From: a virus
Taxonomy: Duplodnaviria; Caudoviricetes
Direction: 5' to 3' (one strand)
Virus record (IMG/VR): IMGVR_UViG_3300030012_002328
Coordinates: 1 to 56,931 of that record
DNA: 56,931 nucleotides
Shown here: positions 1 to 56,931 of the stretch, piece by piece
How positions within the stretch are numbered: the first letter of the stretch is position 1
How the letters are laid out: each line of letters opens with the position of its first letter
Made by a program: the position numbers and the translations under genes
The notes under the pieces: generated by a model
What the model saw: only the letters and a program-made list of their open reading frames with translations
Databases searched by the model: none
What the model was told of the DNA's origin: nothing

Positions 1-101
1 CCAGTCATCTCTTCGATAGCTTCGGCCATCGCATCGAGTCGGCGGGTGGGTATCTCTTTGATGCCATCGTCTGTTGGAATGTAACCGCACAGGATTTGCT
101 G
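1..101. repeat. Terminal overlap, copy 1 (circular closure)
   Basis: 1-101 matches 56831-56931 except position 3 (A vs G). Confidence 0.97.
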
Positions 102-1001
102 CAACCGGAGAAGCTGTGTCATGGCTTGCTGCGCGATAACCAAGTCGTCGTCGAGCACAAGCATGGCAGTCCGCTTCATTGCCATGTAGTGTGTGGTTTG
201 CTCCGGTGTCATTGACACAGTGCGTGTGGTGTACGTCTTCTCCGGAAGGTCGAGGCAATCTTTTTTCAGCACACGGCTCGAGAACCCGCCGACCTTGTCA
301 GCCAGTTCCGGTAGATTGCGATAGCCAACCACGCGGTTGAATGAGTGTGCGCCCATGTTCTGACGCTTCATGATCGCGTACCGAGCTTGGAACGCGTAGA
401 AGTTATCGTACCCCAGAAGCGACTTATCCAAGAAAGCGCACTGCGCGAACAAGTCCATCGGGCTTTGCGTCACGGGTGAGCCAGTCAGGATACGGCGAAA
501 CTCAGCCTGCTCCGCGAGCCGCGTCACAATCTTCGTGCGCTTGGCTTTCGGATTCTTGATGACTGTGGATTCGTCCACCGCGAACATCACGGTCTGGCCT
601 TCCATAAACTTCTGCACGTACTGAACGCACTTGGTGCTGACAAACGCCTCGACGTTCACGACCAGGATTCGAAGACCGTCGTGATACACCAAGCCTTCTT
701 GTAGTTCTTTGCGTTGTGCTTTGTTTGCTTGGCTGCGCCATGTCACGGTCTGGTGCGGAATGTCGTCCGGCAAATGTATCGGCACTTCCTTCAGCACCCA
801 GTTGCGGTACACGCCCTTCGGTGCTACGACTATCAGTGTCGTTATGCGACCCTGTTGATACAGCCAAGCGGCATTGTCGATCAGCACTTTTGATTTACCA
901 CAGCCCATTTCCATGAAGTAGGCAAAGTTGGTTCGAGCGGCGGAGGCATTGAGTGCGTCGCGCTGATGCTGATACGGCTCTGTCTTATATTGATACTGCA
1001 C
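1..1001 (-). CDS. SNF2-family (SF2) helicase, 5' part; continues across the join to 56389 (about 480 aa in total)
   Basis: Read manually: GTG at 1001 with AGGA upstream, MQYQYKTEPYQHQ..., Walker A MEMGCGKS, DESTVIKN, ILTGSPV. In frame with the 56389..56859 ORF. Missing from the ORF track because it crosses the end. Confidence 0.92.
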   Translation of the reverse strand, partial: MQYQYKTEPYQHQRDALNASAARTNFAYFMEMGCGKSKVLIDNAAWLYQQGRITTLIVVAPKGVYRNWVLKEVPIHLPDDIPHQTVTWRSQANKAQRKELQEGLVYHDGLRILVVNVEAFVSTKCVQYVQKFMEGQTVMFAVDESTVIKNPKAKRTKIVTRLAEQAEFRRILTGSPVTQSPMDLFAQCAFLDKSLLGYDNFYAFQARYAIMKRQNMGAHSFNRVVGYRNLPELADKVGGFSSRVLKKDCLDLPEKTYTTRTVSMTPEQTTHYMAMKRTAMLVLDDDLVIAQQAMTQLLRLQQILCGYIPTDDGIKEIPTRRLDAMAEAIEEMT

Positions 1002-1023
1002 AGAAAATCCTAAAAAATAACTA

Positions 1024-1061
1024 CTTGACATGAGATAGCATGGTCTATATACCTAGTCAAG
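1024..1061. promoter_or_regulatory. Overlapping divergent sigma70-like promoters between SNF2 helicase and replication operon
   Basis: TTGACA-17-TATACC on +; TTGACT-17-TATCTC on -. Confidence 0.55.
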
Positions 1062-1096
1062 TCTCTCCTAGAGATGATGTTTATTTTTGAAAAGAC

Positions 1097-1165
1097 GTAG
1101 CGGGGCGGTTTTCTTGGATGGTTAGCTGCCCCGTTACACCCAAAGCCGACGGGCTATAAACGGGA
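1097..1165 (+). promoter_or_regulatory. Structured 5' leader of the replication operon
   Basis: 14-bp stem GTAGCGGGGCGGTT/AGCTGCCCCGTTAC with G-U pairs only on +, followed by a small CCC..GCC-GACG-GGC..GGG element. Confidence 0.5.
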
Positions 1166-1191
1166 ACGTAGAAACTAGAAGGAGTGTCCAA

Positions 1192-1749
1192 ATGAGTGGA
1201 CTTTTCGATGAGATGGAAGCAGACGCGTCAGCGTTTGATGAAGTCAAAACAGAGGCCGGGGCCAAGTTGTCCGACCTCATTCGAGAGGCGCAGCGTCAGT
1301 CTGCGCTTCAAGAAGAACATGAGCAAGGTGCTAAAGATGCCAAGAAAGAGTATCACCGCATCACTCGTGAACTCATCCCCGCAGAAATGGAAGCAATGGG
1401 CTTAGAGCGTGTAGACGTTGATGGTAACTCCATCAGTCTGCAGCAGTTTGTCTATGCGTCCATTCCGGCGACTCGCAAAGAGGAAGCGTATAACTTCCTG
1501 CGGTCTATCGGCGAGGACGATATTATCAAGAACGAAGTAGTCGTGCAGTTTGGCCGAGGCCAAGACAATCAGGCTGGTGCGTTCTTTGATGATTGCAGCC
1601 AACAGGGTCTTGACCCTGCCCAAAAACAATCGATTCATCCGATGACATTGAAGGGCTGGCTGAAAACCCGCATGGAGCAGGGACAGGAAACTGACCTTGA
1701 CCTGTTCGGTGCGTATGTTGGAACCGAAGCGAAGATCAAAAGGAAGTAA
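1192..1749 (+). CDS. Conserved phage replication-module protein, function unknown
   Basis: 185 aa, AAGGAG RBS, N-terminal coiled coil, first gene of the operon. Confidence 0.8.
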   Translation: MSGLFDEMEADASAFDEVKTEAGAKLSDLIREAQRQSALQEEHEQGAKDAKKEYHRITRELIPAEMEAMGLERVDVDGNSISLQQFVYASIPATRKEEAYNFLRSIGEDDIIKNEVVVQFGRGQDNQAGAFFDDCSQQGLDPAQKQSIHPMTLKGWLKTRMEQGQETDLDLFGAYVGTEAKIKRK

Positions 1750-1755
1750 ATCGCT

Positions 1756-2559
1756 ATGAGTGAAACTAAAGAAGTAGCTGTCAAGAAAACGACAGACGTT
1801 GCGTTGCCAGCCGAGATGCTGGGCGCATTCATTGAAGACGCAGGCGCAGGTACTGAAAACATCGGTGCCGATGACATGAAGATTCCGTTCATTCGGGTCA
1901 TTCAATCTGTGTCGCCACAACTGAAGAAGAAGGACGGTGAGCATATCGCAGGCGCAGAGGCTGGTGATGTGTTCAACACAGTCACGAAACAACTTTGGAA
2001 AGGCGAAGACGGGGTCTTGGTTATCCCGTGTGGCTATACAAAGAAGTTCTTGGAGTTCGGCCCGTACGACCAAGGCGGTGGGTTCAAAGGTGAGCTTGCT
2101 CCCAATGACCCGCGTGTCCTCGGTGCGACCCGTGTCGGCAACAAGGATATCTTGGACAACGGTAACGAGTTGGTAACGTCCGCTCAACACTATGTCCAGA
2201 TTCAAGACCCGAGTAACGGGACTTGGCAAACTGCAATCATTGACATGAAGTCGACGAACCTGAAGATTTCGCGTCAGTGGAATACGATGATTTCCATGCA
2301 GCAGGCGCAAGCAAACGGCAAGACCTTCAAGGTTCCGAGCTTCGGTTGCATTTGGAAGTTAGAGACCGATGAGTTCTCGAATGACATGGGTAGCTGGAAC
2401 GCTTGGAAGATTACCGGACGTGAATGCTACGTAGAGGATTCAGAGCTCTACAACTCTTGTAAAGAGTTCAGCAAGATGGTGAGTGAAGGAGAGGTTGCTG
2501 CAGCACCCGATCCGGATTTGGAAGAAGTTAGTACTGACACCAGCGACGCACCGTTCTAA
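1756..2559 (+). CDS. Putative single-stranded DNA-binding/annealing protein
   Basis: 267 aa acidic protein upstream of primase; ends in acidic SSB-type tail EEVSTDTSDAPF. Confidence 0.6.
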   Translation: MSETKEVAVKKTTDVALPAEMLGAFIEDAGAGTENIGADDMKIPFIRVIQSVSPQLKKKDGEHIAGAEAGDVFNTVTKQLWKGEDGVLVIPCGYTKKFLEFGPYDQGGGFKGELAPNDPRVLGATRVGNKDILDNGNELVTSAQHYVQIQDPSNGTWQTAIIDMKSTNLKISRQWNTMISMQQAQANGKTFKVPSFGCIWKLETDEFSNDMGSWNAWKITGRECYVEDSELYNSCKEFSKMVSEGEVAAAPDPDLEEVSTDTSDAPF

Positions 2560-2565
2560 GCTGCC

Positions 2566-2607
2566 GGAGGTGGGAATCTTGGAGAAGGAGTTCCCACCTC
2601 CATTTTT
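2566..2607 (+). terminator. Intrinsic terminator/attenuator between SSB-like gene and primase
   Basis: Stem GGAGGTGGGAA/TTCCCACCTCC followed by ATTTTT. Confidence 0.65.
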
Positions 2608-2615
2608 ACAAGAGG

Positions 2616-4154
2616 TTGCCAATGAATACCATCAAAAGGTTCATGGCTGCTTTCGAAGGATTTGAGACAGCACATGGACAGACTACGATTAAAGGAACAC
2701 GCAAAAACGGCAAAGAAGAAGCTGATAGCCGTGTTATCCGAACTCCGCTCGACGAAACCCACATCAAGAAACATTTCGACGGGACTGTCGGGGCCGGAGC
2801 TATTCCGATTAATTCCACAAATAACTGCCACTTTGGTTGTATCGATGTGGATGTTTACCCACTTGATCATGCTGCTCTTGTTGGGCAGTGCGATGCTCTT
2901 GATTGCCCTGCCATTGTATGCCGCAGCAAGAGTGGTGGAGCGCACATCTATTTCTTCATTGAAGGGTGGATATCTGCAGCGGATATGCGAGACAAGCTAT
3001 CCGAAATTGCTGCTGCTTTGGGCTACGGTTCGGCAGAAATTTTTCCGAAACAAGAAAAACTTTTAGTCGAACGCGGCGACGTAGGGAACTTTATCAACCT
3101 GCCGTACTTCGGTGGTGATCGCACACTGCGTCCTGCATACAACAGCAAGGCGCAAGAACTGTCGCTCGAAGAGTTTCTCGACTTTGTCGATGAGCAGACC
3201 ATTCGGCCTGAGAAGTTTATGGGGCTACAGCTAGGCTCCGAGACAGACTTCCTGCCGGAGTGTCCGCCGTGCTTGGTCAAGCTGACCAACATGGGTATCG
3301 GCGAAGGTAATCGTAACGAGACCATGTTCAATATCGGCGTAATGTATCAGAAGATGGACCCCGACAACTGGCAGGGTTTGCTCGAGCAGCACAACGTGCA
3401 GTACGTCAACCCGCCGCTGCCTGCGTCTGAGATTGTGCAGATACAAGACCAGCTAACCAAGAAGGAGTATCAGTACGGCTGCAAGAAGTCGCCGCTGAAG
3501 GATTACTGTAACAAGTCACTGTGCCTTACAAAGGCGTACGGCGTTGGTAACGGCTCTCTCAGGTCGCTTGAAATCACAGGCATGAGTGTTGTGCTATCGG
3601 AACCACGCGTGTGGTTCGTAGATATCGGCGGCGAACGCTTAGAGTTGACCAGCGAGGACGTGCAAATGCAGTTGAAGTTTGGTCGCGCTTGTCTCGAACA
3701 GCTTGGCTGGCTACCGCCGCGTATGAAAGAGTCTGACTGGACTACTATCATGAACAACGCGCTACAGGACTGCATGAAGATTGAAGTGCCGCCGGAACTG
3801 ACAAACAAAGGCCAGTTCCAAGACTTGCTTGAGTCTTTCTGTTCTGGTCGCGTACAGGCAATGTCTCCGGAAGAACTTATTTTGGGCAAGCCTTACGTCG
3901 AAGAGGGCAAGGTCTTCTTCAAGCTGGATGCTTTGATGGACTTTCTTAAAACCAAAAACTTCAGTCAGTATACACGCGGTCAGGTGCAGGAGCGTCTAAA
4001 AGAACTTAACAACGGCAATTCCTCAAGTGTGACCAAGTCATTTCGAGACAGGGCAGGCAAGACTAAAGCGGTTCGTGTTTGGTCGGTGCCGGAGTTCGAT
4101 CCCGACATGGATATACCCGCTGTTGATATCAAAGGTGAGGAGGTGCCTTTCTAA
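2616..4154 (+). CDS. AEP-superfamily primase(-polymerase) with PriCT-like domain
   Basis: Motif I CIDVD, motif II RSKSGGAHIYF, PriCT-like CPPCL..GEGNRNETMF. Confidence 0.8.
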   Translation: MPMNTIKRFMAAFEGFETAHGQTTIKGTRKNGKEEADSRVIRTPLDETHIKKHFDGTVGAGAIPINSTNNCHFGCIDVDVYPLDHAALVGQCDALDCPAIVCRSKSGGAHIYFFIEGWISAADMRDKLSEIAAALGYGSAEIFPKQEKLLVERGDVGNFINLPYFGGDRTLRPAYNSKAQELSLEEFLDFVDEQTIRPEKFMGLQLGSETDFLPECPPCLVKLTNMGIGEGNRNETMFNIGVMYQKMDPDNWQGLLEQHNVQYVNPPLPASEIVQIQDQLTKKEYQYGCKKSPLKDYCNKSLCLTKAYGVGNGSLRSLEITGMSVVLSEPRVWFVDIGGERLELTSEDVQMQLKFGRACLEQLGWLPPRMKESDWTTIMNNALQDCMKIEVPPELTNKGQFQDLLESFCSGRVQAMSPEELILGKPYVEEGKVFFKLDALMDFLKTKNFSQYTRGQVQERLKELNNGNSSSVTKSFRDRAGKTKAVRVWSVPEFDPDMDIPAVDIKGEEVPF

Positions 4155-5701
4155 TGACAACGACTTCTTATTTCGGTCCGCCGGGCACCGGTAAAACTTT
4201 TACGTTGATGAACATAGTTAGTAACTATTTAGAGCAGGGCAGTGAGCCGGAGCGTATTGGCTTTGTGTCGTTTAGTAAAAAGGCAACAGAAGAAGCACGT
4301 AATCGCGCTGCGTCTGAGTTGAACCTCGACTACAAACGGATGCCGTACTTTCGTACGCTGCACTCATTGGCGTTTCGTCAACTTAGTCTGAAGATTGAAG
4401 ACGTTATGCGTGGTGCAGACTATCGTCGTCTCGAAGAAATGATAGGCATGGAGTTTCTTTCTACCTCGTCGATGTCTCTTAACGACGGCGAGTTCTTCCG
4501 GATGGGCAGCAAGGGCGATATGTATCTTGGTGTCTACAACATGGCGCGGGTGCGTGGCATACCTGTCGAGCAGCAGTTTCATGAGACCGCCAACTTTAGT
4601 TTGCGGCTGAACGAACTTGAGCACATTGTTCGAAGCTACGAAGACTACAAGCAAGCGGCGGAGAAAATTGACTTCACGGATATGATCCGTCTGTTCATCG
4701 AGAACGGTGAGGCCCCGAAGCTGGACGCGCTAATCGTCGATGAGGCGCAAGACCTTGTTCCGTTGCAGTGGCAGATGGTGGACAAGCTTGCACAAAACGC
4801 TAGTGATGTTTTCTACGCCGGAGACGATGACCAAGCCATCTACGAATGGATGGGTGTTAATCCCAAAGACTTCATCGAGCGCAGCATGGACACAGACAAC
4901 CAGTTCACGCTCGGTCAAAGCTTTAGGGTTCCGCAAGAGGTGCATAAGTTTGCTACCAGCATTACGGACTCGATGCACACTCGTATTGATAAGGCTTACG
5001 AGCCGCGTGAAGAACCGGGATCCGTGTCGTATCATTATGATATCGATGAGCTTGATTTACAGAATGGTGAGTGGATGATCCTGTGCCGGACAAACTATAT
5101 CGCCAATAAGCTGGCGGGTCAGTTGAAAACAATGGGTCATTTGTTCTGGCGGACTGGTAACGGCTGGAGCGTATCAAGTCGCACACTTAACGCTGTGCGG
5201 AACTGGACTAAGCTGACACGTGGTGAGTCTCTGGGCTTATCCGAGTTTCAAGAACTTTGGACTATGCTGAAGATTGACCGGTACAAGAAACGTGCAGGCA
5301 ATAAGAAGATTAAAGAAGCTCCGAAGGGCGACATGCTTGAAGACGCACGTGACACATTCGACATGAACTTTGTTACGGATATTCTGGGCGAGGATGTACG
5401 AGAAAAAATCTGGTACGAGATTTTAGATGTTCAAGCAAAGGAACGTGTGTATATTACTAGTGTATTGGAATCTGGTGAAAAATTTGACGACGACAATCCC
5501 CGTATTGTTCTGTCTACTATTCATAAGGCAAAGGGCGGCGAGGCCGACAACGTCGCTTTGTTTCTTCAATCATCGAAAGCTTGTTGCACGATGGGTGACC
5601 CAGATTGCGAGAGGCGTGTGTTCTATGTGGGGGCAACACGCGCCAAACAAAACTTGCATATTATTGAGTCCCGCGATGCACGATGGAGCTTTCGTATATG
5701 A
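4154..5701 (+). CDS. UvrD/Rep-like SF1 DNA helicase
   Basis: GPPGTGKT, DEAQD, GDDDQAIY, STIHKAKGGEAD, YVGATRAK. Confidence 0.93.
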   Translation: MTTTSYFGPPGTGKTFTLMNIVSNYLEQGSEPERIGFVSFSKKATEEARNRAASELNLDYKRMPYFRTLHSLAFRQLSLKIEDVMRGADYRRLEEMIGMEFLSTSSMSLNDGEFFRMGSKGDMYLGVYNMARVRGIPVEQQFHETANFSLRLNELEHIVRSYEDYKQAAEKIDFTDMIRLFIENGEAPKLDALIVDEAQDLVPLQWQMVDKLAQNASDVFYAGDDDQAIYEWMGVNPKDFIERSMDTDNQFTLGQSFRVPQEVHKFATSITDSMHTRIDKAYEPREEPGSVSYHYDIDELDLQNGEWMILCRTNYIANKLAGQLKTMGHLFWRTGNGWSVSSRTLNAVRNWTKLTRGESLGLSEFQELWTMLKIDRYKKRAGNKKIKEAPKGDMLEDARDTFDMNFVTDILGEDVREKIWYEILDVQAKERVYITSVLESGEKFDDDNPRIVLSTIHKAKGGEADNVALFLQSSKACCTMGDPDCERRVFYVGATRAKQNLHIIESRDARWSFRI

Positions 5702-7656
5702 AGAAGACTGACCAACTCTCTTTCGCAGCCCGTATGACTTCGGCATTACCGGATGAAGATATCCGTGAAGTGGCTACAGTTTCTCTTGATCAAGACTGGA
5801 CACCACCGTCTATCTTCCCCGATCACTACAAAGACGCGGACATAATCTCGATTGACTTGGAGACCCGAGATCCGAGTCTCATGCAGCTTGGACCAGGTTG
5901 GTGCCGAGACGATGGATACATTGTGGGCTTCGCTGTAGCGTTCAATGACTTCGTTGGATACTACCCTATCCGGCACGAGGGCGGTGGTAACCTGCCTGAG
6001 AAAGCAGTTATGAGCTACATTAAAGACATGATGGAGTGCGATGTGCCGAAGGTCATGCACAACGCTCAATATGACTTGGGCTGGCTGCGGTGGGCAGGAA
6101 TAAAGGTAAACGGTAAAGTATACGACACAATGACTGCCGCTGCAGTATTGAATGAAAACCGAAGGTGGTACAATCTAGATGGTTTGGCTCGTGAATATTT
6201 GTCTGAGAGCAAGAATGAGCGGCTTCTCCGGTTGGCTGCGGCTGACTACGGCGTGGATCCCAAAGCAGATATGTGGCGGCTACCGTCTCGGTTTGTTGGA
6301 ACATATGCCGAACAGGACGCTGCGGTTACACGCCGCCTGTGGGAGAGGCTCAAGACTGATATACTTAAAGAAGAAGTCTCCAACATATTCGAACTCGAGA
6401 CAGCCCTGACTCCGATGCTCTTGGAGATGCGCTGGCGCGGTGTACGGGTCGACGAAGAAGGCGCGGAGCGAGCACAGGGACAGCTTGAGGCTCGTGAGAA
6501 AGAAATACTGAAAGCAATCAAGGACGAGACAGGTGTTTGGGTAGAGCCGTGGAATGCCAACTCTATCGCCACTGTGTTCGACAGTCTTGATCTTAGCTAC
6601 CCACGCACAGAAAAAACTGACGCACCGTCATTTACTAAACAGTTCTTGGCGGCACACGAACACCCGACAGCCAAGCAAATTGTGCGGCTGCGCGAACTGA
6701 ACAAAGCGAGTACAACCTTTATTAGAAACATTCTAAAGTTCTCTAATAACGGCAGGATACACGCAGAATTTCATCCTCTTCGTTCAGATGAGGGTGGAAC
6801 GGTCACGGGGCGGTTTAGCTCCTCTAACCCCAACTTACAGCAAATACCGGCTCGTGACCCAGAAATTAAGTCGCTTATTCGTGGTTTGTTCCTACCGGAA
6901 GAAGGTGAGAAGTGGGGCAGCTTTGACTACGCGTCACAAGAACCTCGTTGGTTGGCACACTATTGTGCCTCCATCACTGGCGTACACCGTCACCCCAGTA
7001 TCGACGAAGTGGTAGAACGGTACAAAGCAGATAACGCGGACTTCCACCAGATGGTAGCTGACATGGCTGGCATCTCTCGTAAAGATGCCAAGACTGTGAA
7101 CTTGGGTATCATGTACGGTATGGGCGTGAATAAGATGGCTGGTGTCTTGGATACCACAGTGCAAGAGGCTAAAGAACTTTTGTCGGAGTATCACAACCGC
7201 GTTCCCTTCGTGAAGGGTCTGGCTACAATGGTGTCCAACCACGCCAATGAGTCTGGCATCATTCGCACAGTCAAAGGCCGTAAGTGTCGGTTCGATATGT
7301 GGGAGCCCAAGACGTTTGGTGTCCACAAGCCGCTGCCTTTGGAGCAAGCGCAAAAAGAATATGGTGGGCGTGGTTCTATCAAACGTGCGTTTACTTACAA
7401 GGCTTTGAATCGACTGATTCAAGGTTCGAGTGCCGATCAAACAAAGCAGGCTATGCTGGATTGTTATGACGCTGGGCATCTGCCCATGTTACAAGTGCAT
7501 GATGAACTGTGTTTCAGCATTGATGCAGACGAGCGCGGCAACCCTGATAAGAAACAAATCAAAGAGATTGCTGAGATTATGGAAAACTGTGTCGAGGCAA
7601 AAGTACCCTTCAAGGTTGACTGCGCGGTTGCAGACAACTGGGGGCAAGTAGACTAG
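5698..7656 (+). CDS. polA: Family A DNA polymerase with 3'-5' exonuclease (Leu762 type)
   Basis: ExoI DLET, ExoII HNAQYD, ExoIII YAEQD; motif A DYASQEPR, motif B RKDAKTVNLGIMYG, motif C VHDE. Start moved to the ATGA overlap with the helicase stop. Confidence 0.96.
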   Translation: MKKTDQLSFAARMTSALPDEDIREVATVSLDQDWTPPSIFPDHYKDADIISIDLETRDPSLMQLGPGWCRDDGYIVGFAVAFNDFVGYYPIRHEGGGNLPEKAVMSYIKDMMECDVPKVMHNAQYDLGWLRWAGIKVNGKVYDTMTAAAVLNENRRWYNLDGLAREYLSESKNERLLRLAAADYGVDPKADMWRLPSRFVGTYAEQDAAVTRRLWERLKTDILKEEVSNIFELETALTPMLLEMRWRGVRVDEEGAERAQGQLEAREKEILKAIKDETGVWVEPWNANSIATVFDSLDLSYPRTEKTDAPSFTKQFLAAHEHPTAKQIVRLRELNKASTTFIRNILKFSNNGRIHAEFHPLRSDEGGTVTGRFSSSNPNLQQIPARDPEIKSLIRGLFLPEEGEKWGSFDYASQEPRWLAHYCASITGVHRHPSIDEVVERYKADNADFHQMVADMAGISRKDAKTVNLGIMYGMGVNKMAGVLDTTVQEAKELLSEYHNRVPFVKGLATMVSNHANESGIIRTVKGRKCRFDMWEPKTFGVHKPLPLEQAQKEYGGRGSIKRAFTYKALNRLIQGSSADQTKQAMLDCYDAGHLPMLQVHDELCFSIDADERGNPDKKQIKEIAEIMENCVEAKVPFKVDCAVADNWGQVD

Positions 7657-7665
7657 GAGACTACA

Positions 7666-8103
7666 ATGGCTAAAGACCAAATCATTTATCATGTAGAAAA
7701 ATGTTACCTCTATCACTTGTTTGTCTACAAGCCGGTGCAGCCTTTCTACAAAGGCAATCAATCCAAAGATTTTCGTGTAATAATGGACCCGGTCAAGAAG
7801 TTCGAAGGCCACTATGAAGGTGGCGGCTCGGGATGCCAAGACGTTCCCGTAAGTCTAAACGCTCGATACTTTCGATACCCACTAGGGTTACGGACAGTGA
7901 CAGGGCATGGCATTGGTTTCGTGCCAGAGTATCCAGACTTCGAGATGCCTGTAAACTTCGTCGGTATCCGCCTGTTGTTTGGCTGGGAAATATTTGTAAG
8001 TCATACCTTCAACATCGCCCCAACGATTAGCGGTAAGCGAAAGTGGGGTATTCAAGTTACGTTGCACCGTATTCGAAAAGAAGTCATACCGGCTGCTGAA
8101 TGA
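7666..8103 (+). CDS. Hypothetical protein
   Basis: 145 aa, AGGAG RBS, coupled to the next gene. Confidence 0.7.
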   Translation: MAKDQIIYHVEKCYLYHLFVYKPVQPFYKGNQSKDFRVIMDPVKKFEGHYEGGGSGCQDVPVSLNARYFRYPLGLRTVTGHGIGFVPEYPDFEMPVNFVGIRLLFGWEIFVSHTFNIAPTISGKRKWGIQVTLHRIRKEVIPAAE

Positions 8104-8579
8104 TTATCATTGACGACTTCTTGCCTTCTCATTTAACAGGAACCATAGAGCCTGTTACGAAAGATATTCAATGGTGGGATGGGGTGACAAGAACAGAAGC
8201 CGCTCACGATGTTATAGCCTACTGTCGAGATTACTTTAACCTGAATGGTTTTTGCGGTTTTGAGTACTGGTACAATGTAACAACACCCGAGCCTCCGTAT
8301 CCTAATTGGCATAGAGACAAGGACGAAGGTAGCGAAGAAGTCATACTCGCTGACTGGGCTTGTATACTTTACCTGACACCCCATAACTTGTGGGGCGGGT
8401 TTTTAGAACTAGAGACAGCCGACATAACTAGGACAGAGGTAGAGCGTGTAGCTCCGCGTTTCAACAGATGCGTGATCCTAGATCCGGGTGTCTGGCACCG
8501 CGTCTCAAGGGTTTGGTCTGGAAAGCGTCACGCTTTCTTGATAAACGGCTGGGTGAACCCACCTACTGCAGCGGGTTAG
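8100..8579 (+). CDS. 2OG-Fe(II) oxygenase
   Basis: HxD (WHRD), GG-x-L, distal H (WHRV) and R (KRHAF). Confidence 0.8.
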   Translation: MIIIDDFLPSHLTGTIEPVTKDIQWWDGVTRTEAAHDVIAYCRDYFNLNGFCGFEYWYNVTTPEPPYPNWHRDKDEGSEEVILADWACILYLTPHNLWGGFLELETADITRTEVERVAPRFNRCVILDPGVWHRVSRVWSGKRHAFLINGWVNPPTAAG

Positions 8580-8970
8580 ACAGAGCGTCTAGCCCCTTCC
8601 AGATATCATCAATTTCACGGTTGATTTTCTTGAAGCGACCACCAATGCCGTCCACTTTTTCTTTGAACTGTTGAACCAGTAAATCGTTCTCGACGGTTGT
8701 CTTCTCTACCTCGGCAATCCGGTCACGCAGATCGAGCAACTGCTTTTGGTTTTCCATAATCGTTTCGAGGTTCGTGCCGAGCACTGTTAGCTTTTCTGCT
8801 GTGTCACCATTGCCAGCGACTGCGGCCTCCACAGACTCGATCCGCCCGTAAAACTCCGCGACTGCCCATATACCGCCAGCTAGGGTAGTGCCGATAGACA
8901 ATACGATTGCAATCCATACGCCACGAAGCTTCGTGCCGCCGATTGTTAGTTCGGTTTCTTCTAGGCTCAT
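8563..8970 (-). CDS. Membrane-anchored coiled-coil protein
   Basis: N-terminal hydrophobic helix (VWIAIVLSIGTTLAGGIWAV) then heptad-rich region. Confidence 0.75.
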   Translation of the reverse strand: MSLEETELTIGGTKLRGVWIAIVLSIGTTLAGGIWAVAEFYGRIESVEAAVAGNGDTAEKLTVLGTNLETIMENQKQLLDLRDRIAEVEKTTVENDLLVQQFKEKVDGIGGRFKKINREIDDIWKGLDALSNPLQ

Positions 8971-9761
8971 TGATACATGTAGGCTTGCTGGTCGGCATAA
9001 ATTGCCTCACCCTCACCCAACACATCAGCAGCAGAAACATAGTCGCCAGTCAGGAAGTCATGAAACGATATGTTGCCAATGTTGGTTGTCCATTCAACAC
9101 TCAGTATGTCGTTGGTAGCGGAATAGGAGATAGATGCCTCGGCCATAGACTGACCATAATCTTGTGCGTGTTCGTCTGAGATACTGGTCAGTGCTTCGTT
9201 CTTCGACGCAGCCAAGAATGCGCCAGCGTCACGGGCATTGACCGCAATCTCTTCTAGCGACTGGTTATATTCGGCCACGGTCTCTTGTTTGATTTCTACA
9301 TCGTTGACTTCGATGAACTCTTGGACTGCTATTTGATCCTCAACACTGTTCGTCTCTTGTGCGACTTCGGCTACCTCGGCAACCTCCTCTACCATGCTGA
9401 GTTGAACACTCGCGACAACAAAGTTGTCTACAGCTTCGGAAACCTTGACCATTGACTCTTCATACTTCTCTTCAAGAGCCATTTGAGTTGTGTAATACAA
9501 TGCGTTACGTACACCTTCCAACGCGTCTTGGTACGCAGCAATGTCGCCATCGTTGATTATGTATTGCTCATCGTCCACAGCATTATAGTCGATGATGCCA
9601 CCAACGCTGGCGTAGTGTTCTGCGCCATAGACTGCGTAACGGCCTTGCTCAAGCTTCGCTGCAATCGTCCGGCTGGCGTTGACTAGGTTATCAATCGTCG
9701 TCTCGGAGTGTGCTGCGGAAACGCTCAGAAATGCTGAGATTAGAATCGCTGCCTTCTTCAT
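8967..9761 (-). CDS. Exported acidic protein with signal peptide
   Basis: Start reassigned to MKKAAILISAFLSVSAAHS (AAGGA RBS); 264 aa. Confidence 0.75.
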   Translation of the reverse strand: MKKAAILISAFLSVSAAHSETTIDNLVNASRTIAAKLEQGRYAVYGAEHYASVGGIIDYNAVDDEQYIINDGDIAAYQDALEGVRNALYYTTQMALEEKYEESMVKVSEAVDNFVVASVQLSMVEEVAEVAEVAQETNSVEDQIAVQEFIEVNDVEIKQETVAEYNQSLEEIAVNARDAGAFLAASKNEALTSISDEHAQDYGQSMAEASISYSATNDILSVEWTTNIGNISFHDFLTGDYVSAADVLGEGEAIYADQQAYMYQ

Positions 9762-10323
9762 CGGTTTCTTCCTTACCAATCTGTAATATCTTATCATACC
9801 ACGCCTTGCGCTTTTTGTAATCTGGGATAAACATCTCTGGGTCTCTTTTCATAAGAACAGTCGCAGCACGTCCCACAACTAATCGGCCATTTACAGCCAT
9901 CGGGCATGGTGTCCCAGAATCGAACATTGCTTTCCATGTCTCCAGCGATTGACACAAACGCGCCACCGCTGCGATGGACATGCCTTGTTCTTTGAGTGCT
10001 TTGGAGTCTCGTCGTCGATTACACTCTTCGTCTTGCTTATACCCGCCTAGCGACAGGCCAAGCACGTTTACTTGAACACCCATACCACGTCCGATCAGAC
10101 ATGACTCGGTGCCGCCCGACGGTGCGCTGGGCGATACCGCCGTTGGCGGTGGGGTAACGTCAGAAGCTGCGCCAGCACCGTTGTAATTATTGGTGGTCGA
10201 TGTTGACGGGTTGTTGCTGCTTACCGTGCTGTTTATGTTGCTTGTGTTAAGATCGCCTGTCTGTTCGTTTTGCGCCAGAACTGGTGAGGACACAAGCAAC
10301 AAAACGAAAAGCAATCGTTTCAT
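9691..10323 (-). CDS. Exported Cys-containing protein with signal peptide
   Basis: MKRLLFVLLLVSSPVLA signal, Ser/Thr/Asn linker, four Cys. Confidence 0.8.
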   Translation of the reverse strand: MKRLLFVLLLVSSPVLAQNEQTGDLNTSNINSTVSSNNPSTSTTNNYNGAGAASDVTPPPTAVSPSAPSGGTESCLIGRGMGVQVNVLGLSLGGYKQDEECNRRRDSKALKEQGMSIAAVARLCQSLETWKAMFDSGTPCPMAVNGRLVVGRAATVLMKRDPEMFIPDYKKRKAWYDKILQIGKEETDEEGSDSNLSISERFRSTLRDDD

Positions 10324-10360
10324 TACACTATCCTTTGGCGAGTACCTAACTCGTTGGAGG

Positions 10361-10370
10361 ATTATAACAT
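10361..10370 (-). promoter_or_regulatory. Extended -10 promoter for the exported-protein cassette
   Basis: TGTTATAAT about 40 nt upstream of the 10323 start. Confidence 0.5.
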
Positions 10371-10374
10371 AATT

Positions 10375-10725
10375 TTAGTTTGGTTTCTCGTTCGTTACGT
10401 CCATGAACAAGAGCTCTGGGTCCGGTGCTTCGTCGTCTCGTGAGAGAACTTGGATACGTTGAACTGTTGTAGGCTTTTCGTTGTCTTCTTCTTCAGTAAG
10501 CTTACGAGCAAAGGACATCCAAGCCGTCATGGATGCAGACACTGCTTCTGACATAACAAGAGGATCGCTGCAGAACAGCAAGGAACGGATACCGTAATTT
10601 ACCAAGACGGTAGAAAGCTCTGTTTGTATTTCTGGAAACGAGTCTTTGTAGGCTTCGAACAGATCGTCCAAATCCTTAACAAGTTCCTGTTCGGCTTCGA
10701 GCCGTTCTCTTGCATCTTCAGTCAT
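10375..10725 (-). CDS. Hypothetical acidic protein
   Basis: 116 aa ORF; TAGACT six nt before ATG suggests a possible leaderless transcript. Confidence 0.7.
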   Translation of the reverse strand: MTEDARERLEAEQELVKDLDDLFEAYKDSFPEIQTELSTVLVNYGIRSLLFCSDPLVMSEAVSASMTAWMSFARKLTEEEDNEKPTTVQRIQVLSRDDEAPDPELLFMDVTNEKPN

Positions 10726-10783
10726 GCTTACAGTCTACGTCTTGTTCAGCGCACACCACAACCCTTGAATATATGAGATAAAG

Positions 10784-10846
10784 TGGTGGGACCAAAAAGA
10801 GGGAGGAAAGGAGGTCAGTTGCGTAACCAAGTATCGGCCCCACCAT
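10784..10846 (-). ncRNA. Candidate small RNA with anti-Shine-Dalgarno loop
   Basis: TATAAT at 10857-10852; 12-bp closing stem with two G-U pairs on the minus strand; loop contains ACCUCCUUUCCUCCC. Confidence 0.55.
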
Positions 10847-10863
10847 CTAAAATTATATACAAA

Positions 10864-11295
10864 TCACCCATAAAGTAAAGGACGAATCGCCTTTTCCCAC
10901 GTCTCTTGTGTGATTCTGTAGTCCTCGAAAAGGTGCGCTCTCACTTTGTGTGTTTTCTTTTTAATCAACTGCTTGGCTGGGTAGAACATAATTGACCCAT
11001 CATCAAGACCAACACAGGCAATGATATCAATCTCGTGTTCTTCGAACCGCCGCTTGACCTTTGAGCCGCGACAGACGTTGAAGCCGTAATAAGGTTTAGG
11101 ATTTTCGTATCGTGAGTCGTAAGTTCGATGAGCGGTCTTAACCTGAATACGAAGAACAACATCGTCATTAATAATCGCCACGATATCCGTAGCACCAAGA
11201 TTCACGATCCGGCAAGGAACGCCCATTTCAAGGAGTCGGTAGTGGCAGAGGGCCTCACCGATGTCTCCAGTGTGGATCTCGGTGGAGCTTGTCAT
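10864..11295 (-). CDS. PD-(D/E)XK endonuclease (free-standing, homing-like)
   Basis: GDIGE...DIV...RIQVKT signature. Confidence 0.75.
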   Translation of the reverse strand: MTSSTEIHTGDIGEALCHYRLLEMGVPCRIVNLGATDIVAIINDDVVLRIQVKTAHRTYDSRYENPKPYYGFNVCRGSKVKRRFEEHEIDIIACVGLDDGSIMFYPAKQLIKKKTHKVRAHLFEDYRITQETWEKAIRPLLYG

Positions 11296-11298
11296 TGT

Positions 11299-11751
11299 TT
11301 AGATGAGGCCCGGTTCGTAACTGCTGCCGTCGTATCGTAGGACTTGTCCACGATTGTCATCATCGGCGCGGACGCTGCAATGCACCCAGCCGCTTTGCGG
11401 ATCTTCCGGATCATAGAACTCTAGGATCAGTTGATCGAACTCAAGGTTCTGGCTGATCCAAGCTGCGAGTTCATAGTTTGACACACCGGGTACCTCGAAG
11501 TCTGCGGCTTGACCCCTGGCATGTTGACTACGCTTGCTGCTGCCGATTGCTTCGCACAACGCTTCAGAGCGATAACCTGATGACGGGCTGAAGCTGCGTC
11601 CAAAGTGGGTTCGTACCGGTTCTAATATCTCAGTACACAGGACGCACAGATTGTTGATGTGGTCTTCTGTTGGTGCGTTGTCGATTCCCAGACGTAGTGC
11701 AGTTTGGCTCTTCGTCATTTCTCGAAGAGTGAAATGCTGTGATAGTCTCAT
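11299..11751 (-). CDS. Endolysin, peptidase M15A family
   Basis: SSGYRS, SQH-x6-D (SQHARGQAAD), WVHCS. Confidence 0.9.
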   Translation of the reverse strand: MRLSQHFTLREMTKSQTALRLGIDNAPTEDHINNLCVLCTEILEPVRTHFGRSFSPSSGYRSEALCEAIGSSKRSQHARGQAADFEVPGVSNYELAAWISQNLEFDQLILEFYDPEDPQSGWVHCSVRADDDNRGQVLRYDGSSYEPGLI

Positions 11752-14700
11752 TAAGAACGCCCCCTCAGACGATTAGCAAGTTCCAAGTTTCGAGCCACTT
11801 CCATCGGATTGTCTCCCAAAAGACTCGGATTAACTGGCTGCTGTGCAGCCGCTACAGGTGTAACGGTACTAGGTATCGGTGCGCTAGGCAACTGTGCAGC
11901 CGCGATATTTACAGGTTCTTCAGTAACTTGAGGCATTATACTTGATTGAGGTTCAACAACTGGAGCTTCGTCAGGGAAGAAGAACTCGTACGGCGGAAAC
12001 GGTTCATCCAAAGGAAGCCTATTAGAGTTGCGACGGCTCAACTTGTTGAGGTCGCTGAGAGCACGGCGCATATCACGAACAGTGAGTAGCTCTCTGTTGG
12101 GGTCTTGCTCAAGCTCGGAGTAAAACTTTTTAAGAGCCGGATCGTTTCTGATTTGCCTGCGTACATCAATTAGGAACCTGTCAGAAACACGAGCAAAGTC
12201 AAAGCGGCCTTTCATCAAAGCGTTTGAATCTCGTTTAGTCACGTTACTCTCTCTGAGTTCCCTTCGTATCTCGCTGCGAGACAACCCGGTTTTTTCTCCC
12301 CGCTGCATTGTGAGATACAACTCTTGCGCGTTTGCAAACTGCTCTTGCTGGGAGTCATACCACTGACGGCGAAGACGAGGCAGTGTTGTGTCCGCTTTGC
12401 GTCGCTCCGCGTTAAACTCACCCAGCGGTCCAGCGGTTCTAGCACGAGCATATGCCAGAGAATCAAACTGCAACGCTCTTTTGTTGTCCGCTACGATGCT
12501 GCGAGCACCAGCACCCAAAGCTCCGATTTCGGCAGCGGGGTCAAGAATCTGACGGCCAGAAGTGGGTTCCCCTTGAACCGCTTTTAGGACACGACCTTTT
12601 TTGAGTTTTGGGTCAATAAACACATCTCCTAACGTCTTGGTTTGGGAGGGGTCAAACTCGTAGAAAATGTCAGTCCCTGCAGGGGTCAACGCACCCATCA
12701 GGTGGGAGATAGATTTAGCCAGCTTTTCTTCTGCGTCGTCAGCATCAAAACGTCCGTCGATACTAGGTTGTTCCCGATAAATCAACCTACCTGTCTTGGT
12801 CCTACCAGCACGAGCAAACGGAGCAACGTCTGCAATACGTTCGTACAAAAGAGATTCGTCCGTGAAGGGCTGAAGAAACTTGCCCATGCCGTCAACAGTT
12901 GCACCAAAAATGTTGGAGAAGTAGTCCTCCCCAAGACGTTCTCCTTTTGCGTAAGCCTGCATAGCAACTCCGACTGAAGAACCAATGCTGTCGTACGGGT
13001 TGTAGTATGCAATAGGCATGTACTCAACTTTGCCGTCTTTTGGTTTGGACAACGGAACAACTATCTGACCCTCGTAGAAAGAACTTTTACTGTCTTGGAC
13101 AGCTTGCATCTCTTCGTCTGTTAGGCCCAGCAAAGCAGCAGCACCGCCAGCAATCATGCCAGACGACATAAAAGCGGTTGTGTAGAGCCCAGTTGCACGT
13201 TTCGCGCCGATAGCATTTACTTCACGAGCGAGAGTGTTTGCCGCACGTTCGCCGACTTCCATAATCATGGACTCATCAAGACCTTTAGCAGCAACAATTC
13301 GCCGACCTAGTTTCTCTGCAATCTCGGGTGTTGCACGGAAGTTGATCTCACGACCCGCACGAGCCATTATGTTATTACTGTTTCGAATAATCTCTGACAT
13401 AAAGCCTACAAAGTTACCCATGACAGGAAAACGAATAACAGCACGACCCGCAGTCGGAATCTTAAAGTAAGACGGGTAGTTGTCTGTAATCGTGTCAGCC
13501 GTCCATGTGTCAAAGAAGTTATCACCTTCAGAAGAACGTGTCCTTTTAGCTAGACCTTGAGCCACAAAATCATCTGCCAAATCATCCCAAATATCAGAGG
13601 TGACAGCAAAGCCGGGTCCTGCCGTACGACCAGTCTGATCTGGTACAGCATCGATCATTGCGGAGCGCATTGCACCGTCAAGGCGAGCACGTTCCGCATT
13701 CCAGCCAGCCAGCTTGTAGAAGCTGTCACCAAATTGTTGGATAGCTTGAGGTATACGGTAAGGAAGCTTGGCTATATCTTTTGCTTTTTGTCCGACTAAC
13801 ACACCACCCTGACCCAGACGTTCTTTGACACGACGGTTAAAAATCTGGAGTGGGCCGGTGGTTGGTTTGACTGCAGCTTCAGTCAAGGTCCCACGAGCAA
13901 GTTCAGCAATTTCGTTTGCTCGAACGCTTTGATCTACAACACCCAAACGTTGTCCTTTGAGAAGAAACTCTTCAGCAGCCTCTTGATTGGCACTTCCTAC
14001 TTTGCCCAGCAGGATACCAAGACTATCGAACAAGTCTCCACCTCGAGGGATGTGTCCGTTGGCAGTCATGAAAAAACCACCACCAAAAGTGTTACGCGCA
14101 AGAGCCACTGGGTTCAGTGTTACGACAGCTTGTTGCAGGTATGATTTAGTACGAACACCAGCCGAAGCCAACATACCCATCGCCCCACGGTTGTAGGGCA
14201 GATTAGTCAGAGCATCGAACAACTCTTTCCTTACGTAGTGACCAGACAAAGCACCAAACTCACCACCAAAAATACTATTGGTGTTAGCAGGCACAGCAAC
14301 ATAGTCGTCCATAAAAGATTTGAAGCTCCGATCTCCAGCCTGACCCGCAAGACTTGCAGCTTCTTCGGCGCGAACAATCATTGGGCGAACAGCAGTGCCG
14401 TTGATTATGTCGTCTGCTGTAGCAGTAAGACCGGGTGTGTCCATTAGTCCTTGATACAGTTTTGTGGATTCGTTGAGTTTTACCAACGTCATCATCGTAT
14501 CGAAGTAACGTGCTTCCGCACCCAGCTTAGTCCCTTTGGTTTCACCCATGAGCTCACGAAGCAGTGGAGAGTTATCAATAATCTGACTCCGGCCTTTCAA
14601 CGCGCCTTCTCTGACGGCGACTCGAGCTTGAGGTTCCGCGAAGGGATTTAGAAAACTTCCCTCAAGCTTCGTACGCAGTTTGCTTTTGTTTGCTTCAACA

Positions 14701-16373
14701 AACGGGGCTAAAGCTTCTTCTGGTGCTTCATCTGCTTCTGCCACACGTTTTCGAACATTGTCGTAAACAAACTTAATCGCAGCTTCCCTGCGCTGACGCG
14801 CTGACAAAGTAGCATACTCGCCGCCCATACCTTCCATGAGATTTTCAACTTCTTGTACAGCCAGCTTAAACTTCTTGGGCAGGGTTCCCTGCTTCTCTAG
14901 TTGATCGAACTGTTTAATAGTCTGCTCGATATCAATTTCGTTTGCTCCGATATTACGTTGGAACACGCGGCGCAGATATTTGCCCTCGTTCTCTTTGAAC
15001 GTCTTAACAGCAGACGCGTAAAGCTCACGTGCTTGTGTGCCTTCGCCGAACTCTCCGTTCTTAAACATCTGGTCCATTCTGTCATGGACTGCTTGCGAAA
15101 AATTGTTCCGAAGCTCGGCCATTCTTTCAGCCGACTTTTGTACTTGTTTTGGATACGCAGTCATCGCATCTGCGTCTCCTTCCAAATATCGAACAAGATC
15201 GTCGTATGCTTGGTTATAGCCTTCTTTACCTTTACCAAAGAGCGGGGACATGCGGCCAAAGTACCGAACAAGCTCGTTGTGGTAGTTGCCCATCAGTTTG
15301 AGCGTAAACTTTTCGTACGCGCCAATGCTGTTTACAGTGTCGTCAATGTTTCGAGCCACTTCTACAGGCAGTCCTTTGGCTGAAGTAAAGTAGCGTTGAC
15401 CAAACTCTTTGGCTCCTCCGCCAAACGTTTTCAGAGCATCAGGGGTTGCTGCTTTAAGTTTCTGCGACAGAACATCAAACCCCGAGTTCACAACGTTTCC
15501 AAATCGTTGACCCGCAACTTCAACATCAGCGGCTTTCTGTACGCCGTAGCTAATTCCTTTGCCAGTAGCTCCCACCGCCGCAGCAGCAACGGGGAAAGCA
15601 ATGTCTCCGACTGCAACACCAAGTAAAGTCGACTCGGTGCCGATTTTGAGTTTGTTTTTAACGTCTTGAACAACGCGTTCTCGACCTTGTAACGTCGTGT
15701 CTTGCTCAGTACGAAGAATCTCGGGCAGCACATCAAAACTGTCTGATAATGTTGCAGTTCCGCTAGGTGCCACAACAGCATCGGAAAGGCCAACGGCTAG
15801 ACTAGTAGCAGCCCCCGCTTGAAATTTACCAGCAGCACGAGCAGCCCTGCTCCCGCTTTGCGCGTATGTTGGAGCCAACAAAGCTTGCCCTGTTTTGCTT
15901 TTACCAAAATTCTGAGCGGCTCTGAACGTGGCGGTTGCTGCTTCCGGAACTGTGGCACCTGCACGAGCAGCGGTTGCTGCCTTACTTGCGGTTCCCATCC
16001 ACCCCACAACTGGAATAGCTGCAGCAACAAATGTAGAAATTGTCTCAGCTACTTGACCAGCGTTGGTTTCTGGTTGAAGACCCGAGGTGTCTCTAAGTTT
16101 TTCGAATGCCTCATCTACATCTTGCGTAAAATCAGTATCAAAAGCAAAGTCCACAGCTAGTGTGGGTAGAGTAATTAGTCCTTGCGGAACACCCAAAACA
16201 CCAGACCCAACACCACGCATGATGTCGCCGAGTTGAGAGCCCTCGTATTCTTCTTGAGCGTCTTCAATCTCTGGATTAATTGTAACGGCAGGCTTGGGTG
16301 TACTCATCATTTGCTGAGTACGCGGTGATATTGGTACAACGTTGCCGTCCGCGTCGAAAGTGAAATTTGACAT
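11751..16373 (-). CDS. Large internal virion (ejection) protein
   Basis: 1540 aa, helical and Ala/Gly-rich, last of four genes after the tail module as in podoviruses. Confidence 0.7.
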   Translation of the reverse strand: MSNFTFDADGNVVPISPRTQQMMSTPKPAVTINPEIEDAQEEYEGSQLGDIMRGVGSGVLGVPQGLITLPTLAVDFAFDTDFTQDVDEAFEKLRDTSGLQPETNAGQVAETISTFVAAAIPVVGWMGTASKAATAARAGATVPEAATATFRAAQNFGKSKTGQALLAPTYAQSGSRAARAAGKFQAGAATSLAVGLSDAVVAPSGTATLSDSFDVLPEILRTEQDTTLQGRERVVQDVKNKLKIGTESTLLGVAVGDIAFPVAAAAVGATGKGISYGVQKAADVEVAGQRFGNVVNSGFDVLSQKLKAATPDALKTFGGGAKEFGQRYFTSAKGLPVEVARNIDDTVNSIGAYEKFTLKLMGNYHNELVRYFGRMSPLFGKGKEGYNQAYDDLVRYLEGDADAMTAYPKQVQKSAERMAELRNNFSQAVHDRMDQMFKNGEFGEGTQARELYASAVKTFKENEGKYLRRVFQRNIGANEIDIEQTIKQFDQLEKQGTLPKKFKLAVQEVENLMEGMGGEYATLSARQRREAAIKFVYDNVRKRVAEADEAPEEALAPFVEANKSKLRTKLEGSFLNPFAEPQARVAVREGALKGRSQIIDNSPLLRELMGETKGTKLGAEARYFDTMMTLVKLNESTKLYQGLMDTPGLTATADDIINGTAVRPMIVRAEEAASLAGQAGDRSFKSFMDDYVAVPANTNSIFGGEFGALSGHYVRKELFDALTNLPYNRGAMGMLASAGVRTKSYLQQAVVTLNPVALARNTFGGGFFMTANGHIPRGGDLFDSLGILLGKVGSANQEAAEEFLLKGQRLGVVDQSVRANEIAELARGTLTEAAVKPTTGPLQIFNRRVKERLGQGGVLVGQKAKDIAKLPYRIPQAIQQFGDSFYKLAGWNAERARLDGAMRSAMIDAVPDQTGRTAGPGFAVTSDIWDDLADDFVAQGLAKRTRSSEGDNFFDTWTADTITDNYPSYFKIPTAGRAVIRFPVMGNFVGFMSEIIRNSNNIMARAGREINFRATPEIAEKLGRRIVAAKGLDESMIMEVGERAANTLAREVNAIGAKRATGLYTTAFMSSGMIAGGAAALLGLTDEEMQAVQDSKSSFYEGQIVVPLSKPKDGKVEYMPIAYYNPYDSIGSSVGVAMQAYAKGERLGEDYFSNIFGATVDGMGKFLQPFTDESLLYERIADVAPFARAGRTKTGRLIYREQPSIDGRFDADDAEEKLAKSISHLMGALTPAGTDIFYEFDPSQTKTLGDVFIDPKLKKGRVLKAVQGEPTSGRQILDPAAEIGALGAGARSIVADNKRALQFDSLAYARARTAGPLGEFNAERRKADTTLPRLRRQWYDSQQEQFANAQELYLTMQRGEKTGLSRSEIRRELRESNVTKRDSNALMKGRFDFARVSDRFLIDVRRQIRNDPALKKFYSELEQDPNRELLTVRDMRRALSDLNKLSRRNSNRLPLDEPFPPYEFFFPDEAPVVEPQSSIMPQVTEEPVNIAAAQLPSAPIPSTVTPVAAAQQPVNPSLLGDNPMEVARNLELANRLRGRS

Positions 16374-16384
16374 CGAGCGACCTC

Positions 16385-17317
16385 CTAGTTGACACGAACT
16401 CCATAGACATTAAACAATGCCCCTGTTTCGGGGTCAAGGAACTCAGCGTCGATACCGCTTGTGTTAGGTCTAAGCTGTAAACCACTTGCCTGTGCAGCCT
16501 TGATAGCTTCCGCCGCAAATTGCTCTGAGTTGTTTTCAGGATCAATCTTCAAGCCTAGCCGTGTCATCTTCTCGGGGAACGGTATGTTTTCGCTGCTGAC
16601 TAAAGTTCCAAGACGCTCGTCTACTCCACTAGTTTCCCTGACCAAGGATTTTTCAAAACGTTCGCTGTCAACTTTATCGAGGCCAGCAACAAACGAACCG
16701 ATGTCTGAGTAAGACTCGCCTTTGTACAGAATTTGACCTGAATCTGGATCAACAGTGGCTCCTACAGCAGCCAACGACTTGATCATTGGTTTTACAACCT
16801 CAGTACGACGTTTAACAGACGCTAGTTCAATGTTTCTTTTTTCTTTTTCCTTCGCGTCTTTCAACTGAGCTATAGCCAGTTCGTTAGCGAAGTTTGTCTG
16901 ACGGCGTTTACCAACTTGCCCAAGTTGTTGAGTCAAACCTTCGATGACGTTCGTTGCGGTGTCGTCGCTTTTACCAGCAGCAATACGCAAACCCAGTTGC
17001 ATTAAGTCTAGATTACGCTGGCTTTGAGCCATCGCAGGATCCGAGATCCCAGTTGCGCGTTGATAGAACCCACCAAAACCGGGGATAGGCTCGTATTGTC
17101 CATCAGCAGTTTCCCTGTATCCAGCGGGTGCGCGGCCAAGCAGTGTGGCTAAACCACCAAGACTAAAATTTTGCACCGGTTGCGGTTGCACTGGTTGCGG
17201 CATACTGTTTTGAACTTCTTGTGCCAACTCAGGAGACGAAGCCAAGATACCGATAGCCTGACGAGCCAGACCCGGTTTACGAAACATTTTACGGTGTTGA
17301 CCTTTGATGTTGGGCAT
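16385..17317 (-). CDS. Putative internal virion protein
   Basis: 310 aa; position and Gln/Ala-rich composition. Confidence 0.6.
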   Translation of the reverse strand: MPNIKGQHRKMFRKPGLARQAIGILASSPELAQEVQNSMPQPVQPQPVQNFSLGGLATLLGRAPAGYRETADGQYEPIPGFGGFYQRATGISDPAMAQSQRNLDLMQLGLRIAAGKSDDTATNVIEGLTQQLGQVGKRRQTNFANELAIAQLKDAKEKEKRNIELASVKRRTEVVKPMIKSLAAVGATVDPDSGQILYKGESYSDIGSFVAGLDKVDSERFEKSLVRETSGVDERLGTLVSSENIPFPEKMTRLGLKIDPENNSEQFAAEAIKAAQASGLQLRPNTSGIDAEFLDPETGALFNVYGVRVN

Positions 17318-17319
17318 AG

Positions 17320-18384
17320 CTACGACCTCGTCTGGAATGGGTTGTAGTTTATACCGCTTGTAGCTCCAAGTCCCGCGATACCCAAACCAATAAGCTGGGA
17401 ACGGCGATCCGGTTGTGTCGAATCAGGCGGCGGTGTCGCCTTCAGTGAGGACTGAACACTAGGTGTGCCGCTCATGATATCAGCCATGAAGCCCACACGT
17501 TTGTAGGGTTCGTACAAACGCTCCAGTTGCGTAGCGCGTTGTGCATCAAATACGGCTTGTTGTTGCTGTTGACCCATAGCACCCAGCCCCTGCAGCGTAG
17601 CAATGTCTTGACCGGCTTGTGCCTGACCTTGTGTTGCAAGCGTCGCGGTCTGACCAGCAGTCTGTCCAAGTAGCCCAGCAATACCGAGGTCGCGGCTACG
17701 AGCAGCTTCGAATGCACCCATACCAGCCTGTTGTGCTTGTTGGAAACCAGCCGAACGAAGACGGGCTGCAGTGTCAGCCATCTGCTGCATCTGACCACGA
17801 TACTGCTCGGCTTGTAAAAGTGCGTCACGGCTACCGCCAAAAGCACCTGCACCAACAGCAGCGTCAGAAAGTTTCTGGCGTTCCATTTCGCCAGCGCGAG
17901 AGATGTCGCGCAAAGATGCGTCGATTACTTCTTGTTGGAACGGGTCCATGAATTGTCGTGTCATGGACGGGTCATACATACCTTCAGCACGAAGACCTTG
18001 ACCTGTTGCAGCGCGAGTGCCAGCCGCCGCTTCATTAAGTAGGGGCTGGTAGCTTCCGATACCTGCTGCGCCTAACTGGATTGCTCGTTGTTGTAGCGGA
18101 TCAAACTGAGCAACTTGTTGCTCGGGTGTCAGGATTGGAGCACCAGCCAAGTCACGAGCAGCGCGGAAAATGTCTTTTTGAAAACCTTCTTGGTACGGAG
18201 CCAAGCGGTTCATTTGTATACCAACTTGCGCCGATTTCGGCAGGTTTTCAAAAGCGGCACCCGCACCTTGATTCAGGTAGTCACCTTCATTTCTTTTAAC
18301 TTCTTCCCGAAGCTGCTTGACTTCCTCCAGCAGCTTGCCAGCAGCATAATCTGGGGCTTCGACGTGTCCTGCTACGTGTGGCAT
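17320..18384 (-). CDS. Putative internal virion (DNA ejection) protein
   Basis: Gln/Ala/Gly-rich, GAGAFGGSR motif, C-terminal hydrophobic GLGIAGLG. Confidence 0.65.
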   Translation of the reverse strand: MPHVAGHVEAPDYAAGKLLEEVKQLREEVKRNEGDYLNQGAGAAFENLPKSAQVGIQMNRLAPYQEGFQKDIFRAARDLAGAPILTPEQQVAQFDPLQQRAIQLGAAGIGSYQPLLNEAAAGTRAATGQGLRAEGMYDPSMTRQFMDPFQQEVIDASLRDISRAGEMERQKLSDAAVGAGAFGGSRDALLQAEQYRGQMQQMADTAARLRSAGFQQAQQAGMGAFEAARSRDLGIAGLLGQTAGQTATLATQGQAQAGQDIATLQGLGAMGQQQQQAVFDAQRATQLERLYEPYKRVGFMADIMSGTPSVQSSLKATPPPDSTQPDRRSQLIGLGIAGLGATSGINYNPFQTRS

Positions 18385-19889
18385 TATGCTCGTCCTTCAA
18401 ACTTGTTCATCATAGCGTACATTTTAGCGGCACCTTTTTTGCGGTCACCGCCACCTGCACCTTTAACTGCGTCTGCTGTCATAACGAACTCACCGTCAGA
18501 CAGGTATGCAGGGATGCTGTCCGAAGTCCCTGTTCCGGGGCCCATGATGTGTCCACCACCAGCCACCGTCATTATACCACTACTTTGCACGTATGGTACA
18601 TCCTGAAACGATTCTGTTTCAGGATTGTAGAAAAGACCTCCTGGTGTGAACTGATCTGATCCACCCGCATCATATCCTGATACGCCAAACATTTGGGCTA
18701 ACTCTTCTTGACTTACCAAGCCGTCGTCCTGTTTGGAGTCGTCCTCCGGCATCAAAAGACCCGCACCAAGCAAACCCGTACTAGCCAACTCACCAAGACT
18801 AGCATTGCGTACTTTATCCAAAGCAAAGCTACCGGCTCGTTCTAACAAACTTTTCTCGGCTTGTTTTCTTGCGGTTGTTGCACCAAGATCACTAATACCA
18901 CCGGTAGGCATACCTTGCATGATTTGCTCTATAATTGAATCCGCCCCACCACTCAGCGAAAGACTAGAGTAATCAACTGGCGGTGAGGCTGGAAGAGGCG
19001 GTAAGCTTGACACCTCTACACCAACTCCGGGAATACCACCGTCTAGAAGTTGACCTGTTTTGCCTCCGAAGGGAATAGCTGTAGAAACTTCGGGACCTGG
19101 AGTAAGCTGCGCTGGTCCAAAACCTGGATCAACGCCGGGAACAGAACCAGTTGTATTTATACCTGCTCGCTCTCTGATCATATCAAGTCCTGTTTGCGCG
19201 TCCGGCGGCATTGCAGCGTTGGCTGCTTGTGCGCTAGGCGGCATAGGACGTGGCTCTGGAGGAGCAACTGAACTAGACGCGGTGCTTGTAGTAGCAGCGG
19301 CAGTGGGAGCAGGAGTGGCTTCAGTAAAGTAACCACCAGATTGCCCCGTTATCTGGTTTGAAATACCTTGTGTGATACCGCCAATAGCAGCACCAGTCGC
19401 ACCGGCTTTCGCTACATCTTTGAGATTACCACCCTTCAAGGCCGTATCTAAAGCAGCAGATGTGCCGAGCAAACCAGCTTTACCAGCCGTCAACGCACCA
19501 ATACCTTTACCCAGCGCACCAAGCATACCGCCCTTTGCAGCAAGGAAAGACCCAACGCCGGGCAGAGCAGCAGCGAGCAGCAGAGGACCGGCTTTCTTTA
19601 CAAACTTTTTGATTTTCTTGAAGGCTTTTTTAAGGAAGCCAAACTCTTGGATGCCTGTGTTTGGGTTAACCGCAACCATGTCACCACCAACAATAAACTG
19701 CTCTGGCTCAAGACCAGTCTCACGAATAGCACTGAATACTTGTTCGCGGACTTCTGGGAAATATTTCATGATTGGAGCAGGAACAATCACCTCACCTTCA
19801 GCTACGTGAGCGATTTGGTCGTCTTCAAACTGACCCATAGCAGCCAGCTTTTTAGCTACGTTTGGTCCCAGTGATTCTATGCCTTGCAT
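18384..19889 (-). CDS. Putative internal virion protein
   Basis: C-terminal GPGTGTSDSIPAYLSDGEFV motif, related N-terminal AHVAEGEVIVP, Gly-rich hydrophobic segments. Confidence 0.65.
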   Translation of the reverse strand: MQGIESLGPNVAKKLAAMGQFEDDQIAHVAEGEVIVPAPIMKYFPEVREQVFSAIRETGLEPEQFIVGGDMVAVNPNTGIQEFGFLKKAFKKIKKFVKKAGPLLLAAALPGVGSFLAAKGGMLGALGKGIGALTAGKAGLLGTSAALDTALKGGNLKDVAKAGATGAAIGGITQGISNQITGQSGGYFTEATPAPTAAATTSTASSSVAPPEPRPMPPSAQAANAAMPPDAQTGLDMIRERAGINTTGSVPGVDPGFGPAQLTPGPEVSTAIPFGGKTGQLLDGGIPGVGVEVSSLPPLPASPPVDYSSLSLSGGADSIIEQIMQGMPTGGISDLGATTARKQAEKSLLERAGSFALDKVRNASLGELASTGLLGAGLLMPEDDSKQDDGLVSQEELAQMFGVSGYDAGGSDQFTPGGLFYNPETESFQDVPYVQSSGIMTVAGGGHIMGPGTGTSDSIPAYLSDGEFVMTADAVKGAGGGDRKKGAAKMYAMMNKFEGRA

Positions 19890-19928
19890 GATTTTATCCT
19901 TTGCTGGCCTATTATAGCCAAAAATACC

Positions 19929-20180
19929 TTATGTGACTACCTTCAGTGTGCCGCTGTCGTTATAAACAGACCCAGTTTCAAGTCCCGTGGCTGACGTGGG
20001 CAGATCCTTGAGAACCAGCGGCGATTTAGTGCTGTCCAAGGCCGAAGCACGAAGCTCACCTTCGGAGTTGACCTGCTCGATCAAAAGCTCCAAGGCACGA
20101 GCCAAATCAGAAATGTACTCACGACGATAGTCCTCTGGAGCATCGGAGATTGTGGGTGGTACAAGTGATCGCTGCGGCAT
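19929..20180 (-). CDS. Small virion-associated protein
   Basis: 83 aa, LPTSATGL..GSVYNDSGTLKV tail. Confidence 0.7.
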   Translation of the reverse strand: MPQRSLVPPTISDAPEDYRREYISDLARALELLIEQVNSEGELRASALDSTKSPLVLKDLPTSATGLETGSVYNDSGTLKVVT

Positions 20181-22285
20181 TATCGTTTCCCGTCCGGTCT
20201 TATATCAACACGCGGAACACCAAGCCTCCATTGAGTCCCGAGTCCCGAGCTACTCAAACGCAGAGAAAAGGAGCGACCACGCAGGCGCATGTACAACTCG
20301 TCCGTGTATTGCTCTACTGGGCTCGTGGCACTACGAGCTACGTCGCTGGTAAGTGCTTCACCGAAGTTCTCACCCGGATTGTTATACGCTCTCATCTCAA
20401 ACGTGACCTGTGGGTCCGTGCCTGTTGAGCCAGTAAAGGTAACATCAGGCAGCACTTTGTTGGTCAACATGTACTTATCACCAGCTTCGAGTGACAAGGG
20501 ACTGCTTTCGATAAAGGATGTAATCGCGGTAGCTGGGTTGTTAGACCCGTCATCGTTACCGTTTTCGTGGTTGTAAAGATTGTTGTCGGGTGCAGCGGCG
20601 ACAGGATAAGAGCGTGTCTCAGCATCCACCCAAGCTGTACGAGCCAGCGTACCAAAGTACCAAACCTTCTCTTCATAGTTAAAGACAACATACTTATCGA
20701 CTTCTGTCGAATTGAGTGACGGATAAAACCACCACACTTCGTTGTATTGAGAATTGAGCGCAGCAGTCACCAGTTCACGCTGGTCTAGGTTCAAGTCTTC
20801 AAACACCTTTGCACGAACTGAACACGGGATCTGCGTGGTACGACCATCATAAATGTAGAACTGGTTTTCACCCATCCAGAACACAGCATCATTCACAGCG
20901 ACAGCGGCGTTCGGTCCGATGATGCTAATACCAGTGGAGATCTGAGTAATACCAAAAGTAAACGGTGCGCCGATAAACTTCAGTGAGTGAAGTGACGCGT
21001 CAGTGTAAACCAAGATTTCACGTTTGGTTTCAATCGCAGTGACAAACTTAGACCCCGAACCAATAATCAAATCACCGGCAGTATTTGTAGCAGACGGTGT
21101 CCAGTCGGCAGCGTTCTCTTGGTCAGAAAAACGAATGAGAAGCGGGTCTTGTACGCCGACATCACTGGTCGGATCACAGGCAAAAGCAATAACGTGACGG
21201 TCACGGTCAGAAACAATAATTTGACGAGCGACGGTTGGTGTGCCACTTGCGTTGGACAATGTGTTGAGAACCACGGCTCTGTTGTTCAAGCCATTGCTTT
21301 TGTCCCAGTAGTAAATGTTACCGTCGCGCACATTAGCAATCAGGTCTTCACCAAAGTTATCAAACGACCACAGACGTGCTTCTGTGCCGGACGTTACAGA
21401 GATTGTGGCAGCTTCACCCCAAGCAGTCATGTTGGTGGTGGCAACAACGGTTGCCCCGTTTGAGTGCGCGGCAGCGGTTGTGCTTTCAACACCACGAGTA
21501 CATCCGGTTAGGTCATTGGAGCTTTTACCGGTATAGTTAATAAGCTCTGTCCCGATACGAACTTGACCGGGATTAGACACTGACCCTGCGGGAAACCCAG
21601 AAGCATCTGTCAGAGTAATTGTTGTGGCACTGTTTGTGATAGCACCATTCAATGTCGTGGTTGCGTCGTCAGCAGTTTCGCCGTCCCACGTGCTGGCACC
21701 CCAACCCGTACCGCCAGTGATTGTGTCTAGGCCGGTATTGATTTGATACGTGAGCGTGGGTGTACCACCACCAGTAGCTGTGCTTGTAGCAGTCGTGGCA
21801 ACCGTGATTGTAAAAGTGTTACCATCCACGCGAGTGATAATATGCTCTTTGTTCAAATCAGCGGCCGGAATCCCAGCAAACGTTGTGGCACTGGAAATAG
21901 TGACATAGTCGTTGGTAATTGCACCGTGACCATTGTCGGTAATCGTAACTACTGCGCTACCGCTGGTGGCTGAAAAAGAACCCGAAGATAAGTTAGATGT
22001 CTTACGCTCTGGAGTTATGTCGTTATAGGCGGTGCCTTCTTCAATATAGAGCTTCAGGTGTGTGCCGAGAGCCAGATAGTTAGAACCATCTAGTGCAACC
22101 CAGTTGTGCATCTTACGGCAAACGCCCTCGAACGTCGTAGCAGAGTAACGCGTCCAGCCGCCAATTTTTTCAGCTACGCCGTAGCGAAAGCGGATCTTGT
22201 CGCAATCATACCAGCCACCCTCGTTCATGTAGCGAGTGGTCTCTTGGTTGATGCCGGGCCGGAACTGGAGTTTCATCAAAGGCAT
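20180..22285 (-). CDS. Tail nozzle/stabilisation protein with Thr-rich inserted domains
   Basis: 701 aa, beta-propeller-like segments (IRFSDQEN, VFWMG), podovirus position. Confidence 0.7.
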   Translation of the reverse strand: MPLMKLQFRPGINQETTRYMNEGGWYDCDKIRFRYGVAEKIGGWTRYSATTFEGVCRKMHNWVALDGSNYLALGTHLKLYIEEGTAYNDITPERKTSNLSSGSFSATSGSAVVTITDNGHGAITNDYVTISSATTFAGIPAADLNKEHIITRVDGNTFTITVATTATSTATGGGTPTLTYQINTGLDTITGGTGWGASTWDGETADDATTTLNGAITNSATTITLTDASGFPAGSVSNPGQVRIGTELINYTGKSSNDLTGCTRGVESTTAAAHSNGATVVATTNMTAWGEAATISVTSGTEARLWSFDNFGEDLIANVRDGNIYYWDKSNGLNNRAVVLNTLSNASGTPTVARQIIVSDRDRHVIAFACDPTSDVGVQDPLLIRFSDQENAADWTPSATNTAGDLIIGSGSKFVTAIETKREILVYTDASLHSLKFIGAPFTFGITQISTGISIIGPNAAVAVNDAVFWMGENQFYIYDGRTTQIPCSVRAKVFEDLNLDQRELVTAALNSQYNEVWWFYPSLNSTEVDKYVVFNYEEKVWYFGTLARTAWVDAETRSYPVAAAPDNNLYNHENGNDDGSNNPATAITSFIESSPLSLEAGDKYMLTNKVLPDVTFTGSTGTDPQVTFEMRAYNNPGENFGEALTSDVARSATSPVEQYTDELYMRLRGRSFSLRLSSSGLGTQWRLGVPRVDIRPDGKR

Positions 22286-22294
22286 GTGATACTC

Positions 22295-22993
22295 CTAGTG
22301 TTTTATAATCGCGTTAAGGATAAGACTTGTGTATAGCAACGAACTAACGTTGCTGCTGGTGGCGTTGATGGTTCCCCCAAAAGTAGAGGTAACAGCTAGG
22401 TTCCCTGCCCCGTGAGCATGGTTAGCACCGTTAGCGTTGCCATTAAAAGCATTGCTTGTATTACCAGCAGTGGGGGTGGCGTTGTTCGGGTCTTTTTGCA
22501 TGATATACCCTGCGTTACCACCAGAGCCCTCGTGCGCCACGTTGCTGTTTGAGTGACTTGTAATTCTTAAACTACTGGGTCTAGAGGTGTTGTTGCCAAA
22601 CATCTTGTGCTTGTGAGCAGGCAGATGATTTACTGTTAAAGCAAAGTCAGCGGTGCTGCCACTAACATTAGAAGTAATATTTGCCGAATCTGTGTTGATA
22701 TTCGTGTTAATCGTAGCTGAAGCAGCACCAGCGTTAGCCGCCAGAGTGGTGTTGCCGTCGTCAAAAACAACCTGCTTACCGGCGAGGTCAGGTATATTAA
22801 AAGTGGTACTGCCGTTACCCGAGCCATACGTAGTTCCAATGACAGCGAATAACGCAGCGTAATCAGTTCGTGAAACCGCTTGCCCAGCGCACAAAAGAAA
22901 ACCGCTAGGAGCAGTTGCCGTTGTCCAAGGAACTATCAGCCCAACCGGAACGAATATTGCAGCGTCTCTTTTTAGCTGTCCGTAACTACTCAT
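22295..22993 (-). CDS. Tail-collar domain fibre protein
   Basis: PVGLIVPW..PSGFLLCAGQAVSRTDYAALFAVIGTTYG..FNIPDL; HxH motifs. Start reassigned to MSSYG. Confidence 0.85.
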   Translation of the reverse strand: MSSYGQLKRDAAIFVPVGLIVPWTTATAPSGFLLCAGQAVSRTDYAALFAVIGTTYGSGNGSTTFNIPDLAGKQVVFDDGNTTLAANAGAASATINTNINTDSANITSNVSGSTADFALTVNHLPAHKHKMFGNNTSRPSSLRITSHSNSNVAHEGSGGNAGYIMQKDPNNATPTAGNTSNAFNGNANGANHAHGAGNLAVTSTFGGTINATSSNVSSLLYTSLILNAIIKH

Positions 22994-23285
22994 CTTCCAT
23001 ATGCTCCAACATTGCGACATTGTTTTCAAACATTGTCTTTAGATGACTACACCGCAAGTCACCGTCTTCGCTTATCTCTTCTCCGCCATTGATGCAGTAC
23101 GCCCCAGCGTTGGTATCTTCGTCATAGCTGATATGAGTTGTGTCTTCGGGAAAGCGATCAAAAAACAAAGTAAACTCTTCGTCTTGACCCTCACGCGCAC
23201 TATAGCAATGCTCCGGAAGGAAATAAAAATTCATGCCGTTGCTTGCCCACAAAAACTTGTCTTCTAATCGTGCGTGATACTTCAT
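22986..23285 (-). CDS. Hypothetical protein (possible fibre chaperone)
   Basis: 99 aa acidic ORF between two collar genes. Confidence 0.65.
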   Translation of the reverse strand: MKYHARLEDKFLWASNGMNFYFLPEHCYSAREGQDEEFTLFFDRFPEDTTHISYDEDTNAGAYCINGGEEISEDGDLRCSHLKTMFENNVAMLEHMEDE

Positions 23286-23286
23286 G

Positions 23287-23979
23287 TTAAAACTTTATCA
23301 TGTAACGAATTGCGAGATACGGGTTTTCAATATCAACAGCACTGGCTGTAGCGTTTAGGTTAGATTGATTGAAAGAGGCAGTGACATTTCCGCTAATATC
23401 GTGAGTGTGTGCGCCGTTACTGTTACTACTTTCTCCAATAGGGTTACTTGTTTTACCTCTTTCCGCAGTATTGTTTGAAGCAACAAGAGAATACCGAAAG
23501 TTAGTATCAGAGCCCGAGCCACCCAGCGCAACTTGAGTAAGCGATGTCGCGTTGGGCTGGCTGACAGCGTTGGAAGTTTCGTTAGTAGCTATGTGGTGCG
23601 TGTGAGCCGGAATGGATACGTTCGCAGTGTCAGTAACATTTATGTTTTCCGTAACACTCATGTTACGGGTCGCAGACGGAAACGTGATATTCGGTGTTTG
23701 ATCCGCCAAAGCTGTACTGTTTTTCGAAGCAAACGTTCGGTTGTTACTCGCGCCGATAGCAGACCTGTCTTGGAAGTCAGGCAGATTAAAGTTATTACTG
23801 TCCACACTACCGAAGGTCGTGCTAATCACCGCGAACAAATCAGCATAAAGAGTTCGTGAAACGGAAGATCCATCGCAATACAAAAAGCCTGCCGGAACGT
23901 TAGCCTTTGACCAAGGCATAATTGTCCCTACCGGAAGGTAGAGAGCGGTATCACCTTTGATTTTGGAGTATGTAGCCAC
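23287..23979 (-). CDS. Tail-collar domain fibre protein (paralogue)
   Basis: PVGTIMPW..PAGFLYCDGSSVSRTLYADLFAVI..FNLPDF; HTH motifs. Confidence 0.85.
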   Translation of the reverse strand: MATYSKIKGDTALYLPVGTIMPWSKANVPAGFLYCDGSSVSRTLYADLFAVISTTFGSVDSNNFNLPDFQDRSAIGASNNRTFASKNSTALADQTPNITFPSATRNMSVTENINVTDTANVSIPAHTHHIATNETSNAVSQPNATSLTQVALGGSGSDTNFRYSLVASNNTAERGKTSNPIGESSNSNGAHTHDISGNVTASFNQSNLNATASAVDIENPYLAIRYMIKF

Positions 23980-24693
23980 TTAGACCTCCGTCAAACGCCA
24001 GCCTTTGCCGCTTGTGTCGTTGTAAACCAAACCAAAAGCTGCTTCGTCTGTAGAGACCGTCATGTTCTCCTCTAATCCTTGGATTCTTTCTCCGTTTCGA
24101 TCGATAGTAATGTTGTTAGTTGCGGCACTCCCCAAGTCGATAATCTTGATAGTGTCGCCACGATTCGGGGAAGCAGGTAACGTAAGTGTTACCGCAGCAC
24201 TCGAAGTATCAACAAAGTAACCCGTTCCTCTAACAAGAGTCGTAGCAGAAGAGATGTCGGTAGAGTTCCATGTAAAACCGCCATCAGGGGCGACCAGCAA
24301 ATCTACGACACCAGCACCAGAACCCGTGCCTTCAAGATAGATTGCTTTGAACGAGTTCGGGTTAACAGCAACCGTGTTTCCCGAGCCTTGTTTAATCGTT
24401 TGAATTTTAGAAGAGGCATTATGGATAAAGTAAACTTTTTCCACGTCATTTGGACCGATTGTGATAGTAGATGCTGTTACTCCGGTGAATTTGAGAACCG
24501 CGCTACGAGCATTGTCCAAAGAGCCTTGCGGAATAGACAAAGACGTTGTTGATCCGGTGATGGCAATCGTAGCAACTCCACCGATTGCCTGCTCGATTAT
24601 CTCTAAGTTGCGGTTTGTAGTCGTACCCCAAACACCGGCCTGCTCACCGGTTGCCATAAGTTCGATACCAAGATTACTGTAAGTAGAAGCCAT
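23980..24693 (-). CDS. Tail/fibre structural protein
   Basis: MASTYS..GEQAGVWG N-terminus; C-terminal YFVDTS..TLTLPASP..GD domain. Confidence 0.7.
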   Translation of the reverse strand: MASTYSNLGIELMATGEQAGVWGTTTNRNLEIIEQAIGGVATIAITGSTTSLSIPQGSLDNARSAVLKFTGVTASTITIGPNDVEKVYFIHNASSKIQTIKQGSGNTVAVNPNSFKAIYLEGTGSGAGVVDLLVAPDGGFTWNSTDISSATTLVRGTGYFVDTSSAAVTLTLPASPNRGDTIKIIDLGSAATNNITIDRNGERIQGLEENMTVSTDEAAFGLVYNDTSGKGWRLTEV

Positions 24694-25265
24694 TACGGTC
24701 TTACCTCATTCCAATTACTGGACGGGGTGCTTACCGCCGCCCAACTATTTGACGTATTTTCATCCACGTCATTATACACTGGTTCTGGATCTTGACCAGT
24801 AATTACACGAGTCCAAAGAGTGGGTTGCCCGACTTGCCCTGTAGCTGAAACGCCCGTCAGTTTGTACACGCTGGCCTGATTCACTGTGCCAACCGACACT
24901 GTTGAGCTCACACCCGTGACTAAAACATTAGCACTAGCTGCGGCAACCTCATTGCCAAGTGTTCCTGTCCCAGCTACACCAGTCGCAGAAACAGTGACAC
25001 CAGTTCCTTCAACAACAGATTCGTCACCAACAGAACCGGTCATGGCAGCTAGTGTTACCGAAACATCCGCCGCCGCTGCAACAGTGACTGTACCAACCTG
25101 ACCCGTTGCAAATTGACCTGTAACCGCGAACTCACCCTCACCGACAACGGCTGGTTGAGACACGGAACCTGTTGCGCTCAAACCAGTAGGTACAACAACA
25201 ACATCGGGATTTATACCCAATCCGCCAAAAGTAGTCTGTGAAAATGTTTTTTGTGCAAACGCCAT
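24693..25265 (-). CDS. Val/Thr/Gly-rich structural protein
   Basis: Repeated TGxSATGxVG units. Confidence 0.65.
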   Translation of the reverse strand: MAFAQKTFSQTTFGGLGINPDVVVVPTGLSATGSVSQPAVVGEGEFAVTGQFATGQVGTVTVAAAADVSVTLAAMTGSVGDESVVEGTGVTVSATGVAGTGTLGNEVAAASANVLVTGVSSTVSVGTVNQASVYKLTGVSATGQVGQPTLWTRVITGQDPEPVYNDVDENTSNSWAAVSTPSSNWNEVRP

Positions 25266-25271
25266 GCTCGA

Positions 25272-25820
25272 TTATACCAGAGCAGGACCGGACATCCAAG
25301 CAACCAGTGTTTGCCTTTTTCCTTTAGTTACAGGAGTAACTCTATGCTCGAGCCAAGACGGAAAAGCTATAACAGTGCCGCGTTGACGAAGGGCTGGGAC
25401 ATCTTCGATATTGCCCCCATAATGACGAAACTGGAAGTCTCCTCCCTCATAGTCGTCTGGGTCAGTAAGCTGAACAATAATACTGACCTTACGCATTTCA
25501 GATTCAAGCTTAACCGTGTCCATATGCCATTCGTAGTACTGCTCTTTGGTGTATTCAGTAAACTGAATTGCTGAAATACAGTCTATTTGCATCTTCCAAG
25601 CAGATTGATTAGCTTGATGCCCAAAACCAGATATTGCGTTTCTTATAAAGTTATCACTTATCCAACGAACACTTGAGTCACGTTGCTCCTCAATTAAGTC
25701 TCCTTCCCCTACAACTCCTTTTTCAGGTTCGATGTTTTGAGCAAGCGAGACTATATAATCGCACGTTTCGTCTGAAAGTTCTTTTTCCCAAGCCCAAAAT
25801 AAAGGTTGAACCGGTATCAA
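25272..25820 (-). CDS. 2OG-Fe(II) oxygenase, prolyl-4-hydroxylase-like
   Basis: WHMD, RKVS, YEGGDF, FPSWLEHRVTPVTKGKR. Confidence 0.9.
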   Translation of the reverse strand: MIPVQPLFWAWEKELSDETCDYIVSLAQNIEPEKGVVGEGDLIEEQRDSSVRWISDNFIRNAISGFGHQANQSAWKMQIDCISAIQFTEYTKEQYYEWHMDTVKLESEMRKVSIIVQLTDPDDYEGGDFQFRHYGGNIEDVPALRQRGTVIAFPSWLEHRVTPVTKGKRQTLVAWMSGPALV

Positions 25821-26512
25821 GAGTCGGGCTTCCAGACGCGAACAATACGAAGACCGACATCGTTATGGTTGGTAATGACGGTGTCTGAGGTTATATGAGT
25901 AGGTGTATCGGCTGCGATAACGTCATCGTCGGAGGTGACTACATTTTCCGTGATTGTATATAGCGTGTTGTCGCTTTTAGGCTCTAGCGTAACAGTCCCG
26001 TGAGCGGGTAGTTCTCTAAACTCTTTTACCCAATCGCCTTTCGGACCGCCGCTTGTAATAAAACAATACATCTTCGCACCAATAGGCAAGCTGAGTTTCG
26101 AGTGCTCGTTTCTAAAAGACCACTTTTGGAACGGGAACTCTCTATATTCTGTTATGTCAAAATCCTTGCCATGTGTATCAAGCTTTAAGACATTTCCGAA
26201 TCTACGAAACCTTGGGTTCGCCCACCCATACTCGGACTTCATGTATTCCATGAAACCTTCTATATCTTGTTCAGTGTGCCTATCGTCTAAATCCCACTCA
26301 AGCTCGTTAGCACCTTTGGCGATGAAGTTACTGTCATAGGACTTAATAAGATACGGGCGATCAGGGTGGATTTGACCCGTCCCCTTCATCATATCCGTTG
26401 TCTTTTCACGCTCTAGATAAGCGTTGTGCTCATCCACAACTACTAAACTAAACGCTACTTCGTTTAGGTATAGCTTATGTTTCTCGAACTTGAGGTTGTT
26501 GTTAATCAGCAT
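25817..26512 (-). CDS. Hypothetical protein
   Basis: 231 aa, overlapping neighbours in the operon. Confidence 0.7.
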   Translation of the reverse strand: MLINNNLKFEKHKLYLNEVAFSLVVVDEHNAYLEREKTTDMMKGTGQIHPDRPYLIKSYDSNFIAKGANELEWDLDDRHTEQDIEGFMEYMKSEYGWANPRFRRFGNVLKLDTHGKDFDITEYREFPFQKWSFRNEHSKLSLPIGAKMYCFITSGGPKGDWVKEFRELPAHGTVTLEPKSDNTLYTITENVVTSDDDVIAADTPTHITSDTVITNHNDVGLRIVRVWKPDS

Positions 26513-26843
26513 TCACTGCATCCGATGCGACAGCAGCAATAAAATCATCTGGGTCTAGAAGCCCTGACTCATCACCACCCGGATTTTGCTGCAAGGTATC
26601 GGTAGTGCCAACCAAGTCTCTGCCAAAACGTTTTACGGTCTTGACTACCGGCTTTATTACTTCTCGGATTGCTTTTTGAATAGCGTCTTTTGAGGCAACA
26701 ACATCAACAGTTTCTCCGTCGTCTTCGATGACAGCGGGAACAATAATCCGGTTTTCTTGGTCTTCATGAGTATAAACAACCACATACTCGTCGGTTTCGT
26801 CGTCAAAATCTATAACACGATACTCTGTCATTTTTTCACCCAC
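26502..26843 (-). CDS. Hypothetical acidic protein
   Basis: 113 aa ORF in the operon. Confidence 0.65.
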   Translation of the reverse strand: MGEKMTEYRVIDFDDETDEYVVVYTHEDQENRIIVPAVIEDDGETVDVVASKDAIQKAIREVIKPVVKTVKRFGRDLVGTTDTLQQNPGGDESGLLDPDDFIAAVASDAVNAD

Positions 26844-27517
26844 ATTGTGTCTCGATACAAACTGTTTTTGCTACCGCGCTTGCGCCGTGTCAGATCCAGC
26901 TTGTCTAGCTCCTTTTGATTCATGGCACGGATTTCTGCTTTTTTGCTGAAGCCGCGCTTGAACGGGATTACCTGAACAATAGGCTCTCCACGCGGTATCA
27001 TTATACTGCCTTCCGTTGGTATTAGGAAGCCGGGGAAGTTGATGTACTCAAAATATTTGTCTGTGTCTACAATGCCGGAAATAGCTTCGAAGTATTTTAG
27101 ATCACGGTTTACAGGGGGAACAAACATGCACGACCAGCCCGGAGGGGTGGTTATCTGCCAGTAGTTGATGAACTTTAGTGGTGGCTTGGGTATTTGTGAG
27201 TGACCAACTATTTGAGCATGACTGTGTTCTTCAAATACGGTTTCAGGAAAATCTGATTGCCACGAAACGTCTGCGCCATCATTTGTGATAGTCAAATAAA
27301 TATCTGCGGGGGCACCAATTAACCACCCCGTTTGCAGGATATCAATGAACGGCGGACATCGTTTTATTGTCCTATCTTTCGGGTTGTCGTTTACAAAAGG
27401 CTTTAATCTTTTGAACCATTCCGGCATCACTGTCCTTGCGGGAACAGGATCGGGAATAATGTCTTTTAAGTGAGGATAGGTTGTGAAGGTAATCTTCGGG
27501 TCTCTACGAAATATCAT
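26828..27517 (-). CDS. Conserved phage protein (DUF6065-like), paralogue of 38436..39185
   Basis: PEWFK, TIKRCPPFID, GIVDTD, RGEPIVQVIPFKR. Family name recalled, not searched. Confidence 0.6.
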   Translation of the reverse strand: MIFRRDPKITFTTYPHLKDIIPDPVPARTVMPEWFKRLKPFVNDNPKDRTIKRCPPFIDILQTGWLIGAPADIYLTITNDGADVSWQSDFPETVFEEHSHAQIVGHSQIPKPPLKFINYWQITTPPGWSCMFVPPVNRDLKYFEAISGIVDTDKYFEYINFPGFLIPTEGSIMIPRGEPIVQVIPFKRGFSKKAEIRAMNQKELDKLDLTRRKRGSKNSLYRDTMWVKK

Positions 27518-29025
27518 TGCCTCGTCCAGTTTACTGTAACACCACCACCAGACCCAACAGTCACCGCTACAGCTTGTTGGGCTGTGTTAATTGTTACAAG
27601 ATTTGACACGTTAGCACCAGCACTTCCTGCGTTGCCAGCATTTCCGGGGTTTCCGTTGGCTCCAGCGGCACCGGGATTAGCATTACCGTTTGACCCAGCA
27701 TTACCTGCCGCGCCGGGGTTACCTGATCCGCCGGAACCGGCTCCGCTACCAGCATTACCTGCTGACCCCGCGTTTCCAGAGCTTCCGGAGTTCCCAGAGG
27801 TACCGTTGCTACCACTACCACCGCGACCACCGCGACCACCAGCCTTACCATTACGACTGCCATTGCCGAAGCCACCGTTACCGGCAGGGCCAAAGGGGTT
27901 ACTACCACCGGGAATGTCTGGTGAGCCTATGTTTCCGGTTGTTGCATTCGGGTAGCTTTGACCAGACGCACCACCATTACCGCCACCGCCAGCAGTTCCT
28001 CCGGCTCCTCCGGTTCCACCATTGCCGCCACTACCAGCGTTGCCAGCACCACCGGGGTTACCAGCGTTGCCAGCATTACCGGCTGCACCAGCATCACCGT
28101 TGTTCCCGGGGTTGCCGGGATTACCAGCATTAGCATTGCCCCCAGCACCACCAGCACCACCCGTTCCAGCCGCACCACCCGTTCCAGCCGCACCACCAGA
28201 AGCTGTTACAAAATTACCGAAGGTTGTATCAACACCAACATTGCCGCTAGTACCAGCATTCCCCGAGTTGCCAGAAGCTCCTTGGTTTCCGGCACTTCCT
28301 GAGTTACCCGAGCCACCAGCAGTTGCACCTGTTCCAGCGTTTCCTGCATTACCGGCTGCACCAGCACCGCCGGGGTTTCCTGCACCGCCGTTGTTTCCGC
28401 TACCAGAATTACCGTTACTACCAGCATTACCTGCGGTACCTGCACTACCCGAGCCACCAGCATTTGGTGTTCTATTAAACCCGCTGTTCTCGGCGTTACC
28501 GGCAGCACCCCCAGCACCGCCAGGAGGAACACCGCTAGGTGACGGCGCGGTTGATCCAGCATTACCCGGGTTGCCATTAAAGGCGGTAGTTCCGGGTTGA
28601 GGCAAAACAACACTATTGTTTTTAGTGCAAAAAAAACCACCAATACCATTGTTACCAGCACCCCCAGCACCGCCGCCGCCGCCGCCACCACCACTAGCTT
28701 TGTTACCAGCCGCGCCCGGATTACCAGAGTTACCCGTACCGGCAGAACCACCATTACCTGCCGCACCATTGTTTCCAGGGTTGCCGGGGTTACCAGCATT
28801 GCCAGCACCACCCGCAGACCCAGCAGTACCCGCTGTTCCAGCGTTACCAGTCGCACCTTGGTTACCTGGGTTTCCGCCATTGCCTGGCGTACCTGTGCCG
28901 CCTGTAGCGTTTACAGTTACTTTGTGGACACCCGGAGGAAGATTAAACGTACCGCTTGAGTTAAACGTCGCACTACCACCGGGGTAAAGCGGGTCATACC
29001 GTGTTGCGGTACCTACGGAAGGCAT
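27514..29025 (-). CDS. Gly-X-Y repeat (collagen-like/polyglycine II) fibre protein
   Basis: 503 aa dominated by GNA/GNP/GAA/GSA/GTA triplets, with short non-repetitive ends. Confidence 0.85.
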   Translation of the reverse strand: MPSVGTATRYDPLYPGGSATFNSSGTFNLPPGVHKVTVNATGGTGTPGNGGNPGNQGATGNAGTAGTAGSAGGAGNAGNPGNPGNNGAAGNGGSAGTGNSGNPGAAGNKASGGGGGGGGAGGAGNNGIGGFFCTKNNSVVLPQPGTTAFNGNPGNAGSTAPSPSGVPPGGAGGAAGNAENSGFNRTPNAGGSGSAGTAGNAGSNGNSGSGNNGGAGNPGGAGAAGNAGNAGTGATAGGSGNSGSAGNQGASGNSGNAGTSGNVGVDTTFGNFVTASGGAAGTGGAAGTGGAGGAGGNANAGNPGNPGNNGDAGAAGNAGNAGNPGGAGNAGSGGNGGTGGAGGTAGGGGNGGASGQSYPNATTGNIGSPDIPGGSNPFGPAGNGGFGNGSRNGKAGGRGGRGGSGSNGTSGNSGSSGNAGSAGNAGSGAGSGGSGNPGAAGNAGSNGNANPGAAGANGNPGNAGNAGSAGANVSNLVTINTAQQAVAVTVGSGGGVTVNWTRQ

Positions 29026-29351
29026 TAACTTACCTGTTGAGCAAGCGTTGTGAAATCAGAGGGGAGATCACTGCTTTGAGTAGCATACGAACCTTTTACA
29101 TACTTGTCGGAACCATCATCGGCTTCCCATATCACTCGGTCATATGTTAAAACCGGTGAGTTAGTGAAGATAACTGGGTTTCCCTCACCGTCTTCAAACC
29201 AAGTAGAAATAGCACGAAGATCGTCTATCGGGTCTGTGTAATCCAGATTAGTGTATGCGATACCGTTCTGATCAAGCCACTGACGAAACTCAGCAGATGC
29301 AGCCTGACCTACCTTTGCATGGAGATGGATATTTTCATACCTGACTGTCAT
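29025..29351 (-). CDS. Glutaredoxin-fold-like protein lacking CxxC
   Basis: WLDQNGIAYTNLD and a later SP motif; no Cys in the protein. Confidence 0.4.
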   Translation of the reverse strand: MTVRYENIHLHAKVGQAASAEFRQWLDQNGIAYTNLDYTDPIDDLRAISTWFEDGEGNPVIFTNSPVLTYDRVIWEADDGSDKYVKGSYATQSSDLPSDFTTLAQQVS

Positions 29352-29352
29352 C

Positions 29353-30069
29353 TTATGCCTCGTAGAAAGATAAGCTTACGTAAATATCGGTTACACCCTT
29401 AATCAGCAGTGCGGTGTAAATCGTGGTTTTGTTGGCCGTCGAGTTTACCGCTGGCTGCGTCGAAGAGTTGTTATACACTATACTATAACCGCTCGGTGCT
29501 GCCAATGTGAACGTCCGACCACCAGTGCCGTCTTGAACAGCAATAACTGTTACTGCTCGGATGGACCCCGTAATCAGGTCGTCGGTGGTAGGAAGCGTGA
29601 CTGTTGTATTACCAGTTAGTGTGTACCTAGCATTCAACTGAATATCAGGAACAGTGAGCGAACCTGAAGCAGAACTAACAGAAAAAAGATTTTCTTCCGT
29701 ACCGTGGAACTGGAGGTCTTTCGTGACAAGACCATCACCGTCGAAAACACCGCTTTCATCTTTGTATAAAGCACGTTCGGCAGGCTGAGAACAAAATACT
29801 GTTTTTACTCCAGCACCCCAGTTAACTGCATTGCCTCCATTGGAGCTTTCTAAAATAGTGTCCCGAGATAACGTTGTGCCAGATGACGTGTATGTGCCGA
29901 TACCAACTTCAAAGTCAACATCATCTGTAATAACGTAATAAGTCTTGTTTCCGTTACCAATAGCAGCAAAAGATTGAAACCCAGTTTCTGCACCGGCAAG
30001 CGTGACCGTGCCAGTACCTGTCGTGGTAGTGGTCTCTTTTACACGGTCTTTTACGACAGGAACTACCAT
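29353..30069 (-). CDS. Tail fibre anchor/structural protein
   Basis: DRVKETTTTTGTG..GFQSF N-terminus; QDGTGGRT C-terminal domain. Confidence 0.7.
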   Translation of the reverse strand: MVVPVVKDRVKETTTTTGTGTVTLAGAETGFQSFAAIGNGNKTYYVITDDVDFEVGIGTYTSSGTTLSRDTILESSNGGNAVNWGAGVKTVFCSQPAERALYKDESGVFDGDGLVTKDLQFHGTEENLFSVSSASGSLTVPDIQLNARYTLTGNTTVTLPTTDDLITGSIRAVTVIAVQDGTGGRTFTLAAPSGYSIVYNNSSTQPAVNSTANKTTIYTALLIKGVTDIYVSLSFYEA

Positions 30070-30077
30070 GTAGTCAC

Positions 30078-30515
30078 CTACGCGATGCGGATAATGGCGT
30101 TACTTGCGTCAGCCGTTGGGAACTGAATTGTAAAGTCACCGTTGGTGGACGTTTTATCGGAACCAAAATCCAACACGCAAACAGCTTTGTTGCTGTCGGT
30201 GCTGTTGTAAATCAAAGCACCACGAGCCGTTATTGTAGAAGACGCAAACGTTAGGTCGTTGAAGTCCGTAAACGCTGTTGTTCCCGAGCTAGTCGGTGCA
30301 ACATTTGTCAGTGTACCGCCGCCTGCGCTGTAACCAGTTCCGGTCACCTCGTTGAGACCACTGCTTGCATATGCGGTAGTGCTTGCGTCAAGACTTGCAC
30401 TGCTTGTGTGTAGGGACAGCTTGAAAGTGTCACCGCCAGAAGCAGAAAAGTTGTGTGTCCCAGTTAGCAACTCGGTTTTGAACGATGTAGCCATCGCTTG
30501 TGAAATACTCATCAC
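30078..30515 (-). CDS. Virion structural protein
   Basis: SFKTELL..FKLSL..GTGYSAGG..ARGALIYN..LDFGSD. Confidence 0.7.
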   Translation of the reverse strand: MMSISQAMATSFKTELLTGTHNFSASGGDTFKLSLHTSSASLDASTTAYASSGLNEVTGTGYSAGGGTLTNVAPTSSGTTAFTDFNDLTFASSTITARGALIYNSTDSNKAVCVLDFGSDKTSTNGDFTIQFPTADASNAIIRIA

Positions 30516-30805
30516 ATTCTCCTAATAAGTTCTGCGACCTCGGCATGACCGTTTTCGCGTAACACATTATACATGGTTGTTCGATCGCTGTTAACTGCTT
30601 CTTTCATGTAGTGAACCAGCAACGGACGGATAGCATTCTTGAACGCATGTGCTTGATCCCGAATAGCAGGAGGAGCTTGGTCTGAAATTCCAATGATGCG
30701 GTCTAAGCACCGCTCAACAATCTCTTCAGGTTTGTGACCACGATTTTGCGTAGTCGATACCGATACAATCGGAGTCTTAGGTAGGTTTATGCCTACTTCA
30801 AACAT
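30512..30805 (-). CDS. Hypothetical protein
   Basis: 97 aa, coupled to neighbours. Confidence 0.7.
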   Translation of the reverse strand: MFEVGINLPKTPIVSVSTTQNRGHKPEEIVERCLDRIIGISDQAPPAIRDQAHAFKNAIRPLLVHYMKEAVNSDRTTMYNVLRENGHAEVAELIRRM

Positions 30806-31452
30806 TAGGTTTTACCTCTTCGTACTAGACCGCCGCTATATGCGTCACCAGTCTGTTTGGCCTCACCAAGATCTTTGAGGCGAGTAAGTGCTTCACCGAA
30901 CTTCTGATCATAGTTTTGAATGACATCCGGTTCGCCCTTCATAAAAGTGTAAGCCTCAATCAAAGACCCATACAACATAGCGAACGGTGCGTTGTCACTC
31001 AACCATGTTTTACCAGAATCCGCACCAGCAGTGAGGCTGGTAGGGCGATAGAAATAGTGAAGCTCAACCGCATACGCTGCATCAGGGGACGGAGCAACAA
31101 TTAGATTGCCCTCATCAAACTCACCGTAATATTTAGGTAGACCTTGCGTAGCAGCATTCGGATTGTAGTCTTCGATAAAGCTTACATCTTTATGTTGTAG
31201 AAATGATTTGTTGCTCGAGCTTGTTACGGACAGGGAAAAAGATGACAGGTAGTCGTCCGGCAACGCAAGAAACCTATTACCCGATGTAAACGAGCTTGTC
31301 TGATTGCGGCGAAAAAATGTCAGTTGAACACTTTTAAGAATACGCTCTTCGCAGTTGCGGATAAACACAGGCAAGTTGCTAACGAAGGTGGTCTCTTCGT
31401 TTTCCGTGTAATCCTTGATTGCTTCTTTTAGTTCACTAAATGTAAAACTCAT
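30805..31452 (-). CDS. Head-tail adaptor/tail tubular protein A-like
   Basis: GLPKYY..VAPSPD..LYGSLIEA pattern. Confidence 0.65.
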   Translation of the reverse strand: MSFTFSELKEAIKDYTENEETTFVSNLPVFIRNCEERILKSVQLTFFRRNQTSSFTSGNRFLALPDDYLSSFSLSVTSSSNKSFLQHKDVSFIEDYNPNAATQGLPKYYGEFDEGNLIVAPSPDAAYAVELHYFYRPTSLTAGADSGKTWLSDNAPFAMLYGSLIEAYTFMKGEPDVIQNYDQKFGEALTRLKDLGEAKQTGDAYSGGLVRRGKT

Positions 31453-31739
31453 GATGTCGTCACCGTTACCTTACCAACACTAGCCGTTGCCTCTAAGTTT
31501 AGACCGCCTACTGGTTTGAATCCAAAGTATGTATCAACGTGTGTGTCCGGGCGTGGATCACGCAGTGCTTGCGGATCGCTAATTTTTCTCGGAGGAGTAA
31601 GCTGCGGATGCTTAGATTCATACTCGTCGGGGCCGACAAGTGCGCCGTTCCATTCACGCTTCATGTCTCTCAAGCGATAACGAAACCCAGAGCGATCCGA
31701 GATACCATAAGCTTTCTTACCTGATGCAAAACGTGCCAT
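31449..31739 (-). CDS. Conserved hypothetical protein
   Basis: GKKAYGISDRSGFRY..EWNG..KHPQL. Confidence 0.7.
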   Translation of the reverse strand: MARFASGKKAYGISDRSGFRYRLRDMKREWNGALVGPDEYESKHPQLTPPRKISDPQALRDPRPDTHVDTYFGFKPVGGLNLEATASVGKVTVTTS

Positions 31740-32407
31740 TAGGTTACTCTCATGTAACTAATACTAGGAGTAAGTTTCAGTGCTACGCGATCCTCGTCCT
31801 CGTCCGCTGCACGTTGGAACTCTTCTTCATATATAGACTTCAAAAGTTGAACACGGTCAGGAGCACGTTTGACAGCCATATAATATGCGAGACCAGCCAC
31901 CATGCAAGGTAGGAAACGGAAAGGAGCGTCAACATCATTAACAGCGGCATCGGCATCTTCTATCCTCTGGACATAAAAATACCTTATCACATCTGTGCTG
32001 TTTTCGGGAGCAGGCCAGACATTGACCTTCGGTGACGTTTGACGATTGAAATACAACTGAGACGGACGGCCTGTCGTTGTTTTAGTCGGAATATTCTGGT
32101 ACTCGCTGCGGCTAATTCTATCGACTTGGAAATCAGTTCCGTCTCGACGAACAACAACTTCAAGAATATCTACAACGTCAGCCGTTAGTGTGTATTCCGA
32201 CTGACCTGAAACCATGTTGATGGTGCCGCTTTTTACTGTCCAAAGATTGACACCACGGTTTGCCCAATCAGCAAACATAAGGTTCAGAGAACGACGAGCC
32301 GTACGTGCATCGTAGCCAGTGCGAACTTCCATGCCGCACCGCTCGAAGGCTTCTTCGACAATCTCTCCAACATCAAGCGTGAAATCACGTGAACCTGACG
32401 TAGCCAT
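31739..32407 (-). CDS. Head-tail adaptor-like protein
   Basis: ARRSLNLMFADWANRG..GRPSQ..VWPAP..GLAYY. Confidence 0.65.
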   Translation of the reverse strand: MATSGSRDFTLDVGEIVEEAFERCGMEVRTGYDARTARRSLNLMFADWANRGVNLWTVKSGTINMVSGQSEYTLTADVVDILEVVVRRDGTDFQVDRISRSEYQNIPTKTTTGRPSQLYFNRQTSPKVNVWPAPENSTDVIRYFYVQRIEDADAAVNDVDAPFRFLPCMVAGLAYYMAVKRAPDRVQLLKSIYEEEFQRAADEDEDRVALKLTPSISYMRVT

Positions 32408-32686
32408 CTACTTCTTCCTTCTCTTCAGTGCCTTAACTCGGCGAGGCTTACCAGCAGGCTGACCGAGGCGTTTCTTCTGAGCTATTCTACTACGTTTCTC
32501 CGCAGCAGTCATCTCCTTGGAAGTCTTTGGCGTTTTTTTAGATACACGTTTGGACGGGCGACAGTATGGAGTCCCGCGCTTTTCACCTTTTTTGCGGCCA
32601 CAAGGCTTACCGGTGCGAACGTCCTTCCACTCTTCTTTGAACCAGCGTTTTAGTGCTGCACCCTTTTTAGTCTTTCGAACGGCCAT
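32408..32686 (-). CDS. Small Lys/Arg-rich protein
   Basis: 92 aa, LKRWFKEEW..PCGR..YCRP. Confidence 0.75.
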   Translation of the reverse strand: MAVRKTKKGAALKRWFKEEWKDVRTGKPCGRKKGEKRGTPYCRPSKRVSKKTPKTSKEMTAAEKRSRIAQKKRLGQPAGKPRRVKALKRRKK

Positions 32687-32776
32687 ACCGTTTTCTCCAT
32701 AAAAAATCGCCTAACTTAGAGTTCCAAGTGACGATAACATTTATGAAGCGACTGTGCCAGAACCAGCGATGCTTCA

Positions 32777-32983
32777 TCAGTACATCCTTGTAGTACGATA
32801 CTTATAAGCCTGACCGTTTGAATACTTCTTTTTGACCAAACCACCTTTGGCTTTTTTCTGAGTTTTGTTGCCCCAGTTCTTTGCGCCAACTTTACGGCAC
32901 TTGGCGATTGCACCACTAGCGTAAGCACTCGGGAAAACCTTGTACCTAGCTTTTACTTTTCTGTAACAAGCATCTTTAGGCAT
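32777..32983 (-). CDS. Small Lys-rich protein
   Basis: Start reassigned to MPKDACYRKVK; PSAYASG; KAKGGLV. Confidence 0.75.
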   Translation of the reverse strand: MPKDACYRKVKARYKVFPSAYASGAIAKCRKVGAKNWGNKTQKKAKGGLVKKKYSNGQAYKYRTTRMY

Positions 32984-33264
32984 TATCTTAGCTCCGTAAA
33001 CGACGACTCTGGGGGCCACGCCGCCTTGCGGAGCGGGACTTCTTCTTCATTGGCGGCTTGTTGATCTGTTTTGCCATCTGGCCTCGACTTATTGCCATGT
33101 AGACGTGCCTCCTTGTTTATCATTGAGTGAAGAAGCTCTGAGTTCTTCTCAACCTTAATTTCTATAACGGCTGTTCGTTTGTCGACAGCCACAAGAGTGT
33201 AGCAAAGCCACCCTACTCCGGTGACTACGAGTGCAGCTACTGCGTGTTGAAAAGCTTCTTTCAT
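32983..33264 (-). CDS. Single-pass membrane protein
   Basis: N-terminal TM helix AVAALVVTGVGWLCYTLVAV. Confidence 0.65.
   Translation of the reverse strand: MKEAFQHAVAALVVTGVGWLCYTLVAVDKRTAVIEIKVEKNSELLHSMINKEARLHGNKSRPDGKTDQQAANEEEVPLRKAAWPPESSFTELR
32988..33098 (-). CDS. Nested 36-aa basic peptide with capsid-like N-terminus
   Basis: Read manually: AAGGAGG 9 nt before ATG; MAISRGQMAKQINKPPMKKKSRSARRRGPQSRRLRS. Confidence 0.65.
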   Translation of the reverse strand: MAISRGQMAKQINKPPMKKKSRSARRRGPQSRRLRS

Positions 33265-33268
33265 AACA

Positions 33269-33517
33269 CTACCATTTCTTACAGGACCAGTATCCTGCCG
33301 TTAGCTTGGATTTTTTCTGGTCACATTTGTGCCGAGCACGAAATGATTTACGCCTAGCAGGTATGTTCTTTTTGATTTTCATGTTTGGATCGCCAAACCT
33401 AACCAAACGAACTTTATCACCCTCTTTAGCGAGGACGGCAAACTTCTTCTTTTTGCCCGGTGTTCTCTTTGGTTTATTGTAACCAGAGAACCTCTCGCCT
33501 CGATGAGTGATAGCCAT
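33269..33517 (-). CDS. Small Lys/Arg-rich protein
   Basis: Start reassigned to MAITHRG; RFGDPNM..RRKSFRARHKC..AGYWSCKKW. Confidence 0.75.
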   Translation of the reverse strand: MAITHRGERFSGYNKPKRTPGKKKKFAVLAKEGDKVRLVRFGDPNMKIKKNIPARRKSFRARHKCDQKKSKLTAGYWSCKKW

Positions 33518-33521
33518 AGTC

Positions 33522-33803
33522 TTATCCGTAGAAAATGGTGACGGTTGCAGCGTCACCGGTATCGACATAGATACCACCGTTAAACAACACTCCGGTTCCG
33601 GGAACAGTGAGCTCTGCTACGGTAGCATGAGCCGTGTCTAGCTCTACGAGAACAGGATCAGAAGCACTGGTGCCGTTATGAAACTTGACGTGATTAGCTG
33701 CACTAGAGTTGGCAACCATGTAAACGCCTTTCAGTCGGGCTGGGCCGCTGACCATCTGACCGTCTGCTGACGCGATGGCTGATTTTACATCTGCTGTGGA
33801 CAT
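33522..33803 (-). CDS. Small putative structural protein
   Basis: 93 aa beta-rich ORF downstream of the capsid terminator. Confidence 0.7.
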   Translation of the reverse strand: MSTADVKSAIASADGQMVSGPARLKGVYMVANSSAANHVKFHNGTSASDPVLVELDTAHATVAELTVPGTGVLFNGGIYVDTGDAATVTIFYG

Positions 33804-33853
33804 AGTCTTTTCCTTAATAAATTGTACGGCTACATTTTAACCCAAGCATCGAT

Positions 33854-33885
33854 AAAAAGAAAGGGCGGGAATTACCCCGCCCCTT
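33854..33885 (-). terminator. Intrinsic terminator after major capsid gene
   Basis: AAGGGGCGGG-GTAATT-CCCGCCCTTT followed by CTTTTT. Confidence 0.85.
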
Positions 33886-33907
33886 CCAGACTTGCGTAAG
33901 CCTAACC

Positions 33908-34816
33908 TTATGCGCCCGGAGAACCGAACACGCAACGAGGGTCAGAGAAACCGAAGCTGTAACGCTCACGGGCTTTGTAACGCATGTTACCTGTATCGAA
34001 ATCAGGTTCCATTTGAGTTGACAGAGCCAAACGCTCGAAGTGCTTGAAGCCATTCGGAGCATCGGTTTTGATAAAGAACGCATCCGAGTCGGTCAGGTAG
34101 TCATTGACTACATAACCTTCAGGAAGCAGACCCATCTGACGGATGGCGTTGATGTCGTTATCACCAGTCGCAACACGAAGTTCCGATTCCAGCAAACGAG
34201 TAGCAACGAACTGAAGTTGACGCGGGATGATCAACTTCGTACCGCGAAGGGCAATGATCAAACCACGTTCGTCGGTGTAACCGGCGATGCTGATCAAAGC
34301 GTTTTCCAAAGACGTTTCGTTCAAGTCAGCGGCCACTGAAGGCTCATTAGAGAACGTGCCGCCATTGGTAAGCGGGTGGTCAGTGGCGCAAAGTTCTTTG
34401 CCGTCGCCGCCTTTAACAGTGCTATCAAAAGCGTTGTTAAGGACAGAAGCAGCTTTAACTTGCTTAGTGTGTGCCATCGAACGGGCCAACGCACGAGTGT
34501 AACGAGCAGCCAGACGATCATAAAGATTGTCTTCTACAGCTTCCTCAGTGATTGAGAAAGCAGCAGCTACCGTTTCGTGGTTGTAACGCGAGGTGTATGC
34601 CTCTTGTGCGTCATCATACGATACGCTTCCACCTTCAGATTTGGTGGGAGCAGCACCGAAGCCCGACAACATTACTTCTTCTTCGAATGCACGGTCAGAA
34701 GATTCCGTGTCGAAGATTTCAGCGTGTTGCCCTTCGTAGCGTCCATATTCCATGCCGAACAGAGCGTTGAGGCCCGGCTCGAGTTCTTTTGCGAGTTGTG
34801 CGCGAGAAATAGCCAT
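33908..34816 (-). CDS. Major capsid protein
   Basis: 302 aa, MAISRAQLAKELEPGLNALFG, DGKELCATDHP, KARERYSFG; downstream of scaffold, followed by a terminator. Confidence 0.88.
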   Translation of the reverse strand: MAISRAQLAKELEPGLNALFGMEYGRYEGQHAEIFDTESSDRAFEEEVMLSGFGAAPTKSEGGSVSYDDAQEAYTSRYNHETVAAAFSITEEAVEDNLYDRLAARYTRALARSMAHTKQVKAASVLNNAFDSTVKGGDGKELCATDHPLTNGGTFSNEPSVAADLNETSLENALISIAGYTDERGLIIALRGTKLIIPRQLQFVATRLLESELRVATGDNDINAIRQMGLLPEGYVVNDYLTDSDAFFIKTDAPNGFKHFERLALSTQMEPDFDTGNMRYKARERYSFGFSDPRCVFGSPGA

Positions 34817-34829
34817 TATTCTACACTCC

Positions 34830-35450
34830 TTACGACACTACTGCTTCGGACGAGCCGTCAAGCAGTGCGTGGTTATTAAAGATTACAATAACCGGCAAAC
34901 CAGCAGCAGTGTAGTCTTGGTTTTCAACGTCGTCTTGGATGCCAACAATTTTCAGCGGGAACGAAAGGTCCGACGCGTCAGGGGTTGTTGTGTCCAGTTG
35001 AGCGTTGGAAAGACCTGTTGTGGTGTTACCAGCGTTCGCGGTGATCATCGCTGCACTTTCAAAGATAGCTGCACGGGCAGTGGCTTTGTTAGTGAACGTT
35101 GCATCTGTGCAAATAACAAAACGTTGGAACGGATTGTCATACACAAAACCGACGATGTCGAAGTCTGTGCTTGCTGAACCTGAACCAGGCCAGTAGTTTG
35201 AGAACTTTTTCTCGCCAGTTGTGGCATCTACGTATTCGCAGCCAGCAAAAACGCCTATATGCTTGTAAGTGTCACCAGTAGCGGAACCAGTGATGGCAAT
35301 GGTACCATCGTTAGTAGCAATAACCGGTGAACCCTGAAACATTGCAGACGCGTCTGACTTGATAAAATACGGAGTTGCGCCCGTAGTACCGGCTACGCCG
35401 CCTACTACGCCGATCGGCTTGAGGCCGAACTTGACATTGGAATTAGCCAT
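34830..35450 (-). CDS. Putative capsid decoration/minor capsid protein
   Basis: 206 aa immediately upstream of MCP; FGLKP, GVFAGCEY. Confidence 0.6.
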   Translation of the reverse strand: MANSNVKFGLKPIGVVGGVAGTTGATPYFIKSDASAMFQGSPVIATNDGTIAITGSATGDTYKHIGVFAGCEYVDATTGEKKFSNYWPGSGSASTDFDIVGFVYDNPFQRFVICTDATFTNKATARAAIFESAAMITANAGNTTTGLSNAQLDTTTPDASDLSFPLKIVGIQDDVENQDYTAAGLPVIVIFNNHALLDGSSEAVVS

Positions 35451-35476
35451 TGTCTTTCTCCATAGTTACTTGGTGG

Positions 35477-35935
35477 TCAGTCTTTTTCGCCACCAAAAGT
35501 TACACGACTTTGCCTATCGCTAGTGATAGGCATCGAGGGATGTTGTTCCCTCATCAGGTTTTCATCGACGGCCTTCATTTGATTGCGGGTCTGGTCCCGA
35601 TAATATTCAGTTCGTTCTTCTACCGTCTCTTCTGGAATGCGGCAAAGCATTAACCCGCCACTTCCAATAACCCCAGCATGTTTTCCGTCTGAGATAACTG
35701 GGAACTCAGTTCCAGGAAACTCATCCGCTCGTACCGGCTCCCAACCTTCTCTCATACGAGAGTAAACGTTGTTCTGGTCATCCTCACCACGGATCGCAGT
35801 GCGAACCCAACGGTGAATATAGCCATGCGGTGCAGGCGGTGCATCTAACGTGCTGGGCGGAGCCCAAGGCTTCCGACGCGCAGTTTTTTCTCGTGTCTGC
35901 GTTTCACGAGGTGTACGTTTTTTAGAATCAGTCAT
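35477..35935 (-). CDS. Conserved head-module protein
   Basis: WAPPSTLDAPPAP..HRWVR..REGWEPV. Confidence 0.7.
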   Translation of the reverse strand: MTDSKKRTPRETQTREKTARRKPWAPPSTLDAPPAPHGYIHRWVRTAIRGEDDQNNVYSRMREGWEPVRADEFPGTEFPVISDGKHAGVIGSGGLMLCRIPEETVEERTEYYRDQTRNQMKAVDENLMREQHPSMPITSDRQSRVTFGGEKD

Positions 35936-35939
35936 TGTC

Positions 35940-36893
35940 TTACTCCTTTACAAACTTTGCGTACTCTTCGAGCGGAACGCCAAGTTTTTTAGCAATCGCC
36001 ACCTGTGAAGGTGAAAGCTTGACTGTTCTGCGCCCCTTATTTGATGAACGTGAGGCCGTGGACTCAGCAGAGGCGACTCTGGGTTTTGCGGCTTTCTTCG
36101 GTTCTTCCTGTTGAGTTTGGGCAGGTTGTCCAAACTTTTGTGGGAAATCACCTCGAATACGTTTATCTAGCTCAGTATAATACTCATCAGAAGTTGGGTC
36201 AAACCCTTCTTCCTCAACAAGTCTACGATGGATGCCAAAAGCTGCATAAGTCATGGTGTCGTCGTTACCAAACCATTCGTTACGGTCAGCCCAAGCTTGT
36301 GCCTTCAAGTCCGGTTCAGGAGCTTGAGGTTGCATTTGCTGCTGCGGAACCTGCGGAGTTTGATACTCCTCCGGCTCACGCTCCACGCGCAACTTAGCAT
36401 CAGCATGTTTGTCCTGCTCGATGGTGACACGGCTCACCATTTGCTGCGCTTCAAAGATACCGTCAGCATCGTCGGCTTCGATAGCTGCCTTGAGCTTTGT
36501 CTTAGCTGCGTCCAACTCACGGTCTAGGCGACCACCTAGCTCGTCAACATACGAAGCTTCACGGCTACGAAGCTGGCCTTGCAACTCTTCGTTTTGCTTT
36601 TTAACAGCTTCTGCGTATTGCAGAGCAGCTTCGCGTTGGCGTTCTTCTTCACGGAACTTTGCAGTCAGTTTACGAATACGGCGTTGGACACTCTCCGAAT
36701 ACTCGGCGAGTTCATCTTGGCTTTTTTCTTCCGTCGCACTTTCTGCCTGTTCTGGTTCAGCGGAAGCTTCCTGCTCGGCTGGCTCTTCTGCCTGCTCTGC
36801 CGGTGCCTCTTCCTGCTCTTCTACAACATCAACCTCTTCAGACGCGTTCTCGTCCTCTAGCTCGATGATGTGCTCTTCCTGATCTTCTTGCAT
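35940..36893 (-). CDS. Capsid scaffolding protein
   Basis: Acidic N-terminus, long coiled coil, C-terminal SQVAIAKKLGVPLEEYAK. Confidence 0.75.
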   Translation of the reverse strand: MQEDQEEHIIELEDENASEEVDVVEEQEEAPAEQAEEPAEQEASAEPEQAESATEEKSQDELAEYSESVQRRIRKLTAKFREEERQREAALQYAEAVKKQNEELQGQLRSREASYVDELGGRLDRELDAAKTKLKAAIEADDADGIFEAQQMVSRVTIEQDKHADAKLRVEREPEEYQTPQVPQQQMQPQAPEPDLKAQAWADRNEWFGNDDTMTYAAFGIHRRLVEEEGFDPTSDEYYTELDKRIRGDFPQKFGQPAQTQQEEPKKAAKPRVASAESTASRSSNKGRRTVKLSPSQVAIAKKLGVPLEEYAKFVKE

Positions 36894-36902
36894 CTTAGTC
36901 TC

Positions 36903-37316
36903 CTATAGCACTACGTCTTCAGGGTTCATAATAGTGGCGATAACTTCGTCATCATTGATAATGCGAACCTCCCCGCCGTCCAACTTGAAGCGCGAACCAG
37001 CGTATCGTCCGATACAAATCCAGTCGCCTTCCTTGCACCAAGGCTCACAAGCATCGCCGAACTTATCGGGGTCCTTGTACGCCAGAGGTCCTAGTTTGAC
37101 CACGTAAGCAACAACTGTTGCCAGTGCTTCGCGGTCTTTGGTCTCGTCAGGAATGTAAACACCCCCGTGAGTTTTTTCTCGGCCTTTGTACGGCATTACA
37201 AGAAGTCGCCAGCCAGTAGGCTGCGGCACACGGGCCATTGCGTCTTCTTCGGCAGCACGTTGAGCCGCTTCTTCCTGAACCTTTACGTAGTCAGGCAGAA
37301 TCAATCCACTACTCAT
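36903..37316 (-). CDS. groES: Co-chaperonin GroES-like protein
   Basis: PTGWRLLV..KTHGGVYIPD..KEGDW..RYAG..IINDDEVIA. Start reassigned to MSSGL. Confidence 0.88.
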   Translation of the reverse strand: MSSGLILPDYVKVQEEAAQRAAEEDAMARVPQPTGWRLLVMPYKGREKTHGGVYIPDETKDREALATVVAYVVKLGPLAYKDPDKFGDACEPWCKEGDWICIGRYAGSRFKLDGGEVRIINDDEVIATIMNPEDVVL

Positions 37317-37509
37317 TGTCTTCCTCGTCATATTTTCTAAGCAGAGTCGAAATCTCTTCGACAGCAAACGAAAGACCCTGGATCTCGCCCACCATCGCCC
37401 TGTACTGTTCCATGTCAGAAACAGAACCGCTTGTAACCGCTACCGATATATCATCGATGCGGGTCTCTAGATTGCGTTTATATTTGGATAGAAATTCTAG
37501 TATTCTCAA
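37309..37509 (-). CDS. Hypothetical protein
   Basis: 66 aa helical ORF; YRAMVGEIQGL. Confidence 0.65.
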   Translation of the reverse strand: MRILEFLSKYKRNLETRIDDISVAVTSGSVSDMEQYRAMVGEIQGLSFAVEEISTLLRKYDEEDNE

Positions 37510-37778
37510 AGAACGTCCCCATGACTAGCAAAGTTTTCGTCGGTCAACGGACCACCTGCTACCCATGAGTCACATGTCTTTTCGGCTTCGCACACAAAGC
37601 GGTGCGTTTCACAAAAACCGACGTTATCGGAGTCGGTACCCAAGCAGTCGAGAATGCGACTGGACATGTTTAAGGCAGAACAGGTGCCATCGATGGCCTC
37701 TGAATCTGTAGACAGACTGTGGTTATACTCCTCAGTCATTCGGAGTTTGTTTTCGTTGTTGATACTTTTTACTCTCAT
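37506..37778 (-). CDS. Cys-containing hypothetical protein
   Basis: GFC..FVC....CDSW pattern. Confidence 0.65.
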   Translation of the reverse strand: MRVKSINNENKLRMTEEYNHSLSTDSEAIDGTCSALNMSSRILDCLGTDSDNVGFCETHRFVCEAEKTCDSWVAGGPLTDENFASHGDVL

Positions 37779-37780
37779 TA

Positions 37781-37957
37781 TCACGCTCGTTTTCGAGCCT
37801 TCTTTTTAGCTTTGTCCGATAACTCGGAAAAGTGAAACAGTCTCTTGCTGCTGGCTGTATGACGAGCACCGCTGTGGACCTGACCATTCGGCATCTTGTG
37901 CATACCGCCTTTGTGGCGAGTGCCGTCACGAAAATAATGATTTACACCTTTAGCCAT
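37781..37957 (-). CDS. Small His/Lys-rich protein
   Basis: Read manually: MAKGVNHYFRDG..HKMPNGQVHSG..KAKKKARKRA, 58 aa, below the ORF-track cutoff. Confidence 0.7.
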   Translation of the reverse strand: MAKGVNHYFRDGTRHKGGMHKMPNGQVHSGARHTASSKRLFHFSELSDKAKKKARKRA

Positions 37958-37961
37958 GACA

Positions 37962-38105
37962 CTATCTCTTCAGGTTCAGTGCAAGCTTTTGCACGAAGTC
38001 GTCAATCTTGGCAAGAATCTCGTTGTCGCGCATTGACGGTGTTACATTTGCAATAGCCGAAGCTGCTGCGATGATACCTGTAATCCAAGCAATAAGCGTT
38101 TCCAT
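37962..38105 (-). CDS. Small membrane protein (holin-like)
   Basis: METLIAWITGIIAAASAIANVTP.., 47 aa. Confidence 0.55.
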   Translation of the reverse strand: METLIAWITGIIAAASAIANVTPSMRDNEILAKIDDFVQKLALNLKR

Positions 38106-38404
38106 TACCTTACTCCTATAAACTTCACACCGCGAATAGCTGCGCCGGTGCCTCTTACAGTGCCACGATGCGGACACTTCTTACCTTTAACTACCTCGCC
38201 ACCGCCCATGTAGCCTTCGACTTCGCCACCATAGCGGTATTTTTGAATCATGCCGCCACCAGCTTTTTTAACCGGTTCTTCAATCGGTGTCATAGTATCG
38301 CTACCGGTTTCGTCGCGATTGAGTATCGCAAAATCTTTATCGTCAATGACACCGTCATTGTTCATGTCGATCTTTTTCTGTTTCTCTGTAAGCTTTTTAG
38401 CCAT
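38105..38404 (-). CDS. Small protein with EF-hand-like loop and repeated GGxV motifs
   Basis: DMNNDGVIDDKD; AGGGMI, YRYGGEV, YMGGGEV. Confidence 0.7.
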   Translation of the reverse strand: MAKKLTEKQKKIDMNNDGVIDDKDFAILNRDETGSDTMTPIEEPVKKAGGGMIQKYRYGGEVEGYMGGGEVVKGKKCPHRGTVRGTGAAIRGVKFIGVR

Positions 38405-38435
38405 AATCGTCTCCTGTGATTTGCTTCAGTATACC

Positions 38436-39185
38436 CTACCGTTTTAGCTTTGTCTTGTGTTTTAGGTACTCTGCAGTCTTGTCAAATTCACGGCCAAAAG
38501 CTATGCGCCGCCAGTAAGCTTGGTCTTGTTCTACCTTTACCTCTATCTCGGGCAGTGTGTCGCTCAACGGCACGACATAGCAAAGGGGCTCACCACGCTT
38601 TATCATAAACTCTCGCTCATGGCCGAGCGGGGGCTTCTTTAACCAAAGATTGATGTTAAATGTTTGCTGTTTCTCTGCGTACGGTTCCCACGCACCCAAT
38701 GCTGCTTCCCAGTCGGGGTTCGGCGGCATGACCGGAACTATCATAATATCTAAGCCTTTTGTCCCCTCCAGCTTCCAATAGTCTGTAAGCTTCAGGTTGT
38801 CGTATTCTTCGAAGGCTCTGGGGTGCTGCTGATGACCATGATTATCAATACCGCCGCCATCCGGACCCCAGTAGTGAGGAACTTGCGCCAAGAAATTTCC
38901 GTCGGCGTAATACGTGACAGCGACATCTGTCCACGAAGGTATTAAGATTGTCCGTCGAAAGAAAAGACTAAAGGCGGGACAACGTCTGATTGTTCCCGAA
39001 GCTACATGCTTGTCGTTTTCAGCAAAATGCCGAGGCGTTGGTGGGAGCATACCTTCTACCCACTTGGGCATGTTCGAAAACCAAGAAGGCTTGTCTTGGG
39101 AAAGATATCTCGGAGCAATCTCAGGGCTAACCTCGAAGTTGTTCCTAAAAATCAACTTCGGTTTTTTCTTGCGCGAAAAAATCAC
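38436..39185 (-). CDS. Paralogue of 26828..27517 (DUF6065-like)
   Basis: PSWFS, TIRRCPAF, IKRGEPLCYVVP. Confidence 0.6.
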   Translation of the reverse strand: MIFSRKKKPKLIFRNNFEVSPEIAPRYLSQDKPSWFSNMPKWVEGMLPPTPRHFAENDKHVASGTIRRCPAFSLFFRRTILIPSWTDVAVTYYADGNFLAQVPHYWGPDGGGIDNHGHQQHPRAFEEYDNLKLTDYWKLEGTKGLDIMIVPVMPPNPDWEAALGAWEPYAEKQQTFNINLWLKKPPLGHEREFMIKRGEPLCYVVPLSDTLPEIEVKVEQDQAYWRRIAFGREFDKTAEYLKHKTKLKR

Positions 39186-39316
39186 GGGCGACCCTGACCT
39201 CGATAACGCTTAAAGGTATTGTTTTTGTTTTTGGGACGGCTACGCACAGACATACCTATAGAGGTCCGCTTCGCCACCGGCTCGATGACGACTTTTTCTT
39301 TTATCCTTTTAGCCAT
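39182..39316 (-). CDS. Small basic peptide ending KRYRGQGRP
   Basis: Read manually: 44 aa, start and stop both overlap neighbours. Confidence 0.65.
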   Translation of the reverse strand: MAKRIKEKVVIEPVAKRTSIGMSVRSRPKNKNNTFKRYRGQGRP

Positions 39317-39681
39317 TAGTTTTTCAACTTACCAATAGACTTCAGACCAAACGAAGCACCAATGGATGCAAGGATGCCCCACTGAATCCACTCCGGTGCG
39401 GTGCGGAGGAAGTCAAACCCAGACTGCATGTATGGTTGTGCAGCAGGCACAAAGCTGGCGACTATGATCCCGATAAAACAAATCGTCCACGCTTCATCTT
39501 TCCAAGAATCTGCGGAAGCGTCCATTGCCTTTTCTTCCCAGCCGCCATCCTGCTCAAGCTTTTTTACTTGAGCGGCAACTTTGGCTTCCTCAAGCCTGTG
39601 CTTCAGTTCTGACTTTTTCTGGCGACCTTCTAGATATGTTTTACCAATCCCAGTAACCGCTCCTAAGATATTTCCAAGCAT
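39316..39681 (-). CDS. Putative holin (3TM type)
   Basis: DSWKDEAW followed by two hydrophobic helices and ASFGLK. Confidence 0.55.
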   Translation of the reverse strand: MLGNILGAVTGIGKTYLEGRQKKSELKHRLEEAKVAAQVKKLEQDGGWEEKAMDASADSWKDEAWTICFIGIIVASFVPAAQPYMQSGFDFLRTAPEWIQWGILASIGASFGLKSIGKLKN

Positions 39682-39902
39682 CAGTTGTGCTCCATGATAT
39701 ATTGATCGTATCTACGAGCAATGCACGTGCGCCGCTCGTCGGTCTCTTCTTGGTAGCCAAACTGATGACACAGTTTGACCGCCCACTTCAATGCTTGCTC
39801 CTCAACAGTCTCCGGTCTCCAGCTTTTCGGAATGTTCCTACTATAACCGCAACCGGCAACGACTGACCCCAGTATCAAAATAATCGTGACCTGTTTGAGC
39901 AT
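39681..39902 (-). CDS. Putative lipoprotein
   Basis: Signal peptide with lipobox VAG-C. Confidence 0.6.
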   Translation of the reverse strand: MLKQVTIILILGSVVAGCGYSRNIPKSWRPETVEEQALKWAVKLCHQFGYQEETDERRTCIARRYDQYIMEHN

Positions 39903-39911
39903 GATATAATC

Positions 39912-40139
39912 CTAGCGTTGTTCCTCTTCATTTACTGCCTGTTCGACAGTTTTCACATTCTGTTCTGCCTTACGACGAGCTTGTTGGAAATACTCATTCC
40001 AACGTCCCGCCCAAGGGCTGACTTGCCTAAACTGTAATGGAAGTTCGTAATCTTTTAACTCGGACATACCGTAACCCACTCCTTCATCCTCAAATTTGAT
40101 TGAAACGAAGCTCATGCTACACCTATTCCTTTCGTGCAA
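39912..40139 (-). CDS. Hypothetical protein
   Basis: 75 aa ORF; start uncertain. Confidence 0.5.
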   Translation of the reverse strand: MHERNRCSMSFVSIKFEDEGVGYGMSELKDYELPLQFRQVSPWAGRWNEYFQQARRKAEQNVKTVEQAVNEEEQR

Positions 40140-40175
40140 CTAGTGAATTTCGCTCCTCCCGAGCGGATTTTTCTG

Positions 40176-42596
40176 TTAACTACGCTTTTTGTTCATCTCA
40201 CGCATGACAGCGATATCTTCTTGCGTTTCGATGCGCTCGCGGTTAACGGCGTTGCGTTCTTCAGCAATATTCATTGTTGCTGCCAAACGCTGTTGAGCAA
40301 GATCTGACTGCTGGTCAAGGCGAGCCTGCTCCAGCATTGCGTCCACTTGATCTTTTGCCATCTTACGCTGTTGATCCTGCGCTTGCAACTGTACTTCGGC
40401 TTGTCGGATACCGACCAACGGATCTTGTTGCTGCGGGGCAAAAGACGGAATAATCTGCTGTGACAATTCTGCAACACGTTGAGCGACCATTGCCTCCATC
40501 ATTTCCGGCGGCATCATCTGTCCTGTCTGGGCTGCTTGACCAGCAACCTCTTCACGAGCCAAGAAACCGATACGCTGCTGAATATTTGCCATCAACGGGC
40601 CAAGCAAGTTGGGTGCGCCTTGTATCATCGGAGATTGGATGAATGTAATGTGCGATTGAATATGAGCCATGTGATTCTGGCCGGGGAATGCTTGAATAGG
40701 CTTACCATCCAAAACCAACGCCTGTTCCATAGCTGGGTCAACCGGCTGCGGTTGAGGCGGTGCTGGCAACAATGCTTCGATGTTTTTAACTTCCAAAGCT
40801 TCGTACATACGGCGGTAAGCTTCCTGAAGATTGTGGATTTCCGGATTGCTTTGTGCCATTTGAAGCTGAGTTTGTGCCAAGCTCAAACGCTGTGCCATTG
40901 AGAAGATGTTCGGGTCAGAGACCGGCATCACATCTACACGACCATCAAAGTCAGATTGCAGAATCTCCGCGCCGACAGATGTGGCATACGGATACGCATC
41001 GACAGTATCAGCAATGATACTAGCCAGCAGACGGAACTCTTGACGCTGTGCGTAGTGCATCCGTTTGTGGATCGCACTCATCACGCGAGACCCGCGCTCC
41101 AGTAGAGCAACAGTCGTGCCTACCGGAGCTTGGGTGTTCACATCGCCAACGGCGTTATCTGCAATCGCTGCATAGCGGCGACCACTGTCAACAATCACGC
41201 CGAGCAGTTGACCCAACGTACCCGACGGTTCTTTATATGGCAGCGGGACAATAGCGTTACGCAGATCCCCGCCCGGAGCATCGATATCACGGAACTCGCC
41301 CGGATTGAGCGGCTCGTCATCATTACGAATCCGAACGCCACGTGCCTTGAATCCTGCCGGGAGGTTGGACAGCGTTCCCGCATCGATTAGCTGACGCAGA
41401 ATCGATGTAGCGGCACGGGAGAGTCCTCCAATCATATGGATGAGACCGAATCCATAGAAACCCAAACCCGGCAGGAACTTGTAGTGGACAAAGGTCTGCA
41501 TCGGCTTGCGCTGCGGATCTTCTTCGTCCCAGTTACGGACAACAGATAGGATAGTGCCGCTATCCTTTTCCATTGTGACAACGTACGGAAGTTTCAGTCC
41601 CGTAGGTTCGCCGTCCATGTCCGTGTCCTCAAACCCTTCCAAGTCTAGGTATGTCTGAATTTCCAGAATGGTGTAAACATCATCGCCGGTTGCTGAAGGA
41701 CGTACGCCTTGCAACTGGTCTTTTTTATCTTGCAGGTCGCTATCTTCGCTATGACCAGCAGATACAAGATCCACGTCGCGGTAAATGGTAGCCAACTGCA
41801 TTTTGACAATGTCATTGTCCGACATGCTCATCACGTGTGTGATTCGCTCGGCTGTTCGAATGTCCGTAGCGTAGTATGGAACAACTACATCCTCGGCTGG
41901 AACAAACTTAGCCACAGGGCGTTGACGCGCCATGTCGAAGTAAACTTTTTTGAACGTTGAACCACTGAGCGGCAGATGGAACAACATCTGATCCATATCC
42001 GGATCATACTCTTCCATCACTTCCGTAATTTGATAATTCATAAACTGCTCGACGCGCTGCGCCTGCTGCATAACTTCAGGAGTCTCGTTGCCAATGCAGA
42101 CAGTCCGTACAGGACCACCCGCTGGTAACATTTCCTTGTATGCTTGTGCTTGAAACTGGGTCACCGACTCTGAGATTAGAGGGTGTGTGACTCCGGTTGC
42201 CCCGGCGAACGGCTCGTCACGATCTTCATAGTTGATACCCAGTAGGCCGAGACCTTTTGTTAAGGCTTCCTCCCACTCTGACCTCGACTCAAGGTCGTCC
42301 TCAAACGAACTACCAAGCTCCGAGGAAAGCTCCCCCAAAATACTGTCGTCTAGGATTTCGGCGAGGTTAGCCGTGTGGCTGTACTCTTCCGCCAAGACCT
42401 CTGTTGGATCTTCCATGAACTCGGCAGAGCCGTCTTCGTTCATCTGAAGAACCAAGTCTTCCATAGCTTCGTCGGTGATACCGGGGACTTGGCCCTCGAT
42501 TTCAATCAGTGCTTCGGTAGCAGGATCTAGCGCGGGGCCACCGGCACCCATCGCTTCCTCAATCTGACCACCAAAAGGATTTCCTGTTTGTGACAT
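40176..42596 (-). CDS. Portal protein
   Basis: 806 aa; SRSEWE, FQAQAYKE, GSTFKKVY, PGLGFYGFG, APVGTT; Gln-rich barrel tail. Confidence 0.88.
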   Translation of the reverse strand: MSQTGNPFGGQIEEAMGAGGPALDPATEALIEIEGQVPGITDEAMEDLVLQMNEDGSAEFMEDPTEVLAEEYSHTANLAEILDDSILGELSSELGSSFEDDLESRSEWEEALTKGLGLLGINYEDRDEPFAGATGVTHPLISESVTQFQAQAYKEMLPAGGPVRTVCIGNETPEVMQQAQRVEQFMNYQITEVMEEYDPDMDQMLFHLPLSGSTFKKVYFDMARQRPVAKFVPAEDVVVPYYATDIRTAERITHVMSMSDNDIVKMQLATIYRDVDLVSAGHSEDSDLQDKKDQLQGVRPSATGDDVYTILEIQTYLDLEGFEDTDMDGEPTGLKLPYVVTMEKDSGTILSVVRNWDEEDPQRKPMQTFVHYKFLPGLGFYGFGLIHMIGGLSRAATSILRQLIDAGTLSNLPAGFKARGVRIRNDDEPLNPGEFRDIDAPGGDLRNAIVPLPYKEPSGTLGQLLGVIVDSGRRYAAIADNAVGDVNTQAPVGTTVALLERGSRVMSAIHKRMHYAQRQEFRLLASIIADTVDAYPYATSVGAEILQSDFDGRVDVMPVSDPNIFSMAQRLSLAQTQLQMAQSNPEIHNLQEAYRRMYEALEVKNIEALLPAPPQPQPVDPAMEQALVLDGKPIQAFPGQNHMAHIQSHITFIQSPMIQGAPNLLGPLMANIQQRIGFLAREEVAGQAAQTGQMMPPEMMEAMVAQRVAELSQQIIPSFAPQQQDPLVGIRQAEVQLQAQDQQRKMAKDQVDAMLEQARLDQQSDLAQQRLAATMNIAEERNAVNRERIETQEDIAVMREMNKKRS

Positions 42597-42602
42597 AACT
42601 AC

Positions 42603-45299
42603 TTATAACACCTCTTTACCCATAGAGCCAATGCCTTTCATGACCAAGCCACCTTTCGCAAAGGACGCTGGTGGTATCTCCGCACGGTTACCACGTGCGC
42701 GAGCAAATGAAAATCCGAACGGCTTGCGAGGCTCGTCGCTCTCGTTGAAATATTCTGCAGCTTTTCTTCTAGATGCCGGTAACTCTGAATTTGTTGAATT
42801 GATCGGAAGATCCGTAACAACACGAGAACCGGGGTTCATCGATTTATGTTCGTTCAAACGCTTCTTAATAGTGTTGTTATACATAGCTCGGAACTTGTTA
42901 CTGGCTTTTTTGTATGCTTCCACTTCAACTTCCGGAGTGTTGGAGTCAGGAGCCCTGAAACGAAGATCACGAATATCACGCCAGTCAGGGAAAATAACGC
43001 CGCTTAGACCACGAGCACGAGACCGCTCAATCATGGAGTCCACAACAAAGCGTACAAAATCAGCTTCATCTTCGAAAACAAACTGGGGTACTTTTTGCTT
43101 GTTCCTCAAAGCTGCAAACTCTGGGTTATCCGCCGCGAAGTCAATTTCGTACTGATCTATCGCTTTCTGTGCTTCTTGAACTTTTTTAGTTAAAGGCTCA
43201 AGTTCCTTCCGTGCTTTGGACAAGCCACGTGCCGCAGTGTTTGCTTTTTTGCGAGCCAGTTCATAGTTACTAACCGTTATTCTGTTTGTTTCTTTCTCCA
43301 CAGCGCTCAAGCCTAGCTGATCGACAGGAAGACCTGACTCCTCAGAACGATTCAACAGAGCCTGAGCTTCTTCCTCTAGGCCAGACTCTATGGCGGTTGC
43401 ACTCTCCAAGTCTTCGGCAAGAACACTTACTTTTCGCCTAGCATCACTAGCGAAAGAACGAGCTGTAGCCAGCGCATCATCCAGAGGCTTCAAGCCTCGC
43501 AGTCTTTCTGCACTCCCCTCATCAAAAATACGCGTCTTCTCTGGTGTCATCTCAATGACCCTACCAGTGTTATCCAAACGAGACTGTGCAGCTTCAATGT
43601 TAACCTGAGAGTCGATGATATTAAATGTCTTATCCCTAAAAGCTTTGACCTTGGCGCTGACTTCAGGAGCTCTGTTCAACTGACGGATATACGAGTTGAT
43701 CTCGTCATCTCCGTAGTCGTCCGTATCTCTTAATGTTTGAACCAAGTTGCTATAAGCCACAGAGTCAACGCTCCTGTCAGACTGCACATAGTCAACCGCA
43801 CGATCCAAAATTTCCATCATGTCTCGGTCCATGTCGGAAGGATCTTCAAATAATACTGGCTGGGCTGCACCGGCGAACCTAAAACGGCGAAACAACGCAA
43901 GGCGAGCAGCATCAGCAAAATCATCCGCACCCGGCTCGAACTCAACAGGCAGATACTGCGCCAGATCGTTCATGGTAACGTCGTTGTCAATAAACAACTC
44001 GTTCATATCAGCAATACGCCCACGCCCCAAATTTTGTTGACGGCTTAAATTTTGCTGGGCAGCAACTGCCTGACCCTCAAGATCACGAAGGTTGAAATCA
44101 AAATCAGTTTGAATCTCTTCAGACAAAAATGCACCGTCCGGAAACAATTCATTCATCGTCGGGTCTTCAAACTCAGTCAAAACAGAACCACGGAAGTGAC
44201 CCTGCTGATCCAACATACCCTCAGTCCCACCAGCAGTTTTTACGCCACCATAGTGAGTCGAGCCACCGTTAAAACCACCTAGACCCGGGCGGTTGTCGTT
44301 AACCAGCATCTCTTCGTAATCAACAACGTTATATTCAGAAGTAGCCTTGCTCGTATCACGCGGCATATGTGTCCACCGCTGGTAGGTCTTGAACTCCATC
44401 TCTTCAGCACTGTCAGCAGAACGAACAACCGAGATCCGAGGTGTGAACTTCTCGGATGCCTCACGAAGCTGCTTGAGACTGACTTGCTTGTTTTGCTTCA
44501 GTAGATCCTCGATACCTGTAACTTGGATTTCGTTATCAGACACACCCATGCGTTTGAGGGAGTTGCGAACCCTGTTCGAATTAATCGGCTTATCAACCTT
44601 AATCTTGTCGCCACCACCCATAAGAAACGAGTCTTCGTTGAACAAAGCATTACGAAGCTTGGACTTGTATCTGGTAAACGCACCTGTCTGCTCACCGCCA
44701 ACCAAATCAGCTAAATCAGAACCGTCACCATGAGAGTGGCTCAGAAAAGACTCTTCAGCAAATTCCGCACGGCCACGACTTCCCGAACCACGCTCAGCGC
44801 GAGCAGCAACCACAGCCTCTCTAGCCGAATCCGATAATACAGGTTCTTGCAACGTGGTTGTGGTGGCATCCTCCAAAGCTTTCGAAAAATCAGATTTTGG
44901 CATAAGGGACCCGAGACCACGCGAAATAGCAGAACCCGCTTTTTTAATACCGCGACTAGCTATACGGAAAGGAGCACCCAGTCCCAAGATACTTGCACCG
45001 ACCCCAGCACCAGTCAGGAAACCTGGATCTTGTTCGTAGTCACCAAGAGCTAGGGCCGTGCCACCTGAAGCTGCAAGATCAGCCGGACGGATCAAGGGTT
45101 GGTTCTCGAGCATTGTAAGACCCTGTTGACGAGCCACTTCACGAGCCGTAAACGGATCCATACCTTCAGCTACAAGTTGCTCGATCAAAGCAACGCCAGC
45201 GTCTTCCAAAGCAGTGGACTGACGTGGTTCTAGTCTGTCCTGAAGCGGATCAAGGCGGAAGGTCGCCACTCCTTGAAACATGGGATCTTGATTAGACAT
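42603..45299 (-). CDS. Large uncharacterised protein between TerL and portal (probably virion-delivered)
   Basis: 898 aa; HY..GHFR..EEIQTD motif, coiled coil, C-terminal FAKGGLV. Confidence 0.7.
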   Translation of the reverse strand: MSNQDPMFQGVATFRLDPLQDRLEPRQSTALEDAGVALIEQLVAEGMDPFTAREVARQQGLTMLENQPLIRPADLAASGGTALALGDYEQDPGFLTGAGVGASILGLGAPFRIASRGIKKAGSAISRGLGSLMPKSDFSKALEDATTTTLQEPVLSDSAREAVVAARAERGSGSRGRAEFAEESFLSHSHGDGSDLADLVGGEQTGAFTRYKSKLRNALFNEDSFLMGGGDKIKVDKPINSNRVRNSLKRMGVSDNEIQVTGIEDLLKQNKQVSLKQLREASEKFTPRISVVRSADSAEEMEFKTYQRWTHMPRDTSKATSEYNVVDYEEMLVNDNRPGLGGFNGGSTHYGGVKTAGGTEGMLDQQGHFRGSVLTEFEDPTMNELFPDGAFLSEEIQTDFDFNLRDLEGQAVAAQQNLSRQQNLGRGRIADMNELFIDNDVTMNDLAQYLPVEFEPGADDFADAARLALFRRFRFAGAAQPVLFEDPSDMDRDMMEILDRAVDYVQSDRSVDSVAYSNLVQTLRDTDDYGDDEINSYIRQLNRAPEVSAKVKAFRDKTFNIIDSQVNIEAAQSRLDNTGRVIEMTPEKTRIFDEGSAERLRGLKPLDDALATARSFASDARRKVSVLAEDLESATAIESGLEEEAQALLNRSEESGLPVDQLGLSAVEKETNRITVSNYELARKKANTAARGLSKARKELEPLTKKVQEAQKAIDQYEIDFAADNPEFAALRNKQKVPQFVFEDEADFVRFVVDSMIERSRARGLSGVIFPDWRDIRDLRFRAPDSNTPEVEVEAYKKASNKFRAMYNNTIKKRLNEHKSMNPGSRVVTDLPINSTNSELPASRRKAAEYFNESDEPRKPFGFSFARARGNRAEIPPASFAKGGLVMKGIGSMGKEVL

Positions 45300-46783
45300 T
45301 AATAATACTCACGCCGCCTGTTCATATGAGGGGTATAAATCTCATCTTCCTCTTCTTCCAGAGACACAAGGCCACCCTCGCGGAACCGGATCAGAGCCAT
45401 TGTCATACTATCACAAAAGTCATCATGTTCGCCATTCGGAAATGAAGCTACTTCCTCAATGACCTCTTCAGAGAATTTTTCGTCAGGAGCCCAAACGCGC
45501 CCCGCCTCGAAAAGAGGCGCAACCATGTGCATACGGGTAGTTTTATCGACCCCGCCCCCTCTTTTTCGGCGACCGGGACTATATGTGGACACCGGGATGT
45601 TAATACGCATGAGCTCGTCTGCGAGAGGCATTCCGCTGGCCTTTGCCTCAATAAGTACCATATCCGGTTCCCAGTATTCATATTGCTCAAACGCCTCCTC
45701 TTTGAGTTCAGGAAAATTGTACCTTCCCTTCCTCGCGTCGAGGAGGATGATGTGGTCTGTACCATCTTCCTCGGGGTCGAAAACACCCCACGTTGTGATC
45801 GCCGTGTAGTCAGCGGTCTCTTTTTTCGAAAACGCGGTGTCGTACGATTGTAAGATATATTTAAGCCTCGGGACATTTTCCTTCTCCCATTCACGCCACC
45901 ATTCACGTTTTACCAACGCCACGTCATCGGAAGTCGGGTTTTGCTGCCACTGCGCGTTCCACTTAACCGGTGACAGGGAAGCTTTCACGCCCAGTAGTTC
46001 TTCTTTTTTCCAGAACTCAGGCCAAAGCGGTTTATCAGACGGGAGGATTGCTGGAAATTCTACCACCTCCCACTGATCAGCAAGCTGGTCTTTTGCCTGT
46101 TCATTCAGTAACCGGCCCGTCAGGTCTTTCTTTGACCAACGGGTTTGCACAATGATGATGGTTCCCCCCGGCTGGAGACGTTGTCGGGGACCCGAGGTAT
46201 ACCACTCATACGTATTGTCATACGCAGTAGACGACAAAGCATCTTGTTCCGAGTGCGGGTCATCGATGATAAGCAAGTCAGCACCGCGACCAGTCATCGC
46301 CGCGCCGACACCGGCAGCAAAGTATTCACCGCCTTTGTTAGTTTCCCACCGACCAGCAGCTTGGCTGTCCGCCTTCAGCGTGATCTCGGGAAAGATTTCT
46401 CGATACATAGGATCATCGATCAAGTCACGCACCTTACGGCCAAAGCGGGTAGCCAACTCGGTATTCATGGTTGCCTGAATGATTTTGAGTTTGGGGTTCC
46501 TTCCCAAAAACCAAGCAGGCATCAAATATGACGCTAGTTCAGATTTGGAATGACGGGGTGGCATGTTGACGATGAGGCGTTTTAGTTCCCCCCGCGCCAC
46601 ACGTTCGAGCTTCTCCGCAATAATACGGTGATGGTTCCCCTCAATAAAGTTGTCGTAGACGTGGTGGGCAAACGGCATGAAATGATTTTGTGCCTGATCC
46701 CGCCGCTCTATCCCACGAAGGGTTTCTTCCAACATGAGCTTCTTGCGAAGAACGTCATCTGGGATTGCTGCGTACTTATCCAT
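45299..46783 (-). CDS. terL: Terminase large subunit
   Basis: Walker A NMPPRHSKS, Walker B LLIIDDP, nuclease SYDTA and HDDFCD. Start reassigned to MDKYAA. Confidence 0.95.
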   Translation of the reverse strand: MDKYAAIPDDVLRKKLMLEETLRGIERRDQAQNHFMPFAHHVYDNFIEGNHHRIIAEKLERVARGELKRLIVNMPPRHSKSELASYLMPAWFLGRNPKLKIIQATMNTELATRFGRKVRDLIDDPMYREIFPEITLKADSQAAGRWETNKGGEYFAAGVGAAMTGRGADLLIIDDPHSEQDALSSTAYDNTYEWYTSGPRQRLQPGGTIIIVQTRWSKKDLTGRLLNEQAKDQLADQWEVVEFPAILPSDKPLWPEFWKKEELLGVKASLSPVKWNAQWQQNPTSDDVALVKREWWREWEKENVPRLKYILQSYDTAFSKKETADYTAITTWGVFDPEEDGTDHIILLDARKGRYNFPELKEEAFEQYEYWEPDMVLIEAKASGMPLADELMRINIPVSTYSPGRRKRGGGVDKTTRMHMVAPLFEAGRVWAPDEKFSEEVIEEVASFPNGEHDDFCDSMTMALIRFREGGLVSLEEEEDEIYTPHMNRRREYY

Positions 46784-46996
46784 AGGCCGAATGATATTAT
46801 TTCTGAATGAATTTATCAATCTAACATAGTACATACGTACTCGCTTCGCTCGTACTCTATATATGGGGGGCCCCGGGGGCGCAAACGCAAAAGAAAACCC
46901 GACCCCTAGAGCAGTAACCCCAAGAGCCGGGCCGCGCCGCGCTGGTGTATTCAGCGTTGCGGCGGATGCAGACGCGGCTTGCGCCGCGCCTACTAT

Positions 46997-47236
46997 TCAC
47001 TTGCGCCAGATGCGAACGCCATCATTTACTTTTCGCGTGAGGATGCCAACGCCCATTTTCTTGGCGGCGGCATAAACACGTTGAGCAGATTTGGTGTCAG
47101 AAACCAGAAAGCTTTGACCGCTGGTCATGTCTTTCATGAAATCATATTTGCTTGATTTCGGGCCGGTGCTGATGGGCGGCACTGGCACGTTACTTTCTAC
47201 GATAAACACATCATTGCGTTTCTTTAATTTAGACAT
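46997..47236 (-). CDS. Small putative DNA-binding protein
   Basis: VESNVPVP..SKYDF..GQSF..GVRIWR; GAGGA RBS before MSKLK. Confidence 0.7.
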   Translation of the reverse strand: MSKLKKRNDVFIVESNVPVPPISTGPKSSKYDFMKDMTSGQSFLVSDTKSAQRVYAAAKKMGVGILTRKVNDGVRIWRK

Positions 47237-47327
47237 TTGATTATCCTCTTTTGTCTTGGTTTGCTTAAACATTATAACATCCTTTTTAATGAGTGCGCGG
47301 CGGCGGCTTGCGCCGCCACGCTTTCAG

Positions 47328-47624
47328 TTAAATGAGGCTTGGTCGAACAAACTTTTGCCAGCTTTCTACTTTGAACATGGCTTGCTGCTCTGGTGTCATT
47401 GCTGCATTGAGCAAGTCTGATTTGTAAACCAGATTCATCTTGTGACTGAAATCAACCCGATGAGTGTCGCCAATCAATTCGGCTGGCACATCTTCTGAGC
47501 GGTTCATTTCCCAAACAGGAACCATACCGATTAGTTGCTTGCGGATTTCTTCCTTGCGAGTTTTTAACTCTTTGATTTGAGTTTCAATCATCATCAAATC
47601 TGTTGCTAGTTGGTCTATAATCAT
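47328..47624 (-). CDS. Hypothetical early protein
   Basis: 98 aa, coiled-coil N-terminus, purine-rich RBS. Confidence 0.75.
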   Translation of the reverse strand: MIIDQLATDLMMIETQIKELKTRKEEIRKQLIGMVPVWEMNRSEDVPAELIGDTHRVDFSHKMNLVYKSDLLNAAMTPEQQAMFKVESWQKFVRPSLI

Positions 47625-47677
47625 GAGATTTCCTTTCCTTCCTCATTTGGTTAGCGTTATTGCTTAACCATGTCTTA

Positions 47678-47769
47678 TATATAATCCCATGTTATCTTAT
47701 AGTCAAGTAAGTTTTTCATTATTTTTTTTATTTTTTTATCTTGTAATCTATCCCATATTATCTTATATT
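47678..47769. promoter_or_regulatory. Divergent early promoters sharing an 18-bp spacer repeat
   Basis: TTGACT-17-TATATA on -; TTGTAA-17-TATATT on +; ATCCCATRTTATCTTATA in both; A/T tract between. Confidence 0.75.
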
Positions 47770-47797
47770 ATAGACATAACCAAAGGAGGGTTAGGAA

Positions 47798-47971
47798 ATG
47801 ACTAAATACATCTTTGCAATATTCTATTTTTTAGCTGCGCTGTTCAGCGCACACATGTCAATCATGTTTGCTATACTTAATGAAACTTGGATATCGGTCA
47901 CTTGCTTTGCGGCGGCTGGTCTGTTCTTGGTGCTGTTCTATAAAGACGGCATCATGGCTTACGAGGAGTAG
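47798..47971 (+). CDS. Small two-TM membrane protein
   Basis: Read manually: AAGGAGG RBS; MTKYIFAIFYFLAALFSA..CFAAAGLFLVLFYKD.., 57 aa. Confidence 0.7.
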   Translation: MTKYIFAIFYFLAALFSAHMSIMFAILNETWISVTCFAAAGLFLVLFYKDGIMAYEE

Positions 47972-48007
47972 GAACGGAGGATAAGTAAATGTGTAGAAGA
48001 TGACGCG

Positions 48008-48045
48008 CCGCCGTCGAGTCTCCCACTCGGCGGCGGATTTTTTTT
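48008..48045 (+). terminator. Intrinsic terminator
   Basis: CCGCCGTCGAGT-CTCCC-ACTCGGCGGCGG then A and a T run. Confidence 0.85.
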
Positions 48046-48077
48046 CGCCCCGGTTAGCTCCGGCTTGGCGCGGCGGA

Positions 48078-48126
48078 GCCGCAAGGCGCAAGTGGGGTTG
48101 ACATTATCCATTGGATATGTCATAAA
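48078..48126 (+). promoter_or_regulatory. Early promoter with heptamer tandem and palindromic operator
   Basis: GCCGCAA-GGCGCAAG, TTGACA, TTATCCATTGGATATGTCA. Confidence 0.7.
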
Positions 48127-48161
48127 GTAGATGTCTATCACAAGTAAAGAGGAGAGAGACA

Positions 48162-48629
48162 ATGGGTTTAGATATGTATCTAACAGCACGAAAATTTCAC
48201 ACCGCTTATGAAAAGGGTGATGATGGTAAACTCGTGGAACACAAGCGAAAGCTGGTCGATGGTATGCCGCTACAATCTCAAGAGATGGAGCTTATGTATT
48301 GGCGGAAGAATCACTGGCTTCACGGTTGGATTGTTAACTGCTTCGCCAACGGAGAGGATAACTGTGAGCCGATTGAGCTCGACGCGGTTGACCTTGAGCA
48401 GATAGCGCGGAAGTTGGAGAAGTGGGCTGATGACCCAGCCGAGCTTGCACCAACCGATGGCTTCTTCTTCGGGGTGCGCGAGACTGATGACAACTACGTA
48501 GAATGGCGCGACGAGTATCGAGCAGATGCGAAAGCAGAAGCTGCTGACCTACGCCGTGCAGTTGAGTGGCTTCAGGAAGATACGAAGCAGCGCGAGTGGC
48601 GGAGCGTTCAATACCAAGCCAGTTGGTAG
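48162..48629 (+). CDS. Conserved phage early protein
   Basis: MGLDMYL..YWRKNHWLHGW..YQASW. Confidence 0.85.
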   Translation: MGLDMYLTARKFHTAYEKGDDGKLVEHKRKLVDGMPLQSQEMELMYWRKNHWLHGWIVNCFANGEDNCEPIELDAVDLEQIARKLEKWADDPAELAPTDGFFFGVRETDDNYVEWRDEYRADAKAEAADLRRAVEWLQEDTKQREWRSVQYQASW

Positions 48630-48645
48630 ACGGTTGGTAGACGAG

Positions 48646-48675
48646 AAAGGGTGGGCTTCGGCTCACCCTTTTTTT
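48646..48675 (+). terminator. Intrinsic terminator
   Basis: AAAGGGTGGGC-TTCG-GCTCACCCTTT then T run. Confidence 0.9.
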
Positions 48676-48731
48676 GCGCCTTAACTCATCCCCGTCGTCC
48701 CCAGGGCTCGCGATCTTCTATGTCCGGTGCA

Positions 48732-48782
48732 GGCGCAAGGCGCAAGAAAGTGTTTGACTATTCCATTGGGATATGTTCTATT
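48732..48782 (+). promoter_or_regulatory. Early promoter with heptamer tandem and operator
   Basis: GGCGCAA-GGCGCAAG, TTGACT, ATTCCATTGGGATATGT. Confidence 0.7.
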
Positions 48783-48812
48783 GACGATGTTCTAAACAAG
48801 AGGAGAGGAACA

Positions 48813-49241
48813 ATGACTATGCAAAACAAAGCTTACTTAATTAACCCGTGGCAAAACACAATTATGATTGTGGATTTTGAGTATGGCGGAAGCTACACAC
48901 AAATCCGGAACCTGATTGGTACAGAAGAGGCACCCGACCCAACATTCAGCGCGGTGGATATTGACGACAAGCATTCAATATACATTGACGATGAGGGCCT
49001 GTTCCGTGAAGACCAAGCGTTCTTTCAGTTGGAGGGATATCCCCAGCCGCTACAAGGCAAGGGCCTAGTCCTCGGCATTGACTACGAGACAGGAGAGAGC
49101 GTACCGCCGACCTTGTCACTTGAAGACGTGAACGCGCTTATCCATTTCCCGATGGTGCAGCCAGTTGTGGAGCCTCGCTATGAAGTCCGCAGCTTCGACA
49201 GTGCAGCAGAGATGCTGGAAGCAATGGGAATCAACAAGTAA
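48813..49241 (+). CDS. DUF3846-like protein
   Basis: IYIDDEGLF..PLQGKGLVLG; start reassigned using the GAGGAG RBS. Confidence 0.7.
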   Translation: MTMQNKAYLINPWQNTIMIVDFEYGGSYTQIRNLIGTEEAPDPTFSAVDIDDKHSIYIDDEGLFREDQAFFQLEGYPQPLQGKGLVLGIDYETGESVPPTLSLEDVNALIHFPMVQPVVEPRYEVRSFDSAAEMLEAMGINK

Positions 49242-49256
49242 TCGAGGTCCCTCCTC

Positions 49257-49287
49257 GGGGCGAGTCTTCGGGCTCGCCCCTTTTTTT
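49257..49287 (+). terminator. Intrinsic terminator
   Basis: GGGGCGAGTC-TTCG-GGCTCGCCCC then seven T. Confidence 0.9.
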
Positions 49288-49325
49288 GTCCAGGGGACGG
49301 CCCGGGCCGAGGCCCCCGGTTATAA

Positions 49326-49400
49326 GGCGCAAGGCGCAAGGGCCTTGCGCGGAGCGGACGCAAGACGCAAAAACATTTGACTAATCCAATGGAATATGTG
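49326..49400 (+). promoter_or_regulatory. Early promoter with heptamer tandems and operator
   Basis: (GGCGCAA)2, (GACGCAA)2, TTGACT, AATCCAATGGAATATGT. Confidence 0.65.
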
Positions 49401-49411
49401 AGGGTAAGGAT

Positions 49412-50035
49412 ATGACAAAGAATCTAGGAACATTTAAGGGATCAGCCATTTTAGCTAAAACGTCTAAAATGCCTGGTTATTCGATATCAACACCGGCGAC
49501 GGATTGCATCACCGGCGGCAAACTACAAAAGCTCAAGGGCTCGGTTTGTTCAGATTGCTACGCGCTCAAGGGTTCCTATACTTTCAGCAATGTTAAACCC
49601 GCGCTCAAGAAGCGGCAGGAGTTTATGAAGTCCCCGAAATGGGTTGAGCTCATGGTTGAGACACTTAACCGGACGAAGTCCCCATACTTCCGCTGGTTCG
49701 ATTCCGGCGACGTGCAGTCGGTAGAACACGCCAAGCAGATTCTGGAAGTCGTCGAGCTAACGCCGAGCAAGTTTCACTGGATTCCTACAAAAGAAAAGAA
49801 GATTTGGCGCGACGCATTGGCTGGCCGTATGGTACCGAACAACGCAGTAGTGCGTTTGTCCGCTGCTATGATAGACGGCGAGCCGCCGAAAGCATTCTAT
49901 AACACGTCAACAGTACACAAAAACAAGAAGCCTAGCGGCCATATCTGTCCTGCACCGGAGCAGGGCAACAAGTGCGGGGACTGCCGCGCTTGCTGGAATC
50001 CGGAAATCCGTAACATCTCTTACAAACACCACTAG
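49412..50035 (+). CDS. GP88-like Cys-rich protein (putative Fe-S)
   Basis: C..VCSDCYA, FRWFDSGD, CPA..KCGDCRACW. Confidence 0.75.
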   Translation: MTKNLGTFKGSAILAKTSKMPGYSISTPATDCITGGKLQKLKGSVCSDCYALKGSYTFSNVKPALKKRQEFMKSPKWVELMVETLNRTKSPYFRWFDSGDVQSVEHAKQILEVVELTPSKFHWIPTKEKKIWRDALAGRMVPNNAVVRLSAAMIDGEPPKAFYNTSTVHKNKKPSGHICPAPEQGNKCGDCRACWNPEIRNISYKHH

Positions 50036-50050
50036 TTAGATTCGCGACGG

Positions 50051-50202
50051 CGACGGCGAGCTACCCGGTACCCGGGCCCCGGATCTCCTGGGAGGCGCAA
50101 GGCGCAAGGCGCAAGTCGCAAGGACGACGGCGAGCTACCCAGGGGGCCCCGGGCTCCGGACCTGGAGATCAGACGCAAGTCGCAAGAGCCGCAAGACGCA
50201 AG
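50051..50202. repeat. GNCGCAA heptamer tandem arrays and 16-bp direct repeat
   Basis: Four heptamers at 50094-50121, four at 50172-50201; CGACGGCGAGCTACCC at 50051 and 50125. Confidence 0.9.
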
Positions 50203-50554
50203 TCTTCATGTCCTTACCCTGCCACAAGGGGCTTGAATCTTGGATGCTGGTGCCTGAAACGTGCATCGCGTCGCCTCCGTCAAATAAAAATAGGTCACGC
50301 GTCGAGGGGCGGTGTACCAAGATAAAGGATATGCCTCCACCCCTAGAAAAGCTGGTGTTCCAAGCAATCTGGGAAGGTCTGAGGGTAATCTTATGTCCTT
50401 TTATGCACTTTAATTCTACGAAAAAAGCCCCAGAATGGGCGATTAGAACGTCAGGGATACCGCTTCCAGCGCGATTCTCAATCCTCGTGTGGTGCGTCCC
50501 CTTCGGTAGATTGTCCTTCAATCTGAGCCACAGGTTTCGTTCCGGTGTCGCCAT
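50135..50554 (-). CDS. VRR-NUC/Holliday-junction-resolvase-like nuclease
   Basis: RIEN..GIPDV..FVELK..LRPSQIAW. Confidence 0.8.
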   Translation of the reverse strand: MATPERNLWLRLKDNLPKGTHHTRIENRAGSGIPDVLIAHSGAFFVELKCIKGHKITLRPSQIAWNTSFSRGGGISFILVHRPSTRDLFLFDGGDAMHVSGTSIQDSSPLWQGKDMKTCVLRLLRLASDLQVRSPGPPG

Positions 50555-51065
50555 TGTTTACCTCCTCGAAATCGCCTTCGATAAATGCCGCCGGATGCTC
50601 ACTCCGGAGCTTGCCCAGTTCGGCAATAATCTGGTCACGGGTCATCTCGTCGTATTTGTGAACGTGCTGGTTCTCGCGGCGGTCAACAGTCAGGCCACCC
50701 AGCGACGAACGGATTTTCTCCGCGTTGATTGCGGCGGAGAATTGCCCACCCTCCTCCGCCGATGCTGACAGTTCGGACAGTCGTTTGAGTTGGCCTATCA
50801 GGGTCACGCCAAACTTTCGTTCGCGCTCCTCCCGAAGTTCGGAAATGTATTGGGGAACGAGTGGGAAATCTTTCCCGTTCAAAAGTTTATAGGCATACAC
50901 GACAGCATTGTCTTTGCTGTATCCGGCGCGTCGCGCACACTCCGCATTTGAGTAAATGCCTTCAACAATGTTACGGGCAAACTCCCGTTGGCGGTTGGTC
51001 AGGGTCGATTTGGTGTCCTTTTCGACAGCCGTCTCCTCCGAAGTGTTTACAATGGGGTCGTCCAT
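50478..51065 (-). CDS. terS: Terminase small subunit
   Basis: LTNRQREFA..NAECARRAGYS HTH; AAINAE..LGGL. Confidence 0.8.
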   Translation of the reverse strand: MDDPIVNTSEETAVEKDTKSTLTNRQREFARNIVEGIYSNAECARRAGYSKDNAVVYAYKLLNGKDFPLVPQYISELREERERKFGVTLIGQLKRLSELSASAEEGGQFSAAINAEKIRSSLGGLTVDRRENQHVHKYDEMTRDQIIAELGKLRSEHPAAFIEGDFEEVNNGDTGTKPVAQIEGQSTEGDAPHED

Positions 51066-51290
51066 ATAGCTTATTTCCCTGAGATTAAGTTATTGAAATT
51101 AAAAATGAATTTGAGTTCGCCATCAATGTCCTATAGATTTTGTAAACACTTGTAAACACTTGGGTGTTTACAGATTCTGGTAACAAAAACAACACGTTAA
51201 GCCTCTTTTTCAGTGTGTAAACAGTAAACACCTACGAGAATTTTGTCTGCGGATGAATTCCCACAGGAATCAGCTATAGGAGTGTTTACA
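51043..51290. repeat. Cluster of (T)GTAAACAC repeats in both orientations
   Basis: Copies at 51043(-), 51141, 51151, 51164(-), 51216 (variant), 51224, 51282(-). Confidence 0.85.
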
Positions 51291-51480
51291 GTTTCGCCAT
51301 CACTTCGATTTTCATGCCGGACCCGGTTTCGACGAGGCGAACCGATTGAGTGGTGCCGTGAATCCAGACGCTGCGCCATGTCATATCGTATTCGTTCCCG
51401 ATGACATGCGTCAGCGGTGCTGCGTTCTCATCGACCATTGGCTCGCTGGGTTCGACCTGCAAAATAACTTCATTTTCCAT
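51286..51480 (-). CDS. Hypothetical protein
   Basis: 64 aa from MENEVIL; weak RBS. Confidence 0.5.
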   Translation of the reverse strand: MENEVILQVEPSEPMVDENAAPLTHVIGNEYDMTWRSVWIHGTTQSVRLVETGSGMKIEVMAKL

Positions 51481-51491
51481 TGCTTTAGTGC

Positions 51492-51545
51492 TTGAATTAT
51501 CCATTGGTTTGCTCCATACTATGGGAATCCCATACAACATGGGAA
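51492..51545 (+). promoter_or_regulatory. Promoter with TTATCCATTGG box and ATGGGA/TCCCAT palindromes
   Basis: TTGAAT-17-CATACT, then TATGGGAATCCCATA and CATGGGAA. Confidence 0.65.
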
Positions 51546-51567
51546 CAATATCATAGGAGGAAAGACT

Positions 51568-51771
51568 ATGGAACAGAAAAAACAAAGCACCGAGATTCAA
51601 GTTACAGGTGTCGAGGCACGTGCTGAGACGGCACAGCAGTCATTCGATTCTTGGGTCGCGGCTATGGAAGCTGATTGGTTTGAACAGCAGCGCGAGCTTG
51701 CTCGCATTGCCATTGAGCGGTCACGCGCAAAGCGTCGTGCGTTCTCACAATTCTTGGGAGAGCAAGCATGA
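51568..51771 (+). CDS. Hypothetical protein
   Basis: 67 aa, AGGAGG RBS. Confidence 0.75.
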   Translation: MEQKKQSTEIQVTGVEARAETAQQSFDSWVAAMEADWFEQQRELARIAIERSRAKRRAFSQFLGEQA

Positions 51772-51914
51772 GCCAGTTGAAGAAAGCATTATCACTTTTG
51801 GAAGATTTGGTGCAACACGCGGACGAGGATTGTCCGGTTGAGAACCGCACCGATTGGTTTCAATACACGATTGACGAAGTGCATGAGTTTTTGAAGGAGA
51901 TTAACAATGATTGA
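51768..51914 (+). CDS. Hypothetical protein
   Basis: Read manually: MSQLKKAL..HADEDCP.., 48 aa, ATGA coupling. Confidence 0.65.
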   Translation: MSQLKKALSLLEDLVQHADEDCPVENRTDWFQYTIDEVHEFLKEINND

Positions 51915-52194
51915 GGAAAATATGACAGTTAAACAATACCGAGTAACCAAGACCACCGAACTGGTCAGCAGTTACATCATCGAAGTTCCGGAGGGCGAAG
52001 ACCTGAACGAGCTTTTGCAAAACAATTATCGTGATGGATGGGAGAAGCACGTGCTTGACGTTGTCTATGAAAACGACGTATGCGCCACGCATGTTCTCGA
52101 GGCGTGGACGTTGAAGGAACCAGTCGATGCCGGAAGCCCCTTGGTTCACGATTTTGGAAACGACGACCAACGCATTTACGAGGACAAAGAGTGA
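51907..52194 (+). CDS. Hypothetical acidic protein
   Basis: 95 aa, AAGGAG RBS. Confidence 0.7.
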   Translation: MIEENMTVKQYRVTKTTELVSSYIIEVPEGEDLNELLQNNYRDGWEKHVLDVVYENDVCATHVLEAWTLKEPVDAGSPLVHDFGNDDQRIYEDKE

Positions 52195-52883
52195 TGCAGG
52201 TTGTTAGCTTATATGACATGACGGGCATTGCGCTCGAGCCGTGGCGAGATGCGGGGTTCGAGTGCTTTGCTTATGACATCGCGCACGAAGACCACGAGCG
52301 TGATGGTATCCAGTTCCGCCATGCGGATTTGCATGACCCCGCGACGTTCGCAAGGCTCATGAAAGAGCATAGCAGTAAGGTGGTTTTTTTGTCGGCGTTT
52401 CCAGTTTGCACTGACCTTGCTGTGTCCGGTGCCGCTTGGTTTGCCAAGAAGCGTGAGGCTGATCCGGATTTCCAGAACAAAGCAGCAGGATACGCAAGGA
52501 TGTGTGGGCAGCTTGGCGACTATTTTGGCTGTCCATACTTTGTGGAGAATCCGGTGTCGGTGCTGTCCACCCTGTGGCGCAAGCCAGACTACTCGTTCCA
52601 CCCGTTCGAGTTCGGTGGCTATCTGCCGGAGGACGACCAGCATCCGAAGTGGCCGGACTACATTGCACCGCGTGACGCGTACTCGAAGAAGACGTGCCTG
52701 TGGACGGGACGACATTTTGTTATGCCGGAGAAGAAAAAAGTCGAGTGCGACTCGTTCGGCAACAGCCAGCAACACGCAAAGCTTGGCGGAAAATCCGAGA
52801 AGACGAAGAACATTCGTTCGGCTACGCCGCGTGGGTTTGCCCGTGCAGTGTTTGAGGCAAACAAAGAATGGAGCTACGCATGA
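52194..52883 (+). CDS. DNA cytosine-5 methyltransferase-like protein
   Basis: SLYDMTG, FPVCTD (catalytic Cys), ENPV, KKTCLW, RSATP. Start reassigned to MQVVSL. Confidence 0.75.
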   Translation: MQVVSLYDMTGIALEPWRDAGFECFAYDIAHEDHERDGIQFRHADLHDPATFARLMKEHSSKVVFLSAFPVCTDLAVSGAAWFAKKREADPDFQNKAAGYARMCGQLGDYFGCPYFVENPVSVLSTLWRKPDYSFHPFEFGGYLPEDDQHPKWPDYIAPRDAYSKKTCLWTGRHFVMPEKKKVECDSFGNSQQHAKLGGKSEKTKNIRSATPRGFARAVFEANKEWSYA

Positions 52884-53125
52884 ACAACCACCATACACAC
52901 TATTCGCTGACGACGTATGACTATACGGGAAAACCAGTGGACACGTTTCGGGCGGCAAACAAAGACTACGAAGACTATCTCCGCCTGTTTGTTCGGGAGT
53001 TTCAAGGGAAGCTGTCGCACTTCGATTTTCATGATGCGCTTATCGCGCTCATTCGCAACGGCGAGACCAAGTTTAGTGACGACAATGTATCAGAAACTTA
53101 CGAGGTGAAATTATGGCGGGAATAA
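52880..53125 (+). CDS. Hypothetical protein
   Basis: 81 aa, ATGA coupling. Confidence 0.65.
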   Translation: MNNHHTHYSLTTYDYTGKPVDTFRAANKDYEDYLRLFVREFQGKLSHFDFHDALIALIRNGETKFSDDNVSETYEVKLWRE

Positions 53126-53307
53126 GTCGCAAGTTGAAGCGTGAGGAAGGTTTCCACGCTCGCATCTTTACCACCAAAGAGTTGGCGGAGATGTATATCA
53201 AACGCATGAAAAATAAAATGGGCACTGGATACGTGTTCGGCATCGCGCCGTGGAGCGACGAAGGCCACACAGGTTTCGTTGCCTACATGCACAAGGAAGT
53301 TGAATAA
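53113..53307 (+). CDS. Hypothetical protein
   Basis: 64 aa, GAGG RBS. Confidence 0.65.
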   Translation: MAGISRKLKREEGFHARIFTTKELAEMYIKRMKNKMGTGYVFGIAPWSDEGHTGFVAYMHKEVE

Positions 53308-53582
53308 TGCCAGCTAGAATATTTCGATTCACTCGACCCGCATATGGGGCGAGGTGGCACTCAATCTCGTATCGTCGGGGTTGGATGCCAGTGTTGTCAC
53401 GTGGTCGCGTGTATAACCGCTTTGGGCGGTCAATCAAAGCCATGCGGCATGACAAAAAACAAAGCCGTAGGCGTTACCCGCAGCGGCGGCACTCAATACT
53501 AGACCAGTTGCGTATCCGGATGTTCTTCCGGTCATACAACACGCGTCACCCAAACAATAGGAAATGGAGGAAAAAACCATAA
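53307..53582 (+). CDS. Arg-rich hypothetical protein
   Basis: 91 aa, TAATG coupling at both ends. Confidence 0.55.
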   Translation: MPARIFRFTRPAYGARWHSISYRRGWMPVLSRGRVYNRFGRSIKAMRHDKKQSRRRYPQRRHSILDQLRIRMFFRSYNTRHPNNRKWRKKP

Positions 53583-53719
53583 TGGATTATCAAAAAGCAC
53601 AGACACTGATGGAGCAGGTGATGGAGTTCGTTTACGAATACTTAAATGATTATCCGGACACCTTCGGCGCAGACTCGGAGACCATCGAGCAAGCATACAA
53701 TAAGGTGAAGAACGGATGA
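53582..53719 (+). CDS. Hypothetical protein
   Basis: Read manually: MDYQKAQ.., 45 aa, GGAGG RBS. Confidence 0.65.
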   Translation: MDYQKAQTLMEQVMEFVYEYLNDYPDTFGADSETIEQAYNKVKNG

Positions 53720-54048
53720 GCCGCAAAGTGACACTCAAGTCGCTGGCGGAAGCAACATCAGAGAAGTACAGGGTCGGATATCGAGAATTGGTTGGCAAGA
53801 CTATGCAACCCCTAATAATCATGCCGCGCCACGTGTTCTTTTTTGTTGCTCACAACAAGGCCGGGCATTCGCTCTCGGACATCGGGCGGTTCACGGACAA
53901 ATGTCACACGACAGTTTTGTACGCGACACGGAAGATGAAGCACCGAGTTACACGATCCGACAGCGACGACATAATCAAACGGGCGCAAGAATTAGATGCC
54001 CACAAACGCAAGAAGTATCTTGAATTAGCAAAGGAGGTAGGAAAATGA
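53716..54048 (+). CDS. Stand-alone DnaA domain IV (HTH) protein
   Basis: PRHVFFFVA..SLSDIGRF..CHTTVLYA aligns by eye with DnaA PRQIAMYL..SLPEIGRxF..DHTTVLHA. Confidence 0.75.
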   Translation: MSRKVTLKSLAEATSEKYRVGYRELVGKTMQPLIIMPRHVFFFVAHNKAGHSLSDIGRFTDKCHTTVLYATRKMKHRVTRSDSDDIIKRAQELDAHKRKKYLELAKEVGK

Positions 54049-54200
54049 AAAAAGCACAAAGGTATAACAACAAACTCAAGCAAGGTTTTCGCGTCAAAAA
54101 TAAAACGGGGGACGTACTAACTAAGCGGAATGCACGTCGAGTGTGCAAAAAGAACAGCGGACGCGTACACGCAATCGCACGTCGGGAGGTACGTTCATGA
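54045..54200 (+). CDS. Small basic protein
   Basis: Read manually: MKKAQRYN.., 51 aa, AAGGAGG RBS. Confidence 0.65.
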   Translation: MKKAQRYNNKLKQGFRVKNKTGDVLTKRNARRVCKKNSGRVHAIARREVRS

Positions 54201-54622
54201 TTGCTGAAGCCCTAGCTTGTATGGCTTTGAACATTTATCACGAAGCGCGTAACGAAAGCACCATCGGTCAAGTTGCCGTGGCGCAAGTCGTGATGAATCG
54301 CGTCGGTGATGATAGGTTTCCGGACACGCCGTGCGATGTGATTTACGATGGTAAACACTACACAGCAAAGAACGGCAAGACGTATCCAATCCGTGACCGG
54401 TGCCAGTTTAGTTGGTACTGCGATGGGTTGGCTGACCGACCCCGTAATCAAAAGGCATACGCGGTTGCATACGAAAACGCGAAGGCAGTGCTCGAGGGCT
54501 ACTACTTCGGAATCTTAGATGGTGCTACGCATTATCACGCGGATTATGTTTCGCCGCGCTGGTCGAAACTACACACACGAATTGTCAAGATTGACACTCA
54601 CATTTTTTACAGGTGGGACTAA
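54197..54622 (+). CDS. SleB-like cell wall hydrolase (Hydrolase_2)
   Basis: CMALNIYHEARNE..AVAQVVMNRV..CQFSW..ATHYHA..HIFY. Start reassigned to MIAEAL. Confidence 0.9.
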   Translation: MIAEALACMALNIYHEARNESTIGQVAVAQVVMNRVGDDRFPDTPCDVIYDGKHYTAKNGKTYPIRDRCQFSWYCDGLADRPRNQKAYAVAYENAKAVLEGYYFGILDGATHYHADYVSPRWSKLHTRIVKIDTHIFYRWD

Positions 54623-54777
54623 TGCTTAACAAAGTACAAATGAAATACATGACAGCAATGAAACTGCTCGAAGATGTTTTGAAAGGTGACAACGTCGACA
54701 AGGCACAAGCCTTTCTCGACAAGCACCACAAGCGAGTTGAGGCGGCAGGCAAATACTTAGAGAAAGTTAAGGACTAA
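54622..54777 (+). CDS. Hypothetical protein
   Basis: Read manually: 51 aa, TAATG coupling. Confidence 0.55.
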   Translation: MLNKVQMKYMTAMKLLEDVLKGDNVDKAQAFLDKHHKRVEAAGKYLEKVKD

Positions 54778-54938
54778 TGGACAACTTGATTTGTTTGAAG
54801 TCGGCGACTGATCAAGCATACGAAAAAGCGGTTGCTGCTGACTGGAACGAAGACGCAAGGGCAGAGTTCTTGTGGCGAGAATACTATCGATTGAAAGAAA
54901 AACTAGATAAAGGAGAGCTTTATGAGGCAAAATTCTGA
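54777..54938 (+). CDS. Hypothetical protein
   Basis: Read manually: MDNLICLK..GELYEAKF, 53 aa. Confidence 0.6.
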   Translation: MDNLICLKSATDQAYEKAVAADWNEDARAEFLWREYYRLKEKLDKGELYEAKF

Positions 54939-55167
54939 CAACGAAATGAAAGGTGTCCTGTTTAACAACAACACCGATAACCCGAAGGCACCGAACATCA
55001 AGGGCGAGTGCACGATTGAGGGCAAGAAGTATGAGATTGCTGGGTGGCGCAACACGTCCAAAGCTGGCAAGACATACTACAGCCTCAAGTTTCAAGAACC
55101 GTGGGAGCCTGCCAAGCAGTTTTCCGAGAGCGAGGGGTTGTTCCCTGAACCGGAGGATTTGGAATAG
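54922..55167 (+). CDS. DUF736-like putative ssDNA-binding protein
   Basis: GVLF..KAPNIKG..IAGW..KAGKTYYSL with acidic tail. Confidence 0.6.
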   Translation: MRQNSDNEMKGVLFNNNTDNPKAPNIKGECTIEGKKYEIAGWRNTSKAGKTYYSLKFQEPWEPAKQFSESEGLFPEPEDLE

Positions 55168-55559
55168 TGGGTAGTGTCGTAGAATTTCCCGGCGGTAAAA
55201 AATCCGAACCGGAGAAGACAAAGGAAAGCCGCAAGGTTGAGGATGCCGAGTATGTTTACTTGTGCAAACTGGACGAAGAGCTTGTTCCTTTGTTTCAGCA
55301 TGAAGACGAAGAGTGGTGGGGTGTCATTGCTTTTTGGAAAATCGAAGATATTGAGAATGGGGACAAGGCATTGATGGACGTGAACACCGTGGCGGTATTC
55401 AAGGAACGCCCACACGCCGTCGACTTCGCTTGCACACACGCAAACGAAGCACGTGTCTATCCAACCCAAGAGCTCATCATTGAAATGCGGATGAAGTTCT
55501 GCGGTATTGAATGGGTGCCGGAAGATGATGATCCGTCAGGAGGCAAAGATGCCGGATAG
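55167..55559 (+). CDS. Hypothetical acidic protein
   Basis: 130 aa, GGAGG RBS, VVEFP N-terminus. Confidence 0.7.
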   Translation: MGSVVEFPGGKKSEPEKTKESRKVEDAEYVYLCKLDEELVPLFQHEDEEWWGVIAFWKIEDIENGDKALMDVNTVAVFKERPHAVDFACTHANEARVYPTQELIIEMRMKFCGIEWVPEDDDPSGGKDAG

Positions 55560-55788
55560 TAAACGAGAAAAGCTGGCGTTCATACGTGCAGCACCAGAAC
55601 CAAGTAACAAGTACCTAGCAGATATAGTCGTGGTCGACGAGGAAGGCAATCAGACAGTAGTCCCGATATCACTGCAACGCACACTATTAATAGCAACGAC
55701 AGGCTTGAGCCTAATGCACAACAAAGGAGTTTGGCATGACGACGAAACAGACAACGAAGAAGATGGGTCGCCCCAACATTTTCACTAA
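55549..55788 (+). CDS. Hypothetical protein
   Basis: Start reassigned to MPDSK (AGGAGG RBS). Confidence 0.6.
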   Translation: MPDSKREKLAFIRAAPEPSNKYLADIVVVDEEGNQTVVPISLQRTLLIATTGLSLMHNKGVWHDDETDNEEDGSPQHFH

Positions 55789-55939
55789 CCGCAAAACCGT
55801 GAGCTTTGACATGGATCAAACCATGTACGACAAGCTCGAACTGGTTGCACGGGACAGTGGAGTAAAGAAAAGTACTGTGTTACGCTTGGCACTCGGTAAC
55901 TTTTTGAGGGAGAAACAACGAAGTGAACAAAGGCACTAG
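55736..55939 (+). CDS. Ribbon-helix-helix (CopG-like) DNA-binding protein
   Basis: GRP..KTVSFDM..KLELVARDSGVKKSTVLRLAL. Confidence 0.7.
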   Translation: MTTKQTTKKMGRPNIFTNRKTVSFDMDQTMYDKLELVARDSGVKKSTVLRLALGNFLREKQRSEQRH

Positions 55940-55984
55940 GAATTTATATTCTTCTATTTGGGGAACAATGCAGGAGAGGAAGAT

Positions 55985-56251
55985 ATGCTTTCGTGGATAC
56001 AGAAAACTTTTCGCGGCTATCTTGGCGTTGGTCGTGATAGCGATATGGGTAATCGGATGAGTTGGTCTCCGTGGTCGGTTCGCAAGGAACATTTGTGGTC
56101 ACCACGGAAAGCCGCTTGTGATGCGGTTACTTGTTCGGAGTGCCCCGGCGGTGACAGGTGCTGCAACCACACAGCACCGTCACATCCGGCAAGCTCATCA
56201 AGGTACGTTACGTACGATGATGACGGGTATCCTGCCCGTCGTTTACGATAG
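55985..56251 (+). CDS. Hypothetical protein
   Basis: From MLSWIQK (GAGGA RBS); Cys cluster. Confidence 0.5.
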   Translation: MLSWIQKTFRGYLGVGRDSDMGNRMSWSPWSVRKEHLWSPRKAACDAVTCSECPGGDRCCNHTAPSHPASSSRYVTYDDDGYPARRLR

Positions 56252-56384
56252 AGGTTGGTGTCGCCTGATTGATTAGGAAACTAATTTGTCGGGCGATGCT
56301 CCTCTCATTCTCTTTAGCCAAAACTTTTACTTTTTCGTAAGCGTCAATCGGAAGTGCGACGCTTTTCCATTTTTGAGTATCCAT
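56208..56384 (-). CDS. Arc/RHH-like DNA-binding protein
   Basis: MDTQKWKSVAL..YEKVKVLAKENERSIARQI; GAGG RBS. Confidence 0.7.
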   Translation of the reverse strand: MDTQKWKSVALPIDAYEKVKVLAKENERSIARQISFLINQATPTSIVNDGQDTRHHRT

Positions 56385-56388
56385 GTCT

Positions 56389-56931
56389 TTACCTCTTGAG
56401 GTTGAGCCATTGGCGCATTTCCTCCCCGAGTGCGGCACCAGCAAGTTTTATCTTATTCTGTAGCGTCCGAACAATGTGCTCATCGACAGTTCCTTCTGTG
56501 ATGAGGTCTACGTACGTTACATTGTGCGTCTGACCAATCCGGTGACAACGGTCTTCCGATTGGACTCGGGTCTCTAAGTTAAAGTCATTTGAGAAGTACA
56601 AGACATTGTGCGCGGCGGTGAGCGTGAGCCCATAGCCAGCGGTTTGCGGGTTGCCAACAAAGAACCGAGTTTCGTGGTCCGGGTCTTGGAAGTTCACGAC
56701 CAAAGCCTCGCGGTCTTCGTCGCTTGTGTCCCCGTAATATGCACCCACGGAGTTGTCTCCGTAGTCTTTCCGCAGACGTTCTACGATCTGCTCGATGTCG
56801 CGGCGGAACCGCGCCCATATAATTACCTTGCCGGTCATCTCTTCGATAGCTTCGGCCATCGCATCGAGTCGGCGGGTGGGTATCTCTTTGATGCCATCGT
56901 CTGTTGGAATGTAACCGCACAGGATTTGCTG
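56389..56931 (-). CDS. SNF2-family helicase, 3' part
   Basis: KVIIWARF, AGYGLTLTAA, QSEDRCHRIGQ (motif VI). Confidence 0.92.
   Translation of the reverse strand, partial: QQILCGYIPTDDGIKEIPTRRLDAMAEAIEEMTGKVIIWARFRRDIEQIVERLRKDYGDNSVGAYYGDTSDEDREALVVNFQDPDHETRFFVGNPQTAGYGLTLTAAHNVLYFSNDFNLETRVQSEDRCHRIGQTHNVTYVDLITEGTVDEHIVRTLQNKIKLAGAALGEEMRQWLNLKR
56831..56931. repeat. Terminal overlap, copy 2
   Basis: Matches 1-101 with one mismatch. Confidence 0.97.

Follow-up and report, generated by a model that had tools for sequence, protein, structure and literature searches.

Stem-loops at the very 5' end stabilise some bacterial and phage mRNAs, the E. coli ompA leader being an example, and a stem near the 5' end is of the kind that protects bacterial mRNAs from 5'-end-dependent decay. 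To our knowledge, none of the described examples of such stabilisers carries a long pyrimidine strand. In the Firmicutes, small RNAs with C-rich loops (RoxS/RsaE and the hairpins of RNAIII) present unpaired C-rich words that pair with G-rich ribosome sites. RoxS/RsaE and RNAIII are conserved genes with terminators of their own.

Two further systems come close. The cuckoo/alpha-r14 small RNAs of Alphaproteobacteria include RSs0680a-d (CcsR1-4), SmelC397, and others, and the family is defined by two to four adjacent hairpins, each with CCUCCUCCC in the loop (PMC4615179). The PeSL cassettes (promoter-early stem-loops) of T4-type phages are described as about 50 conserved copies per genome, in which the stem usually lies between or over the promoter boxes and which end in a Shine-Dalgarno (SD) sequence and a start codon (PMC2839356).

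Here, we describe a structured intergenic element in the genome of an uncultured marine phage. The window, i.e., the whole stretch of DNA that was analysed, is a complete-rated IMG/VR virus record of 56,931 bp. If transcription starts 6–8 nt after TATAAT, the element would share with the 5'-terminal stabilisers a stable stem that begins within 1–2 nt of the 5' end of a long leader RNA. Its likeness to the PeSLs consists of a σ70-like promoter and a stem-loop at an indel-variable intergenic junction of about 100 nt that adjoins genes of unknown function (PMC2839356). Unlike the PeSLs, the element is single-copy, its stem follows the −10 box, and the gene downstream has no SD sequence. The element also resembles the cuckoo/alpha-r14 RNAs in that a hairpin exposes an unpaired anti-SD-like pyrimidine motif for which occlusion of a ribosome site is proposed (PMC4615179). 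However, it departs from them in having one outer hairpin and a small inner one instead of two to four adjacent hairpins, and in lacking CCUCCUCCC, in place of which its run reads CCUCCUUUCCUCCCUC (CCUCC-UUU-CCUCCC) and forms one side of a 38-nt branched loop. It also departs from them in having no terminator hairpin, no conservation, and no match to an Rfam model. To the C-rich-loop RNAs of the Firmicutes it shows no sequence or Rfam similarity.

The phage and the genomic context of the element

Marine DNA runs from seven studies (2014 to 2025) contain the phage. No RNA run is among those listed with the stretch, and two metatranscriptome contig sets from samples whose DNA includes the phage (X21 and X24) give no contig across it; neither finding speaks for or against expression. 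Its large terminase is 59–60% identical to those of the Pelagibacter phages HTVC027P and HTVC023P and of phage DSL-LC04. The genes on the plus strand run from 48162 to the end of the window and then from 1 to 8579, and include those of a primase, a UvrD-like helicase, and a family-A DNA polymerase. The late block occupies the minus strand from 47624 down to 8563. The phage uses σ70-type promoters.

Table 1 Coordinates of the element, its predicted partner, and the late-block genes in the window
Feature	Position	Strand	Remarks
−35-like hexamer TTTACT	10874..10879	−	Within the final codons of the PD-(D/E)XK gene
−10 hexamer TATAAT, perfect	10852..10857	−	16 nt from TTTACT
12-bp stem, 5' arm (UGGUGGGGCCGA)	10834..10845	−	From the fold and the hairpin scan
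12-bp stem, 3' arm (UUGGUCCCACCA)	10784..10795	−	Followed by the weak U-containing tail CUUUAUCUCAUAUAUU
Inner 5-bp hairpin GGUUA-CGCAAC-UGACC	10813..10828	−	In the MFE and centroid folds; kept in longer folds
Unpaired 17-nt C/U strand (UCCUUUCCUCCCUCUUU)	10796..10812	−	In the MFE and centroid folds
42-codon ORF	10718..10846	−	Starts at the predicted transcription start; stop overlaps the p116 start (ATGACTGA)
Stretch of about 88 nt with the −10 box and hairpin	10776..10863	−	No counterpart in L001 or L089; boundaries approximate
PD-(D/E)XK-like nuclease gene, 143 aa	10864..11295	−	Upstream of the element
M15 endolysin gene	11299-11751	−	Precedes the PD-(D/E)XK-like gene
p116, 116-aa gene	10375..10725	−	Downstream of the element; no SD sequence
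Purine-rich ribosome site (GAGGAAGGAAAGGA) of 47328-47624	47631..47644	−	Best predicted partner, 13/14 pairs with 10812-10799
Large terminase gene	45299-46834	−	Next after the first two late-block genes, which are small
SU10-type portal gene	40176-42596	−	Late block
Structural genes after the portal gene		−	Late block; one product of 1540 aa

The element lies at the far end of the late block, in a gap with the nuclease gene on one side, p116 on the other, and the endolysin gene nearby. The four distal late genes are p116, p210 and p276 (both with a signal peptide), and p135 (with a transmembrane segment and a coiled coil). The genes p210 and p276 (window 8563-10323) overlap by 107 nt, and their homologues in the related locus L001 likewise overlap. 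In p135, an N-terminal membrane segment precedes the coiled coil, and weak PHROG hits point to the hemolysin (XhlA-like) family. Together, p210, p276, and p135 may make up a module for lysis or for the envelope. Within the p210 coding region, at 10236-10301, two arms separated by 42 nt (TGTTGCTTGTGT ... ACACAAGCAACA) form a perfect 12-bp inverted repeat, which is present on both strands.

Most genes of the phage have an SD sequence. The start of p116 lacks one in all three syntenic phages (window 10725; L001 about 2544; L089 about 3031), and in all three a TTG-type box can be seen by eye about 35 nt before the ATG, which might give rise to a leaderless message. A conserved leaderless promoter directly upstream of p116 was considered and rejected, as the promoter scan calls nothing on the gene strand in L001 and L089.

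At the other end of the late block, the gene 47328-47624 (98 aa, minus strand) heads the packaging and structural genes, two genes upstream of the large terminase. Its product is an orphan with no Pfam or PHROG family, and a homologue is found in none of four related genomes and in no viral contig. Its ribosome site is an unusually long purine stretch. In the divergent early/late control region, ATAAGATAAYATGGGAT occurs as two direct copies 66 nt apart (47766-47750 and 47700-47684, minus strand). Each copy is interlaced with σ70-like boxes (TATAAT at 47772-47767; TTGACT at 47706-47701, then TATATA), and the copies look like operator sites for a phage regulator. Another operator-like array lies in a gap of the early region at 51139-51174 (plus strand), where TGTAAACAC occurs twice in direct and once in inverted orientation within 36 nt. 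Canonical intrinsic terminators are present at 33887 (minus), 48008 (plus), 48644 (plus), and 2566 (plus), with stems of at least 12 bp, loops of 4–12 nt, and T runs; the terminator stem at 2566 holds CACCUCC.

Sequence and fold of the element

The gap spans 10726-10863 and is 138 nt long, as the sequence-only reading had stated. That reading had also placed a TATAAT about 6 nt before a 12-bp stem on the minus strand. Both are present at this spacing, and a −35-like TTTACT can be added to them (Table 1); in the promoter scan, the TTTACT-16-TATAAT pair matches at 10 of 12 positions. Judging from the usual σ70 spacing, transcription would start at A10846 to G10844, 6–8 nt downstream of the −10 box. 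The stem contains two G-U pairs, which had been described as fitting the minus strand only, and the hairpin scan likewise finds it on that strand alone; it begins at 10845 and not at 10846. It starts 18 nt past the stop codon of the nuclease gene.

The loop, taken to be 21 nt long in the sequence-only reading, is in fact 38 nt long; within it, a 5-bp inner hairpin forms and a C/U strand of 17 nt stays unpaired. This strand belongs to a 21-nt pyrimidine run (10814-10794) in the 3' part of the loop, in which CCUCC occurs twice. The minimum free energy of the fold is −23.8 kcal/mol (z = −3.4), a value at which one of 200 shuffled sequences folds as well, and the hairpin persists in folds of 151 or 158 nt. 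The terminator scan calls no intrinsic terminator at the element, where the stem is adequate, the loop 38 nt long, and the U run interrupted. Rfam gives no match at the gathering score for the whole window and none at E values up to 10 for 10600-11000, and no tRNA is found.

The features of the element differ in how far they exceed chance. The pyrimidine run is the only C/T run of at least 15 nt with CCTCC in 541,873 bases (the window plus the related loci, both strands). Purine or pyrimidine tracts of at least 13 nt number 14, and the element's tract alone is pyrimidine on the mRNA strand, the other 13 being purine. Hairpins of at least 12 bp are also in excess (11 in the window versus a mean of 4.85 in 20 shuffles). 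By their coordinates, about six or seven of the 11 are intergenic versus about 0.6 expected, given a mean of 4.85 per shuffle and a non-coding share of about 12% of the window. Therefore, an intergenic hairpin of the element's size is probably not due to chance. Most of the intergenic hairpins of at least 12 bp are plain terminators. The promoter match alone is not significant: sites with at least 10 of 12 matches number 12 in the window and 9.8 in shuffles, and two of the 12 are intergenic.

A lineage-specific insertion at a variable junction

With the neighbouring p210 as the query, 80 related viral loci were found, among which the gene order around p210 is mosaic. The sequence-only reading had looked to conservation in relatives. 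None is seen: the element is absent from 81 related loci, in none of which there is a stretch resembling the gap, and has no match in five near-complete related genomes. The order endolysin–nuclease–p116 is common to only two distinct relatives, L001 and L089 (L001, L031, and L088 are counted as one record, L031 being the same IMG/VR contig and L088 giving identical tblastn figures). The element is absent from both, and there is no hairpin at their junction. The scan also finds no promoter-like site on the gene strand at the junction in L001 or L089, indicating that an internal promoter is not a conserved need. Because the element is missing from every relative found, conservation fails as support, and there is no homologue in which covarying pairs could be counted.

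The junction gap varies in length (L001, 45 nt; L089, about 107 nt; window, 138 nt), and only the approximately 45 nt adjoining the p116 start can be aligned across all three phages. In L089, the gap is taken up by three tandem 20-nt units (about 2925-2990) that duplicate the end of the nuclease gene.

The exact stem pattern has no hit in viral contigs; three hits in genome contigs (about two expected) were discarded, as they lie in unrelated high-GC or coding-like contexts and have no C/U loop. The viral, metagenome, and genome collections searched contain no further copy of the element. For the loop 17-mer, there are three unrelated hits, one of which (in L003) is a ribosome site on the other strand. 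Within the window, the loop is single-copy at up to three mismatches, the stem matches at chance level, and blastn-short of the gap returns only itself. A blastn search with 10300-11400 gives no match in the GenBank phage collection. Since neither the relatives nor the pattern scans contain a copy, the −10 box and hairpin represent an insertion of about 88 nt that is private to this lineage and sits at an indel-prone junction. A MITE-like origin was also considered, as the arms, when extended by eye, match at 18 of 26 positions and have TATAT ends, and was rejected, there being no second copy anywhere. As for the gene downstream, the 116-aa protein as a query finds no relative in viral contigs; weak p116 homologues with 25–46% identity are detected by tblastn in loci fetched with other queries.

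A strain about 98% identical to the window is represented by an 852-nt contig from another study. It carries 17 differences, none of them within 10784-10857, and no indel or joint. At about 2% divergence, however, zero changes across 74 nt have a chance of about one in five; the unchanged element in this strain is therefore no proof of constraint.

Predicted pairing with ribosome sites

The sequence-only reading had noted perfect nine-nucleotide complements of the loop in the ribosome sites of two genes that it took to be early. Both complements are present (GGAGGAAAG before 51568 on the plus strand and AGGAAAGGA before 47624), but complements of this length are at chance level, seven being found outside the element versus about 5.6 expected (13 words × 2 × 56,931 / 4^9). 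That ribosome sites account for three of the seven follows from the loop word being SD-complementary. The ORF at 51568 is indeed a small plus-strand gene of the early region, whereas 47328-47624 heads the late block.

We calculated duplex energies of the 21-nt loop with 70 ribosome sites. The energies track those of a generic anti-SD word (r = 0.79), indicating that most of the apparent targets only reflect SD strength. The site of 47328-47624 is an outlier, with −22.3 kcal/mol versus −7.7 kcal/mol for the generic word and 13 of 14 positions paired, a stronger match than the sequence-only reading had noticed; the site before 51568, its other proposed target, is not an outlier. An energy of −22.3 kcal/mol is reached by 15 of 1000 composition-preserving loop shuffles against any of the 70 sites, and by 6 of 1000 against the 47328-47624 site alone, but shuffled loops lose the CCUCC words, so that the resulting 1.5% overstates the significance. 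When both RNAs are folded, the net dimer gain is −11.3 kcal/mol for 47328-47624 versus −4.7 kcal/mol for the next best site, with a median of 0. Genome-wide, the 14-nt match to this site has a blastn E value of 4.1.

The loop had also been read as a likeness of the 16S rRNA 3' tail pointing to alphaproteobacteria. Tails of the type ...CACCUCCUUUC(U) are reported across many phyla, including those of Bacilli, Neisseria, Campylobacter, Deinococcus, and others (PMC5427494, PMC6288834). The 16S likeness of the loop is thus generic and is not a pointer to Alphaproteobacteria.

A candidate promoter and leader hairpin for the distal late genes

We tentatively prefer a cis-acting role, in which the element would serve the distal late genes as a promoter with a 5' leader hairpin, or else as an intercistronic hairpin. 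The σ70-like TTTACT-16-TATAAT would start transcription at about 10846-10844, and the RNA would fold into the 12-bp hairpin 1–2 nt from its 5' end. Because there is no U-tract terminator and the tail is U-poor, the RNA would continue into p116, for which it would provide a leader of about 120 nt. The 5'-proximal stem may then stabilise the mRNA by protecting it from 5'-end-dependent decay. If the promoter were silent, the late transcript would read through the same hairpin, which would then lie between two cistrons. This scheme assigns no role to the exposed C/U strand.

Several observations favour the cis-acting role. The promoter-like site lies 6 nt before a stable stem, the hairpin forms only on the gene strand, and the canonical short-loop, T-run terminators of the phage (33887, 48008, and 48644) are unlike it. 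Against the cis-acting role, promoter matches of this score are no more frequent in the genome than chance would give (12 versus 9.8), L001 and L089 do without a promoter at the junction, and the most unusual feature of the element, the pyrimidine run with two CCUCC, is left unexplained.

Alternative explanations

It is possible, though we consider it rather unlikely, that the element is a functionless lineage-specific insertion, either a recombination scar or the remnant of an inverted ribosome site and gene start, with a promoter and stem that are fortuitous or left over. The junction differs in all three syntenic phages, and the promoter score gives no reason to assume more than chance. Read on the plus strand, the run has the form of a strong ribosome site with TTG behind it, and the exact 17-mer in L003 is a ribosome site for a gene on the other strand. 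Since the other 13 long tracts are purine on the mRNA strand, the element's tract looks inverted. In addition, the plus strand of the gap matches the leader of 47624 at 19 of 22 positions, a match reached by 2 of 500 shuffles but not significant genome-wide (E = 4.1). However, an inverted duplication of the whole late leader can be rejected, because the alignment loses its significance on extension (34 of 500 shuffles). Moreover, the stem exactly brackets the run and its G-U pairs fit the gene strand only; a 12-bp stem of this kind is improbable by chance in a 138-nt gap, for which an estimate from 4.85 hairpins per genome gives about 0.012. The element is also unchanged and undeleted in runs of other studies.

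The exceptional pairing with the 47328-47624 site bears on a trans-acting small RNA, free-standing or cut from the leader, whose CCUCC strand would block translation of 47328-47624. Besides the pairing and the net dimer gain, the stable hairpin 6 nt after a promoter-like site, the C/U strand left unpaired in both the MFE and the centroid fold, and the run's uniqueness in 542 kb of related sequence are in accordance with such an RNA, and both the element and its 98-aa target gene are lineage-specific. However, no canonical terminator is present, so that an RNA of exactly 62 nt could arise only by processing. None of the relatives has the element, which leaves neither conservation nor covariation, and Rfam has no match. 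The shuffle figure overstates the significance, the genome-wide E value is 4.1, and the best partner is a late gene and not, as first proposed, an early one. We consider this RNA unlikely. The same doubt attaches to its fuller form, a recently acquired antisense regulator with its own promoter or derived from the leader, by which expression at the lysis end of the genome would, late in infection, act back on translation of the first late-operon gene. The 19/22 likeness between gap and leader suggests that such a regulator might descend from an inverted copy of the very site it targets.

Still less credible is a leaky, non-canonical terminator, or a hairpin protecting the 3' end, of the endolysin/nuclease transcript, by which expression of the distal genes would be lowered. 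The short distance from the nuclease stop codon to the stem (18 nt) would suit this role, as would the GC-rich stem base followed by CUUUAUCU, with five U in 8 nt, and the fact that most other intergenic hairpins of similar size are terminators. However, the phage's own terminators have 4–6-nt loops and long T runs, from which the 38-nt branched loop and the short, interrupted U run of the element differ, and the scan makes no call. Relatives with equal gene order are also without a hairpin at the junction. An RNase III site, a rut site, and an S1-binding enhancer were considered on the basis of the element's anatomy and are not counted among the alternatives.

A small protein is very improbable, whether a leaderless hydrophobic peptide of 42 aa (10846-10718), coupled to p116 by ATGACTGA and with Leu, Ser, Phe, and Pro simply encoded by the C/U run, or a 19-aa peptide of the plus strand. 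An ATG at 10846, 6 nt after TATAAT, a stop codon overlapping the SD-less p116 start, and, for the shorter peptide, a plus-strand GGAGG with TTG 4 nt later are set against a start codon buried by the 12-bp stem, the lack of a homologue among proteins of 23–74 aa and of a PHROG family for the 42-codon ORF, and a hydropathy of 1.67 that is ordinary, as the 90th percentile for 128 random small ORFs of the window is 1.77. The p116 gene is also SD-less in L001 and L089, which are without the 42-codon ORF, and the 19-aa peptide has no plus-strand promoter discernible by eye and opposes the whole late block.

Implications

From its sequence and fold, the solitary structured element is real, and the likeliest of the explanations is a recently acquired cis-acting promoter and leader hairpin. 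An anti-SD small RNA is unlikely; neither conservation, nor a terminator, nor a transcript supports it. If the cis-acting role is correct, the element would show, as is not unusual, that a phage has gained a promoter and a leader hairpin at a mosaic junction, and would be of use for annotation but hardly beyond. If instead it acts in trans, it would be a phage riboregulator of very recent origin, confined to one lineage and directed at the late operon of the phage itself, and would offer a rare chance to watch the origin of such an RNA.

Follow-up and report, generated by a model that had tools for sequence, protein, structure and literature searches.

Does a phage that encodes a prolyl-hydroxylase-like enzyme next to a glycine-rich fibre protein modify its own fibre? 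The question is raised by a gene cluster in a 56,931-nucleotide stretch of DNA from a member of Caudoviricetes (IMG/VR record IMGVR_UViG_3300030012_002328; the window, hereafter, denotes this whole stretch), in which a preliminary description had seen a virion modification pathway. Because a fibre protein of this kind is paired with a prolyl 4-hydroxylase (P4H)-type oxygenase across many uncultured phages, modification of the host-binding fibre by the phage itself is probable. For the locus as a whole, the best reading, which we hold with roughly even confidence, is that of a putative fibre maturation cassette in which the fibre is hydroxylated by its own P4H-type oxygenase. The phage would be a marine podovirus, related to the HTVC023P-type pelagiphages, and the cassette a maturation unit within its tail operon.

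A cassette of six genes in the tail operon

An ORF check recovered the six cassette genes on the minus strand at positions 25272-29351, exactly as first described. The flanks consist of tail genes, namely, two SU10 adaptor genes, two tail-collar genes, and genes for fibre N-terminal-like proteins (Pfam, PHROG), so the cassette is indeed embedded in a tail operon. From the 238-aa gene upstream to the 190-aa gene downstream, the successive junctions are +1, -1, -4, -16, -11, -4 and +6 nt, and "translationally coupled" is a fair wording for this arrangement. The 238-aa fibre-module protein (29353..30069, minus strand) has no Pfam or PHROG match and is usually encoded upstream of the cassette; an iterated search found its relatives in this place in 21 of the 40 clusters of the DUF6065-seeded sample (see below), and its N-terminal part shares 50% identity over 106 aa with a "tail fiber domain containing protein" of phage 023Pt_psg01.

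Two cassette proteins that had been listed as unknowns, the 113-aa acidic protein (26502..26843) and the 231-aa protein (25817..26512), both encoded on the minus strand, matched no family in Pfam, PHROG or NCBIfam. Their genes were found in close relatives only (12 loci, each from the lineage of the window itself) and are accessory, not core parts of the cassette. The 231-aa protein is very divergent (18-23% identity between relatives), with R35, H49 and C150 invariant in an alignment of eight members; its profile retrieved nothing meaningful from the PDB, and the protein Atlas yielded no usable match.

The oxygenase and its proposed substrate

The 182-aa protein (25272..25820, minus strand) matches PF13640 in Pfam (55.4 bits, E 1.3e-14) and contains an intact H99-x-D101...H159 triad, with R169 at +10, among the invariant residues of 24 cassette oxygenases. 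In a comparison with the PDB, the oxygenase profile matched PKHD hydroxylases (8e-15) and prolyl 4-hydroxylases (5c5t, 9e-10; 4iw3 and 3itq/5hv0, 1e-8; 2jig, 1.5e-7; 7zsc, 5e-4), the latter being the named relatives of known function. By family and catalytic residues, this is an intact prolyl-4-hydroxylase-type enzyme, which bears out the original call of a prolyl-hydroxylase-like 2OG-Fe(II) oxygenase. Its relatives were detected in only 361 of 50,697 phage records.

Among the characterized homologs, the chlorovirus PBCV-1 P4H (5c5t; profile E 9.3e-10, residues 14-158) is likewise virus-encoded and is thought to act on the virus's own proline-rich repeat proteins. However, it belongs to a virus of a eukaryotic alga, has neither a DUF6065 or thioredoxin-like partner nor linkage to a fibre gene, and its substrates are proline-rich repeats rather than Gly-Asn-Pro. 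The match to the Bacillus collagen-type P4H (3itq, 5hv0) is nearly full-length (E 1.4e-8, residues 7-181). In its collagen-like stalk joined to a TNF/C1q-like domain, the putative fibre resembles BclA, although in BclA a linear stalk precedes the head in the chain, whereas in the window's fibre both chain ends would meet in the base; BclA C-terminal domain entries in the Foldseek list were insignificant (E 6-8). To our knowledge, no substrate link between the Bacillus enzyme and BclA has been established.

The proposed substrate, the 503-aa protein (27514..29025, minus strand), consists of 34% Gly, 16% Ala, 15% Asn and 6% Pro. Its Gly-X-Y runs comprise 4 to 19 triplets each, with many interruptions and frame shifts; Asn is the commonest residue in the X position (43), and Pro occupies the Y position 11 times. 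GNP triplets with Pro in Y are thus present as previously noted, but the "many" of that description amounts to 11. X-Pro-Gly sites are available, with 18 Pro-Gly dipeptides in all. Given so few of these, and that about half of the 30 prolines lie in non-repeat tips, stabilization by hydroxyproline would be modest. The Pfam Collagen profile scored 21.9 bits, under its 27.2 cut-off; the Pfam search gave no PF21722 match, and comparison of the family profile with PF21722-type proteins was insignificant.

The protein is laid out as conserved N-terminal strands (~11-50), a first Gly-X-Y half with a non-repeat tip (~133-189), a conserved middle island (263-276), a second Gly-X-Y half with its tip (~358-392), and conserved C-terminal strands (~455-503). 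Only the three strand blocks are modelled with confidence by AF2, which combines them into one small beta-sandwich; its prediction for the Gly-rich 60% is unreliable. In the fold search, the confident part matched the Pam3 fibre 7ypx (Z 6.5, rmsd 2.2 A, 82 residues, 26% identity) and ALK 7nx3 (Z 5.6); unrelated jelly rolls tie with these (HutD, Z 7.0), Z is at most 7, and Foldseek found nothing significant (best E 4.5). Across the fibre relatives, the lengths of the two Gly-X-Y halves co-vary (r=0.99; 18 of 23 members), and the tips are the least conserved regions (three near relatives compared). Thus, the protein is of fibre type and has Gly-X-Y runs, as originally proposed, but the model, the fold search and the length co-variation indicate that it is probably not a plain linear collagen. 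We tentatively assign the base a fold like that of Pam3 gp24, ALK and TNF/C1q. The sandwich and the co-varying halves point to a relative, with a long stem, of fibre-tip proteins like gp24 of cyanophage Pam3, although the fold match is middling.

According to the Pam3 paper, in the part available, gp24, whose chaperone is gp25, consists of a TNF-like beta-sandwich with extended glycine-rich loops that reach out to variable, host-binding distal tips and return; related designs are gp38 of Salmonella phage S16 and the glycine-rich domain of ALK/LTK (PMC9608196). The window's fibre, as modelled, shares the sandwich with out-and-back Gly-rich extensions and, presumably, a separate small assembly helper, which here is unrelated to gp25; it differs in having two excursions of ~190-220 residues with strict Gly-X-Y periodicity in place of six short loops. 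The named groups among the 361 oxygenase-matching records included no Pseudanabaena phage.

From these features, the 503-aa protein would be a tail-fibre or receptor-binding protein, in which a small TNF-like/jelly-roll base is built from the strands at both ends and in the middle of the chain, and two Gly-X-Y excursions of equal length lead from the base to the variable tips and back, as a polyglycine-II or collagen-like stalk. The oxygenase would be active and produced together with the fibre late in infection, most likely hydroxylating prolines at the X-Pro-Gly sites (mainly Gly-Asn-Pro-Gly) before or during folding; the likely effect would be a stiffer or more stable extended stalk, or an altered surface.

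Conservation of the cassette across phages

An enzyme-blind sample of loci was collected with a DNA pattern for the N-terminal motif of the fibre. The 40 eligible loci among the 104 fetched (complete ORF, motif within 60 residues of the start, at least 25% Gly, at least 2 kb upstream and at least 2.5 kb downstream) formed 32 clusters at 80% identity. In 30 of the 32 clusters, the same strand encodes a P4H-type oxygenase between -2.5 and +3.5 kb, and DUF6065 accompanies the fibre in nine. Of the 40 clusters (70% identity) into which the 90 loci of a second, DUF6065-seeded sample fall, 30 have an oxygenase no more than 3 kb away (31 if a PF13759 type is included), 24 have a Gly-rich gene no more than 1.5 kb away, and 21 combine the two. 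The gene set is retained where identity drops to 35-48%, on contigs of up to 360 kb and in three gene orders. In the same slot, the cultured phages HTVC023P and 023Pt_psg01 encode three Gly-rich PF21722-type proteins followed by three oxygenases. Co-occurrence across phages, named earlier as a check of the idea, therefore holds, and the Gly-rich fibre-type protein and the P4H-type oxygenase are supported as a conserved pair. Such a neighbourhood shows a functional link, not a substrate assignment. In our literature search, no publication connected P4H-like genes of phages with fibres of this kind.

Pro-Gly dipeptides are sparsest in L274 and L320, the two motif-seeded clusters that lack the enzyme: they number 0.6 and 0.3 per 100 aa there and 1.2-5.9 in the remaining 30. 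The complete 104.5-kb genome carrying L274 has no PF13640 match at all. In the Pro-poor Gly-X-Y members L048 and L050, PF13759 oxygenases replace the P4H type. This contrast rests on two to four lineages (Mann-Whitney p 0.011, uncorrected and with kinship ignored), and the oxygenase is also present with short PF21722-like members that contain no more than 3-4 Pro-Gly.

The enzyme family is far wider than the fibre pairing: in oxygenase-seeded loci, DUF6065 is found within 5 kb in only 4 of 80 and a Gly-rich gene in about a tenth, most being tandem oxygenases without either. This pattern favours the usual explanation as an auxiliary metabolic gene (AMG), under which the oxygenase, with DUF6065, acts on a host protein, a small molecule or another non-fibre target and lies among fibre genes because the variable late region collects accessory genes. 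Bacterial P4H-type enzymes hydroxylate translation factors, and 4iw3, deposited in the PDB as an uncharacterised protein, is, we presume, an EF-Tu prolyl hydroxylase. Published work also classes such genes as AMGs: in excerpts, Wittmers 2022 counts eight 2OG oxygenase types of HTVC023P-type phages among them (PMC9599517), and Heyerhoff 2022 terms viral use of P4H "cryptic" (PMC9301287). We nevertheless consider this explanation rather unlikely, because the enzyme stays on the same strand, a few kb away, in nearly all enzyme-blind fibre clusters, the set is kept through rearrangement down to 35% identity, the genes overlap by 1-16 nt inside a tail operon, and two distinct oxygenase clades serve the cassette (with weak tree support, 0.33-0.86).

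The enzymes could also modify another virion protein of the module, such as the tail-collar fibres, the 238-aa protein or the fibre proteins of 190 and 237 aa. Downstream of the oxygenase gene, at a distance of 1.3-3 kb, there are two tail-collar genes, some loci combine DUF6065 and an oxygenase without a Gly-rich gene, and a passage of Iyer et al. 2010 proposes tail-collar proteins, too, as dioxygenase substrates in bacterial operons (PMC2938197). However, collar genes are inconsistently present in distant loci, and it is the Gly-rich gene that stays beside the enzymes across rearrangements, which makes this alternative improbable. Fibre modification, the preferred reading, has a counterpart in the same source, in the part available, where Gly-rich collagen-like proteins are proposed as dioxygenase substrates in bacterial operons (PMC2938197).

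The thioredoxin-like and DUF6065 proteins

The 108-aa protein (29025..29351, minus strand) contains no Cys, as noted before, and has no match in Pfam, PHROG or NCBIfam. Its glutaredoxin likeness is weakly supported: a 25-member family profile, with W51 and P66 invariant, matched the ArsC-family thioredoxin-fold protein 3gkx (E 0.008) and two glutaredoxins (E 0.64 and 0.89) in the PDB. The gene is found in 20 of the 40 DUF6065-seeded and nine of the 32 motif-seeded clusters; wherever the flank is available, a long Gly-rich gene adjoins it. It is absent from loci with DUF6065 and oxygenase but no long-stem Gly-rich gene. Its occurrence is thus tied to the fibre and not to the enzyme. The 108-aa protein is a candidate fibre chaperone or adaptor that would more likely aid folding or docking of the fibre.

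Animal collagen prolyl 4-hydroxylase is an alpha2beta2 enzyme that acts on X-Pro-Gly and has protein disulfide isomerase (PDI) as its beta subunit. The cassette shares with it the family of the catalytic domain (7zsc, E 5.3e-4) and a thioredoxin-fold-like protein encoded nearby. Unlike PDI, that protein is Cys-less, weakly thioredoxin-like and follows the fibre, and the suggested analogy to the P4H/PDI partnership, with a PDI-like subunit, is unsupported. The window's enzyme is a 182-aa single domain, presumably without the peptide-substrate-binding domain of the animal enzyme.

The 229-aa protein (26828..27517, minus strand) was correctly described as DUF6065-like: its Pfam score is just above the cut-off (27.0 against 26.6 bits), it matches phrog_7084 at 1.2e-51, and most of its homologs carry PF19541. 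DUF6065 is a frequent partner of phage 2OG oxygenases. In its AF2 model (pLDDT 92.8), the protein has a dUTPase-like fold, dUTPases and dCTP deaminases accounting for 20 of the top 22 rows of a wide fold search (Z 10.0-5.8; next unrelated row, 3.5). Its role in the cassette might be that of a second tailoring enzyme or, alternatively, of an assembly factor in trimeric form.

The same fold could point to nucleotides or DNA, with DUF6065 as a dUTPase/dCTP-deaminase-like enzyme and the oxygenase oxidizing a base. Consistent with this, DUF6065 genes without cassette partners in haloarchaeal viruses adjoin genes for thymidylate synthase, DNA polymerase or ribonucleotide reductase, and a second PF13640 gene of the window's phage follows the DNA polymerase gene. 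We regard this possibility as very unlikely, given that the DUF6065 profile found no matches, dUTPases included, among PDB sequences at E up to 10, that it has invariant residues of its own (Cys54, His98, Gln102, Lys115, Trp120, Tyr221), that neighbours in bacteria, where 79 loci lack cassette partners, are S8 subtilases (3/7) and ECF sigma factors (2/7 loci scanned) with no nucleotide genes, and that the cassette oxygenase is P4H-type by profile.

Least probable of all is a role of the cassette in producing or tailoring a secondary metabolite or small peptide, of the kind that Iyer et al. 2010 suggest, in the part available, for Syn9-type cyanophage dioxygenase arrays that include a dUTPase-fold protein (PMC2938197). 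DUF6065 with its invariant Cys54 fits that protein (PMC2938197, in part), but the cassette has a single oxygenase and a defined fibre-family partner of 357-1323 aa as its conserved neighbour, and no halogenase, sulfotransferase, peptide synthetase or transporter was detected (Pfam, PHROG; for the synthetase, halogenase and transporter, throughout the window).

A second DUF6065 gene is located in the head module of the window's phage. This copy, the second PF13640 gene and the lone DUF6065 loci indicate that both protein types also work outside fibre cassettes.

The phage and its fibre cassette

The 56,931-base IMG/VR virus record was rated 100% complete. The large terminase shares 53-60% identity with its counterparts in the Pelagibacter phages HTVC027P and HTVC023P, in phage DSL-LC04 and in 023Pt_psg01, and on the strength of this sequence identity, the window is classified as a marine podovirus of the HTVC023P/HTVC027P group. 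The six genes of the cassette (25272-29351, minus strand), encoding, in this order, proteins of 108, 503, 229, 113, 231 and 182 aa, are present as the preliminary description had them, and abut or overlap one another. They are located in the late operon, flanked on one side by two SU10-type adaptor genes and on the other side by two tail-collar fibre genes and the gene for a 701-aa virion protein. From the 238-aa fibre-module gene upstream to the 190-aa gene downstream, the successive junctions are +1, -1, -4, -16, -11, -4 and +6 nt. A blastn search with the region and tblastn searches with the 503-aa and 108-aa proteins, run with a low-complexity filter that may mask fibre matches, returned no matches among 50,697 phage records; thus, the exact cassette was not found in a cultured phage.

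In the same slot, HTVC023P and 023Pt_psg01 encode three tandem structural-type proteins of 443-491 aa with 23-27% Gly, followed by two small genes and three oxygenase genes (593-4931 and 6032-7915 in L174, the HTVC023P locus; 2084-6291 and 7789-9707 in L173, the 023Pt_psg01 locus). The sole member of the Gly-rich trio that was scanned, HTVC023P gp60, is a PF21722 protein. One of the three pelagiphage oxygenase genes is annotated as 'ferrochelatase', perhaps wrongly, because the oxygenase of the window itself matches a PHROG of that name (phrog_3531, E 1.4e-6); judging from sequence, this gene product may be a mislabelled 2OG oxygenase.

The stretch between the DUF6065 gene (229 aa) and the oxygenase gene (182 aa) is a variable slot. 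In several near relatives, the 231-aa gene and the oxygenase gene are separated by an additional gene (4684-5517, plus strand, in locus L007; also in L003-L005 and L014), the 277-aa product of which has a sub-threshold match to Coq4 (18 bits, E 0.0019). The 108-, 113- and 231-aa proteins have no match in Pfam, PHROGs or NCBIfam, a protein Atlas search with the 231-aa and 108-aa proteins gave no usable match, and the 231-aa family profile retrieved obscurin alone from PDB (E 0.08). The same cassette, with a 91% identical DUF6065 protein, was detected on a 61-kb contig binned as a Gammaproteobacteria MAG (L175), which probably belongs to this phage lineage and was either placed in the wrong bin or gives a clue to the host group.

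Association of glycine-rich fibres with prolyl 4-hydroxylase-type oxygenases

The 182-aa oxygenase matches PF13640 with 55.4 bits (cut-off 27; E 1.3e-14). In an alignment of 24 cassette oxygenases, H99, D101, H159 and R169 are invariant, the first three corresponding to the His-x-Asp...His iron triad and the last to the basic residue 10 positions past the distal His; we take the triad and the basic 2-oxoglutarate-binding residue at +10 to be the positions that define the family. The best PDB matches of the oxygenase profile, PKHD-type hydroxylases without a known substrate (8e-15), cover the C-terminal half only; titles and abstract openings of the PiuC/PKHD literature deal with iron uptake and antibiotic resistance and name no substrate. 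Proven prolyl 4-hydroxylases (P4H) were matched over nearly the full length, namely, those of chlorovirus (5c5t, 9.3e-10), Bacillus (3itq/5hv0, 1.4e-8) and Chlamydomonas (2jig, 1.5e-7) and the human C-P4H alpha-2 (7zsc, 5.3e-4). Given the four invariant residues and these matches, the cassette oxygenase is an intact enzyme of the P4H type, with prolyl hydroxylation as its putative activity. In the oxygenase tree, the cassette enzymes fall into two weakly supported clades (0.33-0.86). The window also encodes a second PF13640 2OG oxygenase (8100-8579, plus strand; 159 aa, 36.8 bits) in the replication module, directly after the genes for DNA polymerase and a 145-aa protein and distant from every fibre gene; this oxygenase and the one in the cassette may have different targets.

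Gene neighbourhoods were compared starting from three seeds. The DUF6065-seeded sample comprised 90 loci (11 + 79), of which the 79 came from the 80 best among 595 confirmed matches, which biases them towards the query; clustering at 70% identity yielded 40 clusters. Of these clusters, 30 encode a P4H-like oxygenase on the same strand no more than 3 kb away (22 of them directly adjacent), and 24 have a Gly-rich ORF, defined by a minimum of 25% Gly and 150 aa, at a distance of up to 1.5 kb; 21 of the 40 combine the two, and 17 combine the two with the 108-aa gene. Among the ten clusters lacking a P4H-like oxygenase, one (loci L048 and L050) encodes a PF13759-type enzyme, and the other nine have no oxygenase detectable with Pfam. 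The gene order varies (fibre-DUF6065-oxygenase, fibre-oxygenase-108-DUF6065 or fibre-108-DUF6065-oxygenase), and the genes remain grouped at identities as low as 35-48% and on contigs of 140-360 kb. When the oxygenase was the seed, DUF6065 was found within about 5 kb in 4 of 80 loci and a Gly-rich ORF in about a tenth, indicating an oxygenase family that extends far beyond the cassette.

The alignments of the fibre and 108-aa families are too variable to seed scans of the collections, and a scan with a single fibre protein recovered near relatives only. An enzyme-blind sample was obtained with a degenerate DNA pattern for the N-terminal motif of the fibre, which retrieved 104 loci; in 103 of these, the motif is inside an ORF, nearly always a Gly-rich one. 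Eligible loci had a complete ORF with the motif no more than 60 residues from the start and at least 25% Gly, as well as at least 2 kb of upstream and 2.5 kb of downstream sequence. This left 40 loci in 32 clusters at 80% identity; the other 63 failed one of these criteria, most plainly 24 loci retrieved without flanks and one locus lacking an ORF over the motif. In 30 of the 32 clusters, a P4H-type oxygenase is encoded on the same strand between -2.5 and +3.5 kb of the fibre gene. A PF13759-type oxygenase is present in 19 clusters and DUF6065 in nine, all nine with an oxygenase; the 108-aa gene, also found in nine clusters, directly precedes long Gly-X-Y members. As a yardstick, 361 of the 50,697 phage records contain a relative of the oxygenase and 58 a relative of DUF6065. 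At the level of comparative genomics, the evidence for a link between the fibre and the putative hydroxylase is strong.

Fibre architecture and proline content

The 503-aa protein consists of 34% Gly, 16% Ala, 15% Asn and 6% Pro, with Gly-X-Y runs of 4-19 triplets, many breaks and 11 Gly-Asn-Pro triplets. It scores 21.9 bits against Pfam Collagen (PF01391), under the 27.2 cut-off that longer relatives pass (74.8 bits in L028, 33.5 bits in L303), and its PDB matches are animal collagens only (best E 2.4e-7). An N-terminal segment, a middle island and a C-terminal segment are conserved in all members of the family. The two Gly-rich halves between them, ranging from 127 to 632 residues, are nearly equal in length (Pearson r 0.99, ratios 0.91-1.36, for 18 of 23 members, those with an automatic island call; L015, L011, L048, L050 and L066 were ambiguous, and in L015, L048 and L050, the island, judged by eye, is also near the middle). 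In several members, each half is itself split into equal arms by a non-repeat island, as in L046, with arms of 245, 262, 246 and 268 residues. In three near relatives, conservation is highest at the termini and lowest at the two tips (in L001, 98% and 94% versus 61% and 71%).

The equal half lengths suggest an out-and-back layout, which argues against one linear helix. Together with the structural model, this pattern is read as a small base carrying two out-and-back Gly-X-Y arms with variable tips. Such a layout leaves room for triple helices to which three subunits each contribute an equivalent arm, and the arms may pack either as a polyglycine-II lattice or as such inter-subunit helices. A folded-back, long-stem tip protein is the more likely description of this fibre than a plain collagen.

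The AF2 model of the fibre, built with 17 relatives, is poor (mean pLDDT 50.8); the confident stretches, at about residues 11-50, 255-290 and 455-503, are all beta strands. In a wide structural search, these three stretches aligned jointly to single jelly-roll domains. HutD reached Z 7.0 and the fibre of cyanophage Pam3 (7ypx) Z 6.5, the latter with 82 residues aligned at an rmsd of 2.2 A and 26% identity; ALK (7nx3) had Z 5.6, and many TNF/C1q domains had Z 5-6. Foldseek found nothing with this model (best E 4.5). Because the scores are middling and tied, and the Foldseek search was empty, a TNF-like or jelly-roll base is a lead, not a result. The Pam3 fibre is described as a TNF-like domain with strands that extend into glycine-rich loops and with variable distal tips, a design similar to that of S16 gp38 and ALK, and it has a separate trimeric chaperone (PMC9608196). 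At the sequence level, the conserved end and middle segments and the paired, nearly equal Gly-rich halves of the present fibre family lend independent support to a predicted arrangement of this kind.

The 503-aa protein has no match to PF21722 at E up to 0.01, and its hhalign comparison with eight PF21722-type proteins gave a probability of 0.9% over 20 columns, in the N-terminal motif only. The DNA pattern for this motif also retrieves classical PF21722 proteins (77 bits in L274, 89 bits in L320), in which the shared N-terminal strand motif lies where the PF21722 match starts. A phmmer search of PDB with the L320 protein found nothing, so this search gave no sequence link between PF21722 and Pam3 gp24.

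These two classical PF21722 proteins define the two enzyme-blind clusters that lack the oxygenase. The L274 genome is complete (104.5 kb) and has no PF13640 match anywhere; L320 is a fragment. They also have the lowest Pro-Gly content, 0.6 (L274) and 0.3 (L320) per 100 aa versus 1.2-5.9 in the other 30 clusters (Mann-Whitney p 0.011, uncorrected, for few lineages and with relatedness ignored). The L048 and L050 proteins are Pro-poor Gly-X-Y proteins with 4 Pro-Gly in 432 aa and are accompanied by PF13759 oxygenases, with none of the P4H type; short members with 3-4 Pro-Gly retain the enzyme. This contrast is a thin fit to proline being the target of the P4H-type enzyme. Weighing the gene neighbourhoods and sequences, we put the chances that the fibre is the substrate of the cassette oxygenase at about even.

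Accessory proteins and a possible virion modification pathway

The alignment of 25 relatives of the 108-aa protein displays a strand, a helix, another strand and an invariant Pro before a third strand, a pattern typical of the thioredoxin fold. The family profile matches the ArsC-family structure 3gkx (E 0.008) and, less well, glutaredoxins (E 0.64 and 0.89), and a single member of the 25 matches Pfam Glutaredoxin (E 0.11). No CxxC or CxxS redox motif was found in the protein from the window, which has no Cys; some relatives retain a single Cys at the site of this motif. These weak matches and the thioredoxin-type pattern make a Cys-less glutaredoxin-like protein plausible, if weakly supported. 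A PDI-like role, as the partner subunit of a P4H, is not supported; the preliminary description, in which the phage both hydroxylates and chaperones its own Gly-X-Y fibre, is supported in part, by gene linkage between the fibre and the putative hydroxylase.

The 229-aa protein matches PF19541 just over the cut-off (27.0 versus 26.6 bits) and phrog_7084 with E 1.2e-51; most of the 120 listed DUF6065 homologues carry PF19541. The AF2 model of DUF6065, built with 47 homologues, has a pLDDT of 92.8 and a pTM of 0.85. In a fold search against 48,161 chains, dUTPases and dCTP deaminases occupied 20 of the 22 top rows (Z 10.0-5.8, 95-129 residues aligned), the next unrelated row having Z 3.5, and Foldseek likewise supported a dUTPase-like fold. 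As modelled, DUF6065 has the fold of the trimeric dUTPase/dCTP deaminase superfamily. In view of this fold search, the idea of a cupin or JmjC hydroxylase was abandoned. By sequence comparison, Pfam dUTPase is not matched by the 229-aa protein, and the 47-member DUF6065 profile has no PDB match at E up to 10 and thus no sequence link to dUTPases. A 'GIVDTD.Y' stretch presumably resembles dUTPase motif III, and C54, H98, Q102, K115, W120 and Y221 are invariant residues proper to DUF6065.

No cassette-type oxygenase, Gly-rich gene or 108-aa relative was found at 79 bacterial DUF6065 loci, mostly from Rhizobiales; the 80th locus of this set is L175, read as the present phage lineage. In the seven bacterial loci scanned, an S8 subtilase gene is adjacent in three and an ECF sigma factor gene in two, and such contexts surround the chromosomal DUF6065 genes of Rhizobiales and relatives in L180, L220, L250 and L219. 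In haloarchaeal viruses, the DUF6065 gene lies where the replication module meets the tail module. These genomic contexts point to proteins, not nucleotides. No published function was found for DUF6065.

Taken jointly, these components could form a virion modification pathway in which a P4H acts on a folded-back Gly-X-Y fibre and a DUF6065 step follows, a combined reading that we hold tentatively and regard as somewhat improbable. Under this scheme, tailed phages of aquatic bacteria would run a virion post-translational modification pathway, with a collagen-type prolyl hydroxylase hydroxylating X-Pro-Gly sites of the receptor-binding fibre. The substrate fibres would represent a new class, very long, folded-back Gly-X-Y proteins of polyglycine-II or collagen-like structure, and the dUTPase-fold DUF6065 would then decorate the new hydroxyl using a nucleotide, or otherwise complete maturation.

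A viral P4H is known from chloroviruses, and collagen-modifying enzymes from giant viruses. The use that viruses make of P4H-like oxygenases 'remains cryptic', in the words of one published passage (PMC9301287). Wittmers et al. 2022 treat HTVC023P-type oxygenases as auxiliary metabolic genes (AMGs) tied to 'ferrochelatases', and the terms 'glycine', 'collagen' and 'tail fiber' are absent from the main text of that article (PMC9599517). Iyer et al. 2010 include predictions for bacterial dioxygenase operons and the Syn9 array (PMC2938197). Thus, the glycine-rich fibre design of Pam3, S16 and ALK, the chlorovirus P4H and Iyer's operon predictions are already known. Among titles and abstract openings, we found no publication that ties P4H-like genes of tailed phages to this fibre family, and none that reports hydroxylation of a phage fibre or hydroxyproline in the virion of a tailed phage.

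In marine viromes, few reported AMGs are as abundant as those for P4H-like 2OG oxygenases. If the fibre is the substrate, many P4H-like genes would shift from host metabolism to virion chemistry, and if the pathway is real, many of the 'P4H/2OG oxygenase AMGs' that are abundant in marine viruses would be fibre-maturation enzymes rather than metabolic genes. Collagen-type hydroxylation would then extend to tailed phages, beyond animals, some bacteria, and giant and algal viruses, and DUF6065, a widespread dUTPase-fold family, would gain a biological setting. The fibre itself would add a new structural form, in which a base domain bears two out-and-back Gly-X-Y arms of equal length, and modification of a receptor-binding fibre could affect host range and particle stability.

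The gene for a second DUF6065/phrog_7084 paralogue (38436-39185, minus strand; 249 aa, E 8.4e-17) belongs to the head module of the window, where it is flanked by portal and capsid genes and has no adjacent oxygenase; the protein is 25% identical to the cassette copy and keeps the invariant residues of the family. Two tandem DUF6065 genes are found beside an oxygenase in phage contigs L041 (7202-9326) and in L065, L081, L089 and L091, so this family has been duplicated within cassettes. The head module of the window also encodes a 154-aa protein with a Cpn10 (GroES-like co-chaperonin) domain (36903-37367, minus strand; E 4.3e-11).
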